64,000 nucleotides of DNA. Source: Centroscyllium fabricii (Eukaryota). The stretch lies in assembly GCA_051313645.2 (NCBI GenBank), contig JBNRSN020000001.1, positions 527,620,001 through 527,684,000 on the forward strand. Reading direction: 5' to 3'. The position numbers and the translations under genes were made by a program. This document shows, in pieces, positions 1 through 64,000 of this stretch (positions are counted from its first letter, which is position 1; each line of letters begins with the position of its first letter). The notes beneath the pieces are model-generated. The model saw only the letters and a list, made by a program, of their open reading frames with translations, did not search any database and had not been told where the DNA came from.

Positions 1-10
1 GCCCCATTTT

Positions 11-436
11 ATGTACATTGAGCTCCGGGAGAAAATGTCGGCGCTCCTAACAGAGGCAGAGAAGAAGTTTGCTCTAATGGAGCAGTCCCGCCAGGGAGCA
101 TCGCCAGCACCACCTCCACCAGAACCAGCCGCCTCTGTACTCACAACACGCCCCTCATCAACCTCATCCACCCTGCCCATGCAACCTCCTCGTCAGTGGC
201 ACCCACCCTACCAGCAGCAAGGCCAGTGGCACGGACATCAGTCGCAGTGGCACTCCAACACTGTCATGACTCATCCTTGCCATCCCGCTGAAAGTTCCTG
301 GATTGATCAGCAGCCAGGAACTTCAATGCAAAGTGATCCCCACACTTTCACGATCCCTCCAACTGCAGACAGCCAACAGCCTGACATGAGTGCACCACCT
401 GATGACTGCTATGTCCACGTCTCAGCAGGACACTAG
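11..436 (+). CDS. C-terminal Pro/Gln-rich part of the Harbinger second ORF (probable Myb/SANT-like partner)
   Basis: ORF converges on the transposase across an AT-rich spacer, the usual Harbinger layout; the diagnostic N-terminal domain is not visible. Confidence 0.5.
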   Translation: MYIELREKMSALLTEAEKKFALMEQSRQGASPAPPPPEPAASVLTTRPSSTSSTLPMQPPRQWHPPYQQQGQWHGHQSQWHSNTVMTHPCHPAESSWIDQQPGTSMQSDPHTFTIPPTADSQQPDMSAPPDDCYVHVSAGH

Positions 437-775
437 GTGCAATTCAGTTTGGTGATGTTAATTTTAAGTTCAAAAATTTATTTGTTACATGTTATTTCCA
501 AAAAGTTTTGTTTATAAAAATAGTTTTAAAAATGAGTGGTTAAATGTTTTAGTTATAAAAGTTTTTGTATATAATATTAGTTATAAAAAGTTATGGTTAT
601 GTTATAAAAATTTGTGCTTATAGTAATAGTTTTAACAAAATTGTGGTTATATGTTATTTTTTATAAAAATTCGCATTATACCTTGCTTGCTGTTTAAATC
701 CTGGTTTTCTTTTGTTGCATAAAACTTTATTTTTTTCCCACAATAAAAATAACTTTCATATAAAATTTGTCTCAA

Positions 776-868
776 TTTATCCAAGAAGTCACACAACACC
801 AGTTTCTTAGTCCAACGGTTTTATTCAAAATCACAAGCTTTCGGAGCTTCTGCCCCTTCGTCAGGTAA
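776..868 (-). ncRNA. Penelope-like repeat with minimal hammerhead ribozyme
   Basis: Minus strand reads ttacCTGACGAaGGGGCagaaGCTCCGAAAgcttgtga; same family as 47376-47503. Confidence 0.65.
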
Positions 869-1029
869 CACAGACAGACTGAAGTCAAACATCACACATG
901 GGGGAGGGGAGAAATCAGAACTTATACATAGGCAAATTAGCATAGTTTAACACCTCAGTATATTAACCATTTTTATCCATTTATCATCAAATTAAACAAC
1001 ATCACTTGTAATTTTCAAATCACTGAAAT

Positions 1030-2316
1030 TCACACACGCTTGCTCAGTCCTGCCATTCTGTCCTGCCACGGAACAGATCCAGCAGCACTGTTGAAGTATG
1101 CTGTGAGGTAGTCCCTCTGGATCTTGCCCATCTGGTGGTCTATGTTACGTGCAGAGGGGTGTGTAACCGCGTGCATCTGCATGCCGTCCCTCCAGGCTCC
1201 AGGGATGATGCTGTGGTTGTCATCCTCGTGGTCCACCTCTGTGTTTCCAATTGCGGGGAACCTGATCCTCATGAGGTTGTGAAGCAGGACAGCTGTTTCC
1301 ACCATGGTGCACACCATTTCTGGATGTTGTTCCAGGGTTCCAAGGAAGCATCTCCATCTGTTGGCCATTATTCCAAAGGCATTCTCCACCACGCGTCTGC
1401 CCCTTGAGATTCGGTAGTTGGCCACCATCATCTCATCACTGAGACCCCTCCTGGAGTAGGGTTTGATGAGGAAAGTTCTGAGGCCAAAAGCTTCGTCTCC
1501 CAGGATAAAGTAGGGCATGTCTCTGTCATCATTAGGCAGAGGGTCAGCATCAGGGAAGTGGATGGTTTGGTCTTCTATGCATTCCCTCAGTTGTGAGGCC
1601 CCAAATATCTGTCCATCAGATTGATGACCTTGTCCACCAGTGTCAATCCAGATAAACTTATAATCTGCATCCACCAAGGCCAACAGAACCACGGAGAAGA
1701 AGCCCTTGTAATTGTAGTACACACTGCCAGACTTGGGTGGTTTCTTGAGGGCTATGTGTTTGCCATCCAAGGCCCCCAGGGCATGAGGAACATTCCACCG
1801 GTATTGGAACTGGTGGGCAATGGCTTTCCAGTCCTCCTGGGTCCGGGGCAGTGGCATGACCTCGTCCTTTAGTGCTTGAATGATGGCATTGCATACCTCC
1901 TTGATGATCACTCCCACGGTGCTCCTGCCACATCTGAAGTTGAAGTGGAGGGTCGGGTACCCGTCTCCTGTAGCCAGGTGTCTGAGGGTGAGGGCCAGCT
2001 TCAGTCCAGCTTCTAGGGGTGGTCTCAGCCGGGTGTGCTGCCTCTGGATGAAAGGGGTGATCCTTTGGAGGAGCTCATCGAACATCTGCTGTGGCATTCT
2101 CACATAGTTGACGAAGGAGTTCTGATCTTCCAGCCTCAGTTCCTGCAGCAGTCTGTGGTAGTGCCCAAACTCTAGCCTTCTAGCCGGTGTCATCCATGGT
2201 CGAACCCACCAGCGCTTGCGTCTTCTCTGTCTTCTTGGGGGTTCCAAGAACAGCAGGACGTGATAGTGCTCCAACTCTGCAGCCAGAGCCACACATGCTT
2301 TCCATCGAACACCCAT
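1030..2316 (-). CDS. Harbinger DDE transposase (HARBI1-like family), intact 428 aa
   Basis: Motifs WVRPW, LTLRHLATG, GALDGKHI, YYNYKGFFSVVLLALVDADY, ILGDEAF, RRVVENAFG. Confidence 0.93.
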   Translation of the reverse strand: MGVRWKACVALAAELEHYHVLLFLEPPRRQRRRKRWWVRPWMTPARRLEFGHYHRLLQELRLEDQNSFVNYVRMPQQMFDELLQRITPFIQRQHTRLRPPLEAGLKLALTLRHLATGDGYPTLHFNFRCGRSTVGVIIKEVCNAIIQALKDEVMPLPRTQEDWKAIAHQFQYRWNVPHALGALDGKHIALKKPPKSGSVYYNYKGFFSVVLLALVDADYKFIWIDTGGQGHQSDGQIFGASQLRECIEDQTIHFPDADPLPNDDRDMPYFILGDEAFGLRTFLIKPYSRRGLSDEMMVANYRISRGRRVVENAFGIMANRWRCFLGTLEQHPEMVCTMVETAVLLHNLMRIRFPAIGNTEVDHEDDNHSIIPGAWRDGMQMHAVTHPSARNIDHQMGKIQRDYLTAYFNSAAGSVPWQDRMAGLSKRV

Positions 2317-2789
2317 TGTACAAATGACAGGTTCAGCAGGGGTTCAGGGTTTTTTTAAATGCTGGAATATGCCGGAATATCAACAGAAATGCCAACTATC
2401 AAAATCAATTCTTAGATGATTCTTAGAATTCGTAACTAATTCGTGGAGTTCGTAGTGGATTCTTAATTAATTCTTGCAATTCGTGGTGGATTCGTGAGTG
2501 ATTCGTACCTCATTCGTAAAATAATTCGTGATAGATTCGTAACCTTGTCCAGAATCGCCAAGAATTCACCAAGAATCGCCAAGAATCCACCAAGATTTTT
2601 CGCATTTCTTGCAGAATCACCAAGAATCGCCAAGATTTTCGATTCTTGACGATTCTTGAGATACTTGGCATTCTTAGCCTCCAGTGAAACTAGGGCATTA
2701 TGGGGGAAAAGCAGCAGACTGGCTACGGAAATCCATCCAAAACAGATTACTTTTAACAATGAACCACTGATTTTAAAGGTATTTATTAG

Positions 2790-3180
2790 GAACATAGAAC
2801 ATAGAAGATAGGAGCAGGAGTAGGCCATTCGGCCCTTTGAGCCTGCCCCGCCATTCAATGAGATCATGGCTGATCATCCAAACCCCGCCCCTGCCCTCTC
2901 CCCATATCCCTCTCGAGCCTACACCGACACATATCCCACCCTCTCCCCGTAACCCCACATATTCAATCCCCCTAACACTAAGGGTCAATTTATCCTGGCC
3001 AATCAACCTAACCCGCACATCTTTGGACTGTGGGAGGAAACCGGAGCACCCGGAGGAAACCCACGCAGACACGGGGAGAATGTGCAAACTCCACACAGAT
3101 AGTCACCCGAGGCTGGATTTGAACCCGGGTCTCCAGAGCTGTGAGGCAACAGTGCTAACCACTATGCCACCGTGCTGCCC
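2790..3180 (-). mobile_element. tRNA-derived V-SINE (HE1-like) with CR1-type tail
   Basis: A/B boxes, V-domain TGTGTGGAGTTTGCACATTCTCCCCGTGTCTGCGTGGGTTTCCTCCGG, GAATGGCCTACTCCTGCTCC tail with (CTATGTT)n. Confidence 0.85.
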
Positions 3181-3315
3181 CATTGCATGGTCTTCCAGAC
3201 AAAACATGTGTTTTGGGACATTTAGAATGTGTCCTATATTCAATAATTGCATTTAATGTCAAGCATTGTAATCTCCCATGCCTGCAAGAGCTGGCAGGCA
3301 TAGAGGATTGTAATA

Positions 3316-3369
3316 CAGGTTGAGAACCGTTAATCAGGACACCGGTAATCTACTAACTTCAGTCATCCG
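3316..3369. mobile_element. Terminal fragment of a Tigger/pogo-like MITE, host of LTR element A
   Basis: TA-CAGGTTGAG start; matches the reverse complement of the right end of MITE 38403-38737. Confidence 0.55.
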
Positions 3370-4412
3370 TGTTGTGTATATGCCTTTAAACTATATGCTG
3401 GGCACTACTTTATGTGGTGCCGTAATACTGCAGTACTTAGGCCAACCACTAGAGTATATAAGTTTGTGCGTGGAGCGATATGCTCAGAAGAGGAGTAGTC
3501 GTCGGTTGGTTGTAAGTCTCAGTCAGTTCCATACTCTGTAGTTGATGAATAAACACCTATTTGTTTTACACCCTGGAGTCGAGTCCGTTGTTATATGAGA
3601 CGCATAGCATGGACTTAACAATGGCGACGAGGTCGGTCGAATCCACAGCGGTCTAGAAGAAAAACAAAGGCTTTTCTCAAAGCCAAGAAGGAAAAGGAAA
3701 GAAAAATTATTTGAACATTTTTTTTCATCGGCGACCGTCGACTGCAACGATACACCCTGCACTCCAAAAGAGGGAGTGGCAGTGATTCTATTTGAAACAG
3801 AGGGAACAGAGACAGTCAGCACTCCAACATCGGGAGTGGCGTTGGCACTAACGGCACAGCCAGCACTCCAACATCGGAGAGCAGCAGCTACGTTAACGGC
3901 AGGAGATAGGCCGCAACATCGGCAGACGTCGAGGTACACACTCGACCTGCATCGGTATAAGACGCCGACGGCGCAGACACCGCAAAATAAAAGGCAGGGA
4001 GGCAATCGAAGCCACAGTCAACGGAGGCAGCCACCACTGGTTAAGACAAGGGGGGGAAGCTAGCGAGCACCCCAGCCAGCGGGCGTGGCAGCAGTCAACA
4101 TCGGGGCCCTAAGAAACAGATCGCTCTACCCAGGACCACGCCAGACCTCAGACAACGAGGCCGGAGAGGGCAAGAAAGATAAGAGAAACGGGCGATCGCT
4201 GGAAAAGAGGGCGAAGAATCGTTAACAGCAGAAAAAAACACGTGGATAGAGGGTGCGAAGAATCGCTAAGGGTGCAAAAACACACAATAAGGGTGCGAAG
4301 AGACGCAATCTTGAACGCCATTATGGCAGGAAGAAACGCGAAAAAGGGCGCAAAAAGATGGAAAAGGGCGCGAAGAGACGCCATTTTGAACGCCATCTAG
4401 GGAAGCCCAACC

Positions 4413-5560
4413 ATGGCAAAAGCAAACACCTTTGGGGCCTTCCAGATAGAAAGGGAAGACTGGGAAGCATACCTAGAAAGGTTCGCTATTTACTGCAAAG
4501 TACAGGCAGTAATGGACGAAAACAAAGCTAACACCCTGCTAAATGCAATGGGGCCTGAAACTTATGGATTGTTGAGAACCCTGGTGTCCCCAGAGAAGCC
4601 AGCTAACAAAACGCTACAACAAATTATAGACATCTTAAAAGAGAATGTGAACCCCATACCACCATTCATAGCAGAACGCTTCAAGTTCTTTAAACGTGAA
4701 CAACAAAAAGGAGAGTCACAATCCGAATATCTGACAGAACTCAGAAGATTGTCTAAAAATTGTGTTTTTGGAGACAAACTGCCCAATTACTTAAGGGACA
4801 GATTTGTGTGTGAAATTAAAGATGAAGCCACCCAAAAGAGACTGTTAGCTAAAAAGACGCTCACATTAGAGCAGGCAACCAAAATTGCAGCAGCACACGA
4901 GGCAGCTGCTTTGGGGGCAGCAGATATCAGAAACAAGGGGATATGCTGCGATGCTCATGAAGTTACAACCCACACTAATAGATGCTATCAGTGCGGCAAG
5001 ACCACACACGACCAGACCAAGTGCTGGTCAGAAACAAAAATTGTCGACAGTGTGGCAAGATAGGGCATATAGCAGCAGTATGCAAATCTGGGAAATGAAC
5101 TAAAATAGTTCAGAAGCAGACCAGGTCTAGAAAGGACAGGGAGGTGCACAACCTGTCCGAGGATGGCTCGGATGATGCGTCAGAATCTTTCACACCAGAG
5201 GACATGGGGCTGGGAAGTCTCAGGATTCACGGTATACACATCACCACAGACTGTCGGCCCATATGGATAACACTAAAAGTCTCTGGGGTAAACATGGAGA
5301 TGGAGCTGGACATGGGTTCAGCCCTCTCAGTAATTAGTGAGAGAGATTATAAAAAGTTTTTTTGACATATTCCCTTAGAAGAGACACCAGTGGTCTTCAG
5401 GACGTACACTGGACAAGAATTCCAGGCAGTGGGGAGGTTGCCCGTGATGGTACAATGCAAATCCAGGAAGGTGACAGGACTGCACCTGTATGTTGCAAAG
5501 AGCAGGTGATCACCACTCCTGGGGCTGGAATGGATAAGAAAAATTAACATCGGTTGGAAC
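4413..5560 (+). pseudogene. gag: Element A gag and aspartic protease, frameshifted
   Basis: EDWEAYLERF, IAERFKFFKREQ, LRDRFV, CYQCGK zinc knuckle; protease MELDMGSALSVISE. Confidence 0.85.
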
Positions 5561-5567
5561 TTGACCC

Positions 5568-7048
5568 ATGGCTTACACACAGATGCTGCCAAAAGTTGAT
5601 ACAATCACTTCGGCCAGACTGGATAGAAACCAGATGAATATTGTCCATCTAACTAAGGGACTACAGGAAGCACAAGACCAAATTAAATTGTGGCAGACTA
5701 CACAAAGTAAGTGGCAGTCTCAAAACAATGAGATGAAACACAACAACCAATCAGCACTTCAGGCTATGGAATGCGAACTTCAAAGAGAAAGTGATCGACA
5801 GAGAAGGTTGGTGGAAGAGAAGCTATGACAACACCGGCTTCAGCTCAACCAGCAGATGCAAGGACTGCAGCTCCAGCTTAACATTGGCCCAGAAATTGCA
5901 GTGGAGCCTTCGTGCGGGTGCAGTACCTGCTTAACGCACTTGAACTGCCCATATTCAGTTTTGCTTTTTTGCACTGAGAAATTCCCGTTAGCCCAGCCTG
6001 TCAGAGCTCTGTGCGAGTTTCATGGGCTTCTGAAGGGTGTAATTAGTGCGAGATGGCTTTTGAGACCACCTGATTGGCAGGGAGCCAATCAGTGGAACCA
6101 ATTCTCCATTCAAAACTTCCACAGAGAAATCTGTGCGAGTTTTGAATGGAGAGATTCCCAAAAGACATCTAAACACAAAAATAAAATTTTAAAAACACCA
6201 CATTTTTTAAACATTACTCCAACTAACACAAATAACCTATTTTAAAGAAAAAATAAAAATTTGTAGAAAAATCTTTCTACTTCCAACAGGTCTAAAAAAA
6301 TACTTACCTGTCTTTAAAGTTATCAACAATTAAAAACCTGAAAAAACAACAATTAAAATCAATAAAATACACAATTACCAGATAAAAACGGGTGTTTACG
6401 ACTCCTATTTTCCAGCGTTGAATTTTCTGCTCTTGGTCCGTAGAAAAACTTTTTTAAAATATCGGAATGACTGGGTGATCCCGTAGTTCGCTACTTCCTG
6501 CGCTGGACCTCGCAGGAAGCAGTGACCCCCCCCCCGCTGGGCGGCACAAGAAAACCCGAAGCTGCGCTACCGGCTGCTTCCTGCGGGTTTAAGCTCTGGT
6601 GCGCTCGCAGAGCTTAAACCCGATATGCGCAGACTGCAATTTCTGGGCCAATGTGTTACCGCAGGAGAATGATTCACTGGAGATCAATAACAAACGGCAA
6701 GCTGATCTACAAACCTCCAAAGCTACAGTGGCTGCATTGAAGGAAAGAAATGGATCACTGGAGGAGATGCACCAGGAAACAAAAACCCATAACGTGGACC
6801 TGGACAAAGAAATGGACAAATTTCATGCTCAGGTACAGGAGCTGCGTGAAAAGCACCTGCTAACAGTGCAGATTTTTCCGAACCCGGAGGAACTGTCGGT
6901 AATGGAACAGGAGGAAGAGCAATTGGAGGAAGATAAGGTTGAGGCTCAAATGCACGGCTACCAGATTGCAGATGCAGGCCATCCGGTCAGGGAGCTGACT
7001 GTGAAGAGAAAGAAAGGAAAACCTCATAGAAGAACTAAAAATCGTTAA
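5568..7048 (+). pseudogene. Coiled-coil ORF of element A, split by a MITE
   Basis: Q/E/K/L-rich helical ORF pieces rejoin in frame when MITE 5886-6649 and one TSD copy are removed; one internal stop near 5826. Confidence 0.55.
5886..6649. mobile_element. Harbinger-type MITE
   Basis: TIR GGCCCAGAAATTGCAGT...ACTGCAATTTCTGGGCC; ATT/AAT 3-bp flanks. Confidence 0.8.
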
Positions 7049-7485
7049 AATGGTGAAATGTTAGAATGTTCAAATGTATAGAGTTGATGTACAATGTTGC
7101 TAAGAAAGGTACTGTGTGACGAAGGTTGGAAAGAAACTGAACTTGTAAACAATGTGATAATGTACATTAACCATTGTTGTAATTGACGTATCGTCAAGGT
7201 CTTCAATTAAAAGAGTCGACGCGTAGTTACCGAAACTAAAGGCTTTTAATTACTAAAGAACGGAGCTACTCTCCTTACGAACTACTATACAGGAATGGAT
7301 GGAGCCTCGGTCAGACCACACCTATATCGGGGCCTCACCTGGGGGAGGAGTCGGGGGTGTGGCTGACCTGGTTCCCAGCAGTGTCATAGTAAACAGGGCT
7401 GTGCCTAACATCTGCACAGCCCATCATTAGCAATGGTGATACAGTGGTAATATAGCTGTAAGACGGTTACCACATTCACCCCTTC

Positions 7486-8799
7486 TTAAAAACTTTGAGT
7501 CCGGGGGGGGGGGGGTGAATGGATCGAACAGTTCATAATTAGTCTGTCCGGCGGTCGTGTCTGCCTGGCGGACCGCCGGAGCTCCGGTGTTGGTGGTGAT
7601 GCCTCCATGGTCGAATAGCCCGCATCTGTCGGCGCTGTGACTTCAGGTTGCGGTGGGCTCGGCTGGTCCCCGGCATCCGGGTCGCAGACGGGGAAACTCA
7701 GGGGCCATGTTGTGTCTGGTGTTTGAACGACCTGCTGCCCCGCAGGGGGCGCTGTGGTGGTGTTTCCGGCAGGGGCCAGGTCCCTGATGGACACGGTGTC
7801 CTCACGCCCGTCTGGGAACTGCACAAAGGCGTAGTGCGGGTTCGCGTGTAGGAGCTGTACCTTGTCCACCAGGGGGTCCGTCTTGTGGCTCCGGACATGC
7901 CTTTTAAGCAAAACCGGCCCCGGAGTCGTCAGCCATGGAGGGAATGCTGTCCCCGAAGTCGACCTCCTGTTAAACGAGAAAATAAGATCGTGCGGGGTGG
8001 CGTTAGTAGCAGTACATAACAGTGATCTGATAAAGTGCAGCGCATCTGGGAGGACTGCCTGCCAATGGGACACTGGAAGGCCTCTGGACTTCAGAGCCAG
8101 GGTGACCGCCTTCCAGATAATCCCATTCTCCCTTTCTACCTGGCCATTCCCCCGGGGGTTATAACTGGTTGTTCTGCTCGTGGCAACCCCTCTCTGGAGC
8201 AGAAACTGGCGCAGTTCATCGCTCATGAACGATGACCCCCGGTCGCTATGGATGTAGCTGGGGAGACCGAAAATGGCGAACAGCGTGGTGAAGTGTTTGA
8301 TCACCGTTGCGCTCGTCATGTCTGGACATGGGAAGGCGAAGGGGAAGCGGGAGAACTCATCTACTACCGTGAGGAAGTATGAGTTGCGGTCGGTGGAAGG
8401 GAGGGGGCCTTTGAAGTCCACGCTGAGACGTTCAAAGGGGCGGGTGGCCTTGATGAGGTGCGTCGTGTCTGGCCGGAAAAAGTGGGGTTTGCACTCGGCG
8501 CAGACAGGGCACTCTCGGGTTATAGCCTTGATCTCCGTGATGGAGTAGGGGAGGCTACGGGATTTGACGAAATGGGCGAGTCTGGTGACACCCGGGTGGC
8601 AAAGGCGGTCGTGGAGGTCCTTCAGCCGGTCTAGCTGGGCACTGGCGCACGTTCCCCTGGACAGTGCGTCCGGGGGTTCGTTGAGTTTGCCTGGTCGGTA
8701 AAGAATGTCGTACTCGTAAGTCGAGAGTTCGATCCGCCACCGCAGGATCTTATCATTCTTGATTTTACCCCGTAGTTTATTGTTAAACATAAACGCCAC
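7486..8799 (-). pseudogene. pol: Element B pol 3' part: end of RNase H plus integrase
   Basis: HHCC (LHDRLCHPG...CPVC), SVDFKGP, VDEFSRF, HSDRGSSF, GNGQVER; continues pol 13981-15252 across insertion C. Confidence 0.92.
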
Positions 8800-9028
8800 T
8801 GAAGCGTGGTCGCTGGCTTAATTAAAGACGACTAGTAGATACCGTTAATACTAGGCTTTTAATTAATAAAGAATGAAGCAGTAGGTTTCGTACAGTAATG
8901 GACTGAGGCAAGTTCAGACCTCACCTTTATAGTGCTCCACCTGGAGGGAGGAGTCGGAGGTGTGGCTGACCTGGCCCCAGCAACATATCAACACACAGGT
9001 ATTACAACAATGGGAACCCATATAAGGA

Positions 9029-12009
9029 TTACCCCAAATAAGGGTTACCACATTCACCCCTTGTTAAAAACTTTGAGTCCGGGGGGGGTGAATGCATAGA
9101 ACAGTTCATAATAAGTCTCTCCGGCGGCCGCGTGAGTCTTGCGGACCGCCTGGGTTCCGGTGTAGGTGGTGATGGCCCTATGGCCGAATCGTCCGCCGCC
9201 GTCGGTGCCGCAGCTTCATGACGTGGTGGGTTCTGCTGGACCTCGTCTCGTGCATCAGTGGGGAAACCTGGAGGCCCTCTTGTGGTTAATGGTAGGTGGA
9301 CCTGCTGGCCAGCTGGAGGAGCAGGGGCCAGGTCCCTGAGGGACACGGTGTCCTCACGCCCGTCTGGGAACTGCACAAAGGCGTATTGTGGGTTGGCGTG
9401 TAGTAGCTGTACCATGTCCACCAGGGGGTCCGTCTTATGGCACCGGGCGTGCCTCCTAAGGAAGACTGGCCCAGGGGTCGTCAGCCATGTTGGGAGTGCC
9501 GTCCCGGAAGATGATCTCCTGCTGAAAGAGAAAACAAGATCGTGCGGGGTGGCATTAGTAGCTGTACACAACAGTGACCTAATAGAGTGCAGTGCGCCTG
9601 GGAGGACTGCCTGCCAGTGGGACACTGGAAGGCCTCTGGACTTGAGGGCCAGGGTGACCGCCTTCCAGATAATCCCATTCTCCCTTTCTACCTGGCCGTT
9701 CCCCCGGGGGTTGTAACTGGTCGTTCTGCTCATGGCGACCCCTCTCTGGAGCAGAAACTGGTGCAGTTCATCGCTCATGAACGATGACCCCCGGTCGCTA
9801 TGGATGTAGCTGGGGAAACCGAAGATGGCGAACAGCGTGGTGAAGTGTTTGATCACTGTTGCGCTCGTCATATCTGGACAGGGGAAGGCGAAGGGGAAGC
9901 GGGAGAACTCGTCCACTATCGTGAGGAAGTATGAGTTGCGGTCGGTGGAGGGGAGGGGGCCTTTGAAGTCTACGCTGAGTCGTTCAAAGGGGCGGGTGGC
10001 CTTAATGAGGTGCGCCGTGTCCGGCCGGAAAAAGTGGGGTTTGCACTCGGCGCAGACAGGGCACTCTCGGGTCATAGCCTTGATCTCCGTGATGGAGTAG
10101 GGGAGATTATGAGTTTTGACAAAATGGGCGAGTCTGGTGATACCCGGGTGGCAGAGGCGATCGTGGAGGTCCTTCAGCCGGTCTAGCTGGGCACTGGCGC
10201 ACGTTCCCCTGGACAGTGCGTCCGGGGGTTCATTGAGTATACCTGGTCGGTAAAGAATATCGTACTCGTAAGTCGAGAGTTCGATCCGCCACCGCATGAT
10301 CTTGTCATTCTTGATTTTACCCCGTAGTTTATTGTTAAACATAAACGCCACCGACCGTTGGTCGGTGAGCAGGGTAAAACGCTTACCGGCCAGGTAGTGA
10401 CGCCAGTAGCGCACGGCCTCCACAATGGCCTGGGCCTCCTTTTCCACTGCTGAGTGGCGAGTTTCGGGTCCCTGTAAGGTGCGGGAGAAAAACGCTACGG
10501 GCCTGCCTGCCTGATTCAGGGTGGCAGCGATGGCAAAGTCCGAAGCGTCACTCTCCACCTGGAAAGGGATGGATTCATCAACAGCGACCATGGCCGCCTT
10601 GATAATATCTTCCTTTATCTTATCGAATGCCTTTTGGGCTTCTATAGAAAGGGGGAAGAGTGCAGCCTTGAGGAGTGGTCTAGCCTTGTCTGCGAACTGT
10701 GGGACCCATAGTGCATAGTAGGCGAAAAGTCCTAGACATCTCTTCAAGGTTTTAGGGTTGTGAGGTAAGGGCAGTTCTAGCAGGGGTCGCATCCGAGGCT
10801 GGCGAGCCGGGTTGTATTAAAGACACACTTGTCTTTGTTATACGTAAGGTCCAGCTTAGCCGCCGTGGCGAGGAATTTGGCCAGATTGGCATCGTGGTCC
10901 TGCTGGTCGTGGCCGCAGATGGTCACGTTGTCCAGGTAGGGGAAGGTGGCCTGCAACTCGTTCTGGTCAACCATGCGGTCCATCTCACGCTGGAAAACTG
11001 ACACCCCGTTGGTCACGCCGAAGGGGACCCAGAGGAAGTGGTAGAGCCGGCTGTTCGCCTCGAAGGCGGTGTAGGGACGGTCAGTTCTCCGGATCGGGAG
11101 CTGGTGATACGCCGATTTAAGGTCGATCGTAGAGAACACCTTGTACTGGGCGATCTGATTGACCATTTCCGAGATGCGGGGGAGTGGGTAGGCGTCGAGC
11201 CCGGTGTAGCGGTTAATAGTCTGGCTGTAATCGATAACCATCCGATGTTTCTCGCCAGTCTTAACGACTACAACCTGGGCCCGCCAGGGGCTGGTGCTGG
11301 CTTCAATGATCCCCTCCTTTAGCATCCGCCCGACCTCCGACCTGATAAACGTGCGATCCCCCTCACTGTACCGCCGACTCTTAGTGGCGATAGGTTTGCA
11401 CTTTGGATCGAGGTTGGCGAACAGCGAGGGGGGCTCGATTTTCAGGGTGGAGAGGCCGCAGGCCGTGGTCCGCTTTGGGAGGAGACTGTCCCGGCTACTG
11501 AGGGTGAGTGGGGGAAGAGTCCCGCCGAACTCCATTGTCACACTCTTGAAGTGGCTCTGGAAGTCCAGACCTAGTAAGGCTGGGGCACACAACTGCTGGA
11601 GGGTATACAATTTAAAATTACGGTACACGCGTCCCTGGACGGTGAGCGTGACGGAGCAGTAGCCGGTGACGTCCGCAGTGTGGGACTGTGAAGCTAATGA
11701 GACCTGGTAGTTAGTGGGCAGGACCTGCAGTCCGAGGCGCCGCACTGTATTAGGATGTATAAAGCTCTCGGTGCTGCCCGTGTCAAAAAGGCAGTTGACC
11801 GTGTGATCGTTGATCTTGATTGGCCTTATGGAGTTAGACAGGGTGTGGGGCTTGTCCTGGCTAACTGTAAGGCCGGTCGCCGCTGAAGAGGGTGGCGTAC
11901 AAAATGGCTGCCTGGATGCGACCTGACAAAATGGCTGCCCTTCCAAAAATGGCCGCCCCTCACAAGATGGCCGCCCCCCTTGCTCGCACGTGGGGGGGGG
12001 ACCTGACAA
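9029..12009 (-). pseudogene. pol: Element C pol (PR-RT-RNaseH-IN), frameshifting deletion near 10790
   Basis: CLFDTGS, VPFGV, YLDN, SDASD, DDE integrase; two abutting ORFs with the YVVENGVLG segment missing. Confidence 0.92.
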
Positions 12010-12259
12010 GATGGTCGCCCCTTACAAAATGGTCGCCCCGTACAAAATGGCCGCCCCCTTTGTTCACACGTGGAGGGGACCTGACAAAATGGCCGCCCTC
12101 ACTGGGGGGGGGGCCTGGGGAAGGACAAAATGGCTCCCCTGGCTCACTCCATGCGGGATCTGTGGGGAGACAATGGATTGCAGTACTGGGGGAAGACAGT
12201 CGATTACAGCACATCGGGGAATCTGAAAAACAGAATGAGGTTAGTTGGTGTTCAGGGTT

Positions 12260-12730
12260 AGTTTCAGGAGTTTTACAGCCAGAGAATTCAGCTACAGGCT
12301 GCCGAGATCGCGATTTGTACTGGTCAGTTTCAGCCGTTTTAGATCCAGAGAGTTCAGTTACAGGCTGCCGAGATCGCGATTTAAACTGGTCAATTTCAGC
12401 AGGTTTGCAGCCAGAGAGTTCAGTTACAGGCTGCCGAGATCGCGATTTGTGCTGGTCAGTTTCAGTAGGTTTGCAGGTAGGGAGTTCAGTTACAGGCTGC
12501 CGAGATCGCGATTTGTGCTGGTCAGTTTCAGTAGGTTTGCAGGCAGGGAGTTCAGTTACAGGCTGCCGAGATCGCGATTTGTGCTGGTCAGTTTCAGTAG
12601 GTTTGCAGGCAGGGAGTTTAGTTACAGGCTGCCGAGATCGCGATTTGTGCTGATCAGTTTCAGTAGGTTTACAGGCAGGAAGTTCAGTTACAGGCTGCCG
12701 AGATCGCAATTTGTACTGGTCAATTTCAGC
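12260..12730. repeat. 66-bp tandem array (~7 copies) inside element C
   Basis: Unit AGTTCAGTTACAGGCTGCCGAGATCGCGATTTGTGCTGG... starts at 12285, 12351, 12417, 12483, 12549, 12615, 12681. Confidence 0.95.
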
Positions 12731-13701
12731 CGATTTATAGTTCGAGGGTTCAGAACTAGCAGCCTCCCGCTGTGGAAGCGCGGTGCCCGCAATCCGGGCG
12801 CAGCCGGCCGCGTAGGAGGGTCGCGCCTGGCTGGTCGCCGCTGCCTCGGGGGGGGCGCTTGGCGTTGTAATAAAAAACTGCTAACGCAGCCTACCTGGTT
12901 ATCTTGCGAGTTCTCACAGGCGCTATTGTAGCGTTTTGGTGTAGCCGCCGCTTGGGTTGCTCTGCAGACTTTGGCGAAGTGTCCCTTCTTAGAGCATTTG
13001 TCACAGGTAGCTGTTTTGGCTGGGCACTTTGCCCTGGGGTGCAAGCCTTTTCCGCAAAAATAGCAATGTTTATACTTCGTGGCCGCCGCGGTCATGGTGG
13101 GGCTCGCAATCGGTTGCGCTGGTTGATTCGTGGCCCAAATGTTGTAAGGTTGGTGGTTGGTGCTGCCGTACGCCTGAGATTTGTTGCGGGCCCCTTCCAC
13201 CGATCTAGCTAAAACGGTTGCCTCTTCAAAGGTTAACGCTTGCTGTTCCAGTAGCCTCTGCCGTGCATCTGCACATCTTAGTCCAGTGACATAGGCGTCC
13301 CGGAGGAGGAGATTTTCCTCCTGGAGCAAGGTCGTTTGACCCGTACAGCCACAGGCCTTTATCATGCCCCGGAGCGCTTGCTCAAAATCTTCGTTTGACT
13401 CACCGGGAAGTTGCGATCGGGTCGCTAGTAGGTGGCGGGCGTAGACCTTGTGCATCGGGCGTTCGTAGTACCTTTTGAGAGTTGCCACTATGTCCACGTA
13501 TGTTGTCTGGTCCTCTATGAGTGAGTAAACTCTGCTTGAGACCCTTGATAGCAGCACTTGCATTTTTTGCGCATCCGTTTCGGCCTTGCCCGTTACCATA
13601 TAAGCTTCTAGCACTTTGAGCCAGAGCTTGAAGGTGAGCGGTCCTACTGGATCCTGGGGACTAATGTCGAGTTCCCGAGGTCTTGCTGTGTTGCTCTCCA
13701 T
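12688..13701 (-). CDS. gag: Element C Gag
   Basis: YARHLLATRSQLPGE, RDAYVTGL, CYFCGK...CDKCSKKGHFAKVC knuckles. Confidence 0.9.
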   Translation of the reverse strand: MESNTARPRELDISPQDPVGPLTFKLWLKVLEAYMVTGKAETDAQKMQVLLSRVSSRVYSLIEDQTTYVDIVATLKRYYERPMHKVYARHLLATRSQLPGESNEDFEQALRGMIKACGCTGQTTLLQEENLLLRDAYVTGLRCADARQRLLEQQALTFEEATVLARSVEGARNKSQAYGSTNHQPYNIWATNQPAQPIASPTMTAAATKYKHCYFCGKGLHPRAKCPAKTATCDKCSKKGHFAKVCRATQAAATPKRYNSACENSQDNQVGCVSSFLLQRQAPPPRQRRPARRDPPTRPAAPGLRAPRFHSGRLLVLNPRTINRLKLTSTNCDLGSL

Positions 13702-13980
13702 TATAAAATTATTAATTAAAATTGAAGCGTGGTCGCTGGCTTAATTAAAGACGACTAGTAGATACCGTTAATACTAGGCTTTTAATTAATAAAGAATGAA
13801 GCAGTAGGTTTCGTACAGTAATGGACTGAGGCAAGTTCAGACCTCACCTTTATAGTGCTCCACCTGGAGGGAGGAGTCGGAGGTGTGGCTGACCTGGCCC
13901 CAGCAACATATCAACACACAGGTATTACAACAATGGGAACCCATATAAGGATTACCCCAAATAAGGGTTACCACAGCCAC

Positions 13981-15252
13981 CGACCGTTGGTCGGTGAGCA
14001 GGGTAAAACGCTTACCGGCCAGGTAATGTCGCCAGTAGCGCACGGCCTCCACGATGGCCTGGGCCTCCTTTTCCACTGCTGAGTGGCGAATTTCGGGTCC
14101 CTGTAAGGTGCGGGAGAAAAATGCTACGGGCCTGCCTGCCTGATTCAGGGTGGCAGCAAGGGCAAAGTCCGAAGCGTCGCTCTCCACCTGGAAAGGGATG
14201 GATTCATCAACAGCGAGCATGGTCGCCTTGATAATATCTTCCTTTATCCTTGCGAATGCCGTTTGGGCTTCCACAGAAAGGGGGAAGACGGCAGCCTTGA
14301 GGAGTGGTCTAGCCTTATCTGCGAACTGTGGGACCCATTGTGCATAATAGGAGAAAAATCCTAGACATCTCCTCAAGGCTTTGGGGTTGTGAGGTAGGGG
14401 CAGTTCTTGCAAGGGTCGCATACGCTGTGGGTCGGGGCCGAGGACCCCGTTCTCCACCACGTATCCGAGGATGGCGAGCCGGGCTGTATTAAAGACACAT
14501 TTGTCTTTGTTATACGTGAGGTCTAGCTTAGCCGCCGTGGTGAGAAATTTGGCCAGATTGGCATTGTGGTCCTGCTGGTCGTGGCCGCAGATGGTCACGT
14601 TGTCCAGGTAATGGAAGGTGGCCTGCAAGTCATTTTGGTCGACCATACGGTCCATCTCCCGTTGGAACACTGACACTCCGTTGGTCACGCCAAAGGGGAC
14701 CCGGAGGAAGTGGTAGAGCCGACCGTTCACCTCGAAGGCGGTGTAGGGGCGGTCGGCTTTCCGAATCGGGAGCTGGTGATACGCCAATTTAAGGTCGATC
14801 GTAGAGAACACCTTGTACTGCGCGATCTGGTTGACCATTTCTGAGATGCGGGGAAGGGGGTAGGCGTCGAGCCCGGTGCAGCGGTTGATAGTCTGGCTGT
14901 AATCGATAACCAGCCGCTGTTTTTCACCAGACTTCACCACTACAACTTGGGCACGCCAGGGGCTGGTGCTGGCTTCGATAATCCCCTCCTTCAGCATCCG
15001 CCCAACCTCCGACCTGATGAACGTGCGATCCCCCTCACTGTACCGCCGACGCTTAGTGGCAATGGGTTTGCACTTTGGATCGAGGTTGGCGAACAGCGAG
15101 GGGGGGTCGATTTTCAGGGTGGAGAGGCCGCAGGCCGGGGTCTGCTTTGGGGGGAGATACTGAGGGTGAGGGGGGGTAAGGTCCCGCCGAACTCCATTGT
15201 CACACTCCTGAAGTGGCACTTGAAATCCAAACCTAGTAAGGCTGGGGCACAC
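13981..15252 (-). pseudogene. pol: Element B RT and RNase H
   Basis: SPWRAQVVVV, IDYSQTINR, YLDN, SDASD; interrupted by C at TDQRSVA. Confidence 0.92.
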
Positions 15253-16898
15253 AACTGTTGGAGGGTATACAATTTAAAATTACGGTACACGTGCCCCTGG
15301 ACGGTGAGCGTGACGGAGCAGTAGCCGGTGACGTCCGCGGTGTGGGACTGCGAAGCTAGTGAGATTTGATAGTTGGTGGGCAGGACCTGCAGTCCGCAGC
15401 GCCGCACTGTATCGGGGTGCATAAAACTCTCAGTGCTGCCTGTGTCGAAAAGGCAGTCGACAGTATGATTATTAACGCCAATCAGTATTATTGAGTTAGA
15501 CAGGTGGTGGGGCCTGCCTTGACTAACTCTGGTTCTGGCTGCAGCAGCCCCTGCTGATAGGGACTGTGCACAAGATGGCGCCGCCCCTGGCTCGCACATG
15601 GAGGGGCCCTGAATGCAAGATGGCGTCGCCCCTGGCCCGCAGCTGGTGGGACCCCGTATACAAGATGACGCCGTCCCTGGCTCGCACATGGAGGGGCCCT
15701 GGAAACAAGATGGCGTCGCCCCTGGCCCGCAGCTGATGGGGCCCCGTATACAAGATGGCGCCGTCCCTGGCTCGCACATGGAGGGGCCCTGGAGACAAGA
15801 TGGCGTTTCTGAGGGGCCCTGTGAACGCGCTGGTGGCGCCCGTGATTCGCACGCAGCGAACCGCGGTGAACGCGCTGGCGGCACCCGTGATTCGCACGCA
15901 GCGAACCGCGGTGATCGGGTTGGCGGTGCCCGTGGTTCGCACGCAGCCGGCCGCGTTGGAGGGTCGCGCTTGGCCGGTCGCCGCTGCATCGGGGTGGGGG
16001 ATGGGGGCGCTTGTCGTTTACCCCCGTACCGTCGCTGAATCGCGCTGCTAATGCAGCTTACCTGGTCTCTGTCGGTGCTCTCACAGGCTGCACTGTTGTA
16101 CCTTTTATTAAACGCTGCTGGAGACGCTGCTGGAGCTGATTTGCAGACCTTAGCGTAGTGTCCCTTCTTTGCGCATTTCTCGCAGGTCGCTGTCCTGGCT
16201 GGGCATTTCGCTCTAGGATGCAGTCCCTGGCCACAGAAGTAACAGCGCTTCCTTTTAACATCTTCAGTGGCCGTCGCGGCCATCGTGGGGGTCTTGGCCC
16301 GTGGCGCCCAGGCCTGGGCCTGTTGTGGGGCGGCCCATATGTTGTAGGCTTGCGGGTTGGTGCCGCTGTACGCCTGTAACTTTTTGCGGGCCCCCTCAAC
16401 CGATTTGGCTAACGTGGTTGCCTCATCGAGGGTTAGATTGTCTCTTTCTAGTAGCCGCTGGCGGGCTTCCACACACCTTAGTCCTGTTACATAAGCGTCC
16501 CAAACGAGGAGTTCTTCCTCCTCTGCTATAGTTGTGCCTTTGCAGCCATAGGCCCGTACCAGGGCTAGGAGTGCTTGCTCAAACTCTTCATTCGACTCAC
16601 CCGGTAGTTGAGGTCTAGTCGCTAGCACATGTCGGGCGTAGACCGAATGGACCGGGCGCACGTAGCATTTCTTTAAAATCTTAACGGTCGCTTCGTAGGT
16701 TGTGGCGTTCCTGACGAGGGTGAATACTCTGCTGGAGATCCTAGATCGCAGGACATGTAGCATGTCCTTGTCTGCTGTAGCCTCGGCGGCTTCCATGTAG
16801 GCCTCCAGTAGGCCGAACCAGTGTTCGAAGGTAGTGGGAGCAGCAGGGTCCTGGGGGCTGATGTCCAGCTTCTCAGGCTTAACGTTGTAGCTATCCAT
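15114..16898 (-). CDS. gag: Element B Gag-protease single ORF with repeat linker
   Basis: Gag motifs, two Cys/His knuckles, Pro/Cys repeat linker, CLFDTGS; frameshift before RT. Confidence 0.9.
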   Translation of the reverse strand: MDSYNVKPEKLDISPQDPAAPTTFEHWFGLLEAYMEAAEATADKDMLHVLRSRISSRVFTLVRNATTYEATVKILKKCYVRPVHSVYARHVLATRPQLPGESNEEFEQALLALVRAYGCKGTTIAEEEELLVWDAYVTGLRCVEARQRLLERDNLTLDEATTLAKSVEGARKKLQAYSGTNPQAYNIWAAPQQAQAWAPRAKTPTMAATATEDVKRKRCYFCGQGLHPRAKCPARTATCEKCAKKGHYAKVCKSAPAASPAAFNKRYNSAACESTDRDQVSCISSAIQRRYGGKRQAPPSPTPMQRRPAKRDPPTRPAACEPRAPPTRSPRFAACESRVPPARSPRFAACESRAPPARSQGPSETPSCLQGPSMCEPGTAPSCIRGPISCGPGATPSCFQGPSMCEPGTASSCIRGPTSCGPGATPSCIQGPSMCEPGAAPSCAQSLSAGAAAARTRVSQGRPHHLSNSIILIGVNNHTVDCLFDTGSTESFMHPDTVRRCGLQVLPTNYQISLASQSHTADVTGYCSVTLTVQGHVYRNFKLYTLQQLCAPALLGLDFKCHFRSVTMEFGGTLPPLTLSISPQSRPRPAASPP

Positions 16899-17364
16899 TT
16901 TAAATAATTTAGTAATTAAAATTGACGTATCGTCAAGGTCTTCAATTAAAAGAGTCGACGGGTAGTTACCGAAACTAAAGGCTTTTAATTACTAAAGAAT
17001 GGAGCTACTCTCCTTACGAACTACTATACAGGAATGGATGGAACCTCGGTCAGACCACACCTATATCGGGGCCTCACCTGGGGGAGGAGTCGGAGGTGTG
17101 GCTGACCTGGTTCCCAGCAGTGTCATAGTCAACAGGGCTGTGCCTAACATCTGCACAGCCCATCATTAGCAATGGTGATACAGTGGTAATATAGCTGTAA
17201 GACGGTTACCACAGTAATTAAGTTACTTTCCTATGTAAATGTGTACGTAAAATGTTATAGAGAGTAGAACGGTGTCGAAAATTGCTGTAAGAGACTAACT
17301 AGCACTGAACAATGTATGTAACAATAGTTAACTGTTGTACCCCCTTGTGTACTTATCATCGTAC

Positions 17365-19375
17365 TGTAACGGTACGCCGGCTGGCGAATCCGCCTCGGGA
17401 GTACTGCGCTGCATAGCCCCGCCCACCGGGTGACACGATGACGTCACCACATCTCTCGGCGTGATGAGTTCAGCGGCGAGCGGGCAGTTTAAAAGAGCCC
17501 GCTCCTCGTGGCTCAGTCTTTCTCATGTAGTACCATTGATTAAACAAGTGTTAACTGTTTCTCCGGCTCCTGTGTGGTTCTTGGGTCCTGTAAGCGCTAC
17601 AGTGGTGACCCCGACTTAGAACGTCTTCCAAGGAGAAAACAGCAGCTCAAAAGGACTTAAAGCCAAGCAGCCGCAGGACACTTTTAAGCAACAATGGCTT
17701 CCAGAAACCAAGCTTCTCGTCAACAAGGACTTGGCCAGAACCCCGGGCACAGACTAACTTTACTGGAGTTCTGGGAGCAACGCCCGGCAGCGTGGTTTAT
17801 GTGCATAGAGACCAGCTGCCGCACTCATGGCATCCAGGGGGACGATCGCTACGACCTGGTCTTCTAGGCCCTATCGCAATCGACGATCGATCGGATGTGG
17901 TCGAAGCTACAGAGCGTGCCCGCAGCAGGCAGGTATGATTTCATCAAGGCCGCGCTACTAAAAAATTTCACCCCCACCCAGTTCGAGCGCGACTGCCAAC
18001 TCCTCAACCTCCCCGAACTCGGGGACGCAGACCCATCCGACCTTTGGGGCCAGATGCAAGCGCTCACCGCCGATCCCGCCTCCCTGTTCAGCACCATTTT
18101 CCTCCTTAAGCTGCCCCCCTCCATCAGACCGGCCCTGGCGGCCTTCAGCAACCGGAGCGGGGACGAGCTAGCCGAGGAAGCCGACAGGCTTATGGCGGCC
18201 GAGCGCACCTGCTCCGCCACGTGCGACCTCACTGCCGCGGCAGTCGAGCCCACCCACTCGCCCCCCAGGTCCAACCCAACGCCTGAACCCAGGCCCCGCG
18301 CCCTCCCAAGCAACCGCGTGCCGCAAGCACCGGTTGGTGCTACTACCACGCGCGATTCGGCACCAAAGCGCACCGCTGCGTCCTGCCCTGCACGTTCAAG
18401 CCACAGCCCGGCCCAGCCCCCACCATGTCCGTAGGCCACACCGGAGCCCTGCTCTACGTCACGGACAGCGGCACAGGTCGCCGGTTCCTCTGCGACACAG
18501 GCGCACAGCACAGCATCGTGCCAGCCTCCCCCGCAGAAGCCAAAAAAGGCACCCGGGGCCCGCCCCTCGCGGCTGCCAACGGCTCGGACATTAAAAAGTA
18601 CGGGACCCGCAAGTTAGCAATCCAGCTTGCCGGCCACACGTACGAATGGGAGTTCGTCATGGCCCAGGTCACATCACCCCTCCTCGGGGCAGATTTCCTG
18701 TGCACCCACGGCCTCCTGGTCGACATGACCCGGCACCGCCTGGTCGACATTAAAAATATGTCGCCCATCCCATGCTCCACGGGGCCGGCACTCCTGGCCC
18801 ACGCGGCGGCACGATGCCGCACCCGGAACTCAGACGCGTACAGCTCGCTCCTCTCTGAGTTCCCAGCACTGACCAACCCCACCTTCACCGCCCGCACGGC
18901 TGGGCAACCGAACAGAAACGGTATCGATCGACCGGCTGAAACCGGCACACGTAATAGCGGGCGACGCGACAGTCCCCGCCCAACCACCTCAACGCGGATG
19001 CAATCCCACACCAACACCCGCCCACACTCCACCGCAGCACCAGGAGCAACACACGACACGTGCCGGCCGCATCTTACGGCCACCACGACGCCTCGTATAG
19101 ACTCTTTTCCTCTCGGACAGATTCTGGGGGGAGCTGTGTAGCGGTACGCCGGCTGGCGAATCCGCCTCGGGAGTACTGCGGGGCATAGCCCCGCCCACCG
19201 GGTGACGCGATGATGTCACCACATCTCTCGGCGTGATGAGGTCAGCGGCGAGCGGGCAGTTTAAAAGAGCCCGCTCCTCGTGGCTCAGTCTCTTTCTCAT
19301 GTAGTACCATTGATTAAACAAGTGTTAACTGTTTCTCCGGCTCCTGTGTGGTTCTTGGATCCTGTAAGCGCTACA
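17365..19375 (+). mobile_element. Gypsy element G, non-autonomous gag-protease element with tRNA-Trp PBS (CsRN1-like)
   Basis: LTRs 17365-17601 and 19137-19375; PBS TGGTGACCCCGAC 17603-17615; PPT before 19137; TSD GTAC. Confidence 0.92.
17694..19141 (+). pseudogene. Element G gag and protease
   Basis: EFWEQRPAAWF, LGDADPSDL, IFLLKLPPSIR; protease FLCDTGAQHS...LLGADFL; no RT or integrase. Confidence 0.8.
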
Positions 19376-19654
19376 GTACCTGTACGATTGAATTAAGAAG
19401 GGAGGAATGTTGTGTATGTGCCTTTAAACTATATGCTGGGCACTACTTTATGTGGTGCCGTAATACTGCAGTACTTAGGCCAACCACTAGAGTATATAAG
19501 TTCGTACATGGAGCGATATGCTCAGAAGAGGAGTAGTCGTCGGTTGGTTGTAAGTCTCAGTCAGTTCCATACTCTGTAGTTGATGAATAAACACCTATTT
19601 GTTTTACACCCTGGAGTCGAGTCCGTTGTTAGATGAGACGCACAGCACACATAG

Positions 19655-20058
19655 AAGAAATATATCTAACTCCTTCTTGAATATATTTAATGAATTGGCC
19701 TCCACCGCCCTCTGTGGTAGAGAATTCCACAGGTTCACCACTCTCTGGGTGAAGAAATTCCTCCTCATCTCAGTCCTAAATGGCTTACCCCTTATCTTTA
19801 GACTGTGACCCCTGGTTCTGGACTCCCGACCATTAGGAACATCCTTCCTGCATCCAGTCTGTCTAGTCCTTTTAGAATTTTAGAAGTTTCAATGAGATCC
19901 CCTCTCATTCTTCTAAACTCCAGTGAGTATAAGCCCAATCGACCCAATCTCTCTTCATATGTCATTCCTGCCATCCCAGGTATCAGTCTGGTGAATCTTC
20001 GCTACACTCCCTCCATGGCAAGAACATCCTTCCTCAGATAAGGCGACCAAAACTGGCT
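19655..20058 (-). mobile_element. CR1-clade LINE 3' fragment
   Basis: Encodes LGLYSLEFRRMRGDLIET...FFTQRVVNLWNSLP-like C-terminus. Confidence 0.8.
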
Positions 20059-20985
20059 GGGCAATCATCCTTCAAAAACTAATGTGTACGGACTGGCAGA
20101 GATCGATTAACTTAATTGTCCTCAATATTAACAACCCCACGATGGGTCGGAGAGGGTCAGCGGTTGGGTTAAAATGTGAAAAGCGCAGAACACAACCCCA
20201 ACACGCTGCTCATGCGCGCGCCGCCATTTTCACGGCGGCAGATATCGGGACGTCCAGGTGTCCCGTCGTGGAGAGGTGGGAAGCTTAGTTAGCATATTTA
20301 AATTGGGCTCCCACAGTGCAGTTGGGAGCTTGATTTGAAATTTACTGTGGCTGCAGGGGTTTCCCAGGGGTTGGAAAACTCGACAGTGAAAGGGAGGTGG
20401 GGGCTGCAGGCTCCACAGGTTAAGTGATTGTTTCCGCACTCCTTGGGGGCCAGGAGTTGCAGGTATTGTCCCACCAGGCCCCTCAAGGAAGACTTTGGCC
20501 TCTCTCTAGCCATTCTGAAAGCAGGCTTCTCCCCCAGCCCCAATCGCTAGCCTCCCACCGCCCTCCCCACCCCACCCCAGCCCTAATCTCCAGCCGTGCT
20601 CCAGCCCTCCCAATAGCAGGCCTCTCCTCCAGCCCCAATTACTAGCCTCCCACCTCCCCCCTCCGCCCCCCACACAGCTCCAGTCTCCAGCCTTCCCTCG
20701 GCCCTCGCGATAGCAGGCCTGCCCCCTGCCAGCCTTGATTGCCTCCTTCCCCCACACTGCCCCTGCTCCCAATTGCAGAGGACCATCCCCAAGGATCCCC
20801 GGCTGCATCCTCCTGTCACTGGTGTTCCCTCCCATCCGCCAATAGACCGGATGCTGGCCGGGAAACGGAGCTACAAGATGTTAACGCGGTCTTGCCGTTA
20901 AGATCAGCAGGACCTCTGCATCTCCGGCTTGCCAAGCTCTTCGACCATTTTCAGCCTCCCTGTAAATATTGGGCGGATTATCCCT
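20059..20985. mobile_element. Probable Harbinger-type MITE with C-rich internal tandem repeats
   Basis: GGGCAATCATCC...GGATTATCCC ends; C-rich repeats at 20520-20770. Confidence 0.4.
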
Positions 20986-21241
20986 AAAGGTTGACCCATC
21001 AGGAGATGTGCTTGAGAGGGTGTCCCAGAAATTCAGGTATGCCCAATTCTGGGCATGTGGGGGGGGGAGGCGGGGTGCAGGGAACTTTCCCTCAGCCTGA
21101 ATGGTGAAGCCCAAGATCCCCAGATTTTGGCCTCAGGCTTCACTATAATGGAGACTTTAGCTGACCTTGTGATATTTACCACCTTTTGGAGTGTACACAA
21201 GAATGTAGTGGGCCTCCCACATGCTTGTGAATCGTAATTTT

Positions 21242-21996
21242 GGCCCAGAAATTGGGATCGCCCCGGGTGAGCGCGCGCTGGGTACTCACCCGCAGGCCCA
21301 TCCGAAGTGCTGGTTTCGTGCATGTACAGCGCATGCGCGCGAAACTGGCACTTCCAATCCCCTGAAAGAAGGGGTCAGGGGTCGGAACACGTGCGCGGCA
21401 GCGCGTGCGCAATGCACTTACGATTTTTTTTACAGGTTTTTATCTGGGTAAGGAAAAAGTTACGTCTCCTATTTTGAAGCGCAAAGACCCCTTTTCAGAA
21501 GGTAAGCGGAGAATTAATTCAATTAAAAAAGAAAATTCCACAGGTTTTTCATTTTAAAATACTTTAAAGAAAGGTAAGTTGATTTTTAGCCCCGTTAAAT
21601 ACTTTAATTATTTTTTTCAAAATTTTTAATTTTTGTTTAAAATAGCTAATTTATGTAATTGATAGTTATTTAAAAAAATGTGATGTTTTTTTTAAATTTA
21701 TTTGAAGATTTAGTGAGGTTTTAGGGCTGTAGTAATTCATAAGTTTGACAGCTCTTCCTGTCAAACTTATGAATGGAGCATTCTGTGCTCCGATTGGCTC
21801 TCCGTGGCCCACGTGATCCCACGCGATCCCTCGCACTATCTTCGCCGCTGGGATTCGGGAGCGCCGCGCGCCGGCAGTTCAGGAAGGCCCCGCATCGGGA
21901 TTCCATGCGGGGGCACTGCTGAACGGCCGGCGCGCTAGGTAAGTGTAGGTTGGAGGCTTCCACTCGCGGGAAGCCTCCGACCCGAATTTCTGGGCC
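21242..21996. mobile_element. Harbinger-type MITE (family shared with 32707 and 37522)
   Basis: GGCCCAGAAATT...AATTTCTGGGCC TIRs; colinear with 37522-38260. Confidence 0.82.
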
Positions 21997-22135
21997 GTTA
22001 TATTTAGAGAATAGTTATTAGTCCTGTGTGCAGGTTTCAGTTTATGGGGGACTAGATGTGCTATTGGAACCCTCTGGCTGAAAATTCACAACCCTTTGTC
22101 CGGGATAGTGATATGCTGGGTGATTGTCTTACATC

Positions 22136-22550
22136 GGGCGGCACGGTGGCACAGTGGTTAGCACTGCTGTCTCACAGCACTGGAGACCCGGGTTCAAATC
22201 CAGCCTCGGGTGACTATCTGTGTGGAGTTTGCACGTTCTCCCCGTGTCTGCGTGGGTTTCCTCCGGGTGCTCCGGTTTCCTCCCACAGTCCAAAGATGTG
22301 CAGGTTAGGTTGATTGGCCAGGATAAATTGACCCTTAGTGTTAGGGGGATTGAATATGTGGGGTTGCGGGGATAGGGTGGGATGTGTGTTGATGCAGGCT
22401 CGATAGGGATCGAGCGATCTGGGGAGAGGGCAGGGACGGGGTACTGGGTTTGGATGATCAGCCATGATCTCATTGAATGGCGGAGCAGGCTCGAAGGGCC
22501 GAATGGCCTACTCCTGCTCCTAGTTTCTATGTTTCTATGTTTCTATGTTT
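22136..22550 (+). mobile_element. V-SINE (HE1-like), full length
   Basis: tRNA-like head, V domain, CR1-type tail (TTTCTATG)n. Confidence 0.88.
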
Positions 22551-22700
22551 ATCAGGGATCCCAGAGGGCCTGGTGAAGAGTAGAACTTCCGGCTGCTCAA
22601 ACAAGTCCAGCGACACTGGAGTAGGTGGGACAGGGATTTCCAGGGCTGAGTGCAAAATCAATGGTCAGTATGCAAAGTCAACACCAGGCCTCCAGCCATC

Positions 22701-23503
22701 CAACAACGATGAGTCAGCCTACAGGGATGAGATCCAGCACCTTGTGGGATGGTGTGCCGACAACAACTTGGCCCTGAACACCAAGAAAACTAAGGAGATC
22801 ATAGTGGACTTCCGGAGGACTGAAAGCAGAATACACACCCCCATCTTCATCCAAGGGGCTGAGGTGGAAAGGGTGTCCAGCTTCAAGTTCCTCGGGGTCC
22901 ACATCTCAGAAGACCTCTCCTGGTCACTAAACACCTCCTCTCTGGTTAAGAAGGCCCAACAGCACCTGTACTTCCTAAGGAAGCTGAAAAAAGCCAGGCT
23001 GTCATACGGCATCCTCTCCAACTTCTACCGGTGCACAGTCGAAAGCATACTGACAAGCTGCATCACAGTCTGGTATGGAAATTGCACCATCTCGGACCGG
23101 AAGGCCCTGCAGCGGGTAGTCAAAACTGCCCAACGAATCACCGGTACCCAGCTACCGTCAATTGAAAGCATCTACCTCAAACGCTGCCTACGGAGGTCTC
23201 TGAACATTATTAAAGACCCCACACACCCCAGCCACAGTCTGTTCGCCCCCCTACCATCCGGGAGATGCTACAGATCAATTCGCACCCGCACGACTAGATT
23301 TAAGAACAGCTTCTTCCCCAGGGCTGTCTGCCTCCTGAACTCTAAAAAAAACCTCCGGTACCTGCACACCTGAAAATGTACTTTACTGTATGCAATTGGC
23401 ATGTAACTTATTTGCACTACTCTCGGGAGCGGCGAGTCTTCGTCTCATTGTACTGTACTAGTACTCTGCAATGACAATAAAACTTGAATTGAATTGAATT
23501 GAA
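22701..23503 (+). mobile_element. Rex1/Babar-type LINE, 5'-truncated
   Basis: [37 protein letters not shown]; AATGACAATAAA plus (TTGAA)n tail. Confidence 0.88.
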
Positions 23504-24090
23504 TCCAATTTGTGTTACTGGGACATGGCTTGGATTCTGAAAAAAATCTAATTATTTTAGCTTCTTTATTAAGGGGACTGATGGGCAGGTAAAAGCATAT
23601 TTTCCTGGGGATGAAATGGTTGCCGGGGGCCCCCCACCGCCCCCAACCATCACCCCTTTACCAAAAGCAAGGCAGAGTTCTGCCGGGATTCTCGGCCTGC
23701 TGGAGAAGCACAATACACTGCCCGAGCGATTCAGGTACACTCCAAGGCCGTGCAAAGGGAGGGAGCTCCCCCTGATTCCGTGAATGTTGGCGAGGTCAGC
23801 CCTGTGGGTCTGCGGGTGGGTACGTCCCAACACTCACGATGCCGCCAATGCAGATATTTGGCCCTCTTGTCTTTGATTGTTTGCACAAATGTTGGGAGAA
23901 AATCGGAACTGTAATAGTTTGTTCCATCCCAGAAATGGAAATTGACCATCTTCTTCTTGTTACTTTCGGAGGAAGAAGAGAACGTCACACAGAAGAAGTT
24001 AGGTCGGAGGTCAGGTCACTATGGGCAAGAAATCTATAAACCAACATTGTCATGCTTCAGTCTAGGCAGGTTTTTGGTTTTCCTACAGGA

Positions 24091-24415
24091 AGAATCATAT
24101 CATAGAATCATAGAATCCCTACAGTGCAGATAGAGGCCATTTCGGACCATCGAGCCTGCACCGACACATATCCCACCCTATCCCCGTAACCCCACATATT
24201 CAATCCCCCTAACACTAAGGGTCAATTTATCCTGGCCAATCAACCTAACCTGCACATCTTTGGACTGTGGGAGGAAACCGGAGCACCCGGAGGAAACCCA
24301 CGCAGACACGGGGAGAATGTGCAAACTCCACACAGATAGTACCCGAGGCCGGATTCGAACCCGGGCCCCTAGCGCTGTGAGGCAACAGTGCTAACCACTA
24401 TGCCACCGTGCCGCC
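24091..24415 (-). mobile_element. V-SINE with an alternative 3' tail
   Basis: Same head and core as the other SINEs, but the tail is GGCCTCTATCTGCACTGTAGGGATTCTATGATTCTATG. Confidence 0.82.
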
Positions 24416-24758
24416 TGAAAGCCACACCAGTTGACCGGGAATAAAAACCGTCATGCAAAATGTAGCAAGAATTCTCAAACAACAGTTTCCAAACTTCATT
24501 TATTGCTTTGTTGTGAATGACATTTGCATATTTGATCGAACAGCGAATCTAGCACAGAATGATCTAAGAGACTTCATTGATCTGTAAATTCATATGACTT
24601 ATTACTAGCATAATGCTATTCACAAATTAAACATATCTAGAGGCGGTATCATTCAGATCAGTCCTGACATAAACATTGCTTGGCAAGGAAGTGTTCAGTG
24701 CTAACTAAGATGCTTTGTTTTTGTCTGCACCTTTGCAAACCCCTAAGACACTGGAGTA

Positions 24759-25856
24759 CAGGAAACTCTTTTTTATCCGGCACCGACAGGACCGGCACCT
24801 TGCCGGTTTATCAGAAATTCTGGATGATGGAGAGGGTTATATACCGAGGCTAACTTTAACAAAGAAAAATGAAAAAAATCAAGAAATGTGCAGTGTACAG
24901 TATTTGAGTCCAGTCAAACCTGTGTTAGCGGCCACCTCTACAGAACGGCCACCTGTTCATAGCGGCCACATCGGTTTCCCCCGCAGAGCAATACTGTAGT
25001 ATAAGCCCTGTACACAACGACCGCCTGTTCAACGCGACCAGCGGCCACCCATTTTGTCGTGGCCGCTGGCCGTGAAACAAAATGTCCGAGATCGGCGAAA
25101 AATTCAAAACAGTTTTCGGCTGTCGCCCGGGGTCGCCTTCGACTAAACAGGTGAAGCCGAGTCTAACGGTGACAAAAGCGCATCGCTCCGACGCCTGAGT
25201 GCGGAGATATGGGCATTCAAAGTGCTGCCGGGGGTCGGAGCCTGCTGTGCCGCGAAACAAAATGTCCGACATCGGCGAAAAATTCAAAGATTTCTTGGCT
25301 GTCGCCCAGGGTTGCCTTCAACTAAACTTTACATTGATGCACTGTCACTACATGTGCATATATACTGTACATAAACACAAAATGGCCACCGTCAACCTGT
25401 ATAGAAAGGCCACCTGTCTATAAAGGCCACTTTTTGTGTTTCCCGTGAGTGGCCTTTCTGTACAGGTTTGACTGTACTCACCTACAGAATGTTGTTAAAT
25501 GGATGGTGGAAGATGCTTGATTAAGTACAGTACTGCCAGTTGAGGGTAATGCAATGCAATGACTACCAGCAGTGTGGGAGACACACAGTACCCCTGTAAA
25601 ATGGCAGATCAGAAGAGACTACCGGCAGCGCGGGAGAGTCAGACTCCTGTTACAGGAGGTGTTCCGACTCCCGACAGCTCCAAGAAGCCGAGTAGTGGCA
25701 GTTTGGAGAACTACCCCCACTGACTAACTCGGCCACCGTGGGAGACTCGGACTCGGCAACATTGCCGGTTATTAAGGTGCTGTTTTCAGAGCGAGAATTC
25801 TGCCGGTTAATAGAGAATTCCGGATATTTAGGTGCCGTTTAAACGAGAGTTTCCTC
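24759..25856. mobile_element. Tigger/pogo-like MITE containing a second nested MITE
   Basis: TA-CAGGAAACTC...GAGTTTCCTC-TA. Confidence 0.65.
24911..25474. mobile_element. Nested Tigger/pogo-like MITE
   Basis: TIR CAGTCAAACCTGT...ACAGGTTTGACTG-TA; GGCCACC subterminal repeats. Confidence 0.75.
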
Positions 25857-26506
25857 TATATAACAAATGCCTTCTCATTATTTATGAAGTTCATTAAACT
25901 GTGACAAAGAAGAATGTTACACTTATTAGATATTTGAAAGTTATTACTTTATTCTTCTCAGTGCAATCATCAATTTAATTCATCTCCTGAGACTGTAATT
26001 TTCTTGCAAATGCAATTATATTTTACAGTTAGCCTGCTGATTAGGCAAAAAAAAACAGAAATAATTAATCAGAAAATTACAAAAAAAAATCTAATCACCA
26101 ACATAAAGAGTGAAAATTATATCCTCATCTGTTATACAATAATGAAATGTTATTAACAAATATATTAGTCAAGATGCACCAGGAGTGCATAAACTGTGTT
26201 TGATTTTAAGAAAATTAATACTTTAAAATAATCATTTTAATAAGCGTCTGAAAGCATATTGATAGATTTACAGGATGATTGCCCACCAGTGCTGAAGATG
26301 TCTCTTCAAGATGTTGTTTTGTGTTTCATTCAAAGACTTCTTTTTAGAATGTTAAACCCTGCAAGTAAAGAAAACAAGGACCATTATGGGGAACTAGTTA
26401 TCGACCATTAGAACCCACGATTGCACTTGGTTACATGTAGACAATCCAGGTGACACTGCAGGTCTGTTGCTGAATAACTTGTGGCAGTGGAAGTAATTAG
26501 ATCCTT

Positions 26507-27385
26507 GGGGGGAGAAATTTGGTATCTCCCCATTTGGGGCGCAATTATCGGCGAGCGCAAAGATTAGCGCCTGCCGCCTCCGACTGCAAACTTGGCTTTT
26601 ATCACCCCTGGTGGTGATTGAAGCACTAAATCAGGCGCTTTACACCTATATTAAGGCGCAAAGCCGAGGAGCAAGGCGTTACCTCAGAGCGCTGGCGGAG
26701 CTCATGTGATGTCAGTCAGCAATGGAACACAGACACACTGGCGCCGGCCAGTTTTTAAAGGGGAGGGTTGATCTTGCTCTCCATTCACATCCTGCTCATT
26801 GCTGCCTTAAATCTCGGCCTGGAGAGACCTGTACGTCAAATCTGCTGGAAAGAACAATGGAGAGGCCCAGGGAAAGAGCTCAGAGTGCAGCCGCCACAGT
26901 CTCTTCTAAATCGATGCAAGAAAAGTCAAATCAAAATGAACCTGCAAAGTGCTGCTCAGTACCCAAAACTCGTTCACACAATGTTGAATCTCTCCAGAAG
27001 TCTCTCTCTCTTTCTCAGAATGCATGGTGCAAAACAGCTACCAAAAAAAAGGCTGGAAGTGGTCGCCTTTAAATAACTCTCCCCCAGTCCCTTTCTGACT
27101 GCAGAATGCTCCCCTCAACCTGTCGTTGCTAGTGGCAGGTGGTAAGGCAGGGGGCGCCACTCAATATCCGGTCCGGGGCGCTACCCGGGTGTTGCACACT
27201 CAAATTACATCACGATCTGCCGGCGCAGGAGATCGTCGCGGTAGTGTTTAGCACCGCCACAAAATGTCCAGTTAAGTTTGCGAGCGGCAGAAACATCGCC
27301 GCCAACAGGCACCAGTTGCTTTCCACCTCATTAGCGCCCTCTTAAGGCACAAACAGGAGGCGCAAACCAACTGAATATTTCCCCC
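26507..27385. mobile_element. Harbinger-type MITE
   Basis: GGGGGGAGAAATT...AATATTTCCCCC ends. Confidence 0.6.
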
Positions 27386-27647
27386 TCAGTATCCTGGACG
27401 GCTCCAGTAATGGTGCATGTTCCTGGGACCACATACATTTCCATTGGGCAAATGTGGATATGTGGTAGATGACATTTCAGTGAGCACATCATTGCAGCAG
27501 TGTAATATTTCCTGCCTTGCCAGTGAAGAAAAATTAGGACAGTGACAATTACATCTACTCACTCTAAAAGCTAAAAAAACAACTCATTAGTCTACAAGGA
27601 TCATAACTCATTTCAGCGCTCCCAGTTGACATTCTCTTTGGCAAACT

Positions 27648-27808
27648 GGGTGTAATTTAAACTATGGGCGATAGTGTAAAATGGGCGATAGCGGGTTAAC
27701 TGACCAATATACACTAGGTCCGATTATCATTTCCACTGACTTCAATCGGGCAACATACTTAACGGGTGTGCCTGTTTTATACTGTCGCCCAAAGTCAAAA
27801 TTACCCCC
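27648..27808. mobile_element. Short palindromic MITE
   Basis: GGGTGTAATTT..GGGCGATAGTGTAAAA / TTTTATACTGTCGCCC..AAATTACCCC. Confidence 0.6.
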
Positions 27809-28049
27809 GCACCTCCCCCATTGTTTGCAGGTTCAGTGCGATATGTCTTTTAAACTATTTATATGCCTATAGAAGACTTGTGGATTCCCTTTTATATTAG
27901 CTACCAATCTATTCTCATACTCTCTCTTTGCCCCTTTTACTTACTTTTTCACTTCCCCTCTGAACTTTCTATATTCAGCCTGGTTCTCACTTGCATTCTC
28001 AACGTGATATCTGTCATATGCCCCCATTTTCTGCTTCATCTTACTCTCT

Positions 28050-28866
28050 GGGGTCAATTCTCCTGGAGCCGACAGGTGGCTTTTTTGGCGGCTGGGAAGG
28101 GAAAATCGCTAAAACGGGGGATCGCGACCCCTCGCGCCGCTTTCTCACCAGCTTGTCAGTTTCAGACCAGCGGGTCCGATCGGCCCACTTCAGTCCCACC
28201 CGGCATCAGTGGAGATGGTCGTTAGGCTCATTAGGGGCCCTTGATTGGCATGTATAATGCCATTTTAAGGGGCCCTTGCAATTTTCAGACTTTTCCCATG
28301 CAAAACCCACCTGCTGAGAACCCTGCCAGTGAAACCTAGCGGGGACACATTCAGTTTGCTGACTTTCACCTTCAAGGCATTGAAGCATCTGTAGCAGAAT
28401 GGCGTCCTGGCCTCCAGCATACTGGAGGTCTAACTGTCTCCCTAGGGTGCCCAAGATTAGTGGGGAAAAAATTACCTTCCAGCTGCTTCCTAGTGATTGA
28501 CAGATAGGCGTTTCCTAGCTGCCAGGAGCCTGCCAGTGAAACAAACCACTTAGAGCTGTCAATCATTGACTTGCGGTTAGGTTCTGTTGACAGTGGATTG
28601 TGATGTCACAATGCACTGAAACCACAGAAAGAAATGGACCCGACCACTTAGAGCTGTCAATCATGGGCTCTGCTGGTTACACAGTGGGAAGCCCACTGGC
28701 TTTCTAACTAAAATCAATCAATTGGCAGGGAGTTCTCACATGCAGGGATTTAATTGGCCAATTGAGCCAAAATTGCATGGGGCTCCCACATCCTTCAGAA
28801 AGCGGGAAGAAAAAGTGATCAGCGGGGAACCCACCAATTCCCCACCCCTTGAGGAAAATTAACCCC
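28050..28866. mobile_element. Harbinger-type MITE (related to 39356 and 55008)
   Basis: GGGGTCAATT...AATTAACCCC TIRs; TCT on both flanks. Confidence 0.75.
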
Positions 28867-29460
28867 TCTATCTCTTTCGATATCCAAGGAGCTCTGGCTT
28901 TGGTTGCCCTACCTTGCTCCTTCGTGGGAATGTATCTCAACTGTACCCGAACCATCTCCTCTTTAAAGGCAGCCCATTGTTCGATTACAGTTTTGCCTGC
29001 CAATCTTTGATTCCAATTTACCCAGGCCACATCCATTCTCAACCCACTGAAATTGGCTTGCCTCCAATTAAGTATTTTTACTCGAGATTGCACCCTGTCC
29101 TTTTTCTTAGTTAGTCTAAACCTTATGATACTATGATCACTGTTCCCTAAATGTTCCCCTACTGACACTTGCTCTACTTGACCCACCTTATTCTCCAGAA
29201 CTAAATCCAGCAATGCCTCCTTCCTTTTTGGGCCGGAAATATACTGATCAAGAAAGTTTTCCTGAACACACTTCAGAAATTCTTTCCCCTCTCTGCCCCT
29301 TATGCTATGACTATTCCAGCCAAAATTGGGATAGTTGAGGTCTCCCATTATCACTTCTCTATAGTTCTTGCACCTCTCTGTAATTTCCATGCAAATTTGC
29401 TCCTCTATATCCTTCCCACCAGTTGGAGCCTATAGAATATAACTAGTAGTGTAATGGCAT

Positions 29461-30871
29461 CTTCAACCTGTCACTGGCGAAGGCAGCTGTCCCTACCTAC
29501 TTCAAGACCGCCACCATCATCCCTCTGCCCAAGAAAACGGCCGTGATGTGCCTGAACAACTACCGCCCTGTCGCACTTACACCCATTATCATGAAGTGTT
29601 TCGAGCGGCTGGTCCTGGCCCACATCAAAGCCAGCGTCCCCGCCGCCCTGGACCAATACCAGTTTGCCCACCGAGGAAACAGATCTACGGAAGATGCTAT
29701 CACTACGGCTCTTCACTCTGCACTAAACCACCTGGACAGCAAAGATACGTATATCAGAATGCTGTTTATTGACTACAGCTCAGCATTCAACACCATCGTC
29801 CCCAGCAAATTGTCTAACAAACTCCTCACTCTCGGCCTGAACACCTCCCTCTGCAACTGGACCCTGGACTTCCTAACCAACAGACCACAGTCTGTGAAGT
29901 TAGGCAACCTCACCTCCCCCCGGCTTACCCTGAACACAGGGGCCCCACAAGGCTGTGTGCTGAGCCCCCTCCTCTACTCCCTCTTCACTCACGACTGTGC
30001 GGCTGTCCATGGCTCCAACACGATCATCAAGTTTGCAGACGACACCACGGTGGTTGGCCAGATCACCAACAACGATGAGTCAGCCTACAGGGATGAGATC
30101 CAGCGCCTTGTGGGATGGTGTGCCGACAACAACCTGGCACTGAACACCAAGAAAACTAAGGAGATCATAATGGACTTCCGGAGGACTGGAAGCAGAAGAC
30201 ACACCCCCATCTTCATCCAAGGGGCTGAGGTGGAAAGGGTGTCCAGCTTCAAGTTCCTCGGGGTCCACATCTCGGAAGACCTCTCCTGGTCACTAAACAC
30301 CTCCTCTCTGGTTAAGAAGGCCCAACAGCACCTGTACCTCCTAAGCAAGCTGAAGAAAGCCAGGCTGTCATCCGGCATCCTCTCCAACTTCTACCACTGC
30401 ACAATCGAAAGCATACTGATAAGCTGCATCACAGTCTGGTATGGAAATTGCACCATCTCGGACCGGAAGACCCTGCAGCGGGTGGTCAAAGCTGCCCAAC
30501 GAATCACCGGTACCCAGCTACCGTCAATAGAAAGCATCTACTTCAAACGCTGCCTATGGAGGTCTCTGAACATTATTAAAGACCCCACACACCCCAGCCA
30601 CAGTCTGTTCGCCCCCCTGTCCTCCGGGAGACGCTACAGATCAATTCGCACCCGCATGACTAGATTTAAGAACAGCTTCTTCCCCAGGGCTGTCAGCCTC
30701 CTGAACTCTAAAAATAAACTCCGGTACCTGCACACCTGAAAATGTACTTTACTGTATGCAATTTGCATGTAACTTATTTGCACTACTCTCGGGAGCGTCG
30801 AGTCTTCGTCTCGTTTATTGTACTAGTACTCTGCAATGACAATAAAACTTGAATTGAATTGAATTGAATTG
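29461..30871 (+). mobile_element. Rex1/Babar-type LINE, 5'-truncated, open RT ORF 29543-30739
   Basis: [33 protein letters not shown]; (TTGAA)n tail. Confidence 0.92.
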
Positions 30872-30906
30872 TTTCTCAACTCAAATCAAATAGATTCTGT
30901 CCTTGA

Positions 30907-31658
30907 GTATTTTTGAAATGGTAAGAGATTGGGAAATGTTGATGTTCAGAGGGACCTGGGTGTCCTTGTACACGAATCACTGAACGTTAACATGCAGGTA
31001 CTGCAAGCAATTAGGAAAGCAAATGGTATGTTAGCCTTTATTACAAGAGGATTTGAGTATAAGAGTAAAGACGTCTTACTGCAATTATACAGGGCCTTGG
31101 TGCGACCACACCTGGAGTATTGTGTACAGTTTTAGTCTCCTTACCTAAGGAAGGATATACTTGCCATAGAGGGAGTGCAGCGACTGGTTCCTGGGATGGG
31201 GTAATTGTCCTATGAGGAGAGGTTGAGTAAACTAGGCCTATATTCTCTAGAGTTTAGAAAAATGAGAGGTGATCTCATTGAAACATACAAAATTCTTACA
31301 GGGCTTGACAGGGTAGATGCAGGGAGGATGTTTCTCCTGACTGGAGAGTCTAGAACCAGGGGTCACAGTCTCAGAATAAGGGGTCGGCCATTTAGGACTG
31401 GGATGAGGAGAAATGTCTTCACTCAGAGGGTGGTGAATCTTTGGAATTCTCTACCCCAGAGGGCTGTGGAGGCTCAGCCATTGAGTATATTCAAGACAGA
31501 GATCGATAGATTTTTGAATATTAAGGGAATCAAGGGACATGGGGATAGTGCGAGAAAGTGGAGATGAGGTAGAAGATCAGCCATGATCTTGTTAAATGGC
31601 GGAGCAGGCTCAAAGGGCCGAATGGCCAACTCCTGCTCCTATTTCTTATGTTCTTAGA
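30907..31658 (+). mobile_element. CR1-clade LINE 3' end
   Basis: QRDLGVLV, LYRALVRPHLEYC, FTQRVVNLWNSLP; tail shared with the SINEs. Confidence 0.88.
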
Positions 31659-31659
31659 A

Positions 31660-31962
31660 CTGGGGGTCAGGGGATTGGGGCCACGGTGGAGAAAGAGAGA
31701 CTGGAGAATGGGAATTGGGAGATTGGGGCTGAGGCGGGGGAAGAGTGGGAGACTGAGACTGGGGTGTCAGGAGATTGAGGCTTGGGCAGGGGGAGAGTCG
31801 GGGACTGGGACTGTGGGTTGTGAGATTGAGGGCTCGGGGGAGAGAGGGAGACCAGAAACTGGGGATTGAAAGATTGTGAGATTGGGTTCGGGCGGTGGGA
31901 GACTGGGAGACTGTGGGTCAGGAGATTGGGGCTCGGGCAGGGGGGAATGAGGGAGACTGGGG
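31660..31962. repeat. G-rich degenerate GGGAGA(C/T)TGGG minisatellite
   Basis: Many GAGA(C/T)TGGG units; strong purine skew. Confidence 0.65.
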
Positions 31963-32706
31963 AATGGCGTAGTGTTGGCATTGGGCCCAACCTTTCCTGC
32001 AGAGCCGGAAGCAGCAACCGCAGCAGCAACATATTGTGTTGAAGTGGTGCCGAGAGAGAAGGGTTCAGTGAAATTTGTGGACCTTATTGTGGGTAAATAG
32101 TGAAAGATTGTTTGCACTGTAAGATGCCCTAGTCGTGTATATGTGGGGTTAGGATTTGGTTTAATCTCATATGATTAAGGTTTTTGCTTTCTGTTTACTT
32201 TTAAATGGCTTGTGGATTTGTACTGTGGCTAGAAATAATGAAACGGTTAAAGTTGTTCATTTCCAGGTAGCTTTAGGATTTAATGCGACAGGGAACAAAT
32301 TAGCTGACTGTGCTATATAGCTCTGCTGAAAGTGCAGGATGTGCGATTCGTACCTGCTGATGTCTTTTTTTGCCACATTGTGAAACGAGATAGCCAAGAC
32401 AGCCTTGAGATAAGAAAAGCAACAATGGGCCAAGACAATAAACAAGTTGGCATGTGGTGTTTTATGGGAACTACCTTATTTCTGGGGTTCTTGTTCACAA
32501 TAACTGTTAGCAGGATATAATGAATCATCTAAGACAGTGTCTGTTACTAGAGACCTATAAAGATCTTGAGCTTTCCTTAACAATTTATAGAGAGCGTCAG
32601 GATCAAAAGGATCTACCCAGAGGAAAAACAGGTTAATTGCGTTTATTTCTCTGCATGTCTACTACTAAGAGACATTGCAAGTTTCAAAGACTTGGTCGAA
32701 CACAAT

Positions 32707-33447
32707 GGGCCAGAAATTAGGGTCGGAGGCTTGCCGCGAGTGCAAGCCTCCAAAGTGCACTCACGGAGCGCGCCTGCCATTCTGGATTTCACTCACCTGA
32801 AATCTCAATCCTCTGGCCTGCTGAAAGCCCCCCGCGCCGCGCTGGGGCAACTGAAGGGCGAAGGTCACGTGGTCCGCGGGGAGCCAATCGGAGCAAAGAA
32901 TGCTCCATTCATAAGTTTGACAGAAAGATCTGTCAAACTTATGAAATACTAGAGCCCCAAAAACACACTAAACCTTAAAATAAGTTTTTAAAAACCATCA
33001 CATTTTTTTAAAGTGCTATCAATCACATAAATTAGCTATTTTAAACAAAAATTAAAAATTTTGAAAAAATATTTTAAGCTTTTAACGGGCCTAAAAATCA
33101 ACTTACCTGTCTTTAAAGTTTTTTAAAATGAAAAACCTGTGAAACAAATGCTTAAATTGAATAAAATAAAGACTCACCCGATGAAATCCACTCTTTGCGC
33201 TTGAAAATAGGAGCTGTAAATATTTCCAATACTTAACCTGAAAAAAACTTTGAAAAAAATCGGAGGTTCACTGCGCACCTCCTGCTGCGCAGGCCAATGC
33301 GCTCCGGCTCCTGACCCCTTCAGGCCCTGGATCGTAATTGCCGGTTCTGCGCGCATGCGCGGTGTACGCTGGCAACCTGCACTGCGGATGGCCGCACGCT
33401 TGAGTACCCCGTCCGTACTCACGCGTTGCGGGCCTAATTTATGGACC
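32707..33447. mobile_element. Harbinger-type MITE (reverse copy of the 21242 family)
   Basis: GGGCCAGAAATT...AATTTATGGACC; AAT TSD. Confidence 0.8.
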
Positions 33448-34301
33448 AATAAGTGGATTACGTTGCAACCATATTTGGTGTCAGATTCGAAAGGTCCACT
33501 GAGGGGGCAAGGGAACGAAGACTGAGGATTTTCATTGTGCGCAAGCTGCAATATATGGATGAGTGAGATGCAGGAGAGCCAGCAGCGGCCAACGGTAGTG
33601 CTGCGGAGCTGGGAGGAGCGCTTCTGCTCTTCCACGCTTCACAAAAGGGGAAATAAACTTTGTTTACTATTTCCTCAGCGACCCCTTTAAAGACCGCTTT
33701 TTAGGCCACTGTAGAACTGGCAAAGACTAGTCAGAGCTTGCACAGCGCATGCTCCACCTAGTGTTTCATGAATTTTTGCAGAAAGGTCCTGAAACAGGGT
33801 GCGGGACCCTTCTTTGCATATTTTAATTGATTCAGGCAGACGACAAGTCCGAGGTATGGCCATGCTGCCAGCACAGATTAGGTGCAGAACCTTGCGCCAG
33901 AAATTGGTATACATTGGGCCTGTTTTATGCCCAAAGGATGGACAAAACACCTGCCAATTTCAACCCCAGTGTGTCCAAATAACATTTGCTGAATGTCACC
34001 CATGCCAAGGGGCCGGATGCCGGATCAGGACCAGCACGTAAATTGAGTTTGACACCCCAGCCCTAATGGGTAGGCTGGACCTAGCTAGACAAGGGTTTAA
34101 TGGTAAACGTCATAGTTTTAGCTAATTAAACTCCAGCAGCTCCCCAGCAACATTTGGGCGCCTTTAAGCCTGAGCTTTGCCAGCCCGCAGCTAAGCTTCC
34201 TGGATTTAGAACAAGTCGGGTTTCTCCATTAGTTATGCTACTTACCCGACAGGCGCACTGGACAGCACAATAAGCGAGTAACAAACTCTTTTGTACATTA
34301 T

Positions 34302-34889
34302 TAGAAACATAGAAACAGAAAAATAGGAGCAGGAGTCGGCTATTCGGCCCTTCGAGCCTGCCCCGCCATTCAATATGATCATGGCTGATCCTCTCTCACA
34401 ATACCATATTCCCGCTCTCTCCCCATACCCCTTGATGCTTTTTGTGTCTAGAAATTTATCGATCTCCTTCTTAAATATATTCAGTGACTTGGCCTCCGCA
34501 GCCCTCTGGGGTAGAGAATTCCAAAGATTCACCACCCTCTGAGTGAAGACATTTCTCCTCATTTAAGTCCTAAATGTCCTACCCTGTATGCTAACACTAT
34601 GAGCCCTCATTCTAGACCCCCCAGCCAGGGGAAACATCCTCCCTGCATCCAGTCTGTCTAGCCCTGGCAGAATTTTATATGTTTCAATGAGATCCCCTCT
34701 CATTCTTCTAAACTCCAGTGAATATAGGCCTAGTTGACCCAATCTCTCCTCATACGACAGTCCTGCCATCCCAGGAATCAGTCTGGTGAACCTTCGCTGC
34801 ACTCCCTCTATGGCAAGTATATCCCTTCTTAGGTAAGGGGACCAAAACGGCACACAGTGCTCCAGGTGTGGTCTCACCAAGGCCCTGTA
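34302..34889 (-). mobile_element. CR1-clade LINE 3' end
   Basis: LYRALVRPHLE...FTQRVVNLWNSLP plus tail. Confidence 0.85.
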
Positions 34890-35217
34890 TAGAAACATAG
34901 AAACATAGAAGATAGGAGCAGGAGTAGGCCATTCGGCCCTTCGAGCCTGCTCCGCCATTCAATGAGATCATGGCTGATCATCCAAACCCAGCACCCTGTC
35001 CCTGCCTTGTCCCCATATCCCTCGATCCCTATCGAGCCTGCACCGACACACATCCCACCCTATCCCCGTAACCCCTCATATTCAATCCCCCTAATACAAA
35101 GGGTCAATTTATCATGGCCAATCAACCTAACCCACACATCATTGGACTGTGGGAGGAAACCGGAGCACCCGGAGGAAACCCACGCAGACACGGGGAGAAT
35201 GTGCAAACTCCACACAG
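34890..35217 (-). mobile_element. V-SINE, head lost at a MITE junction
   Basis: V domain and tail present. Confidence 0.82.
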
Positions 35218-35218
35218 T

Positions 35219-36198
35219 GGGCCATAAATTAGAGTGGGAGCGCACCCGGTACTCCCGCAGGTAGCGAGCGGAAAGTACCGCGTATGCGCTCGAACGGAGC
35301 ATGCGCACGGAATGCTCCTTTCCAAGACCCAGCCATTCGAGGCTGGAGTCTCGCATGCATGGAGCGATTTGCACCGAAACTTTCCGAGGTAAGGAGGGGG
35401 GATTCTGTGCGTTCATCTGTGTGTAACTGGTCTTCCAGTTGCACATGAAAAAAGGAGGAGTAAATCCTCCGTAAGGGAAAGCGGTAATTGAAGTGTTTAA
35501 ATGGAATTTTAACTTTAAGAACTTTTACATTTGTTTTATACTGTTTTGTGGCCAGAAGTGAATCTTTTTTAGACAGTGTGTGTGTATGGTTAAAATTGTA
35601 AAAAAAATCGGGTTTTGCAGTGATGGATGTTTCACAAGCGATTGATTGCTTTGAAAGTATGCTTACTTAGCATAACTTAAAAAATTTGGTTTATGCTGTT
35701 GTTTTCACAATGTTGAAGGATGGGTTTCAATTTTAAATGAAATAAATTAAAATTAAAAATCTGGTTTTCAGTGCTGTTTGTTTGGCCTGCTTAAAAGCTT
35801 TTCCTGTTAACTACTTATATGTTAAATACTTAAAATAACTTTAAAAGTCTTTAAATGTTTAAAAAAACATAGCTAAATAGTGCTAAAAATGCAAAGAAAA
35901 TACTTAACTTTAGGTCCAACGAGTTGCTGCCTTAGGATTCCTTCAGCTGTCTCTGACAGCTGCTGGGGGGCGAGTCGATTTTAATTTGACCTTCATGGGC
36001 GGGGCCTCAGACTTGCACCCGCACCATGGCATCGCACAAGATGCGCTCCTGGGCTGCCTGACCTGAAACGCAGCCCAGGAAGCAAATTTAAAAAAATCGG
36101 AAAGTTCCAGTGCAAAAACGGCAAGAGTCCGGTGCGCTGCGTAAGTGCTTTTCTTGGGCATGCACTCGCACCAAGCACCGGACTCCAATTTCTGGGCC
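35219..36198. mobile_element. Harbinger-type MITE
   Basis: GGGCCATAAATT...AATTTCTGGGCC; AGT/ATT flanks. Confidence 0.75.
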
Positions 36199-36543
36199 AT
36201 TGTAACTGTAGTACATTTGCTCCTGAGGTAATGGACCCTCAATGTGTTTGGTCGACTGCCTGCGTACTGCTGGGGAATGTATAGGTCGTTAGGCTCACCT
36301 TTTTCGGCTTATACATCACACACAAAATGGTCCTGTGCCACCAAAGCAGCAGTTCACTTCCCCTTTCCCTCCACAGATGCTGGCTTAGTTCCCGTCAGTA
36401 ATCAGCACCTCTGCCTCAAACGCGGGGAGCTAAATGTTACTCGGCTGCTGCGCCCCAAACTTAAATCATTGACGCGCCCCGTGTTACTTCTGAATTTTTA
36501 ATTCAAAGTTATGGAAGGTCATCCTGAGAACATCCAGACTTAC

Positions 36544-36606
36544 CACTTGCTTCATCTAGGGTCTGGAAGAAGGGACACTGTCCTCATTTGTTGTCTTTAT
36601 AACCAT
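36544..36606 (-). CDS. Candidate host exon carrying the stop codon (MVIKTTNEDSVPSSRP*)
   Basis: ttttcag acceptor and GTAAGT donor; phase matches exon 37278-37422. Confidence 0.35.
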
Positions 36607-37277
36607 CTGAAAATGACATAAGAGCAGAGAGTCATTTTAATAACCATGCTTGTAAAAGCATGACGTGAATTAATACATGTATTTTGTGATTCGTGAGTTT
36701 ATCATTTTCTACTGAGAGCCGAACGCGCTGAAGTTCTTAATTCAGCAATAAACACACTAACGCTAACTTCTACTAATGTGATTAATGGTGGACCAATATC
36801 TGATGCTGTTACCAAAGAAGCAGCGGTGGCCAGATTGTATAAAACTAGAAGAATCATTTTACTCAATCTAGATAACTTATCTATGTAAGCTTTGTGTTAT
36901 TTGTTCATTTATTGCCATATAAAATCTAAGGAAGAATAAAGCACATCAGAAATGCAGCACTAAATAGCTGACGCACTTGCCTAAAGTGAATTATATTGTT
37001 TAATTTCAAGCTTGTTAATCCAGTCCGTGTGCTGAATCAGTCTTTGTGTATGAATACTGAAGTGCAACTTTTTTCATTCAGAACTAATTTCATGAGGTAT
37101 TGAGAGTACATTTTAAACAGGTTAATGTGTATCATTGAGGTCTATAAACTGATTCAAATCAATAGCAGGTTTCACAGAATAGGGAGTTCTTTTTTGCATG
37201 TCTGTATTTTATTTGCTGAATGTCTACTGAAATCTAAATAAACTGCCATCTCGTTTTTAAAAATGACTAAAGCTTAC

Positions 37278-37422
37278 CAAGTCTGTGCACCTGAAAGACC
37301 TACCCTTGGACTTCGCTGACCTCCTGAAATGAAATCCAAACAGTTTTCTGAATTTCTCCTGTCCCCTTGGTGCCTGGAATGTAAACCACGGTCTTTCAGC
37401 CAATTCTTCTAATTTCCTTAAC
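37278..37422 (-). CDS. Candidate host exon (LRKLEELAERPWFTFQAPRGQEKFRKLFGFHFRR...)
   Basis: ctatag acceptor, GTAAGC donor, open frame in unique sequence. Confidence 0.45.
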
Positions 37423-37447
37423 CTATAGCACAACTAGAGCCACAGTT

Positions 37448-38390
37448 ACAAAATAACAAAGCAAACGCTGGACACACGCAGCCGGTCAGGCAGCAGCCGT
37501 GGAGAGAGAAACAGAGTTATTGGCCCAGAAATGCGGGTCTCCAGGAGTGAGTACGCACGGCGTGCTCACCCATAGACCCAACGAAAGTGCCGGTTTCCTG
37601 CAAGCTCTGCGCATGCACGGGAATCCGGCACTTCCGTTCCCCTGAACAAAGGGGTTAAGAGGTAGAGCGCATGCACGGGAGCAGCAACGCATGCGCATTG
37701 CACTTACGCTTTTTTTACAGGTTTTTACGTGCGGGTAAGTCTCCAGATTTTAAGGCCCGCTTTTAACAAGGTAAGTGGTGAATTAATTAAAATTAAAACA
37801 TTTTTTTCACAGGTTTATTATTTTTAAATACTTTAAAGAAAGGTAAGTTTATTTTTAGCCCCATTAGAAAATATAATTAATTAAATAAATAAAAAATTAT
37901 TGTTTAAACTAGTTATTTCATGTAATTTATAGTTATTGTTAAAATGTGATTTAAAAAAAAATTATTTGAAGTTTTAGTGATGTTTTGGGGCTTATAGTAT
38001 TCATAGTTTTGACAGCTCTTCCTGTCAAACTTATGAATGAAGCATTCTCTGCTCTCATTGGCTCTCCGTGGTCCATGTGATCCCAGAGGCCGCATCGAAC
38101 TGACGGCGCCTCTGGGACACGCAAGCCCTGCGCGCTGGCAGTTGGAGGAGGCCCAGGAACGGAATTCCACTCACGCCCGCAGCTCAATGGTCGGCTCGCA
38201 AGGTAAGTGCAGGTTGGAGGCTCACACCCGCGGGAAGCCTCCGACCCGAATTTCTGGGCCAATGTTTTGGGTCGACCCCAAATGTTAACTCTGTTTCTCT
38301 CTCCACAGATGCTGTCTGTCCTTCTGAGTGTTTCCAGCATTTGCTGTTGTTATTTCAGATTTCCAGCATCCGCAGTATTTTGCTATTGTA
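37448..38390. repeat. Inverted pair of Penelope-like terminal repeats interrupted by a MITE
   Basis: GGAGAGAGAAACAGAGTTA / TAACTCTGTTTCTCTCTCC arms around GGGTCGACCC. Confidence 0.65.
37522..38260. mobile_element. Harbinger-type MITE (21242 family)
   Basis: TIRs; ATT/AAT flanks. Confidence 0.82.
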
Positions 38391-38402
38391 TTAGAGCTAC
38401 TA

Positions 38403-38737
38403 CGGGTTGAGCACCGTTAATCCGGCACCCTCGGGACCAGGCCAGCACCGGACAAGTGAAAACTCTGAACGATTGAAGCTTCGGCGAGCGCATGCGCATG
38501 CAAAGGCCGGCGGCTATTTTGAATGGCCTGCACATGCGCTCGCCGAAACATCAATCATTCAGAACCATTCAAAAGGGCCGCTGTGAAGGCCGGTGGCCAT
38601 TTTGAATGGTCTGCGCATGCGCTTGCCGAAGCATCAAGCGCGCCCATTTCGCGCATGCGCAGACCAGTCAGCCGGATTTGTTCCGGACGACTGAAGTTAG
38701 CGGATTACCGGTGTCCGGATTAACGGTGCAGGGCTTG
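38403..38737. mobile_element. Tigger/pogo-like MITE
   Basis: GCACCGTTAATCCGG / CCGGATTAACGGTGC inverted ends; TA flanks. Confidence 0.65.
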
Positions 38738-39355
38738 TATTAACTGGCCCAACTACTTGAATGTGAATGTTTTGCCAACCAAAACTAAACAGAGGCGTTT
38801 ATCCCTCTTTATGGGGTTACCTCTGCAACGTTCTGAGCCCAGGCAATTTGCAGCCAGTTCCTGCAACACCGTTTTTCATTCTGCTGCTTGTAAAACTTTT
38901 CGGAGCGCAAAGTTGGGAGGAAAATAACCTTCAGAAGATTTATTTGTTTGGTGAACTTTGTACCTGATAGCAAAAGGACAGCAAATCTTTGGCTTCAAGG
39001 AAAAGGGGGGACATATCACAGGGCTGAACCAATATGGGTAATTAGTTACTTTTCTTTCTAGGGTGATTTAGTGCTCTATTTATTTTATATAATTGGCCAG
39101 GAATAATGCTAGTTTTCAATTATACATTTTTTCACATTATTGTTAACGATATAACAGAGCTTACTCAAACCTGTACAGGTTTACCTGCAGTATGTCGTTA
39201 ACAGGAAGTTACGGAGCATATGCTCAGTACCACACCATTACTTCAAAGACAGTTGTAACCTCACCCACAAACTTAATGGGTGGAGGTGCTTAGGCTGAAG
39301 GTGAAACAGAATTCACCAGGAACTGAGAAAAGTAACAACAAAAAATAGACAACTC

Positions 39356-40248
39356 GGGGCCAATTTTCCTGAAGGTATGGAAAATGGGTGGGATCCCCAC
39401 TGATCACTCTATCTTCCCAGTTTCTGAAGGGTGTGGAAGCCCCACGCAATTTTGGCTTAATTGGCTAATTAAGTCCCCGAGTGTGGGAAGACCCTGGCAA
39501 TTAATGGATTTTACATAGAAAGTGGGCGGGCTTTACACTGTGTCAGCAGCAGAGCCTATGATAGGCAGCTGTAGTGATAGGCTTGGTGTTTCTCTTTCTG
39601 TGGTTTCAGGGCATTATGATGTCATAATGCAATGTCAACAGATGAAATCACAAATCTAAGAGTGATAGCTTTAACTAGGCTGGCTCTGTTTGTTTGTGGT
39701 TTGTGAATGTACACAGAAAATGACCCACTGGATGATTGCCAGTGTAACTGCTTTGCTTCACAGACAAGTTCGCAGCACGTTGTCTGTGAGTCAGTGGGAT
39801 GCAGCTGGCAGGTAAGTGATTTAAAAGTCTTTGGCCACTGAGGTTTGGCACCCTTGGGAGACAGTTATACCTCCAACATGTTGGAGACCAGCAAGCCAAG
39901 CTGCAGCTGCTGTTTCCCATGCCTTGAATGTGGCAGTCACCAAGCTGACTGGGTGTCCGCCAGCTTTCAATGGCAGTGTTCCCACCAGGCGGGTTTTGGG
40001 TGGGAAGATGCTCAAAATAGCAAGGGGCCCTTAAAATGGCATTACCAATGCCAATTAAGGGCCCTTAATGAGCCTAACGAGTATCCCCAGTGATGCCAGG
40101 CGGGACTGAGGCGGGCCAATCAGACCCACTGGGTGAAATTGACAAGAGGGCGGGAAGGCAGCGGGAGGGGTCGCAGACCCCTATTTCAGCTATTTTTGTT
40201 GCAGACCTGCCCAAAAACCCGCCTCACGGCCGGAGGAAAATTGACCCC
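39356..40248. mobile_element. Harbinger-type MITE
   Basis: GGGGCCAATTTTCCT...AGGAAAATTGACCCC; reverse relative of 28050-28866. Confidence 0.75.
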
Positions 40249-40299
40249 GATGTCCAGTCTAAGAACAGATTGATGCCAATTATACCAACACACAGAAGC

Positions 40300-40600
40300 A
40301 GACGCATCTCAGGTTCAGTCTCTGCGATGTGCGGAACGAGCTATTCTCAGCTGGGACAGAAATGGGATCACTCTCTTGGACTCAGTGCTCCAGCTTCGAG
40401 AGGAGAAAAAAAATCAGCCAGGGCTCCTGCTCTTGATCATTTTCCCATCTGGAAAGTACACTTGTGTGGAGATCAGAAGAGAGCAGGATCGGGCTTAGCT
40501 ATCGATCCCCCCTGTGGTTGAATTGCTTACCAGCTCTCACTGTGAGGAAACAGACAGGTAAATTGGCCACTTGGGTAAGGTACTAGCTAGTGTTATTGGA
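40300..40600 (+). repeat. Old SINE-like interspersed repeat, unassigned
   Basis: B-box-like GGTTCAGTC followed by a body resembling old fish/shark SINEs; recognition is weak. Confidence 0.3.
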
Positions 40601-41144
40601 CCTGCAGCCCAACACAAATCAGCAATTTCAGGTGAGCAGAGGAGAAAACTGAACAAAAAATAAAGTAAAGGGGAAGTGGACATGTTACAGAGGGATTCCT
40701 CTTTGACTGGCATCAGTGCAATTTGTACATTGACTGTTTGACTCAACAAATGGACTACTCCATCGTGGAACCTTCAATTGTCATCATTTTAACAAAGACA
40801 TTTCCAAGTGAGGAAGGGTATTATGTGGTCATATATAGGGATAAATACTTTACATTCACAGTACTTAGTCATAGGATTACCTCTCCTAAAGAGCAAAATA
40901 TGACTGTTTGATTAGATAATGCATTGAAAGAAAGGAGATTATTAGCATGTTACCTTAGCTTTTGTTATGAACATCAACTGAAAATTATACCAGTTCTATT
41001 CCGTTACATCCCAACGGCAGATTCCTCACGTTCTCCTTTAGGCATGAAGGTCAAATCTACCCTTCAGTGAAGGTGAGATAGGTAAGGCCAGGTTTAACTG
41101 TACAGGATTGGACTACTGACAATTTCTCTTGCTTCCCCACACCT

Positions 41145-41798
41145 GTAGTGATCGCCTTACCTTGTTCCCCCACCTCGTGTGAGGTCCGGCGTGTTACCTG
41201 GTGGTCGGCTTTCCTCGGGCTCCTTCAGTGAGTGCTGCCTCGGCCGCTGGTCCTCCCGGTCCGATGCTGGATTGCAGGCCGCTGCCAACGCTTCTCCTGA
41301 TGTTGAAGAGCAGGCTGCTGCCAACGCTTCTCCCGATGTTGGCCTGTCGTCTGCTGCCAATGCTTCTCCCTCTGCTGGACTGCAGGCTGCTGCCAACGCT
41401 TCTGCTCGCTGCTGCTCTGCAGGCTGCTGCCAACGGAGGTCCCCGATGCCGGCTGCTTGCCTCTCTGGTTACTGCCAATGCTGCTCCCAATGCTGGAGTG
41501 CTGGCCGTCCTGTCTGCTGCCTACTCCCCTCCGTGGTACTGGAGTGCGGGGTGGGTCCTTAGTTCGATGTTGCCAATGCCGAATTCTGTCTTCTGTTGCT
41601 GTAGGTTCGACCGACCTCGTCGCCAGTGTTAAGTCCGTGACTATCAATTCTGTTTAAGTAAGACTCGACTCAAGATGCTGTGGATCAACAGTCTTTACTT
41701 CAGGTCAGCAGAAGGGTAACTGGGGTCAAGTGCTCCACCCAGTACCTTATATACAGTGGTGGTGGGACGTGGTATTACAGTATTTTACATACACAACA
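41145..41798 (-). mobile_element. Truncated Gypsy relative of element A: LTR, tRNA-Ser PBS and repeat leader
   Basis: LTR 41627-41798 (TGTTGTGTAT...GGACTTAACA); PBS TGGCGACGAGG 41615-41625; ~39-bp GCTGCCAACGCTTCT repeats. Confidence 0.78.
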
Positions 41799-42372
41799 GG
41801 TGCTGCTGGTGCTGCTGGTGTTGGGGCTGATCGTGGTCAGATTATGAGGACCAAGGTGAGAGCGTATAAAGGGCACCCATGTTGATGGAATAGATGGCAG
41901 TTGAAGCGGAGATGATAGGAGCATTCTGTCAATGGTGAGAGAGTTCTTCCAATGAGGAGAGATTGGATGGAGAGTGGAACATGGAAAGTCTGCAGAATCT
42001 GTGCTGGAAATGGACTGATAAATAGCTTACGGCTGAGGAAAGTGATGATTTGTCAGGTGGGAGCTTTTACTGTACATGTGAAGCTGTCAAGTGATTAACT
42101 GCAGCAATGGCCATCAACTCCCGCCTCAGGTTAAGGGACCTATTCCCCAACCAGCGCGGACCCCATGGGCGAGCAGTGAAAGTTAAAAGAAAAGGGTAAA
42201 AGCATTATTAAGGGTCTGTCAACAACCGAATAATTGGTTTAATGGGTCATCCACCTCTGCGGGTCGGGTCAGGTCGGATCAGAGATCACACCCAATCCGC
42301 TGTCAAAAAAATTAAAATTTCCCACCCAGCCCACCACCAATCCCACCCGCTGACCCCCAGGAAAATTGAGGC

Positions 42373-43245
42373 CTAAGACTCTCATTTCTGACTGAAGTAT
42401 TTCACTCTCAAACTCAATGCCAAATTCTATCATATTATGATCATTCTTCCCTAGAGGATCCTTTACTATGAGATTACTAATTAACCCGGTCTTATTACAC
42501 CATACAAGATCTAAAATAACCTGTTCCCTGGTTGGTTCCATGACATCTTGTTCTCGGAAATTGTCTCGAATGCATTCCATGAACTCATCCTCCAGACTAC
42601 CTTTGCCAATTTGATTTGCCCAGTCTATATGAAGATTAAAGCTCCCCATGATTATTGTATTACCTTTGTTACAAGCTCCTGTTATTTGTTGATTAATACT
42701 CTGTCCAATGGTATAGCTACTGTTTGGGGGCCTATAACCTGCTCCCACCAGTGTTTACTGTCCCTTGGTATTTCTCATCTCCATCCACACTGATTCTACT
42801 TCCTGATATTCTGAGTCAAGATCCTTTCTCACTACTGTCCTTATGTCAACCTTTATTATCAGCGCTACACCGCCCTTTTCCATTCTGCCTGTCTTTTCGA
42901 AACATCAAGTACCCTGGAATATTTAGTTCCCAACCTTGGTCACCTTGCAACCACATCTCTGTAATGGCTATTAGATCAAAGCCATTTATCTCTGTTTGTG
43001 CCAATAATTCGTCTATCTTGTTACGAATGTTTCATGCATTCAGATAAAGAGCCTTTAATTTTAACTTTTTACCATTATTCCCAGCTTTCACCTTATTCGT
43101 TGATTCACTTTTACCATTAAACTCTCTGTCCCTTCTTGTCACACTCTGTTTATTTTTACCCAAATCACTACATTGCTCCATTACCCTGACTTTTATCTTT
43201 AGATTTCTAAATGTCCCCTCACCTGACCCCCTTCCCCTTTTTAGT
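42373..43245 (-). mobile_element. CR1 LINE 5' part (endonuclease), decayed
   Basis: YRPPNS, IIMGSFN, EPTREQVILDLV, LGKNDHNMIEF. Confidence 0.8.
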
Positions 43246-43254
43246 TTGAAGTCT

Positions 43255-43518
43255 CAACTTGTTCTGCCACCTTCAAAGATTTGTGTATGTGCACCCCCTA
43301 ACATCTCTCTGTTCCTGCACCCCCTTTAAAATTGTACCATTTTATTTATATTGCCTTTATTCATTAATCCTTCCAAAATGCATCACTTCACACTGCTTTG
43401 CATTATATTTAATCTGCCATGTGTCTACCCATTTCACCAGTCTATGTCCTCCTGAAGCCTGTTGTTAGCCTCCTCTCAGTTTGCTACATTTGCAAGTTTT
43501 GTGTCATCTGCAAACATG
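43255..43518 (-). mobile_element. CR1 RT fragment
   Basis: FADDTKL motif on the minus strand. Confidence 0.6.
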
Positions 43519-44069
43519 TTTTTAATTATAATAATTGTAATGGTTGTGAACATGACAGAAAACAGTGTTAAACATTATAGAATGGAATATCTGCTGCATC
43601 GTGCAAAGAACAAGCTGAAAAACTCTCTAGATATTCGGCGGCCTGGAGGTATGAACCGTATTTAGGAAAACAGTTTGCAAAAACAATAATAGCAGTTGTC
43701 CTTTCCCCCTTGACTGCTCTGTCACATTTAAATGAGGGCAAAGGGACCAAGGATAGGGAAACCAGCCCATTTCCCAACTTCCTTCCCACTGCACCACCAA
43801 CCCCAAGAAAGACCAGGAGAGAAGTGGCAGTACTTGCTGGAGCCGTTACGGAAAGATCCCTGACAGAATCAGGGAAAAGAGCAGATTATGCCCACATTCC
43901 TCACTGGTCTGCCCCTCCTTCCCCCCTCACGGCAGGATCTTAGATGTGGGCTACTTAAGAACCGTTTCACAAAATTTCAGTATAGTCTTCAGGGGCTTCG
44001 ATCCCCTGTAAATCGCCCTCCTCCTAAGTTGGGGAGCTGCAGCAAGTTCCCCCACTGCATTTCCCCAGC

Positions 44070-44380
44070 TAGCAGTGGCAGGCTCCCTCCTTCCTGGGAC
44101 TAGGGACAGGGTCACCGGCAAGACTTGGAAGCTGCAGGGCCAGGCCTGGTTAGTACTTGGATGGGTGACCACCAGGGAATACCAGGTGCGGAAGGTCACA
44201 AAAGGAGCCCCGGGGAGGGGCGGTTGGCTGAAGATTGTCGGAATGATGGAAAGATGGAATGGCGGCGCGCACAGACGCAGCGGCTTTGCTGGATTCTTGG
44301 GAGCTTGCAAGATCACATTTCGTTGTTCATGTACTTGTACATTGTATAATGACAATAAAGTTGAATTATTATTATTATTA
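44070..44380 (+). mobile_element. Candidate 5S rRNA-derived SINE with Rex1-like tail
   Basis: 44128-44189 matches the 3' half of 5S rRNA (GGCCTGGTTAGTACTTGGATGGG..GGGAATACC.GGTGC); ends AATGACAATAAAGTTGAA(TTA)n; 5' boundary uncertain. Confidence 0.6.
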
Positions 44381-44784
44381 GTGCAGAGATACTGCCAGGA
44401 GCGTTTAATAAGGCCCAAACCAGGAAAATGGGTCAGGGCAGTGGGCGGAAGTCCAACCCCCAACCCACTACCAGTGGTTGAACCGCTCCAGAGGAAAATC
44501 CAGCATTCTTCTGGTACAATAGCAAAATACTGCGGATGCTGGAAATCCAAAACAACAACAGAAAACGCTGGAAAAACTCAGCAGGCCAGGCAGCATCGGT
44601 GGAGAGAAATATAGAGTTAACGTTTCAGGTCGATGACCTTTCTTCAGAACTGGAGAAACCAGGGGAGGGGTTAGATTTTAAAGCGGGTAGGGGCTGGGGA
44701 AAGAGGGGAGGGGCTGAAAGAACAAAGGCAAGGTTAGCGACAGGATAGAAGGCGGAGGAGGTTAAATGACATTCATGTCTTAAT

Positions 44785-45622
44785 GGGCCAGAAATTCGGG
44801 TGCCTCGCAGCAGTTGCCCATGCACGGAGGGGGGCCAATATGCCCCATGCGATGAACACACGGGGCATGCCCACGGATCGGAGCTTTCCGATGCTGAGGG
44901 AGAAGGGCCCTCAGCATCAAATGCAGGAGTGAGTTGCACCCAAAAATTCGGATGGAAAAGGGTGATAATTGCTGCGTTATTCTGTGGGCAACTGGTCCAC
45001 AAGCTGCACGGGAGAAAAGCAGTAGTAACTCATGTGTGAGGGAGAGCAGTGCGTTCCTAAACCAGGTAAGTTACTTTTTTACCTTTAATTTTAAGTTTTT
45101 ACAGTTTTTGGGAGTAATGTGGCCACATTGGTATCATTAAATTGGATGTTAGACTTTTAAAAAAAAATTACAAATCTGATTTTCAATTGATATACCTATT
45201 CCAAATCGCTAATTTTTAAATTTGAAGTTCTGAAATTTTTAACTATTTAGTTAAGTTAAAAAACTAAGAGAAAAAATGGCTGAGACTTACCTTCGGTGAA
45301 AAGCTGCTCTGGCCGTGCTGCTCACTGCCGAGTCTGTGGGTGCAGCGCCTCACGTCCCTGCTCTCTAAAAGGTCTGACTCTGAAACAGGGGGCGTTTTTT
45401 AATTTAAATTAGGGATCTGTGGGTGGGGCATCACTGCTGCACACGCACGACGGCAGCACATATACTGCGCTCCTAGCGTGGCTGGACTGCCACGCAGCGC
45501 AGGAACGGGGCGGAGCCAACCCGAAGGTCTGGGAGTAAAAAATGTGCGATGTTGGTGCGGTGCGATAGGTGTCAGCAGGGTCCTTGCTCCCGCACCTACC
45601 GGCACAGCCTAATTTCTGGGCC
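44785..45622. mobile_element. Harbinger-type MITE
   Basis: GGGCCAGAAATT...AATTTCTGGGCC; AAT TSD. Confidence 0.8.
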
Positions 45623-45752
45623 AATGTCTCTCAATATCTCTTAATCTCCCCCGCCTTCTATCCTGTCGCTGACCCTCCCTTTGTTCTTTCAGCCCCTCCC
45701 CCTTTCCCCAGCCCCTACCAGCTTTAAAATCTATCCCCTCCCCTGATTTCTT

Positions 45753-45793
45753 CAGTTCTGAAGAAAGGTCATCGACCTGAAACGTTAACTCTG
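45753..45793 (+). ncRNA. Minimal type I hammerhead ribozyme motif
   Basis: CUGAAGA box, stem II AGGUC/GACCU, GAAA, palindromic AACGUU stem III. Confidence 0.68.
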
Positions 45794-46130
45794 TTTCTCT
45801 CTCCACCGATGCTGCCTGGCCTGCTGAGTTTCTCCAGCGTTTTCTGTTGTTATTTCTTCAGGTACATTTCAGCTTCTTCCTCAAATACTTGGGCTTAGAA
45901 ATTCATTGGTGCCACGTTTGTTTTGCAAGCGTAAAACTGGCACCTAAGCATCCATATTGGTAAAGGCTGAAGTGTAGGCACCCAGGCCCCGCGCCTGAAG
46001 CAGTCTGAAAGTCCGGGCCTGCGACATTTCGAATAACCAAGTATATGTTTGGCCTAACCAGTGCTCCATAAAGGGAGGCCATCATCAAAAAGGTCCGTTT
46101 TAAAGAAAATAAATATTTCAAAATACTTAC

Positions 46131-46213
46131 CTGACTGTGGAGCCGGGAGAAGCAGGAGAAATTTGTCAGCGATGAGCGGGACATAAAAATGTGAAGATAG
46201 CTTAAATCTAATG
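46131..46213 (-). CDS. Candidate host exon
   Basis: atattttag acceptor, CAG/GTAAGTAT donor; phase 1 start fits exon 47515-48034. Confidence 0.45.
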
Positions 46214-46311
46214 CTAAAATATAACATTAGAAGTGGCCATTATAAATGAGTCAGTCATTTTGATATGTACAGAATAAATAAAGTCCCAATTATAGTGGTA
46301 AGAATTGGTTC

Positions 46312-46716
46312 TAGAAACATAGAAACATAGAAACTAGGAGCAGGAGTAGGCCATTCGGCCCTTCGAGCCTGCTCCGCCATTCAATGAGATCATGGCTGAT
46401 CATCCAAACCCAGTACCCCACCCCTGCCCTCTCCCCATATCCCTCGATCCCTATCAAGCCTGCACCGACACATATCCCACCCTATCCCCGTAACCCCACA
46501 ATATTCAATCCCCCTAACACTAAGGGTCAATTTATCCTGGCCAATCAATCTAACCCGCACATCTTTGGACTGTGGGAGGAAACCGGAGCACCCGGAGGAA
46601 ACCCACGCAGACACGGGGAGAATGTGCAACCTCCACACAGATAGTACCCGAGGCTGGATTTGAACCCGGGTCTCGAGTGCTGTGAGACAGCAGTGCTAAC
46701 CACTGAGCCACCGTGC
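46312..46716 (-). mobile_element. V-SINE (HE1-like)
   Basis: Head, V domain and CR1-type tail. Confidence 0.87.
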
Positions 46717-47375
46717 ACTGTTTATAATGTTTGCGGCCGTTATTTTCTAACTGTTTACTAAATATTCCGTCTCATAACTTAGGAACAATAGAGTAAAACC
46801 CACCTCCTTCGACATTCCAATTCCTGGTCTCATTCAAGGTTTGAGCTCTTCGTTGAAGCGTACCACAACCACATCGCTGTTTGTTCTTCAATTTTACATT
46901 ACTAAACTATTCCTCTCTCAGGCTATGCCCAGGATGAAGCGACTATTAAGTAACAAACCTGCCAAATTGTATTCTTTTATTCCCATCGATATGTTGGGTT
47001 ACACAATATTGCTGCATTACTTGGGGTTTCGCTTTTTTGAGGCTTATCACAATTTGTTTGACTGAACTTTATAAACATTTTTTTAAGAAGCACCAACGAT
47101 ACATTCTTAATGAACGCTCCACCACAATTAACTTTGCTTTGTTTGTTTTTTGTTTTTCATACAGCATGTGCAACATTTGACCTCTTGTAACCCCACCTCA
47201 TTGTTCTTTGATGGAATGTTTTCCTGACTGACTTGTTTGGACACCATTTACACCCATGATTGTGGTGATTATCTCTCTGCTGAGGTGTGACAAAAGGGCA
47301 GTTAGAAAACTTACTTGTAATCATCTAGTATTGTTTTCTGACTATATATGCTGTGCCTATGTGCATCTCTTCACT

Positions 47376-47503
47376 TCACCTGACAAAGGAGCAGCGCTCC
47401 GAAAGCTTGTGATTTCAAATAAAACTGTTGGACTATAACCTGGTGTTGTGTGACTTCTTACATTTGTCCACCCCAGTCCAACACCGGCACCTCCACATCA
47501 TGA
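47376..47503 (+). repeat. Penelope-like repeat with a mutated hammerhead core
   Basis: TCAC-CTGACAA-AGGAGCagcGCTCC-GAAA-GCTT-GTGA. Confidence 0.65.
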
Positions 47504-47514
47504 CAAAAATTAAC

Positions 47515-48034
47515 CATTGCCTATATAGTGCAATTGCAGCTCATTAAGTTCCTTTTCCTTGCTAACCTTTTCCAACTCGGAGACTTCATCAACGTGCTCT
47601 TGTCTCTCTGCCGGCTCGTGCCATGTTTGAGATTCATGTGACACCGGGTCTCTCTCAGCAGATTGTAAGCTCTTTTGTTCAGATGCCACACCTGCAATGT
47701 AGTCATCATGGGCTGGGCGAGAGCCTTCTTTCCTTGGATCCTCCTGTTCGCTGTGAGGTCCATCTGTTGCTGAAGGTAGGGCATTTGAATTTCCTAGTAT
47801 TCTAGTATCACGATCAACATTATTGGACAGGCTATCCTCTTTAGTTTTACTGTATTCTTGTACATGTTCAACTAATCCATCCTCATCTCCTGTCCACCCA
47901 TTTGGGTCATTCCACTGCTCTCCTCCATTCCCGTAACCATCCACTCCATGATGCAGATCTTCTTTATGGTTAGTTGTAGATGTAACATTGTCATAAGGTG
48001 GTATTTCTTCCTCATAAACAATTTCAGCAGAGAT
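47515..48034 (-). CDS. Candidate large acidic, probably disordered host exon (173 codons), gene unidentified
   Basis: ttttattttacag acceptor, GTTAAT donor, long open E/D-rich frame in non-repetitive DNA. Confidence 0.6.
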
Positions 48035-48208
48035 CTGTAAAATAAAACACATTTGTTTTTGCTCGGCTAGAAACTGCATTTCCATTGTCTCCAAGATCCT
48101 TACAGTATTCTAATTGAGTAGGTGTTCAATAACCTCCAGGATGGGCACCAAGTGCTCTGTCATTGAACCTACTGGGTTGCAACTGCGCAGGAAACAAGAA
48201 AAAGCTTA

Positions 48209-48887
48209 GGGGGGAAAATTGGGTTCCTTTGCGCCTCCCATTAGCCCCCCCCCGAGGAATTCAGCAGGAGGTTAGCGGTAGCGCTAGCCGGTAGCGCCCC
48301 GCAGTGCTGCACCTCTGGCCATGACGCCATCACAGTGCGCGGCGCCCCGCTCGCACCCCGGCCGCAAACTTGGCTGACGCCCACTGACCTGCTGCCGGAC
48401 GCTATGTCCGACAGGGTCAGGGTGCCGTGTTTGCAGCCAGTGCGGCGCAAATTAAAGGGCAGGTGCCGGGCGGCCATTTTTTTGAGGCCGCCGGCCAGCA
48501 CCTGCCCCCTCAGGCCTCCTCCTGTGGGGTGCGGGCCGCGATCAGTCAGCCTGGCGCTCCTCTTGCGGAATTATCCCTGCTGTGCTGAACTCCCCTTGAG
48601 TGTCGGGCTCTTTTGCCAGCCTCCCGCTCCCTGGTGGTCCAGCAGGGCCCCGGTGCGGCCCCTCCCCTTTAATCAGGAGAAGGAGGCCTGCAGTATCACA
48701 GCGCTACATGTCGACACGCGTGGTACTGCTGCACGTAGTGCCGCGATATTCAATGGGAGCGCCCCAAGTGGGAGGAGGAGTGCTTCCAGTAGCGCCGCAC
48801 TTCCTGCTTGGGGCGTGACCATTCAACTTCGGGCACGTGGGCACTAACTTTTCCGGGACGCTAAAAGCGCGACCCAATTTTTCCCCC
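48209..48887. mobile_element. Harbinger-type MITE
   Basis: GGGGGGAAAATTGGG...CCCAATTTTTCCCCC; TTA TSD. Confidence 0.82.
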
Positions 48888-49727
48888 TTAGGATCTATTA
48901 GACCATCTCTCTCTCACGCACTTCTATTCTGCAGCCATACTCCCATTACAATCTTTTTTCTTTTCACTAATGGATCAATGGTACTATGGTCACTACTCCT
49001 CTAAACTTTCCTCTCTTGTTCCTTCTAAACCCTAAAAGTGTCACCTTCATCCCTCCTGCGTTCTCACTGGAGGTACTATCATGATCCCACGCTTGCAGAG
49101 TCGAACTGTGCTCACAGAAAGCACCTGTCCGAATTAAGACTACAGCATTAGAACCACGATTCTGTGACCCCGCTGAGCACAATCTTTGCTGGGAGCGCAG
49201 GATTGCGGAATTACGCCTGTCGTGTTGAAGTCAAAGCATTTCACACTGTCCAATACTCAAACCCATTCATTAACCAGAACCTCAAATCTGTTATCAGGGC
49301 TTTTCTATGGGATCAGATTCTGGCCTGCACCTGTAAGGATCACAGTCCAGACAGAACAAAACCGATGAGGCAAGGAGGTGGCGTTCCAGTCTTCTAGCTC
49401 TGTCACTGGGTGTGATGCTTGCTGGGAGCCCAAGCACAGGGGCGCCCAGAAAGAGCTAACACTCTGGTTTGCCCCTGACCTCCTCAGGACAGCCAGGCGC
49501 AGGACGAAGGTCTGCAGGTGAGCGCTGCATTATATTTTTCTTAACCCCTCTCCCAAGAATTTTCATGGACAGCTGGGATCTCATGGCTGCCAAGAACACA
49601 AACACATAATAAGAAATAGGAGCAGGAGTCGGCCATTTGTCCCCTCGAGCCTGCTCCGCCATTCAATACGATCATGGCTGAACTTCTACCTCATCTCCAC
49701 TTTCCTGCACTATCCCCATATCCCTTG

Positions 49728-52700
49728 TGTGGTAACCGTAATTACCACTGTAAATAGTTAAGCACACTATAGACCAGCATGTATAGTGGCTGGGTGCATT
49801 GTACATAGTTTTGTATTACGACACTGTCGCGAGGTCAGGTCAGCCACACCTCTAACTCCTCCCCTCAGGTGAGTGCCTTATAGGTGGGCTCTGACCTGCC
49901 CCCATTCATTCTGTACTCGATATTCAACTGGAGAGTAGCTCCATTGTAAAGTGAATAAAAGCCTATAGTTAAGGTAACTACTCGTCTTTGATTCATTGAC
50001 GATACGTCAATTTTATTCACTCTAAAATTAAAATGGAGAGCGGCGCTGTGAAACCCGAAAAGCTGGATGTCAGTCCACAGGACCCAGCCGCCATGAATGC
50101 GTTTGAACATTGGTTCAGCCTCGTCGAGGCCTACATAGAGGCCGCAACCGGCATCTCGTCCAGCGCGGTCTGCTGCGTGCGAATCACGGGCGCTGCCAAC
50201 TCAGCCACCGCGGCCCGCTGCGTGCGAACCACGGGCACCGCCACCGCATCCACAGCGACCCGCCACGTGCGAATCATGGGCGCCGCCATCTTGTCTTCAG
50301 CGGCCAGCCATGTGCGACTCCCCGGCGTCGCCATCTTGTCCTCAGCGGCCAGCCATGTGTGACCCCCGGCGCCGCCATCTTGTCTTCAGCGGCCAGCCCT
50401 GTGAGACTCCCCGGCGCCGCCATCTTGTCCACCGCAGTCGGCCACGTGCGAATCACGGGCGCCGCCATCTTGTGCACAGCCCCAGCTAGCGGAGGGCCCC
50501 CACACACGCAAATACACTTCGGCCTCAGCCACGGTCGACCAGGTTAGGCCGCACACCCTATCAATATACATGATGGGGATTAAAGTTAACGGCCATATCA
50601 CCAACAGCCTGTTCGACACCGGAAGCACAGAGAGCTTCATTCACCCCGACACAGCGCGGCGCTACGGACTGCAGACCCTGCCCATGCACTACCAAATCTT
50701 CCTTGCTTCAAAGTCCCACACGGCGGACGTCACCAGCTACTGCTCCATCACGCTCACAGTCAGGGACTGCGTGTACCGTAATTTTAAACTGTACATACTC
50801 CAGCAGTTGTGCGCCCCAGTCTTACTGCGACTAGATTTCCAGTGCCACCTGAAGAGCGTGACAATGGAGTTCGGCGGGACCCTGGCCCCCCTCACCGTTA
50901 ATTGCCGGGACAATCCCTTCCTAAAGCGGAGCCCAACTTGCGGCCTTTCCACCCTGAAAGTCGACCCCCCCTCGCTGTTCGCCAACCTCGACCCCAACTG
51001 CAAACCCATTGCTACCAAGAGTCGGCGTTACAGTGCAGGGGATCAGACATTTATCAGGACGGAGGTCGGGCGTATGCTGCAGGAGGGGATAATTGAAGCC
51101 AGCACCAGCCCCTGGCGGGCCCAGGTCGTAGTGCTTAAGACTGGCGAGAAACTGCGGATGGTGATCGACTACAGCCAGACCATTAACCGCTACACCGGGC
51201 TCGACGCCTACCCCCTTCCCCGCATCTCGGAAATGGTTAACCAGATCGCCCAGTACAAGGTGTTCTCCACAATTGACCTTAAGTCGCCGTATCACCAACT
51301 CCCGATCCGGAAAGCCGCCCGCCCGTACACTGCCTTCGAGGCGAACGGTCGGCTCTACCACTTCCTCCGGGTCCCCTTCGGCGTGACCAACGGAGTGTCG
51401 GTATTCCAGAGGGAGATGGACCGTATGGTTGACCAGAACGGGTTGCAAGCCACTTTCCCCTACCTGGACAACGTGACCATCTGTGGCCATGACCAGCAGG
51501 ACCACGATGCCAACCTGGCCAAATTTCTCCACACGCAGAAACGGCTCGATCTCACGTACAATAAAGACAAGTGCGTCTTTAGTACAGATCAGCTCGCCAT
51601 CCTCGGATATGTAGTGGAAAACGGGGTCCTTGGCTCCGACCCACAGCGTATGCGCCCCTTACAGGAACTGCCCTTACCTCACAACCCCAAGGCCCTGAAG
51701 AGATGTCTGGGATTTTTCTCCTATTATGCGCAATGGGTTCCCCAGTTCGCGGATAAGGCCAGACCGCTCCTCAAGGCTTCCGTCTTCCCCCTCTCGGTAG
51801 AAGCCCACACGGCATTCGCCCGGATCAAGGAAGATATTATCAAGGCGAACATGCACGCCGTTGATGACTCCATCCCTTTCCAGGTGGAGAGTGACGCTTC
51901 GGACTTTGCCCTTGCCGCCACCCTGAATCAGGCAGGTAGGCCCGTAGCGTTTTTCTCCCGCACCCTACAGGGACCCGAAACTCGCCACTCTGCAGTGGAA
52001 AAGGAGGCCCAGGCCATCGTGGAGGCCGTGCGCTACTGGCGTCATTACCTGGCCGGTAAGCGTTTTACCCTGCTCACCGACCAACGGTCGGTCGCGTTTA
52101 TGTTTAACAATAAACAAAAGGGTAAAATCAAGAATGATAAGATCCTGCGGTGGCGGATCGAGCTCTCGACTTACGAGTATGACATTCTTTACCGACCAGG
52201 CAAACTCAATGAACCCCCGGACGCACTGTCCAGGGGAACGTGCACCAGTGCCCAGCTAGACCGGCTGAAAGAACTCCACGATCGCCTCTGCCACCCGGGT
52301 ATCACCAGACTTGCCCCTTTCGTTAAATCACGTAGCCTCCCCTACTCCATCACGGAGATCAAGGCTATGACCCGAGAGTGCCCTGTTTGCGCCGAGTGCA
52401 AACCCCAATTTTACAGGCCAGACACGGCACACCTCATTAAGGCCACCCGCCCCTTTGAACGTCTAAGCGTGGACTTCAAAGGCCCCCTCCCCTCCACCGA
52501 CCGCAACTCGTACTTCCTCACGGTCGTAGACGTGTTCTCCCGCTTCCCCTTTGCCTTCCCCTGCCCAGATATGACTAGCGCAACGGTGATCAAACACTTC
52601 ACCACACTGTTCGCCATTTTCGGTCTCCCCAGCTACATCCATAGCGACCGGGGGTCATCGTTCATTAGCGACGAACTGCGTCAGTTTCTGCTTCAGAAAG

Positions 52701-53791
52701 GGGTTGCCTCAAGCAGAACGACCAGTTACAGCCCCCGGGGGAACGGCCAGGTAGAAAGGGAGAACGGGATCATCTGGAAGGCGGTCAGCCTGGCTCTGAA
52801 GTCCAGAGGCCTTCCAGTGTCCCTTTGGCAGGCAGTCCTCCCAGACGCGCTGCACTCCATCCGCTCTCTGCTGTGTACGGCTACCAACGCCACACCTCAC
52901 GAATTGCTCTTTTCCTTCCCCAGGAAGTCGACTTCGGGGACAGCACTCCCACCATGGCTCACGATGCCGGGGCCGGTCTTACTTAGAAAACATGTCCGCG
53001 GCCATAAGACCGACCCCCTGGTGGAGAAGGTGCAGCTGCTGCACGCCAACCCGCAGTACGCATATGTGCAGTTCCCGGACGGGCGCGAGGACACAGTTTC
53101 CATCAGGGACCTAGCGCCCGCCGGGAGCACCACAGCAGAGCCCCTGGTCGAGTCTCAGCCCGACCAGCCACCACCTACCGACCACTGGCTTACACACCAA
53201 CCACAACCCACCGGATCTTGGCCTATGCACACACACACACCGGGGCCCCCGACACTACCAGCCGAGGACCAAGAACCAGATGCCACACCACAGACACAGC
53301 TGCCGGAGGACCCGGCCCCGCCACCACTACCGGCACCAGCGCCGCTACCAGAACCCCGGCGGTCCTCAAGACAGACACGACCGCCGGAGAGACTTATTAT
53401 GAACTGTTGAGCTGGACTTATACAATGCAAAAAAAAAATTCTTCCTTCCCTGCATTAACAGGTTCTGTCCATTCACCCCGCCGGACTCAATTTTCAAAGA
53501 AGGGGTGAATGTGGTAACCGTAATTACCACTGTAAATAGTTAAGCACACTATAGACCAGCATGTATAGTGGCTGGGTGCATTGTACATAGTTTTGTATAA
53601 TGACACTGTCGCGAGGTCAGGTCAGCCACACCTCTAACTCCTCCCCTCAGGTTAGTGCCTTATAGGTGGGGTCTGACCTGCCCCCATTCATTCTGTACTC
53701 GATGTTCGACTGGAGAGTAGCTCCATTGTAAAGTGAATAAAAGCCTATAGTTAAGGTAACTACTCGTCTTTGGTTCATTGACAATACGTCA
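49728..53791 (+). mobile_element. Gypsy element D (PBS-less lineage), gag deleted, pol open
   Basis: 282-bp LTRs 49728-50009 and 53510-53791; TSD CCTTG/CATTG; PPT AAAGAAGGGGTGAA. Confidence 0.95.
50570..53410 (+). CDS. pol: Element D Pol (PR-RT-RNaseH-IN), 946 aa
   Basis: LFDTGS, YLDN, SDASD, HHCC and DDE motifs, all in one frame. Confidence 0.93.
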   Translation: MMGIKVNGHITNSLFDTGSTESFIHPDTARRYGLQTLPMHYQIFLASKSHTADVTSYCSITLTVRDCVYRNFKLYILQQLCAPVLLRLDFQCHLKSVTMEFGGTLAPLTVNCRDNPFLKRSPTCGLSTLKVDPPSLFANLDPNCKPIATKSRRYSAGDQTFIRTEVGRMLQEGIIEASTSPWRAQVVVLKTGEKLRMVIDYSQTINRYTGLDAYPLPRISEMVNQIAQYKVFSTIDLKSPYHQLPIRKAARPYTAFEANGRLYHFLRVPFGVTNGVSVFQREMDRMVDQNGLQATFPYLDNVTICGHDQQDHDANLAKFLHTQKRLDLTYNKDKCVFSTDQLAILGYVVENGVLGSDPQRMRPLQELPLPHNPKALKRCLGFFSYYAQWVPQFADKARPLLKASVFPLSVEAHTAFARIKEDIIKANMHAVDDSIPFQVESDASDFALAATLNQAGRPVAFFSRTLQGPETRHSAVEKEAQAIVEAVRYWRHYLAGKRFTLLTDQRSVAFMFNNKQKGKIKNDKILRWRIELSTYEYDILYRPGKLNEPPDALSRGTCTSAQLDRLKELHDRLCHPGITRLAPFVKSRSLPYSITEIKAMTRECPVCAECKPQFYRPDTAHLIKATRPFERLSVDFKGPLPSTDRNSYFLTVVDVFSRFPFAFPCPDMTSATVIKHFTTLFAIFGLPSYIHSDRGSSFISDELRQFLLQKGVASSRTTSYSPRGNGQVERENGIIWKAVSLALKSRGLPVSLWQAVLPDALHSIRSLLCTATNATPHELLFSFPRKSTSGTALPPWLTMPGPVLLRKHVRGHKTDPLVEKVQLLHANPQYAYVQFPDGREDTVSIRDLAPAGSTTAEPLVESQPDQPPPTDHWLTHQPQPTGSWPMHTHTPGPPTLPAEDQEPDATPQTQLPEDPAPPPLPAPAPLPEPRRSSRQTRPPERLIMNC

Positions 53792-54463
53792 CATTGATTC
53801 TCTTAATATTCAAAAATCTATTGATCTCGTCTTGAATGTACTCAACGACTGAGCCTCCACAGCCCTATGGGGTAGAGAATTCCAAAGATTCACCACCCTC
53901 TGAGTTAAGAAATTTCTCCTCATCTCAGTCCTAAATGGCCAACCCCTTATTCTGAGACTATGACACCTAGTTCTAGACTCCCCAGCCAGGGGAAACATCC
54001 TCCCTGCATCTACCCTGTCACGCCCTGAAAGAATTTTGTACTTTTCAATGAGATCAACCTCCATTGGACCCAATCTCCGAGGCCGGAGAGGCGGCTGTGT
54101 GCCTGAGAAGATTGCAGCTGCTCCTGACGTTCCTGCCAGCTTGAACCCCTGCCTGAGGGCAGGCCTGCACTGGGGCTTAAATGACCCGGGAGGGGAAATC
54201 CAGGGACTAGGCACCTGAGGGCGCTGTTCCTGTTTAGCACCGAAGCACAGAAGGCCTGGGATAATCAATCCTGTGACGCACAGAACCATGGGCCTGTAAT
54301 GTTATTTAAGGATCAGACGGGAGGCCAACACTAAGTTTCAACGGAGCTTCTTTATTCAGGCCTTATACACTGCCACTCCAAGCCTCAACTGAGGCATGGT
54401 TTAAGATGGCGTCGGCTCCCGCCACTCGGGCGTGACGTCAGATGTAAGTCAAGCCTGTGCTGT

Positions 54464-54730
54464 TGTGGTAACCGTGTATTACCATTGTATATAGTTGATG
54501 TGCTCACCTTACCATTGTATATAGTTGATGAGCTCACCTGATATTGTATGTTAGGCCAGGTCAGCCACACCCCTAACTCCTCCCCTCAGGTCGGAGCATA
54601 TAGGTGAGGGCTGCCCTGCCCCCGCTCACTCTCGCCTTGAACTCAACAGGAGACCAGCTCCATTGTTAGTGAATAAAAGCCTACAGTTTGGGTAACTACT
54701 CGTCTTTTGCGTTTGATTGACGATACATCA
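54464..54730 (+). mobile_element. Solo LTR of the same Gypsy lineage (fifth LTR type)
   Basis: TGTGGTAACC...GATACATCA; TSD GCTGT; shared GGTCAGCCACAC and GAATAAAAGCC blocks. Confidence 0.9.
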
Positions 54731-54943
54731 GCTGTCTTTACGCCAATCACAGCTATCCTTACACGGCCTAGGCTGTCCAACTAAATTTCTTTGAAAACTA
54801 CCAGAGGCCTTTCCTTGTGGATTCACGTATTATCCGTTCAGCCAACAAATCAGTTCACTGTTTGAAAGCAATAGGGGGAGAAAATCTTTTTTCTATACGC
54901 CACCAACGTGCATTTTCTTTAAGCCCACAGTACATACAGATTT

Positions 54944-55925
54944 AACAACAGAAAATGCTGGAAACACTCAGCAGGCCAGGCAGCATCGATGGGGAGAGGA
55001 ACACAGAGGGGGAGATTTTCGGAGGGCTGTGAGGGCGCATTTCCGGCGGGGCGAGGCTTAAAATCCCGAAACCGGGCCCCCTCCCGCCGGATCCCCGCCG
55101 CTTTGCAGTTTTCGGCCGGCATGTTTAGCTGGCCCGAATCTCTCCCGCCCGCCACCGGTGGGGTTGATCCTTGTGATCGTTAGGGGCCCTTAATTGCCAT
55201 GGATAACCCCATTTTAAGGGCCCCTCACGTTTTTTGAGCCCTTCCCACCCATACCCCGCCATCCTGAAACCCCGCCGGTGAAACCCAGCGGGATCACAGT
55301 CGACTTGGTCACTTTCACCTTCAAGGGATTGAAGGACCTGTAGCAGAATACCTTCCAGGTCTTCAACACCCTGGAGATGTAAGTGACTCCCTTGTCTGAG
55401 GAGCGGCTGTGGAGAAAACCTTCCAGAAACTTACCTGACAGATGAATGGAAATGCTTCACAGAGAGACGGCCCTAACTGTGATCTTTCCAGCGAGTCCTT
55501 AGACCTGTCACTCAACCCACTTGGGCTTTGAGATTGGTTGCAACACACAGTCCTTACCCCTGTCAATCAAGCCTTCGGCTGTCAACTGCAGCTCCGCCGT
55601 TTTCTGACTGGAATCAGTCAATTGGCAGGGGCTCTGACACGTGGGAAATTAATTGGCCAATTAAGCCAAAAATTGCGTGGGGCCCCCAGGCCCTTGAATA
55701 TTCATGTCAGAAACCTGATCCGCCCAAAACCCGCCAGCTTCCCACACCTTTGCGAAAATCGCCCCCCCCCCTCCATCGTTAACGTTTCAGGTCTGTGGTC
55801 CGTCGTCTGACCCGAAACGTTAACTCTGTTTCTCTCTCTCCGTGGATGCTGCCTGGCCAGCTGAGTTTTTCCAGCATTTTCTGTTGTTATTTCAGATTTC
55901 CAGCATCTGTAGTATTTCGCTTTTG
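54944..55925. repeat. Inverted Penelope-like repeat pair interrupted by MITE 55008-55770
   Basis: CTCAGCAGGCCAGGCAGCATC / GATGCTGCCTGGCCAGCTGAG arms; MITE ends GGGGGAGATTTTCG...CGAAAATCGCCCC. Confidence 0.68.
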
Positions 55926-56499
55926 TGCATACAGATTTGTTAGGCAATTTATACATCGTTTGAAATATCTTGTTTGTGAAATACATTGCAGAATAATCTT
56001 TCAGATCAACAGAATATGACATTCCAAAATAATTATGTTGAAAAATGTATTTTCACATGGTGTTTCTTAAGAAAATTAGTGCTGTACTTAAAATTGCTTC
56101 ATAAGTTTCAGTGTAAGTCCTAAGAGACACATAACTTCTAATAGCTACCCCATCAATTTGATACACATATAAATTCAATTAAATTTTCACATGACTTCAA
56201 TGTGAATTAATTATTAGACCATGGTATATGTTTCACATCCATCACAGTCAATGCCAAGTTAGATGATAGGGTGCAGAAAGCCATTTACAATCACGGTTGT
56301 CCCAGACTACTTCATCAAAGGAACAGGACAGATACATTAATTTGCACGTGCAGCAAACTGACAGGCATTTTGTCCTGGTCTAAAATAAAGAAATATTTTT
56401 CCAGTAAAATACATGTGGATCAAATGGAAAAAGGAGGACTTGCCAATCCTTTCAGATGTATTCCAGACGCTTCTACTGCCTGGAAACTATGGAAACTAT

Positions 56500-56700
56500 G
56501 GGCGGCACAGTGGCACAGTGGTTAGCACTGCTGTCTCACAGCACTGGAGACCCGGGTTCAAATCCAGCCTCGGGTACTACCTGTGTGGAGTTTGCACATT
56601 CTCCCCGTGTCTGCGTGGGTTTCCTCCAGGGTGCTCCGGTTTCCTCCCACAGTCCAAAGATGTGCGGGTTAGGTTGATTGGCCAGGATAAATTGACCCTT
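56500..56700 (+). mobile_element. V-SINE 5' half, fused to Gypsy gag F
   Basis: Head and V domain; junction at CCCTT microhomology. Confidence 0.82.
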
Positions 56701-57414
56701 TTTTGAGCACCTCTCGCAGGTCGCTGTCCTCGCGGGGCATCTCGCCCGTGGGTGAAGTCCCTGGCCGCAGAAGTAACATTTCTTCCTCGCCGGCGTCTTC
56801 GCAGCTGCCGCTGCCATTGTGGGGGTCTCGACCCATTGTGGGGCCGCCCAGGAGTCGAAGGTAGCGTGTGGATTTTGGCCGCCGTACACCTGTAGCCTGC
56901 GGAGTGCGCCCTCCACAGCGTTGGAGATGGAGATCGCATCGTCCAGTGTTAGTGTGTCCTTTTCCAGCAGCCGCTGGCGGGCCTCTGCAGACCTGAGTCC
57001 CGTTACATAGGCGTCCCGGACGAGGAGGTTCGCCTCCTCTTGTGCCGTCCGTGGTTTGCAGTCACAGGCCCGGACAAGGGCTTGGAGCGCCAACAGATAC
57101 TGTTCATTGGACTCACTTGCTAGTTGTGGTCTGGTTGCGAGCACATGTCTGGCGTAGACTGAGTGGACCGGACACTCGTAGCATTTCCTCAGTTTCTCCA
57201 CGGCTTCAGGGTACGTCTTAGCGTCACGGATGAAGGAGAATACCCTGCTGGACATCCTGGACGTGAGAACATGTAGCTTGTTCCCGTCGGTTGTAGCCTG
57301 GGCGACGTCCATGTAGGCCTCGACGAGGCCGAACCAGTGTTCGAAGGTGTTGGCGGCGGCTGGGTCCTGTGGACTAATGTCCAGCTTCTCGGGTTTTACA
57401 GCGCCGCTCTCCAT
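56701..57414 (-). pseudogene. gag: Gag of unit F, truncated in the zinc knuckle
   Basis: MESGAVKPEKLDISPQDP...CYFCGQG...CERCSKKG, then SINE sequence. Confidence 0.88.
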
Positions 57415-57510
57415 TTCAAAATTTTAAGCTAATAAAATTGACGTATCGTCAATAGTCTTAATAAAACTAAAGACGTGTAGTTACCTGAACTAAAGGCTTT
57501 ATTAGCTTAC

Positions 57511-58640
57511 AATTCAATTCAATTCAATTCAAGTTTTATTGTCATTGCAGAGTACTAGTACAATACAACGAGACGAAGACTCGACTCTCCCGAGAGTAGT
57601 GCAAATAAAATAAATAAATTACATGCAAATTGCATACAGTAAAGTACATTATCAGGCATGCAGGTGCCGGAGTTTCTTTTTAGAGTTCAGGAGGCTGACA
57701 GCCCTGGGGAAGAAGCTGTTCTGAAATCTAGTCGTGTGGGTGCAAATTGCTCTGTAGCGTCTCCCGGAGGGCAGGGGGGCGAACAGACTGTGGCTGGGGT
57801 CTGTGGGGTCTTTAATAATGTTCATAGACCTCCGTAAGCAGCGTTTGAGGTAGATGCTTTCCAATGACGGTAGCTGTGTACCGGTAATTCGTTGGGCAGT
57901 TTTGACTACCCGCTGCAGGGTTTTCCGGTCCGAGATAGTGCAATTACCATACCAGACAGTGATGCAGCTTGTCAGTATGCTTTCTATTGTGCAGCGGTAG
58001 AAGTTGGAGAGGATGCCGGATGGCAGCCTGGCTTTCTTCAGCTTCCTTAGGAAGTACAGGCGCTGTTGGGCCTTCTTAACCAGAGAGGAGGTGTTTAGTG
58101 ACCAGGAGAGATCTTCCGAGATGTGGACCCCGAGGAACTTGAAGCTGGACACCCTTTCCACTTCAGCCCCTTGGATGAAGATGGGGGTGTGTCTTCTGCT
58201 TCCAGTCCTCCGGAAGTCCACTATGATCTCCTTGGTTTTCTTGGTGTTCAGTGCCAGGTTGTTGTCGGCACACCAACCCACAAGGCGCTGGATCTCATCC
58301 CTGTATGCTGACTCGTCGTTGTTGGTGATCTGGCCAACCACCGTGGTGTCATCCGCGAACTTGATGATCGTGTTGGAGCCATGGACAGCCGCACAGTCGT
58401 GAGTGAAGAGGGAGTAGAGGAGGGGGCTGAGCACACAACGTTGTGGGGCCCCCGTGTTCAGGGTAAGTGGGGGGGAGGTGAGGTTGCCTAACTTCACAGA
58501 CTGTGGTCTGTTGGTTAGGAAGTCCAGGGTCCAGTTGCAGAGGGAGGTGTTCAGGCCGAGGGTGAGGAGTTTGGTAGACAATTTGCTGGGGACGATGGTG
58601 TTGAATGCTGAGCTGTAGTCAATAAACAGCATTCTGATAC
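57511..58640 (-). mobile_element. Rex1/Babar-type LINE inserted into the shared LTR
   Basis: RT ORF 57652-58632; (TTGAA)n tail; LTR rejoins as TTAGCTTAC|AAAGGAGC. Confidence 0.92.
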
Positions 58641-58888
58641 AAAGGAGCTACGCTCCGATCGAACATCAGGTACAAAATGAATGGGGGCAGGTCAGGCCCC
58701 ACCTATAAAGCACTCACCTGAGGGGAGGAGTTAGAGGTGTGGCTGACCTGACCCCGCGACAGTGTCGCAATACAGAACAGTTGTATCATGCACCTGGCCA
58801 CTATACATACACTGTAATATTGGTAACAATATTAAGGTGGTAATAAGAGTACATATAACGGTTACCACATTCACCCCTTCTTTGAAAA

Positions 58889-61800
58889 TTAAGTCCGGCG
58901 GGGTGAATGGACCGAGCAGTTCAGGATGAGTTTAACCGGCGGCCGCGTCTGTCTGGAGGACCGCCGGGTCTCTGTTAGTGGTTCTGGTGCCTGCAGCGTC
59001 GGCACCGGTGTCGGTGGTGGCGGGGGCGCTGGTGCCGGTACTGTAGGTGCTGGTGGTGGCGGTGGGGCCGAGCCCTGCGGTTGCTGCTGTGCCTGCGGCT
59101 GGTCGTCTGCTTCCTGGTCCTCAGCTGGCAATGGCGGGGGCTGTGGTGCGTATGGTAGTAGCGGCCAGCCTCCGGTGGGTTGAAGGTGATGTATCGGCCA
59201 GTGGTCGAGATGTAGTGGCTGGAGGTGGCCGAAATATAGTGGCTGGACGTGCTGGGGCCCGACCAAGGGATCTGCTGTGGTGCTCCCGGCGGGCGCTAGG
59301 TCCCTGATGGAGACGGTGTCCTCGCGCCCATCCGGGAACTGCACGTACGCGTACTGCGGGTTGGCGTGCAGCAGCTGCACCTTGTCTACCAGGGGGTCGG
59401 TCTTATGGCCGCGGACGTGATTTCTAAGCAAGACCGGCCCCGGCATCGTGAGCCATGGTGGGAGGGCTGTCCCCGAAGTCGACTTCCTGGGAAAGGAAAA
59501 CATCAAGTCATGAGGGCTGGCGTTGGTGGCCGTACACAACAGAGAGCGGATCGAGTGCAGCGCGTCTGGGAGGACTGCCTGCCAACGGGACACTGGAAGG
59601 CCTCTGGACTTCAGAGCCAAGCTGACCGCCTTCCAGATGATCCCGTTCTCCCTTTCTACCTGGCCGTTCCCCCGGGGGTTGTAACTGGTCGTTCTGCTTG
59701 AGGCAACCCCTTTCTGGAGCAGAAACTGACGCAGTTCGTCGCTCATGAACGACGATCCCCGGTCGCTATGGATGTAGCTGGGGAGACCGAAAATGGCGAA
59801 CACCGTGGGGAAGTGTTTGATCACCGTTGCGCTCGTCATATCTGGGAAGGGGAGGGCGAAGGGGAAGCGGGAGAACTCGTCTACGACCGTGAGGAAGTAC
59901 GAGTTGCGGTCGGTGGAGGGGAGGGGGCCTTTGAAGTCCACGCTTAGACGTTCAAAGGGGCGGGTGGCCTTTATGAGGTGCGCCGTGTCTGGCCTGAAAA
60001 ATTGGGGTTTGAACTCGGCGCAAACAGGGCACTCTCGGGTCATAGCCTTGATCTCCGTGATGGAGTAGGGGAGGCTACGGGATTTAACGAAGTGGGCAAG
60101 TCTGGTGACACCCGGGTGGCAGAGGCGATCATGGAGGTCCTTCAGCCGGTCTAGCTGGGCACTGGCGCACGTTCCCCTGGACAGCGCGTCCGGGGGTTCA
60201 TTGAGTATGCCTGGTCGGTAAAGAATGTCATACTCGTTAGTCGAGAGCTCGATCCGCCACCGCAGGATCTTACCATTCTTGATTTTACCCTTTTGTTTAT
60301 TATTAAACATAAACGCGACCGACCGTTGGTCGGTGAGCAGGGTAAAACACTTACCGGCCAGGTAATGACGCCAGTAGCGCACGGACTCCACGATGGCCTG
60401 GGCCTCCTTTTCCACTGCAGAGTGGCGAATTTCGGGTCCCGGTAGGGTGCGGGAGAAAAACACAACGGGCCTGCCTGCCTGATTCAGGGTGGCGGCAAGG
60501 GCAAAGTCCGAAGCGTCACTCTCCACCTGGAAAGGGATGGACTCATCAACGGCGTGCATGGCCGCCTTGATAATATCTTCCTTGATCCGGGCGAATGCCG
60601 TTTGGGCTTCTACCGAGAGGGGGAAGACGGCAGCCTTAAGGAGCGGTCTGGCCTTATCCGCGAACTGGGGAACCCATTGCGCGTAATAAGAGAAAAATCC
60701 CAGACGTCTCTTCAGGGCTTTGGGGTTGTGAGGAAGGGGCAGTTGCTGCAAGGGGCGCATACACTGTGGGTCTCGGCCAAGGACCCCGTTTTCCACCACA
60801 TATCCGAGGATGGCGAGCCGATCTGTACTAAAGACGCACTTATCTTTATTGTATGTGAGATCAAGCCGTTTCGCCGTGTGGAGAAATTTGGCAAGGTTGG
60901 CATCGTGGTCCTGCTGGTCATGGCCGCAGATGGTCACGTTGTCCAGGTAGGGGAAAGTGGCCTGCAACCCGTTCTGGTCAACCATGCGGTCCATCTCCCT
61001 CTGGAATACCGACACTCCGTTGGTCACGCCGAAGGGGACCCGGAGGAAGTGGTAGAGCCGACCGTTCGCCTCGAAGGCGGTGTACGGGCGGTCGGCTTTC
61101 CGGATCGGGAGTTGGTGATACGCCGACTTAAGGTTGATTGTGGAGAACACCTTGTATTGGGCGATCTGGTTAACCATTTCCGAGATGCGGGGGAGGGGGG
61201 AGGCGTCGAGCCCGGTGTAGCGGTTAATGGTCTGGCTGTAATCGATCACCATCCGCTGTTTTTCGCCAGTCTTAACCACTACGACCTGGGCCCGCCAGGG
61301 GCTGGTGCTGGCTTCAATTATCCCCTCCTTCAGCATACGCCCGACCTCCGACCTGATAAATGTCCGATCCCCTGCACTGTAACGCCGACTCTTGGTAGCA
61401 ATGAGCTTGCATTTGGGGTCGAGGTTGGCGAACAGTGAGGGGGGGTCGACTTTCAGGGTGGAAAGGCCGCAGGTCGGGCTCCACTTTAGGAAGGGATTGT
61501 CCCGGCTACTGACGGTGAGGGGGGGCAGGGTCCCGCCGAACTCCATTGTCACGCTCTTAAGGTGGCACTGGAAATCCAGTCCCAGTAAGACTGGGGAGCA
61601 CAACTGCTTGAGTATGTACAATTTAAAATTACGGTACATGCAGCCCTTAACTGTGAGCGTGACGGAGCAGTAGCCGGTGACGCCCGCCATGTGGCACTGT
61701 GAAGCAAGGGAGACTTGATAGCGCGTGGGCAGGATCTGCAGTCCGTAGCGCTGCGCTGTATCGGGGTGGATGAAGCTCTCTGTGCTTCCGGTGTCGAACA

Positions 61801-62323
61801 GGCAGTTAGTGGCATGGCCGTTAACTTTAATCCCCATCATGGAGTTTGATAGGGTGTGCGGCCTAGCCTGATCGACTTTCAGGGTGGCTGAAGCCGAAGT
61901 GTGTGTGTGGGAGCCCTCCGTTGGCCGGGGCCGTGCACAAGATGGCGGCACCCGTGGTACGCACATGGCTGGCCGCTGAAGACAAGATGGCGGCGCCGGG
62001 GGTCGCACATGGCTGGCCGCTGAAGACAAAATGGCGGCGCCAGGGGGTCGCACATGGCTGGCCGCTGAAGACAAGATGGCGGCGCCGGGGAGTCGCACAT
62101 GGCTGGCCGCTGGTGACAAGATGGCGGCTCCAGGGGGTCGCACGTGGCGGGTCGCTCTGGACGCGGTGGCGGTGCCCGTGGTTCGCACGCAGCGAGCCGC
62201 GGTGGCTGGGTTGGTGGTGCCCGTGATTCGCACGCAGCGAGCCGCGGTGGCTGGGTTGGCGCTGCCCGTGATTCGCACGCACCGGGCCGCGCTGGGCGGG
62301 ATGCCGGCGTTGGGGGGTCGCAC
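58889..62323 (-). CDS. pol: Element E Pol (linker-PR-RT-RNaseH-IN)
   Basis: CLFDTGS, YLDN, SDASD and integrase motifs in a 1144-aa frame. Confidence 0.93.
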   Translation of the reverse strand: MRPPNAGIPPSAARCVRITGSANPATAARCVRITGTTNPATAARCVRTTGTATASRATRHVRPPGAAILSPAASHVRLPGAAILSSAASHVRPPGAAILSSAASHVRPPAPPSCLQRPAMCVPRVPPSCARPRPTEGSHTHTSASATLKVDQARPHTLSNSMMGIKVNGHATNCLFDTGSTESFIHPDTAQRYGLQILPTRYQVSLASQCHMAGVTGYCSVTLTVKGCMYRNFKLYILKQLCSPVLLGLDFQCHLKSVTMEFGGTLPPLTVSSRDNPFLKWSPTCGLSTLKVDPPSLFANLDPKCKLIATKSRRYSAGDRTFIRSEVGRMLKEGIIEASTSPWRAQVVVVKTGEKQRMVIDYSQTINRYTGLDASPLPRISEMVNQIAQYKVFSTINLKSAYHQLPIRKADRPYTAFEANGRLYHFLRVPFGVTNGVSVFQREMDRMVDQNGLQATFPYLDNVTICGHDQQDHDANLAKFLHTAKRLDLTYNKDKCVFSTDRLAILGYVVENGVLGRDPQCMRPLQQLPLPHNPKALKRRLGFFSYYAQWVPQFADKARPLLKAAVFPLSVEAQTAFARIKEDIIKAAMHAVDESIPFQVESDASDFALAATLNQAGRPVVFFSRTLPGPEIRHSAVEKEAQAIVESVRYWRHYLAGKCFTLLTDQRSVAFMFNNKQKGKIKNGKILRWRIELSTNEYDILYRPGILNEPPDALSRGTCASAQLDRLKDLHDRLCHPGVTRLAHFVKSRSLPYSITEIKAMTRECPVCAEFKPQFFRPDTAHLIKATRPFERLSVDFKGPLPSTDRNSYFLTVVDEFSRFPFALPFPDMTSATVIKHFPTVFAIFGLPSYIHSDRGSSFMSDELRQFLLQKGVASSRTTSYNPRGNGQVERENGIIWKAVSLALKSRGLPVSRWQAVLPDALHSIRSLLCTATNASPHDLMFSFPRKSTSGTALPPWLTMPGPVLLRNHVRGHKTDPLVDKVQLLHANPQYAYVQFPDGREDTVSIRDLAPAGSTTADPLVGPQHVQPLYFGHLQPLHLDHWPIHHLQPTGGWPLLPYAPQPPPLPAEDQEADDQPQAQQQPQGSAPPPPPAPTVPAPAPPPPPTPVPTLQAPEPLTETRRSSRQTRPPVKLILNCSVHSPRRT

Positions 62324-63246
62324 ATAGCCGGTCGTGGCTGAGTTTGGCGTGCCGTGGGCATCAGGGTGGGGGATGGGGGCGCTTGTACTCTACCCCCGGA
62401 CCGTCGCTGTATCGCGCTGCAGCTGCAGCTTACCTGAGGCCAAGGGCCGGTGTTGGAGCTTTCGCAGGCCGCGCTGTTGTACCTGGAGCTGGACGCCGGG
62501 GCCGATTTGCAGGCCTTGGCGTAGTGTCCCTTTTTCGAGCACCTCTCGCAGGTCGCAGTCTTCACGGGGCATTTCGCCCATGGGTGTAGTCCCTGGCCGC
62601 AGAAGTAACATTTCTTCCCCGCCGGCGTCTTCGCAGCTGCCGCTGCCATTGTGGGGGTCTCGACCCGTTGTGGGGTTGTCCAGGAGTCGAAGGTAGCGTG
62701 TGGGTTTGGGCCGCCGTACGCCTGTAGCTTGCGGCGTGTGCCCTCCACGGCGTTGGAGACGGAGATCGCCTCGTCTACAGTTAATGTGTCCTTTTCCAGC
62801 AGCTGCTGGCGGGCCTCTGCGGACTTGAGTCCGGTTACATAGGCGTCCCGGACGAGGAGGTTTGCCTCCTCTTGTGCCGTCCGTGGTTGGCAGTCACAGG
62901 CCCGGACGAGAGCTTGGAGCGCCAGCAGGAACTGTTCGTTAGACTCACTTGATAGTTGCGGTCAGGTCGCGAGCACATGTCTGGCGTAGACAGAGTAGAC
63001 CAGGCGCTCATAGCATTTCTTCAATTTCTCCACGGCTGCGGTGTACGTCGTAGCGTCGCGGATGTTGGAGAAAACTCGGCTGGAGATCCTGGACCGGAGA
63101 ACATGTAGTTTGTTCGCATCAGTTGTAGCCTTGGCGGCGTCCATGTAGGCCTCGACGAGGCCGAACCAGTGTTCGAAGGTGTTGGCGGCAGCTGGGTCCT
63201 GTGGACTAATGTCCAGCTTCTCGGATTTTACAGCGCCGCTCTCCAT
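61879..63246 (-). pseudogene. gag: Element E gag (premature stop at 62962)
   Basis: Two in-frame ORFs separated by a TGA; knuckles present. Confidence 0.88.
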
Positions 63247-63572
63247 TTCAAAATTTTAAGCTAATAAAATTGACGTATCGTCAATAGTCTTAATAAAACT
63301 AAAGATGCGTAGTTACCTTAACTAAAGGCTTTTATTAGCTTACAAAGGAGCTACGCTCCGATCGAACATCAGGTACAGAATGAATGAGGGCAGGTCAGGC
63401 CCCACCTATAAAGCACTCACCTGAGGGGAGGAGTTAGAGGTGTGGCTGACCTGACCCCGCGACAGTGTCGCAATACAGAACAGTTGTATCATGCACCCGA
63501 CCGCTATACATACACTGTAATATTGGTAACAGTATTAAGGTGGTAATAAGAGTACATATAACGGTTGCAACA

Positions 63573-63790
63573 ACTGGCCTCAACAATGTTCTGTGGTAGA
63601 GAATTCCACAGCTTCACCACTCTCTGGCTGAAGAGGTTTCTCCTCATCTCGGTCCTAAATGGCTTACCCCTTATCCTTAGTCTGTGCCCCCTGGTTCTGG
63701 ACTTCCCCAACAATGGGAACATTCTGCCCGCATCTAACCTGTCTAAACCCGTCAGTATTTTAAACGTTTCGATGAGATCCCCCCTCATTC
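63573..63790 (-). mobile_element. CR1 3' fragment
   Basis: RGDLIETFKIL...FSQRVVKLWNSLP. Confidence 0.8.
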
Positions 63791-63791
63791 A

Positions 63792-64000
63792 GGGCAGCAC
63801 GGTGGCATAGTGGTTAGCACTGTTGCCTCACAGCACTAGAGACCTGGGTTCAAATCCAGCCTCGGGTACTATCTGTGTGGAGTTTGCACATTCTCCCCGT
63901 GTCTGCGTGGGTTTCCTCCAGGGTGCTCCGGTTTCCTCCCACAGTCCAAAGATGTGCGGGTTAGGTTGATTGGCCAGGATAAATTGACCCTTAGTGTTAG
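63792..64000 (+). mobile_element. V-SINE running off the window
   Basis: tRNA-like head and V domain. Confidence 0.85.

Follow-up and report, generated by a model that had tools for sequence, protein, structure and literature searches.

A Ty3/Gypsy clade with a family-specific leader–LTR duplex and probable tRNA-independent self-priming

The leader–LTR duplex in the window and beyond

Four Ty3/Gypsy elements in the genome of Centroscyllium fabricii, together with a clade of related copies, carry just behind the 5' LTR a short leader that is complementary to a segment of their own LTR. This clade-wide fold-back is a real cis element, far beyond chance. It seems likely that the clade primes reverse transcription in cis and independently of tRNA, by means of a long capped primer that would be freed by a cut 3' of the LTR arm of the duplex; that a primer of some form derives from the arm we regard as highly probable.

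The analysed DNA (the window) is a stretch of 64,000 nt, positions 527,620,001–527,684,000 of the forward strand of contig JBNRSN020000001.1 (assembly GCA_051313645.2). Elements B, C, D and E have LTRs of 253–302 bp with TG..CA ends, a polypurine tract and a 5-bp target duplication, which is exact in B and C and has one mismatch in D. The domain order of the clade, taken from the window frames and the alignment members, is Gag-PR-RT-RNase H-IN, RNase H motifs are intact, and the top solved-structure match was the Ty3 Gag-Pol (E 3e-95).

Element B lies on the minus strand. Its 5' LTR (16923–17213, 291 bp, TG..CA) differs from the partner 3' LTR (7184–7474, target duplication ATTAC) at 5 of 291 positions. 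A TATA-like box at 17060–17065 is located 83 nt before the 3' end of the arm, and position 17035 is the initiator A and, judged from the motif and from aberrant copies described below, the probable 5' end of the RNA. The arm (16983–16996), which holds ATTAAA and would form the 3' end of the self-primer, is the exact complement of the 14-bp primer-binding site at 16908–16921; the putative cut falls between 16983 and 16982. The loop starts with a region (16960–16982, end approximate) where a small RCC..GGY hairpin directly 3' of the arm is a clade-wide trend, weak in B itself. A single A (16922) separates the primer site from the LTR end, which is set by the second LTR. The gag-protease frame runs from its ATG over 595 codons to the stop (15114–16898); RT-RNase H lies in 13837–15273, and the integrase is interrupted by element C, its remainder lying at 7486–8817; the polypurine tract (7475–7487) precedes the 3' LTR.

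Element C, inserted within the B integrase and also on the minus strand, has identical LTRs (5' 13723–13975; 3' 8800–9052; 0 mismatches in 253, target duplication GTGGC), with TATAAA near 13854 and initiator candidates at 13827 and 13822. Its arm (13780–13792, 13 bp) is complementary to the primer site at 13709–13721. At least 40 identical genome copies of C were found over 376 bp, all 40 scored matches being identical, so young families are mobile without a tRNA site. Element D, on the plus strand, has a 282-bp 5' LTR (49728–50009; TATA 49879, initiator candidates 49904 and 49908) that differs from the 3' LTR (53510–53791) by 8 mismatches in 282. Its arm (49950–49960) pairs with the primer site at 50011–50021 over 11 bp in the window copy and over 14 bp in the D family, and the 11 bp are a decayed copy of the 14-bp family duplex. 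Element E, on the minus strand, comprises a 5' LTR (63271–63572; TATA 63410, initiator A 63381), a 13-bp arm (63330–63342), the complementary primer site (63257–63269) and a PR-RT-RNase H-IN frame (58889–62389) with the RT motif YLDN and without a chromodomain. The 3' LTR region of E and a fifth, tandem unit occupy 57412–58869 on the same strand. Here the LTR parts 58638–58869 and 57439–57512 are split by a LINE (57513–58637; RVT_1 and ALKBH8_N found with Pfam), presumably of Rex1/Babar type, and a second primer site (57425–57437) and a gag ATG (57414) follow; the arm of this unit is one A shorter.

The initial annotation had described the four leader/LTR pairs as exact reverse complements beginning one nucleotide past the LTR, and both points held: pairing begins behind a single A after the terminal CA, the second LTR copy serving to define the LTR ends. 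The loops between the two strands measure 61, 58, 50 and 60 nt in B, C, D and E, and the distances from LTR end to gag ATG 25, 21, 23 and 24 nt. Polarity fits a primer, as pairing starts at LTR+2 and the 3' end of the arm comes to lie next to the LTR end. The claimed lack of a TGG-type tRNA site was confirmed on a broader basis, TGG being present in 0 of 35 leader types, and no tRNA gene was found within the window. The two neighbouring elements used as controls, A and G, do have TGG-type sites (3622–3632 and 17603–17615, both on the plus strand), which we take to be for tRNA-Ser and tRNA-Trp, and the complement within their own LTRs reaches only 4 and 7–8 nt.

Some further features of the window were recorded. 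For G (2 kb between LTRs, 17367–19377) the two scanned frames gave no Pfam domain; G, B and C are all nested in element A (3370–19647), whose gag is a weak PNMA match. A DDE_Tnp_4 transposase frame, presumably Harbinger-like, lies at 1030–2343, and a D-like LTR fragment without a leader at 54553–54730. Tandem-repeat arrays, with a 45-nt unit in B, D and E and a 66-nt unit in C, are situated in the coding sequence that separates the Gag zinc knuckle from the protease (11960–12880, 15544–16004, 50138–50480 and 61937–62353).

To follow the fold-back beyond the window, 253 gag 5' ends were gathered from the window, other loci of the same genome and metagenome or genome-bin contigs. At least 150 nt upstream was available for 246, of which 5 were the same locus twice, leaving 241 distinct copies. 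A perfect leader–LTR complement of at least 11 bp was present in 205 (176 of 205 copies from this genome, 29 of 36 from other hosts). Among the 36 misses, 22 pair at 12 of 13 positions, one carries a TGG site, and most of the others have an interrupted LTR or a leader exceeding the scanned 70 nt. Most loci of this genome are near-duplicates belonging to five families, and the number of leader types (35, with 17 from this genome and 18 from elsewhere) is therefore more telling than that of copies. The identical scan of shuffled LTRs gave at least 11 bp in 9 of 7000 trials, and dinucleotide shuffles with a fixed start in 2 of 7000.

When the LTR end was defined by the second LTR alone, in 36 elements, 13 of 13 positions paired in 25 and 12 of 13 in 2; 9 failed, 8 of them through alignment over-run, a contig end or tandem or duplicated ends. 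The ninth is a weak gag match with a TGG-type site and probably belongs to another lineage. The whole-fold z-scores of the four window leaders are modest (-0.4 to -2.7); the signal is a placed, family-specific duplex and not overall folding energy. We also noticed one locus (L161:190–262) in which the LTR end and primer site occur twice in tandem ahead of the gag ATG.

Compensatory change and anatomy of the arm

The four sequences differ and each matches its own LTR, which had initially been read as compensatory change. The larger set bears this out: positions 5–13 were Watson–Crick in 311 of 315 cases, against 171 ± 8 (maximum 202) in 10,000 permutations, a comparison in which positions up to 11 are paired by selection, the contrast with the permutations is the informative part and kinship is ignored by the permutation. 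The own LTR was strictly the best match of the leader in 31 of 35 types, with 4 ties, and the match averaged 14.1 nt with the own LTR and 5.4 nt with foreign LTRs. Neither limit of the permutation applies to the second-LTR check above or to the gag tree, on which at least 84 changes of pair state were counted at positions 1–13, and near-identical copies (for example L133 and L141, or B and L028) differ by double changes.

In 223 anchored copies we counted 2868 Watson–Crick pairs, 3 G-U pairs and 28 other mismatches. All 31 non-Watson–Crick pairs are confined to single loci, and no G-U is fixed in repeated combinations. Of 16 arm/leader combinations seen at least twice, 15 are perfect, and the sixteenth is D of the window counted twice. 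Such perfect repeated pairing would be the mark of templated copying: since no G-U is fixed, unlike what is expected of a structural helix, the primer site is probably rewritten from the primer in each cycle.

The arm usually measures 13–14 bp (range 11–19), with a sharp peak of duplex length at 13–14 bp; it ends in two to four A's in the 35 types, and GCC or ACC follows directly in 32 of them. AATAAA or ATTAAA is found inside the arm in 28 of 35 types, and the remaining 7 arms are perfectly paired without it; in L121, L125 and L127 a separate poly(A) signal lies downstream. Duplex formation was predicted with a probability >0.8 in 32 of 35 types, the loop spans 24–87 nt (24 nt in L156) and the leader 16–47 nt. 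The small RCC..GGY hairpin right behind the arm was better than in shuffled sequences in 24 of 35 types (p=0.0014) and is missing in several. Predicted folds showed this hairpin and, in B/D/E-type LTRs, another at the LTR end, whereas the region 3' of the primer site had no duplex in common. B/D/E-type LTRs also have a hairpin on the 5' side of the arm, which was considered as a general feature and rejected. A self-cleaving ribozyme was likewise rejected: Rfam gave 0 matches at E<=1 in 8 loci, and the loop of 24 nt in L156 is too short. Counted from the arm 3' end, position -10 is G and position -11 is A in 31 of 35 types each, a constraint on sequence that goes further than pairing and may reflect contact with an enzyme.

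In this genome a TATA-like box lies 75–92 nt before the arm 3' end in 14 of 17 types, that is 62–79 nt before the arm, and an initiator about 55 nt before the arm 3' end. In the 18 types from other hosts neither was clear, and the RNA start may therefore be nearer the arm there.

Aberrant copies, the RNA start and models of priming

The genome contains aberrant copies, which we call fossils, with an over-long copy of the primer region after the LTR end. The first (L287, an over-copy of 30 nt) was found by chance. Three search motifs composed of the LTR end, the leader and the complement of the LTR upstream of the arm gave 9, 537 and 23 matches, and the reversed controls 0 each; the motifs need at least 19–24 nt of complement and are thus blind to copies of a short primer.

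Thirty B/D/E-type loci were read out of the 537 matches of the second motif, and their over-copies comprised 13 short and 17 long ones. Six of the 13 short over-copies stop at 52–54 nt, at or no more than 2 nt from the initiator A, whose position, 28–30 nt after the TATA box, had been recorded ahead of this test (p=2.5e-6; with the shared junctions L321/L327 and L333/L322 merged, 4 of 11, p=4e-4). The stop is exact in L321, L327, L333 and L322 and lies 1–2 nt past the A in L335 and L345; the own LTR of L322 is interrupted, and it was measured against the E LTR. L321 and L327, from subfamilies related to B, end at the base of their own LTR that is equivalent to the B initiator, while L333, L322 and L335 end at the E initiator A (63381) or 1 nt past it. 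From there the copies jump into gag or pol at short microhomologies. The other seven short over-copies stop at 27–41 and 64 nt. In the C family, 3 of 5 short over-copies stop at 45–46 nt, between the initiator candidates at 43 and 48, and two of these three use the gag start as microhomology.

Four sequencing runs, all of assembled contigs, showed neither RNA starts nor ends nor poly(A) joints. A stop at the initiator A suggests a capped transcript as template, since only such an RNA should end there. The fossils support an RNA start about 40 nt before the arm, or 45–55 nt before its 3' end. The initial annotation had placed the arm well downstream of the start, and in the B/D/E-type families the fossils agree, ending at the initiator A 52–54 nt before the arm 3' end. 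A start exactly at the arm, named there as the sign of classical Tf1-type priming, was not found in this genome, as judged indirectly from TATA spacing and fossils.

Among the long over-copies, 12 of 17 reach the first base of the LTR. The full-LTR palindromes had 5-bp target duplications in 4 of 8 cases checked, and in one more with a mismatch; they would therefore have been made before integration, from plus-strand DNA ending in a primer copy, and we infer that they are snap-back products inserted by the integrase. Palindromic LTR-A-inverted-LTR insertions with 5-bp target duplications are seen at L329, L341, L326, L340 and L314. The genome likely holds several hundred such insertions, a source of perfect inverted repeats of about 200–240 bp and possibly of double-stranded RNA. 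Three of the 30 over-copies (L316, L317, L330) run antisense through the LTR start and the polypurine tract into the internal region.

The model that we favour can be outlined as follows. Transcription would start at the initiator A, 28–30 nt after TATA and roughly 45–55 nt before the arm 3' end, as the fossils support. The leader, 1 nt past the LTR, would pair over 13–14 bp with the arm, a duplex to which the covariation attests, closing a loop of 24–87 nt that tends, statistically, to open with the RCC..GGY hairpin. The paired state may hide the 5' copy of the poly(A) signal, whereas in the 3' LTR the signal should be free because no leader follows. By analogy with Tf1 (PMC7175516, as far as its available text goes), an endonuclease, most likely the RNase H of the element, would cut just 3' of the terminal A's of the arm and free a capped self-primer of about 45–55 nt. 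From its 3' end RT would copy the spacer A, U5 and the loop, and strand transfer could rely on the segment that separates the cut from the poly(A) site. Plus-strand synthesis would then copy the primer and rewrite the primer site from the arm each cycle, so that the match stays perfect, as the absence of fixed G-U suggests. Usually 13–14 nt would be kept, and over-copying to the cap would lead to the jump and snap-back insertions whose products are present in the genome. A primer of 45–55 nt would require some additional stop or trim, as 13–14 nt alone are kept.

The position of the arm over the poly(A) signal probably gives the duplex a second job, occlusion of the 5' signal. An extended form of this idea makes one 13–14-bp duplex both poly(A) switch and primer, the primer being a capped short LTR RNA; transcripts that end prematurely or come from solo LTRs might supply it in trans, and host processing enzymes might finish it instead of RNase H. 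We hold this for a doubtful, though conceivable, variant. If true, such coupling of priming and 3'-end processing would be a priming route for which no counterpart has been described, in a Gypsy lineage that evolved independently, occurs across animals and mostly has a YxDN reverse transcriptase. Supply in trans was also considered in a plainer form, in which the arm of a capped short transcript from a solo or 5' LTR, its signal exposed, base-pairs with the primer site of a full-length RNA, and the transcript is then cut or trimmed to the last A of the arm. The primer would be identical to that of the cis model, so this reading accommodates the covariation, as well as the fossils that stop at the start, equally well; the poly(A) signal in 28 of 35 arms would be accounted for, and solo and 3' LTR ends are common. 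The fossils map the start and not cis versus trans, as the plus strand could jump onto a second, intact RNA. We nevertheless find it unlikely: the cis duplex predicted in 32 of 35 types would outcompete a partner in trans, the hairpin right behind the arm should hamper exonuclease trimming, and 7 of 35 arms have no AATAAA or ATTAAA. Quite improbable is priming by the arm of the 3' LTR, paired with the primer site in a circularised RNA once the poly(A) tail and the nucleotides 3' of the signal have been lost. The three run-on fossils speak for it, but can also arise by DNA snap-back on longer plus strands; the end-points at the initiator A call for a template that begins at the cap site, and the 5' arm, near and in cis, competes.

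The geometry of Tf1 itself, with a further start site located at the arm or immediately ahead of it, so that the arm forms the first 13–17 nt of the packaged RNA, has some points in its favour: a pyrimidine-CA lies 11–20 nt before the arm 3' end 11 times among the 17 own-genome types, the duplex-length peak is sharp, other hosts show no clear TATA, and alternative starts are known to regulate Tf2 (PMC5341516, in its available part). It is rendered very improbable by the TATA position, 62–79 nt before the arm compared with 29–30 nt in sushi-like controls, and by fossils that extend 39–41 nt past the arm to the upstream initiator, although the latter objection is weakened by the blindness of the fossil motifs to short-primer copies. 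A duplex that merely hides the 5' poly(A) signal, as is thought of the HIV-1 poly(A) hairpin, with priming by something else, would suit the signal within 28 of 35 arms, and retroviruses with a signal in R must occlude or repress its 5' copy (PMC12789967, available text). Yet the 7 arms without a signal pair perfectly, in L121, L125 and L127 the signal is separate and downstream, a structural helix would tolerate G-U and need not begin exactly at LTR+2, no primer site would be left in a leader of 16–47 nt, and the fossils would be unexplained; we regard this reading as highly improbable. Priming at the leader by a host tRNA fragment or small RNA has a precedent in the half-tRNA priming of some Copia lineages (PMC6317226, available text) but is extremely improbable, with 17 leader types in one genome each fitting its own LTR, no TGG and no Rfam match in 8 loci.

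Relatives and known tRNA-independent elements

The initial annotation had also noted the lack of a chromodomain, and this extends to the clade: PF00385 is absent from the window pol frames and from all 16 alignment members and is listed for none of 120 homologues, whereas it is present in the control L303. Named Pol/Gag relatives occur in cnidarians, crustaceans, echinoderms, a tunicate, nematodes, a mollusc, hagfish, cartilaginous fishes and an ant; the fold-back was seen in this genome and in the contig hosts, and the named relatives are known from proteins alone. Longer homologues turned out to be other lineages. No relatives were found in viral contigs, and the ESM Atlas returned generic RT clusters only, without a clade name. 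Copies L201–L210, P0014 and P0051 are animal retrotransposons in genome bins labelled as bacterial, probably host contamination.

The RT motif is YLDN in C (10777–12021), D (50405–53410) and E. Where the motif could be read, Asn replaces the second Asp of YxDD in 86 of 107 homologues, although young families carry it. The corresponding mutant of Ty1 reportedly polymerises but does not transpose.

In the first RT tree the 32 clade rows formed a branch of their own with a long stem (SH-aLRT 100) and 24–34% identity to the outgroup rows. Both RT trees are quick trees with long branches, from which Tf1 and sushi themselves are absent; the first left the deep order open, and the second held 9 of the 32 clade rows, 8 of the 16 outgroup rows and 6 proteins, two long or short rows being among those omitted. 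The clade adjoined Mag-like elements in a quick RT tree (SH-aLRT 94), and a grouping with sushi-like chromoviruses was rejected by the AU test (p=0.011); an earlier test that included a further chromodomain row, which did not group with the others, had given p=0.0007 and was repeated without it. The outgroup labels were set by eye from motifs and PBS type against a reference alignment (PMC2871265 supplement 3, in its available part). As these labels go back to motifs and PBS type and not to named references, an independent origin is no more than likely.

Several candidate identities were discarded. Neither the Tag clade nor the 23 reference RTs (PMC2871265 supplement 3, available part) show the motifs of the new clade; membership in Mag or CsRN1 does not fit an RT on a separate branch and leaders without TGG; and Barthez differs in size, 7.3–8.8 kb (PMC11117352, available text). 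The Mag-like elements share the 5-bp target duplication, but the Mag-like element A has a TGG site. The short LTRs and single frame of about 1200 aa in the clade are reminiscent of Cigr-1 of Ciona. In molluscs, both Cigr-1 and unnamed MolGy clades have been described (PMC6238403, available text), and the available descriptions mention neither PBS nor priming.

To our knowledge, fission-yeast Tf1 is the one case in which self-priming has been shown, and sequence evidence has extended it to chromovirus kin and some plant lineages. The Tf1 primer consists of the first 11 bases, released by an RNase H cut between bases 11 and 12 (PMC7175516), and its primer site lies within a three-duplex "pretzel" (PMC10085805; available text of both). 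Like Tf1, Tf2, Tj1 and the Tf1/sushi group, the new clade has no tRNA site and a primer site past the 5' LTR that complements its own LTR RNA, and it would need a freeing cut. It differs in that its arm measures 13–14 bp, lies about 40 nt inside the RNA and 24–87 nt from the primer site and overlies the poly(A) signal, and in having no chromodomain and a separate RT lineage. The clade would thus work like Tf1 self-priming, yet it departs from Tf1/sushi in three traits: the terminal primer of about 11 nt, the chromodomain and the RT grouping. Applied to sushi-like controls of the same genome (L303–L305), the method used for the clade recovers the Tf1/sushi pattern: the primer is 11 nt long and lies 410–460 nt before the LTR end, TATA stands 29–30 nt before the arm, and AATAAA is far downstream. 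These elements (L303:416–988, L304:294–919 and L305) look intact, carry chromodomains and covarying 11-nt self-primers, and form an abundant young family.

Plant TAR Copia elements (Houba, Osr-1) and Tcn1 chromoviruses were predicted to self-prime from an LTR complement of the primer site of at least 10 bp (PMC6317226); unlike the new clade they belong to another superfamily or to the chromoviruses, and the available part of that description gives no start site, poly(A)-signal overlap or fossil evidence. Dictyostelium Skipper also has no tRNA site, but it has a polypyrimidine tract without an LTR complement (PMC5006619), and in fungal GalEa and bivalve biv-TRIM, again without a tRNA site, the hairpins are inside the internal region (PMC6934838; available parts of both). 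The literature seen thus names Tf1/sushi, Tcn1 and plant TAR Copia as self-priming and Skipper, GalEa and biv-TRIM as PBS-less (PMC6317226, PMC5006619, PMC6934838, each in part). In HIV-1, as here, a poly(A) signal in R is held in a 5' stem (PMC12789967, available text), but in the new clade the primer site, located beyond the LTR, serves as the partner strand, which restricts the stem to the 5' end.

In the literature searched, which included the available parts of PMC3601003, PMC4600332 and PMC12801592 and left Repbase and closed journals outside, no animal non-chromovirus clade of such form was found, and searches by term within PMC2577118 and PMC2774666 yielded no match. Hosts such as Nematostella and Hydra have long been annotated, so these elements must surely be listed in catalogues, where self-priming may have been remarked on.

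A separate Gypsy lineage, very abundant and recently active in a 7.2-Gb genome, thus seems tRNA-independent by another geometry, which bears on how often tRNA priming is lost or gained and on the way RT can cleave duplex RNA at a distance from a 5' end. Priming without tRNA is also relevant to how elements evade silencing by tRNA fragments. Software that requires a tRNA site will overlook or misjudge such elements, and aberrant insertions offer a method by which the primer and the transcription start can be read without RNA data.
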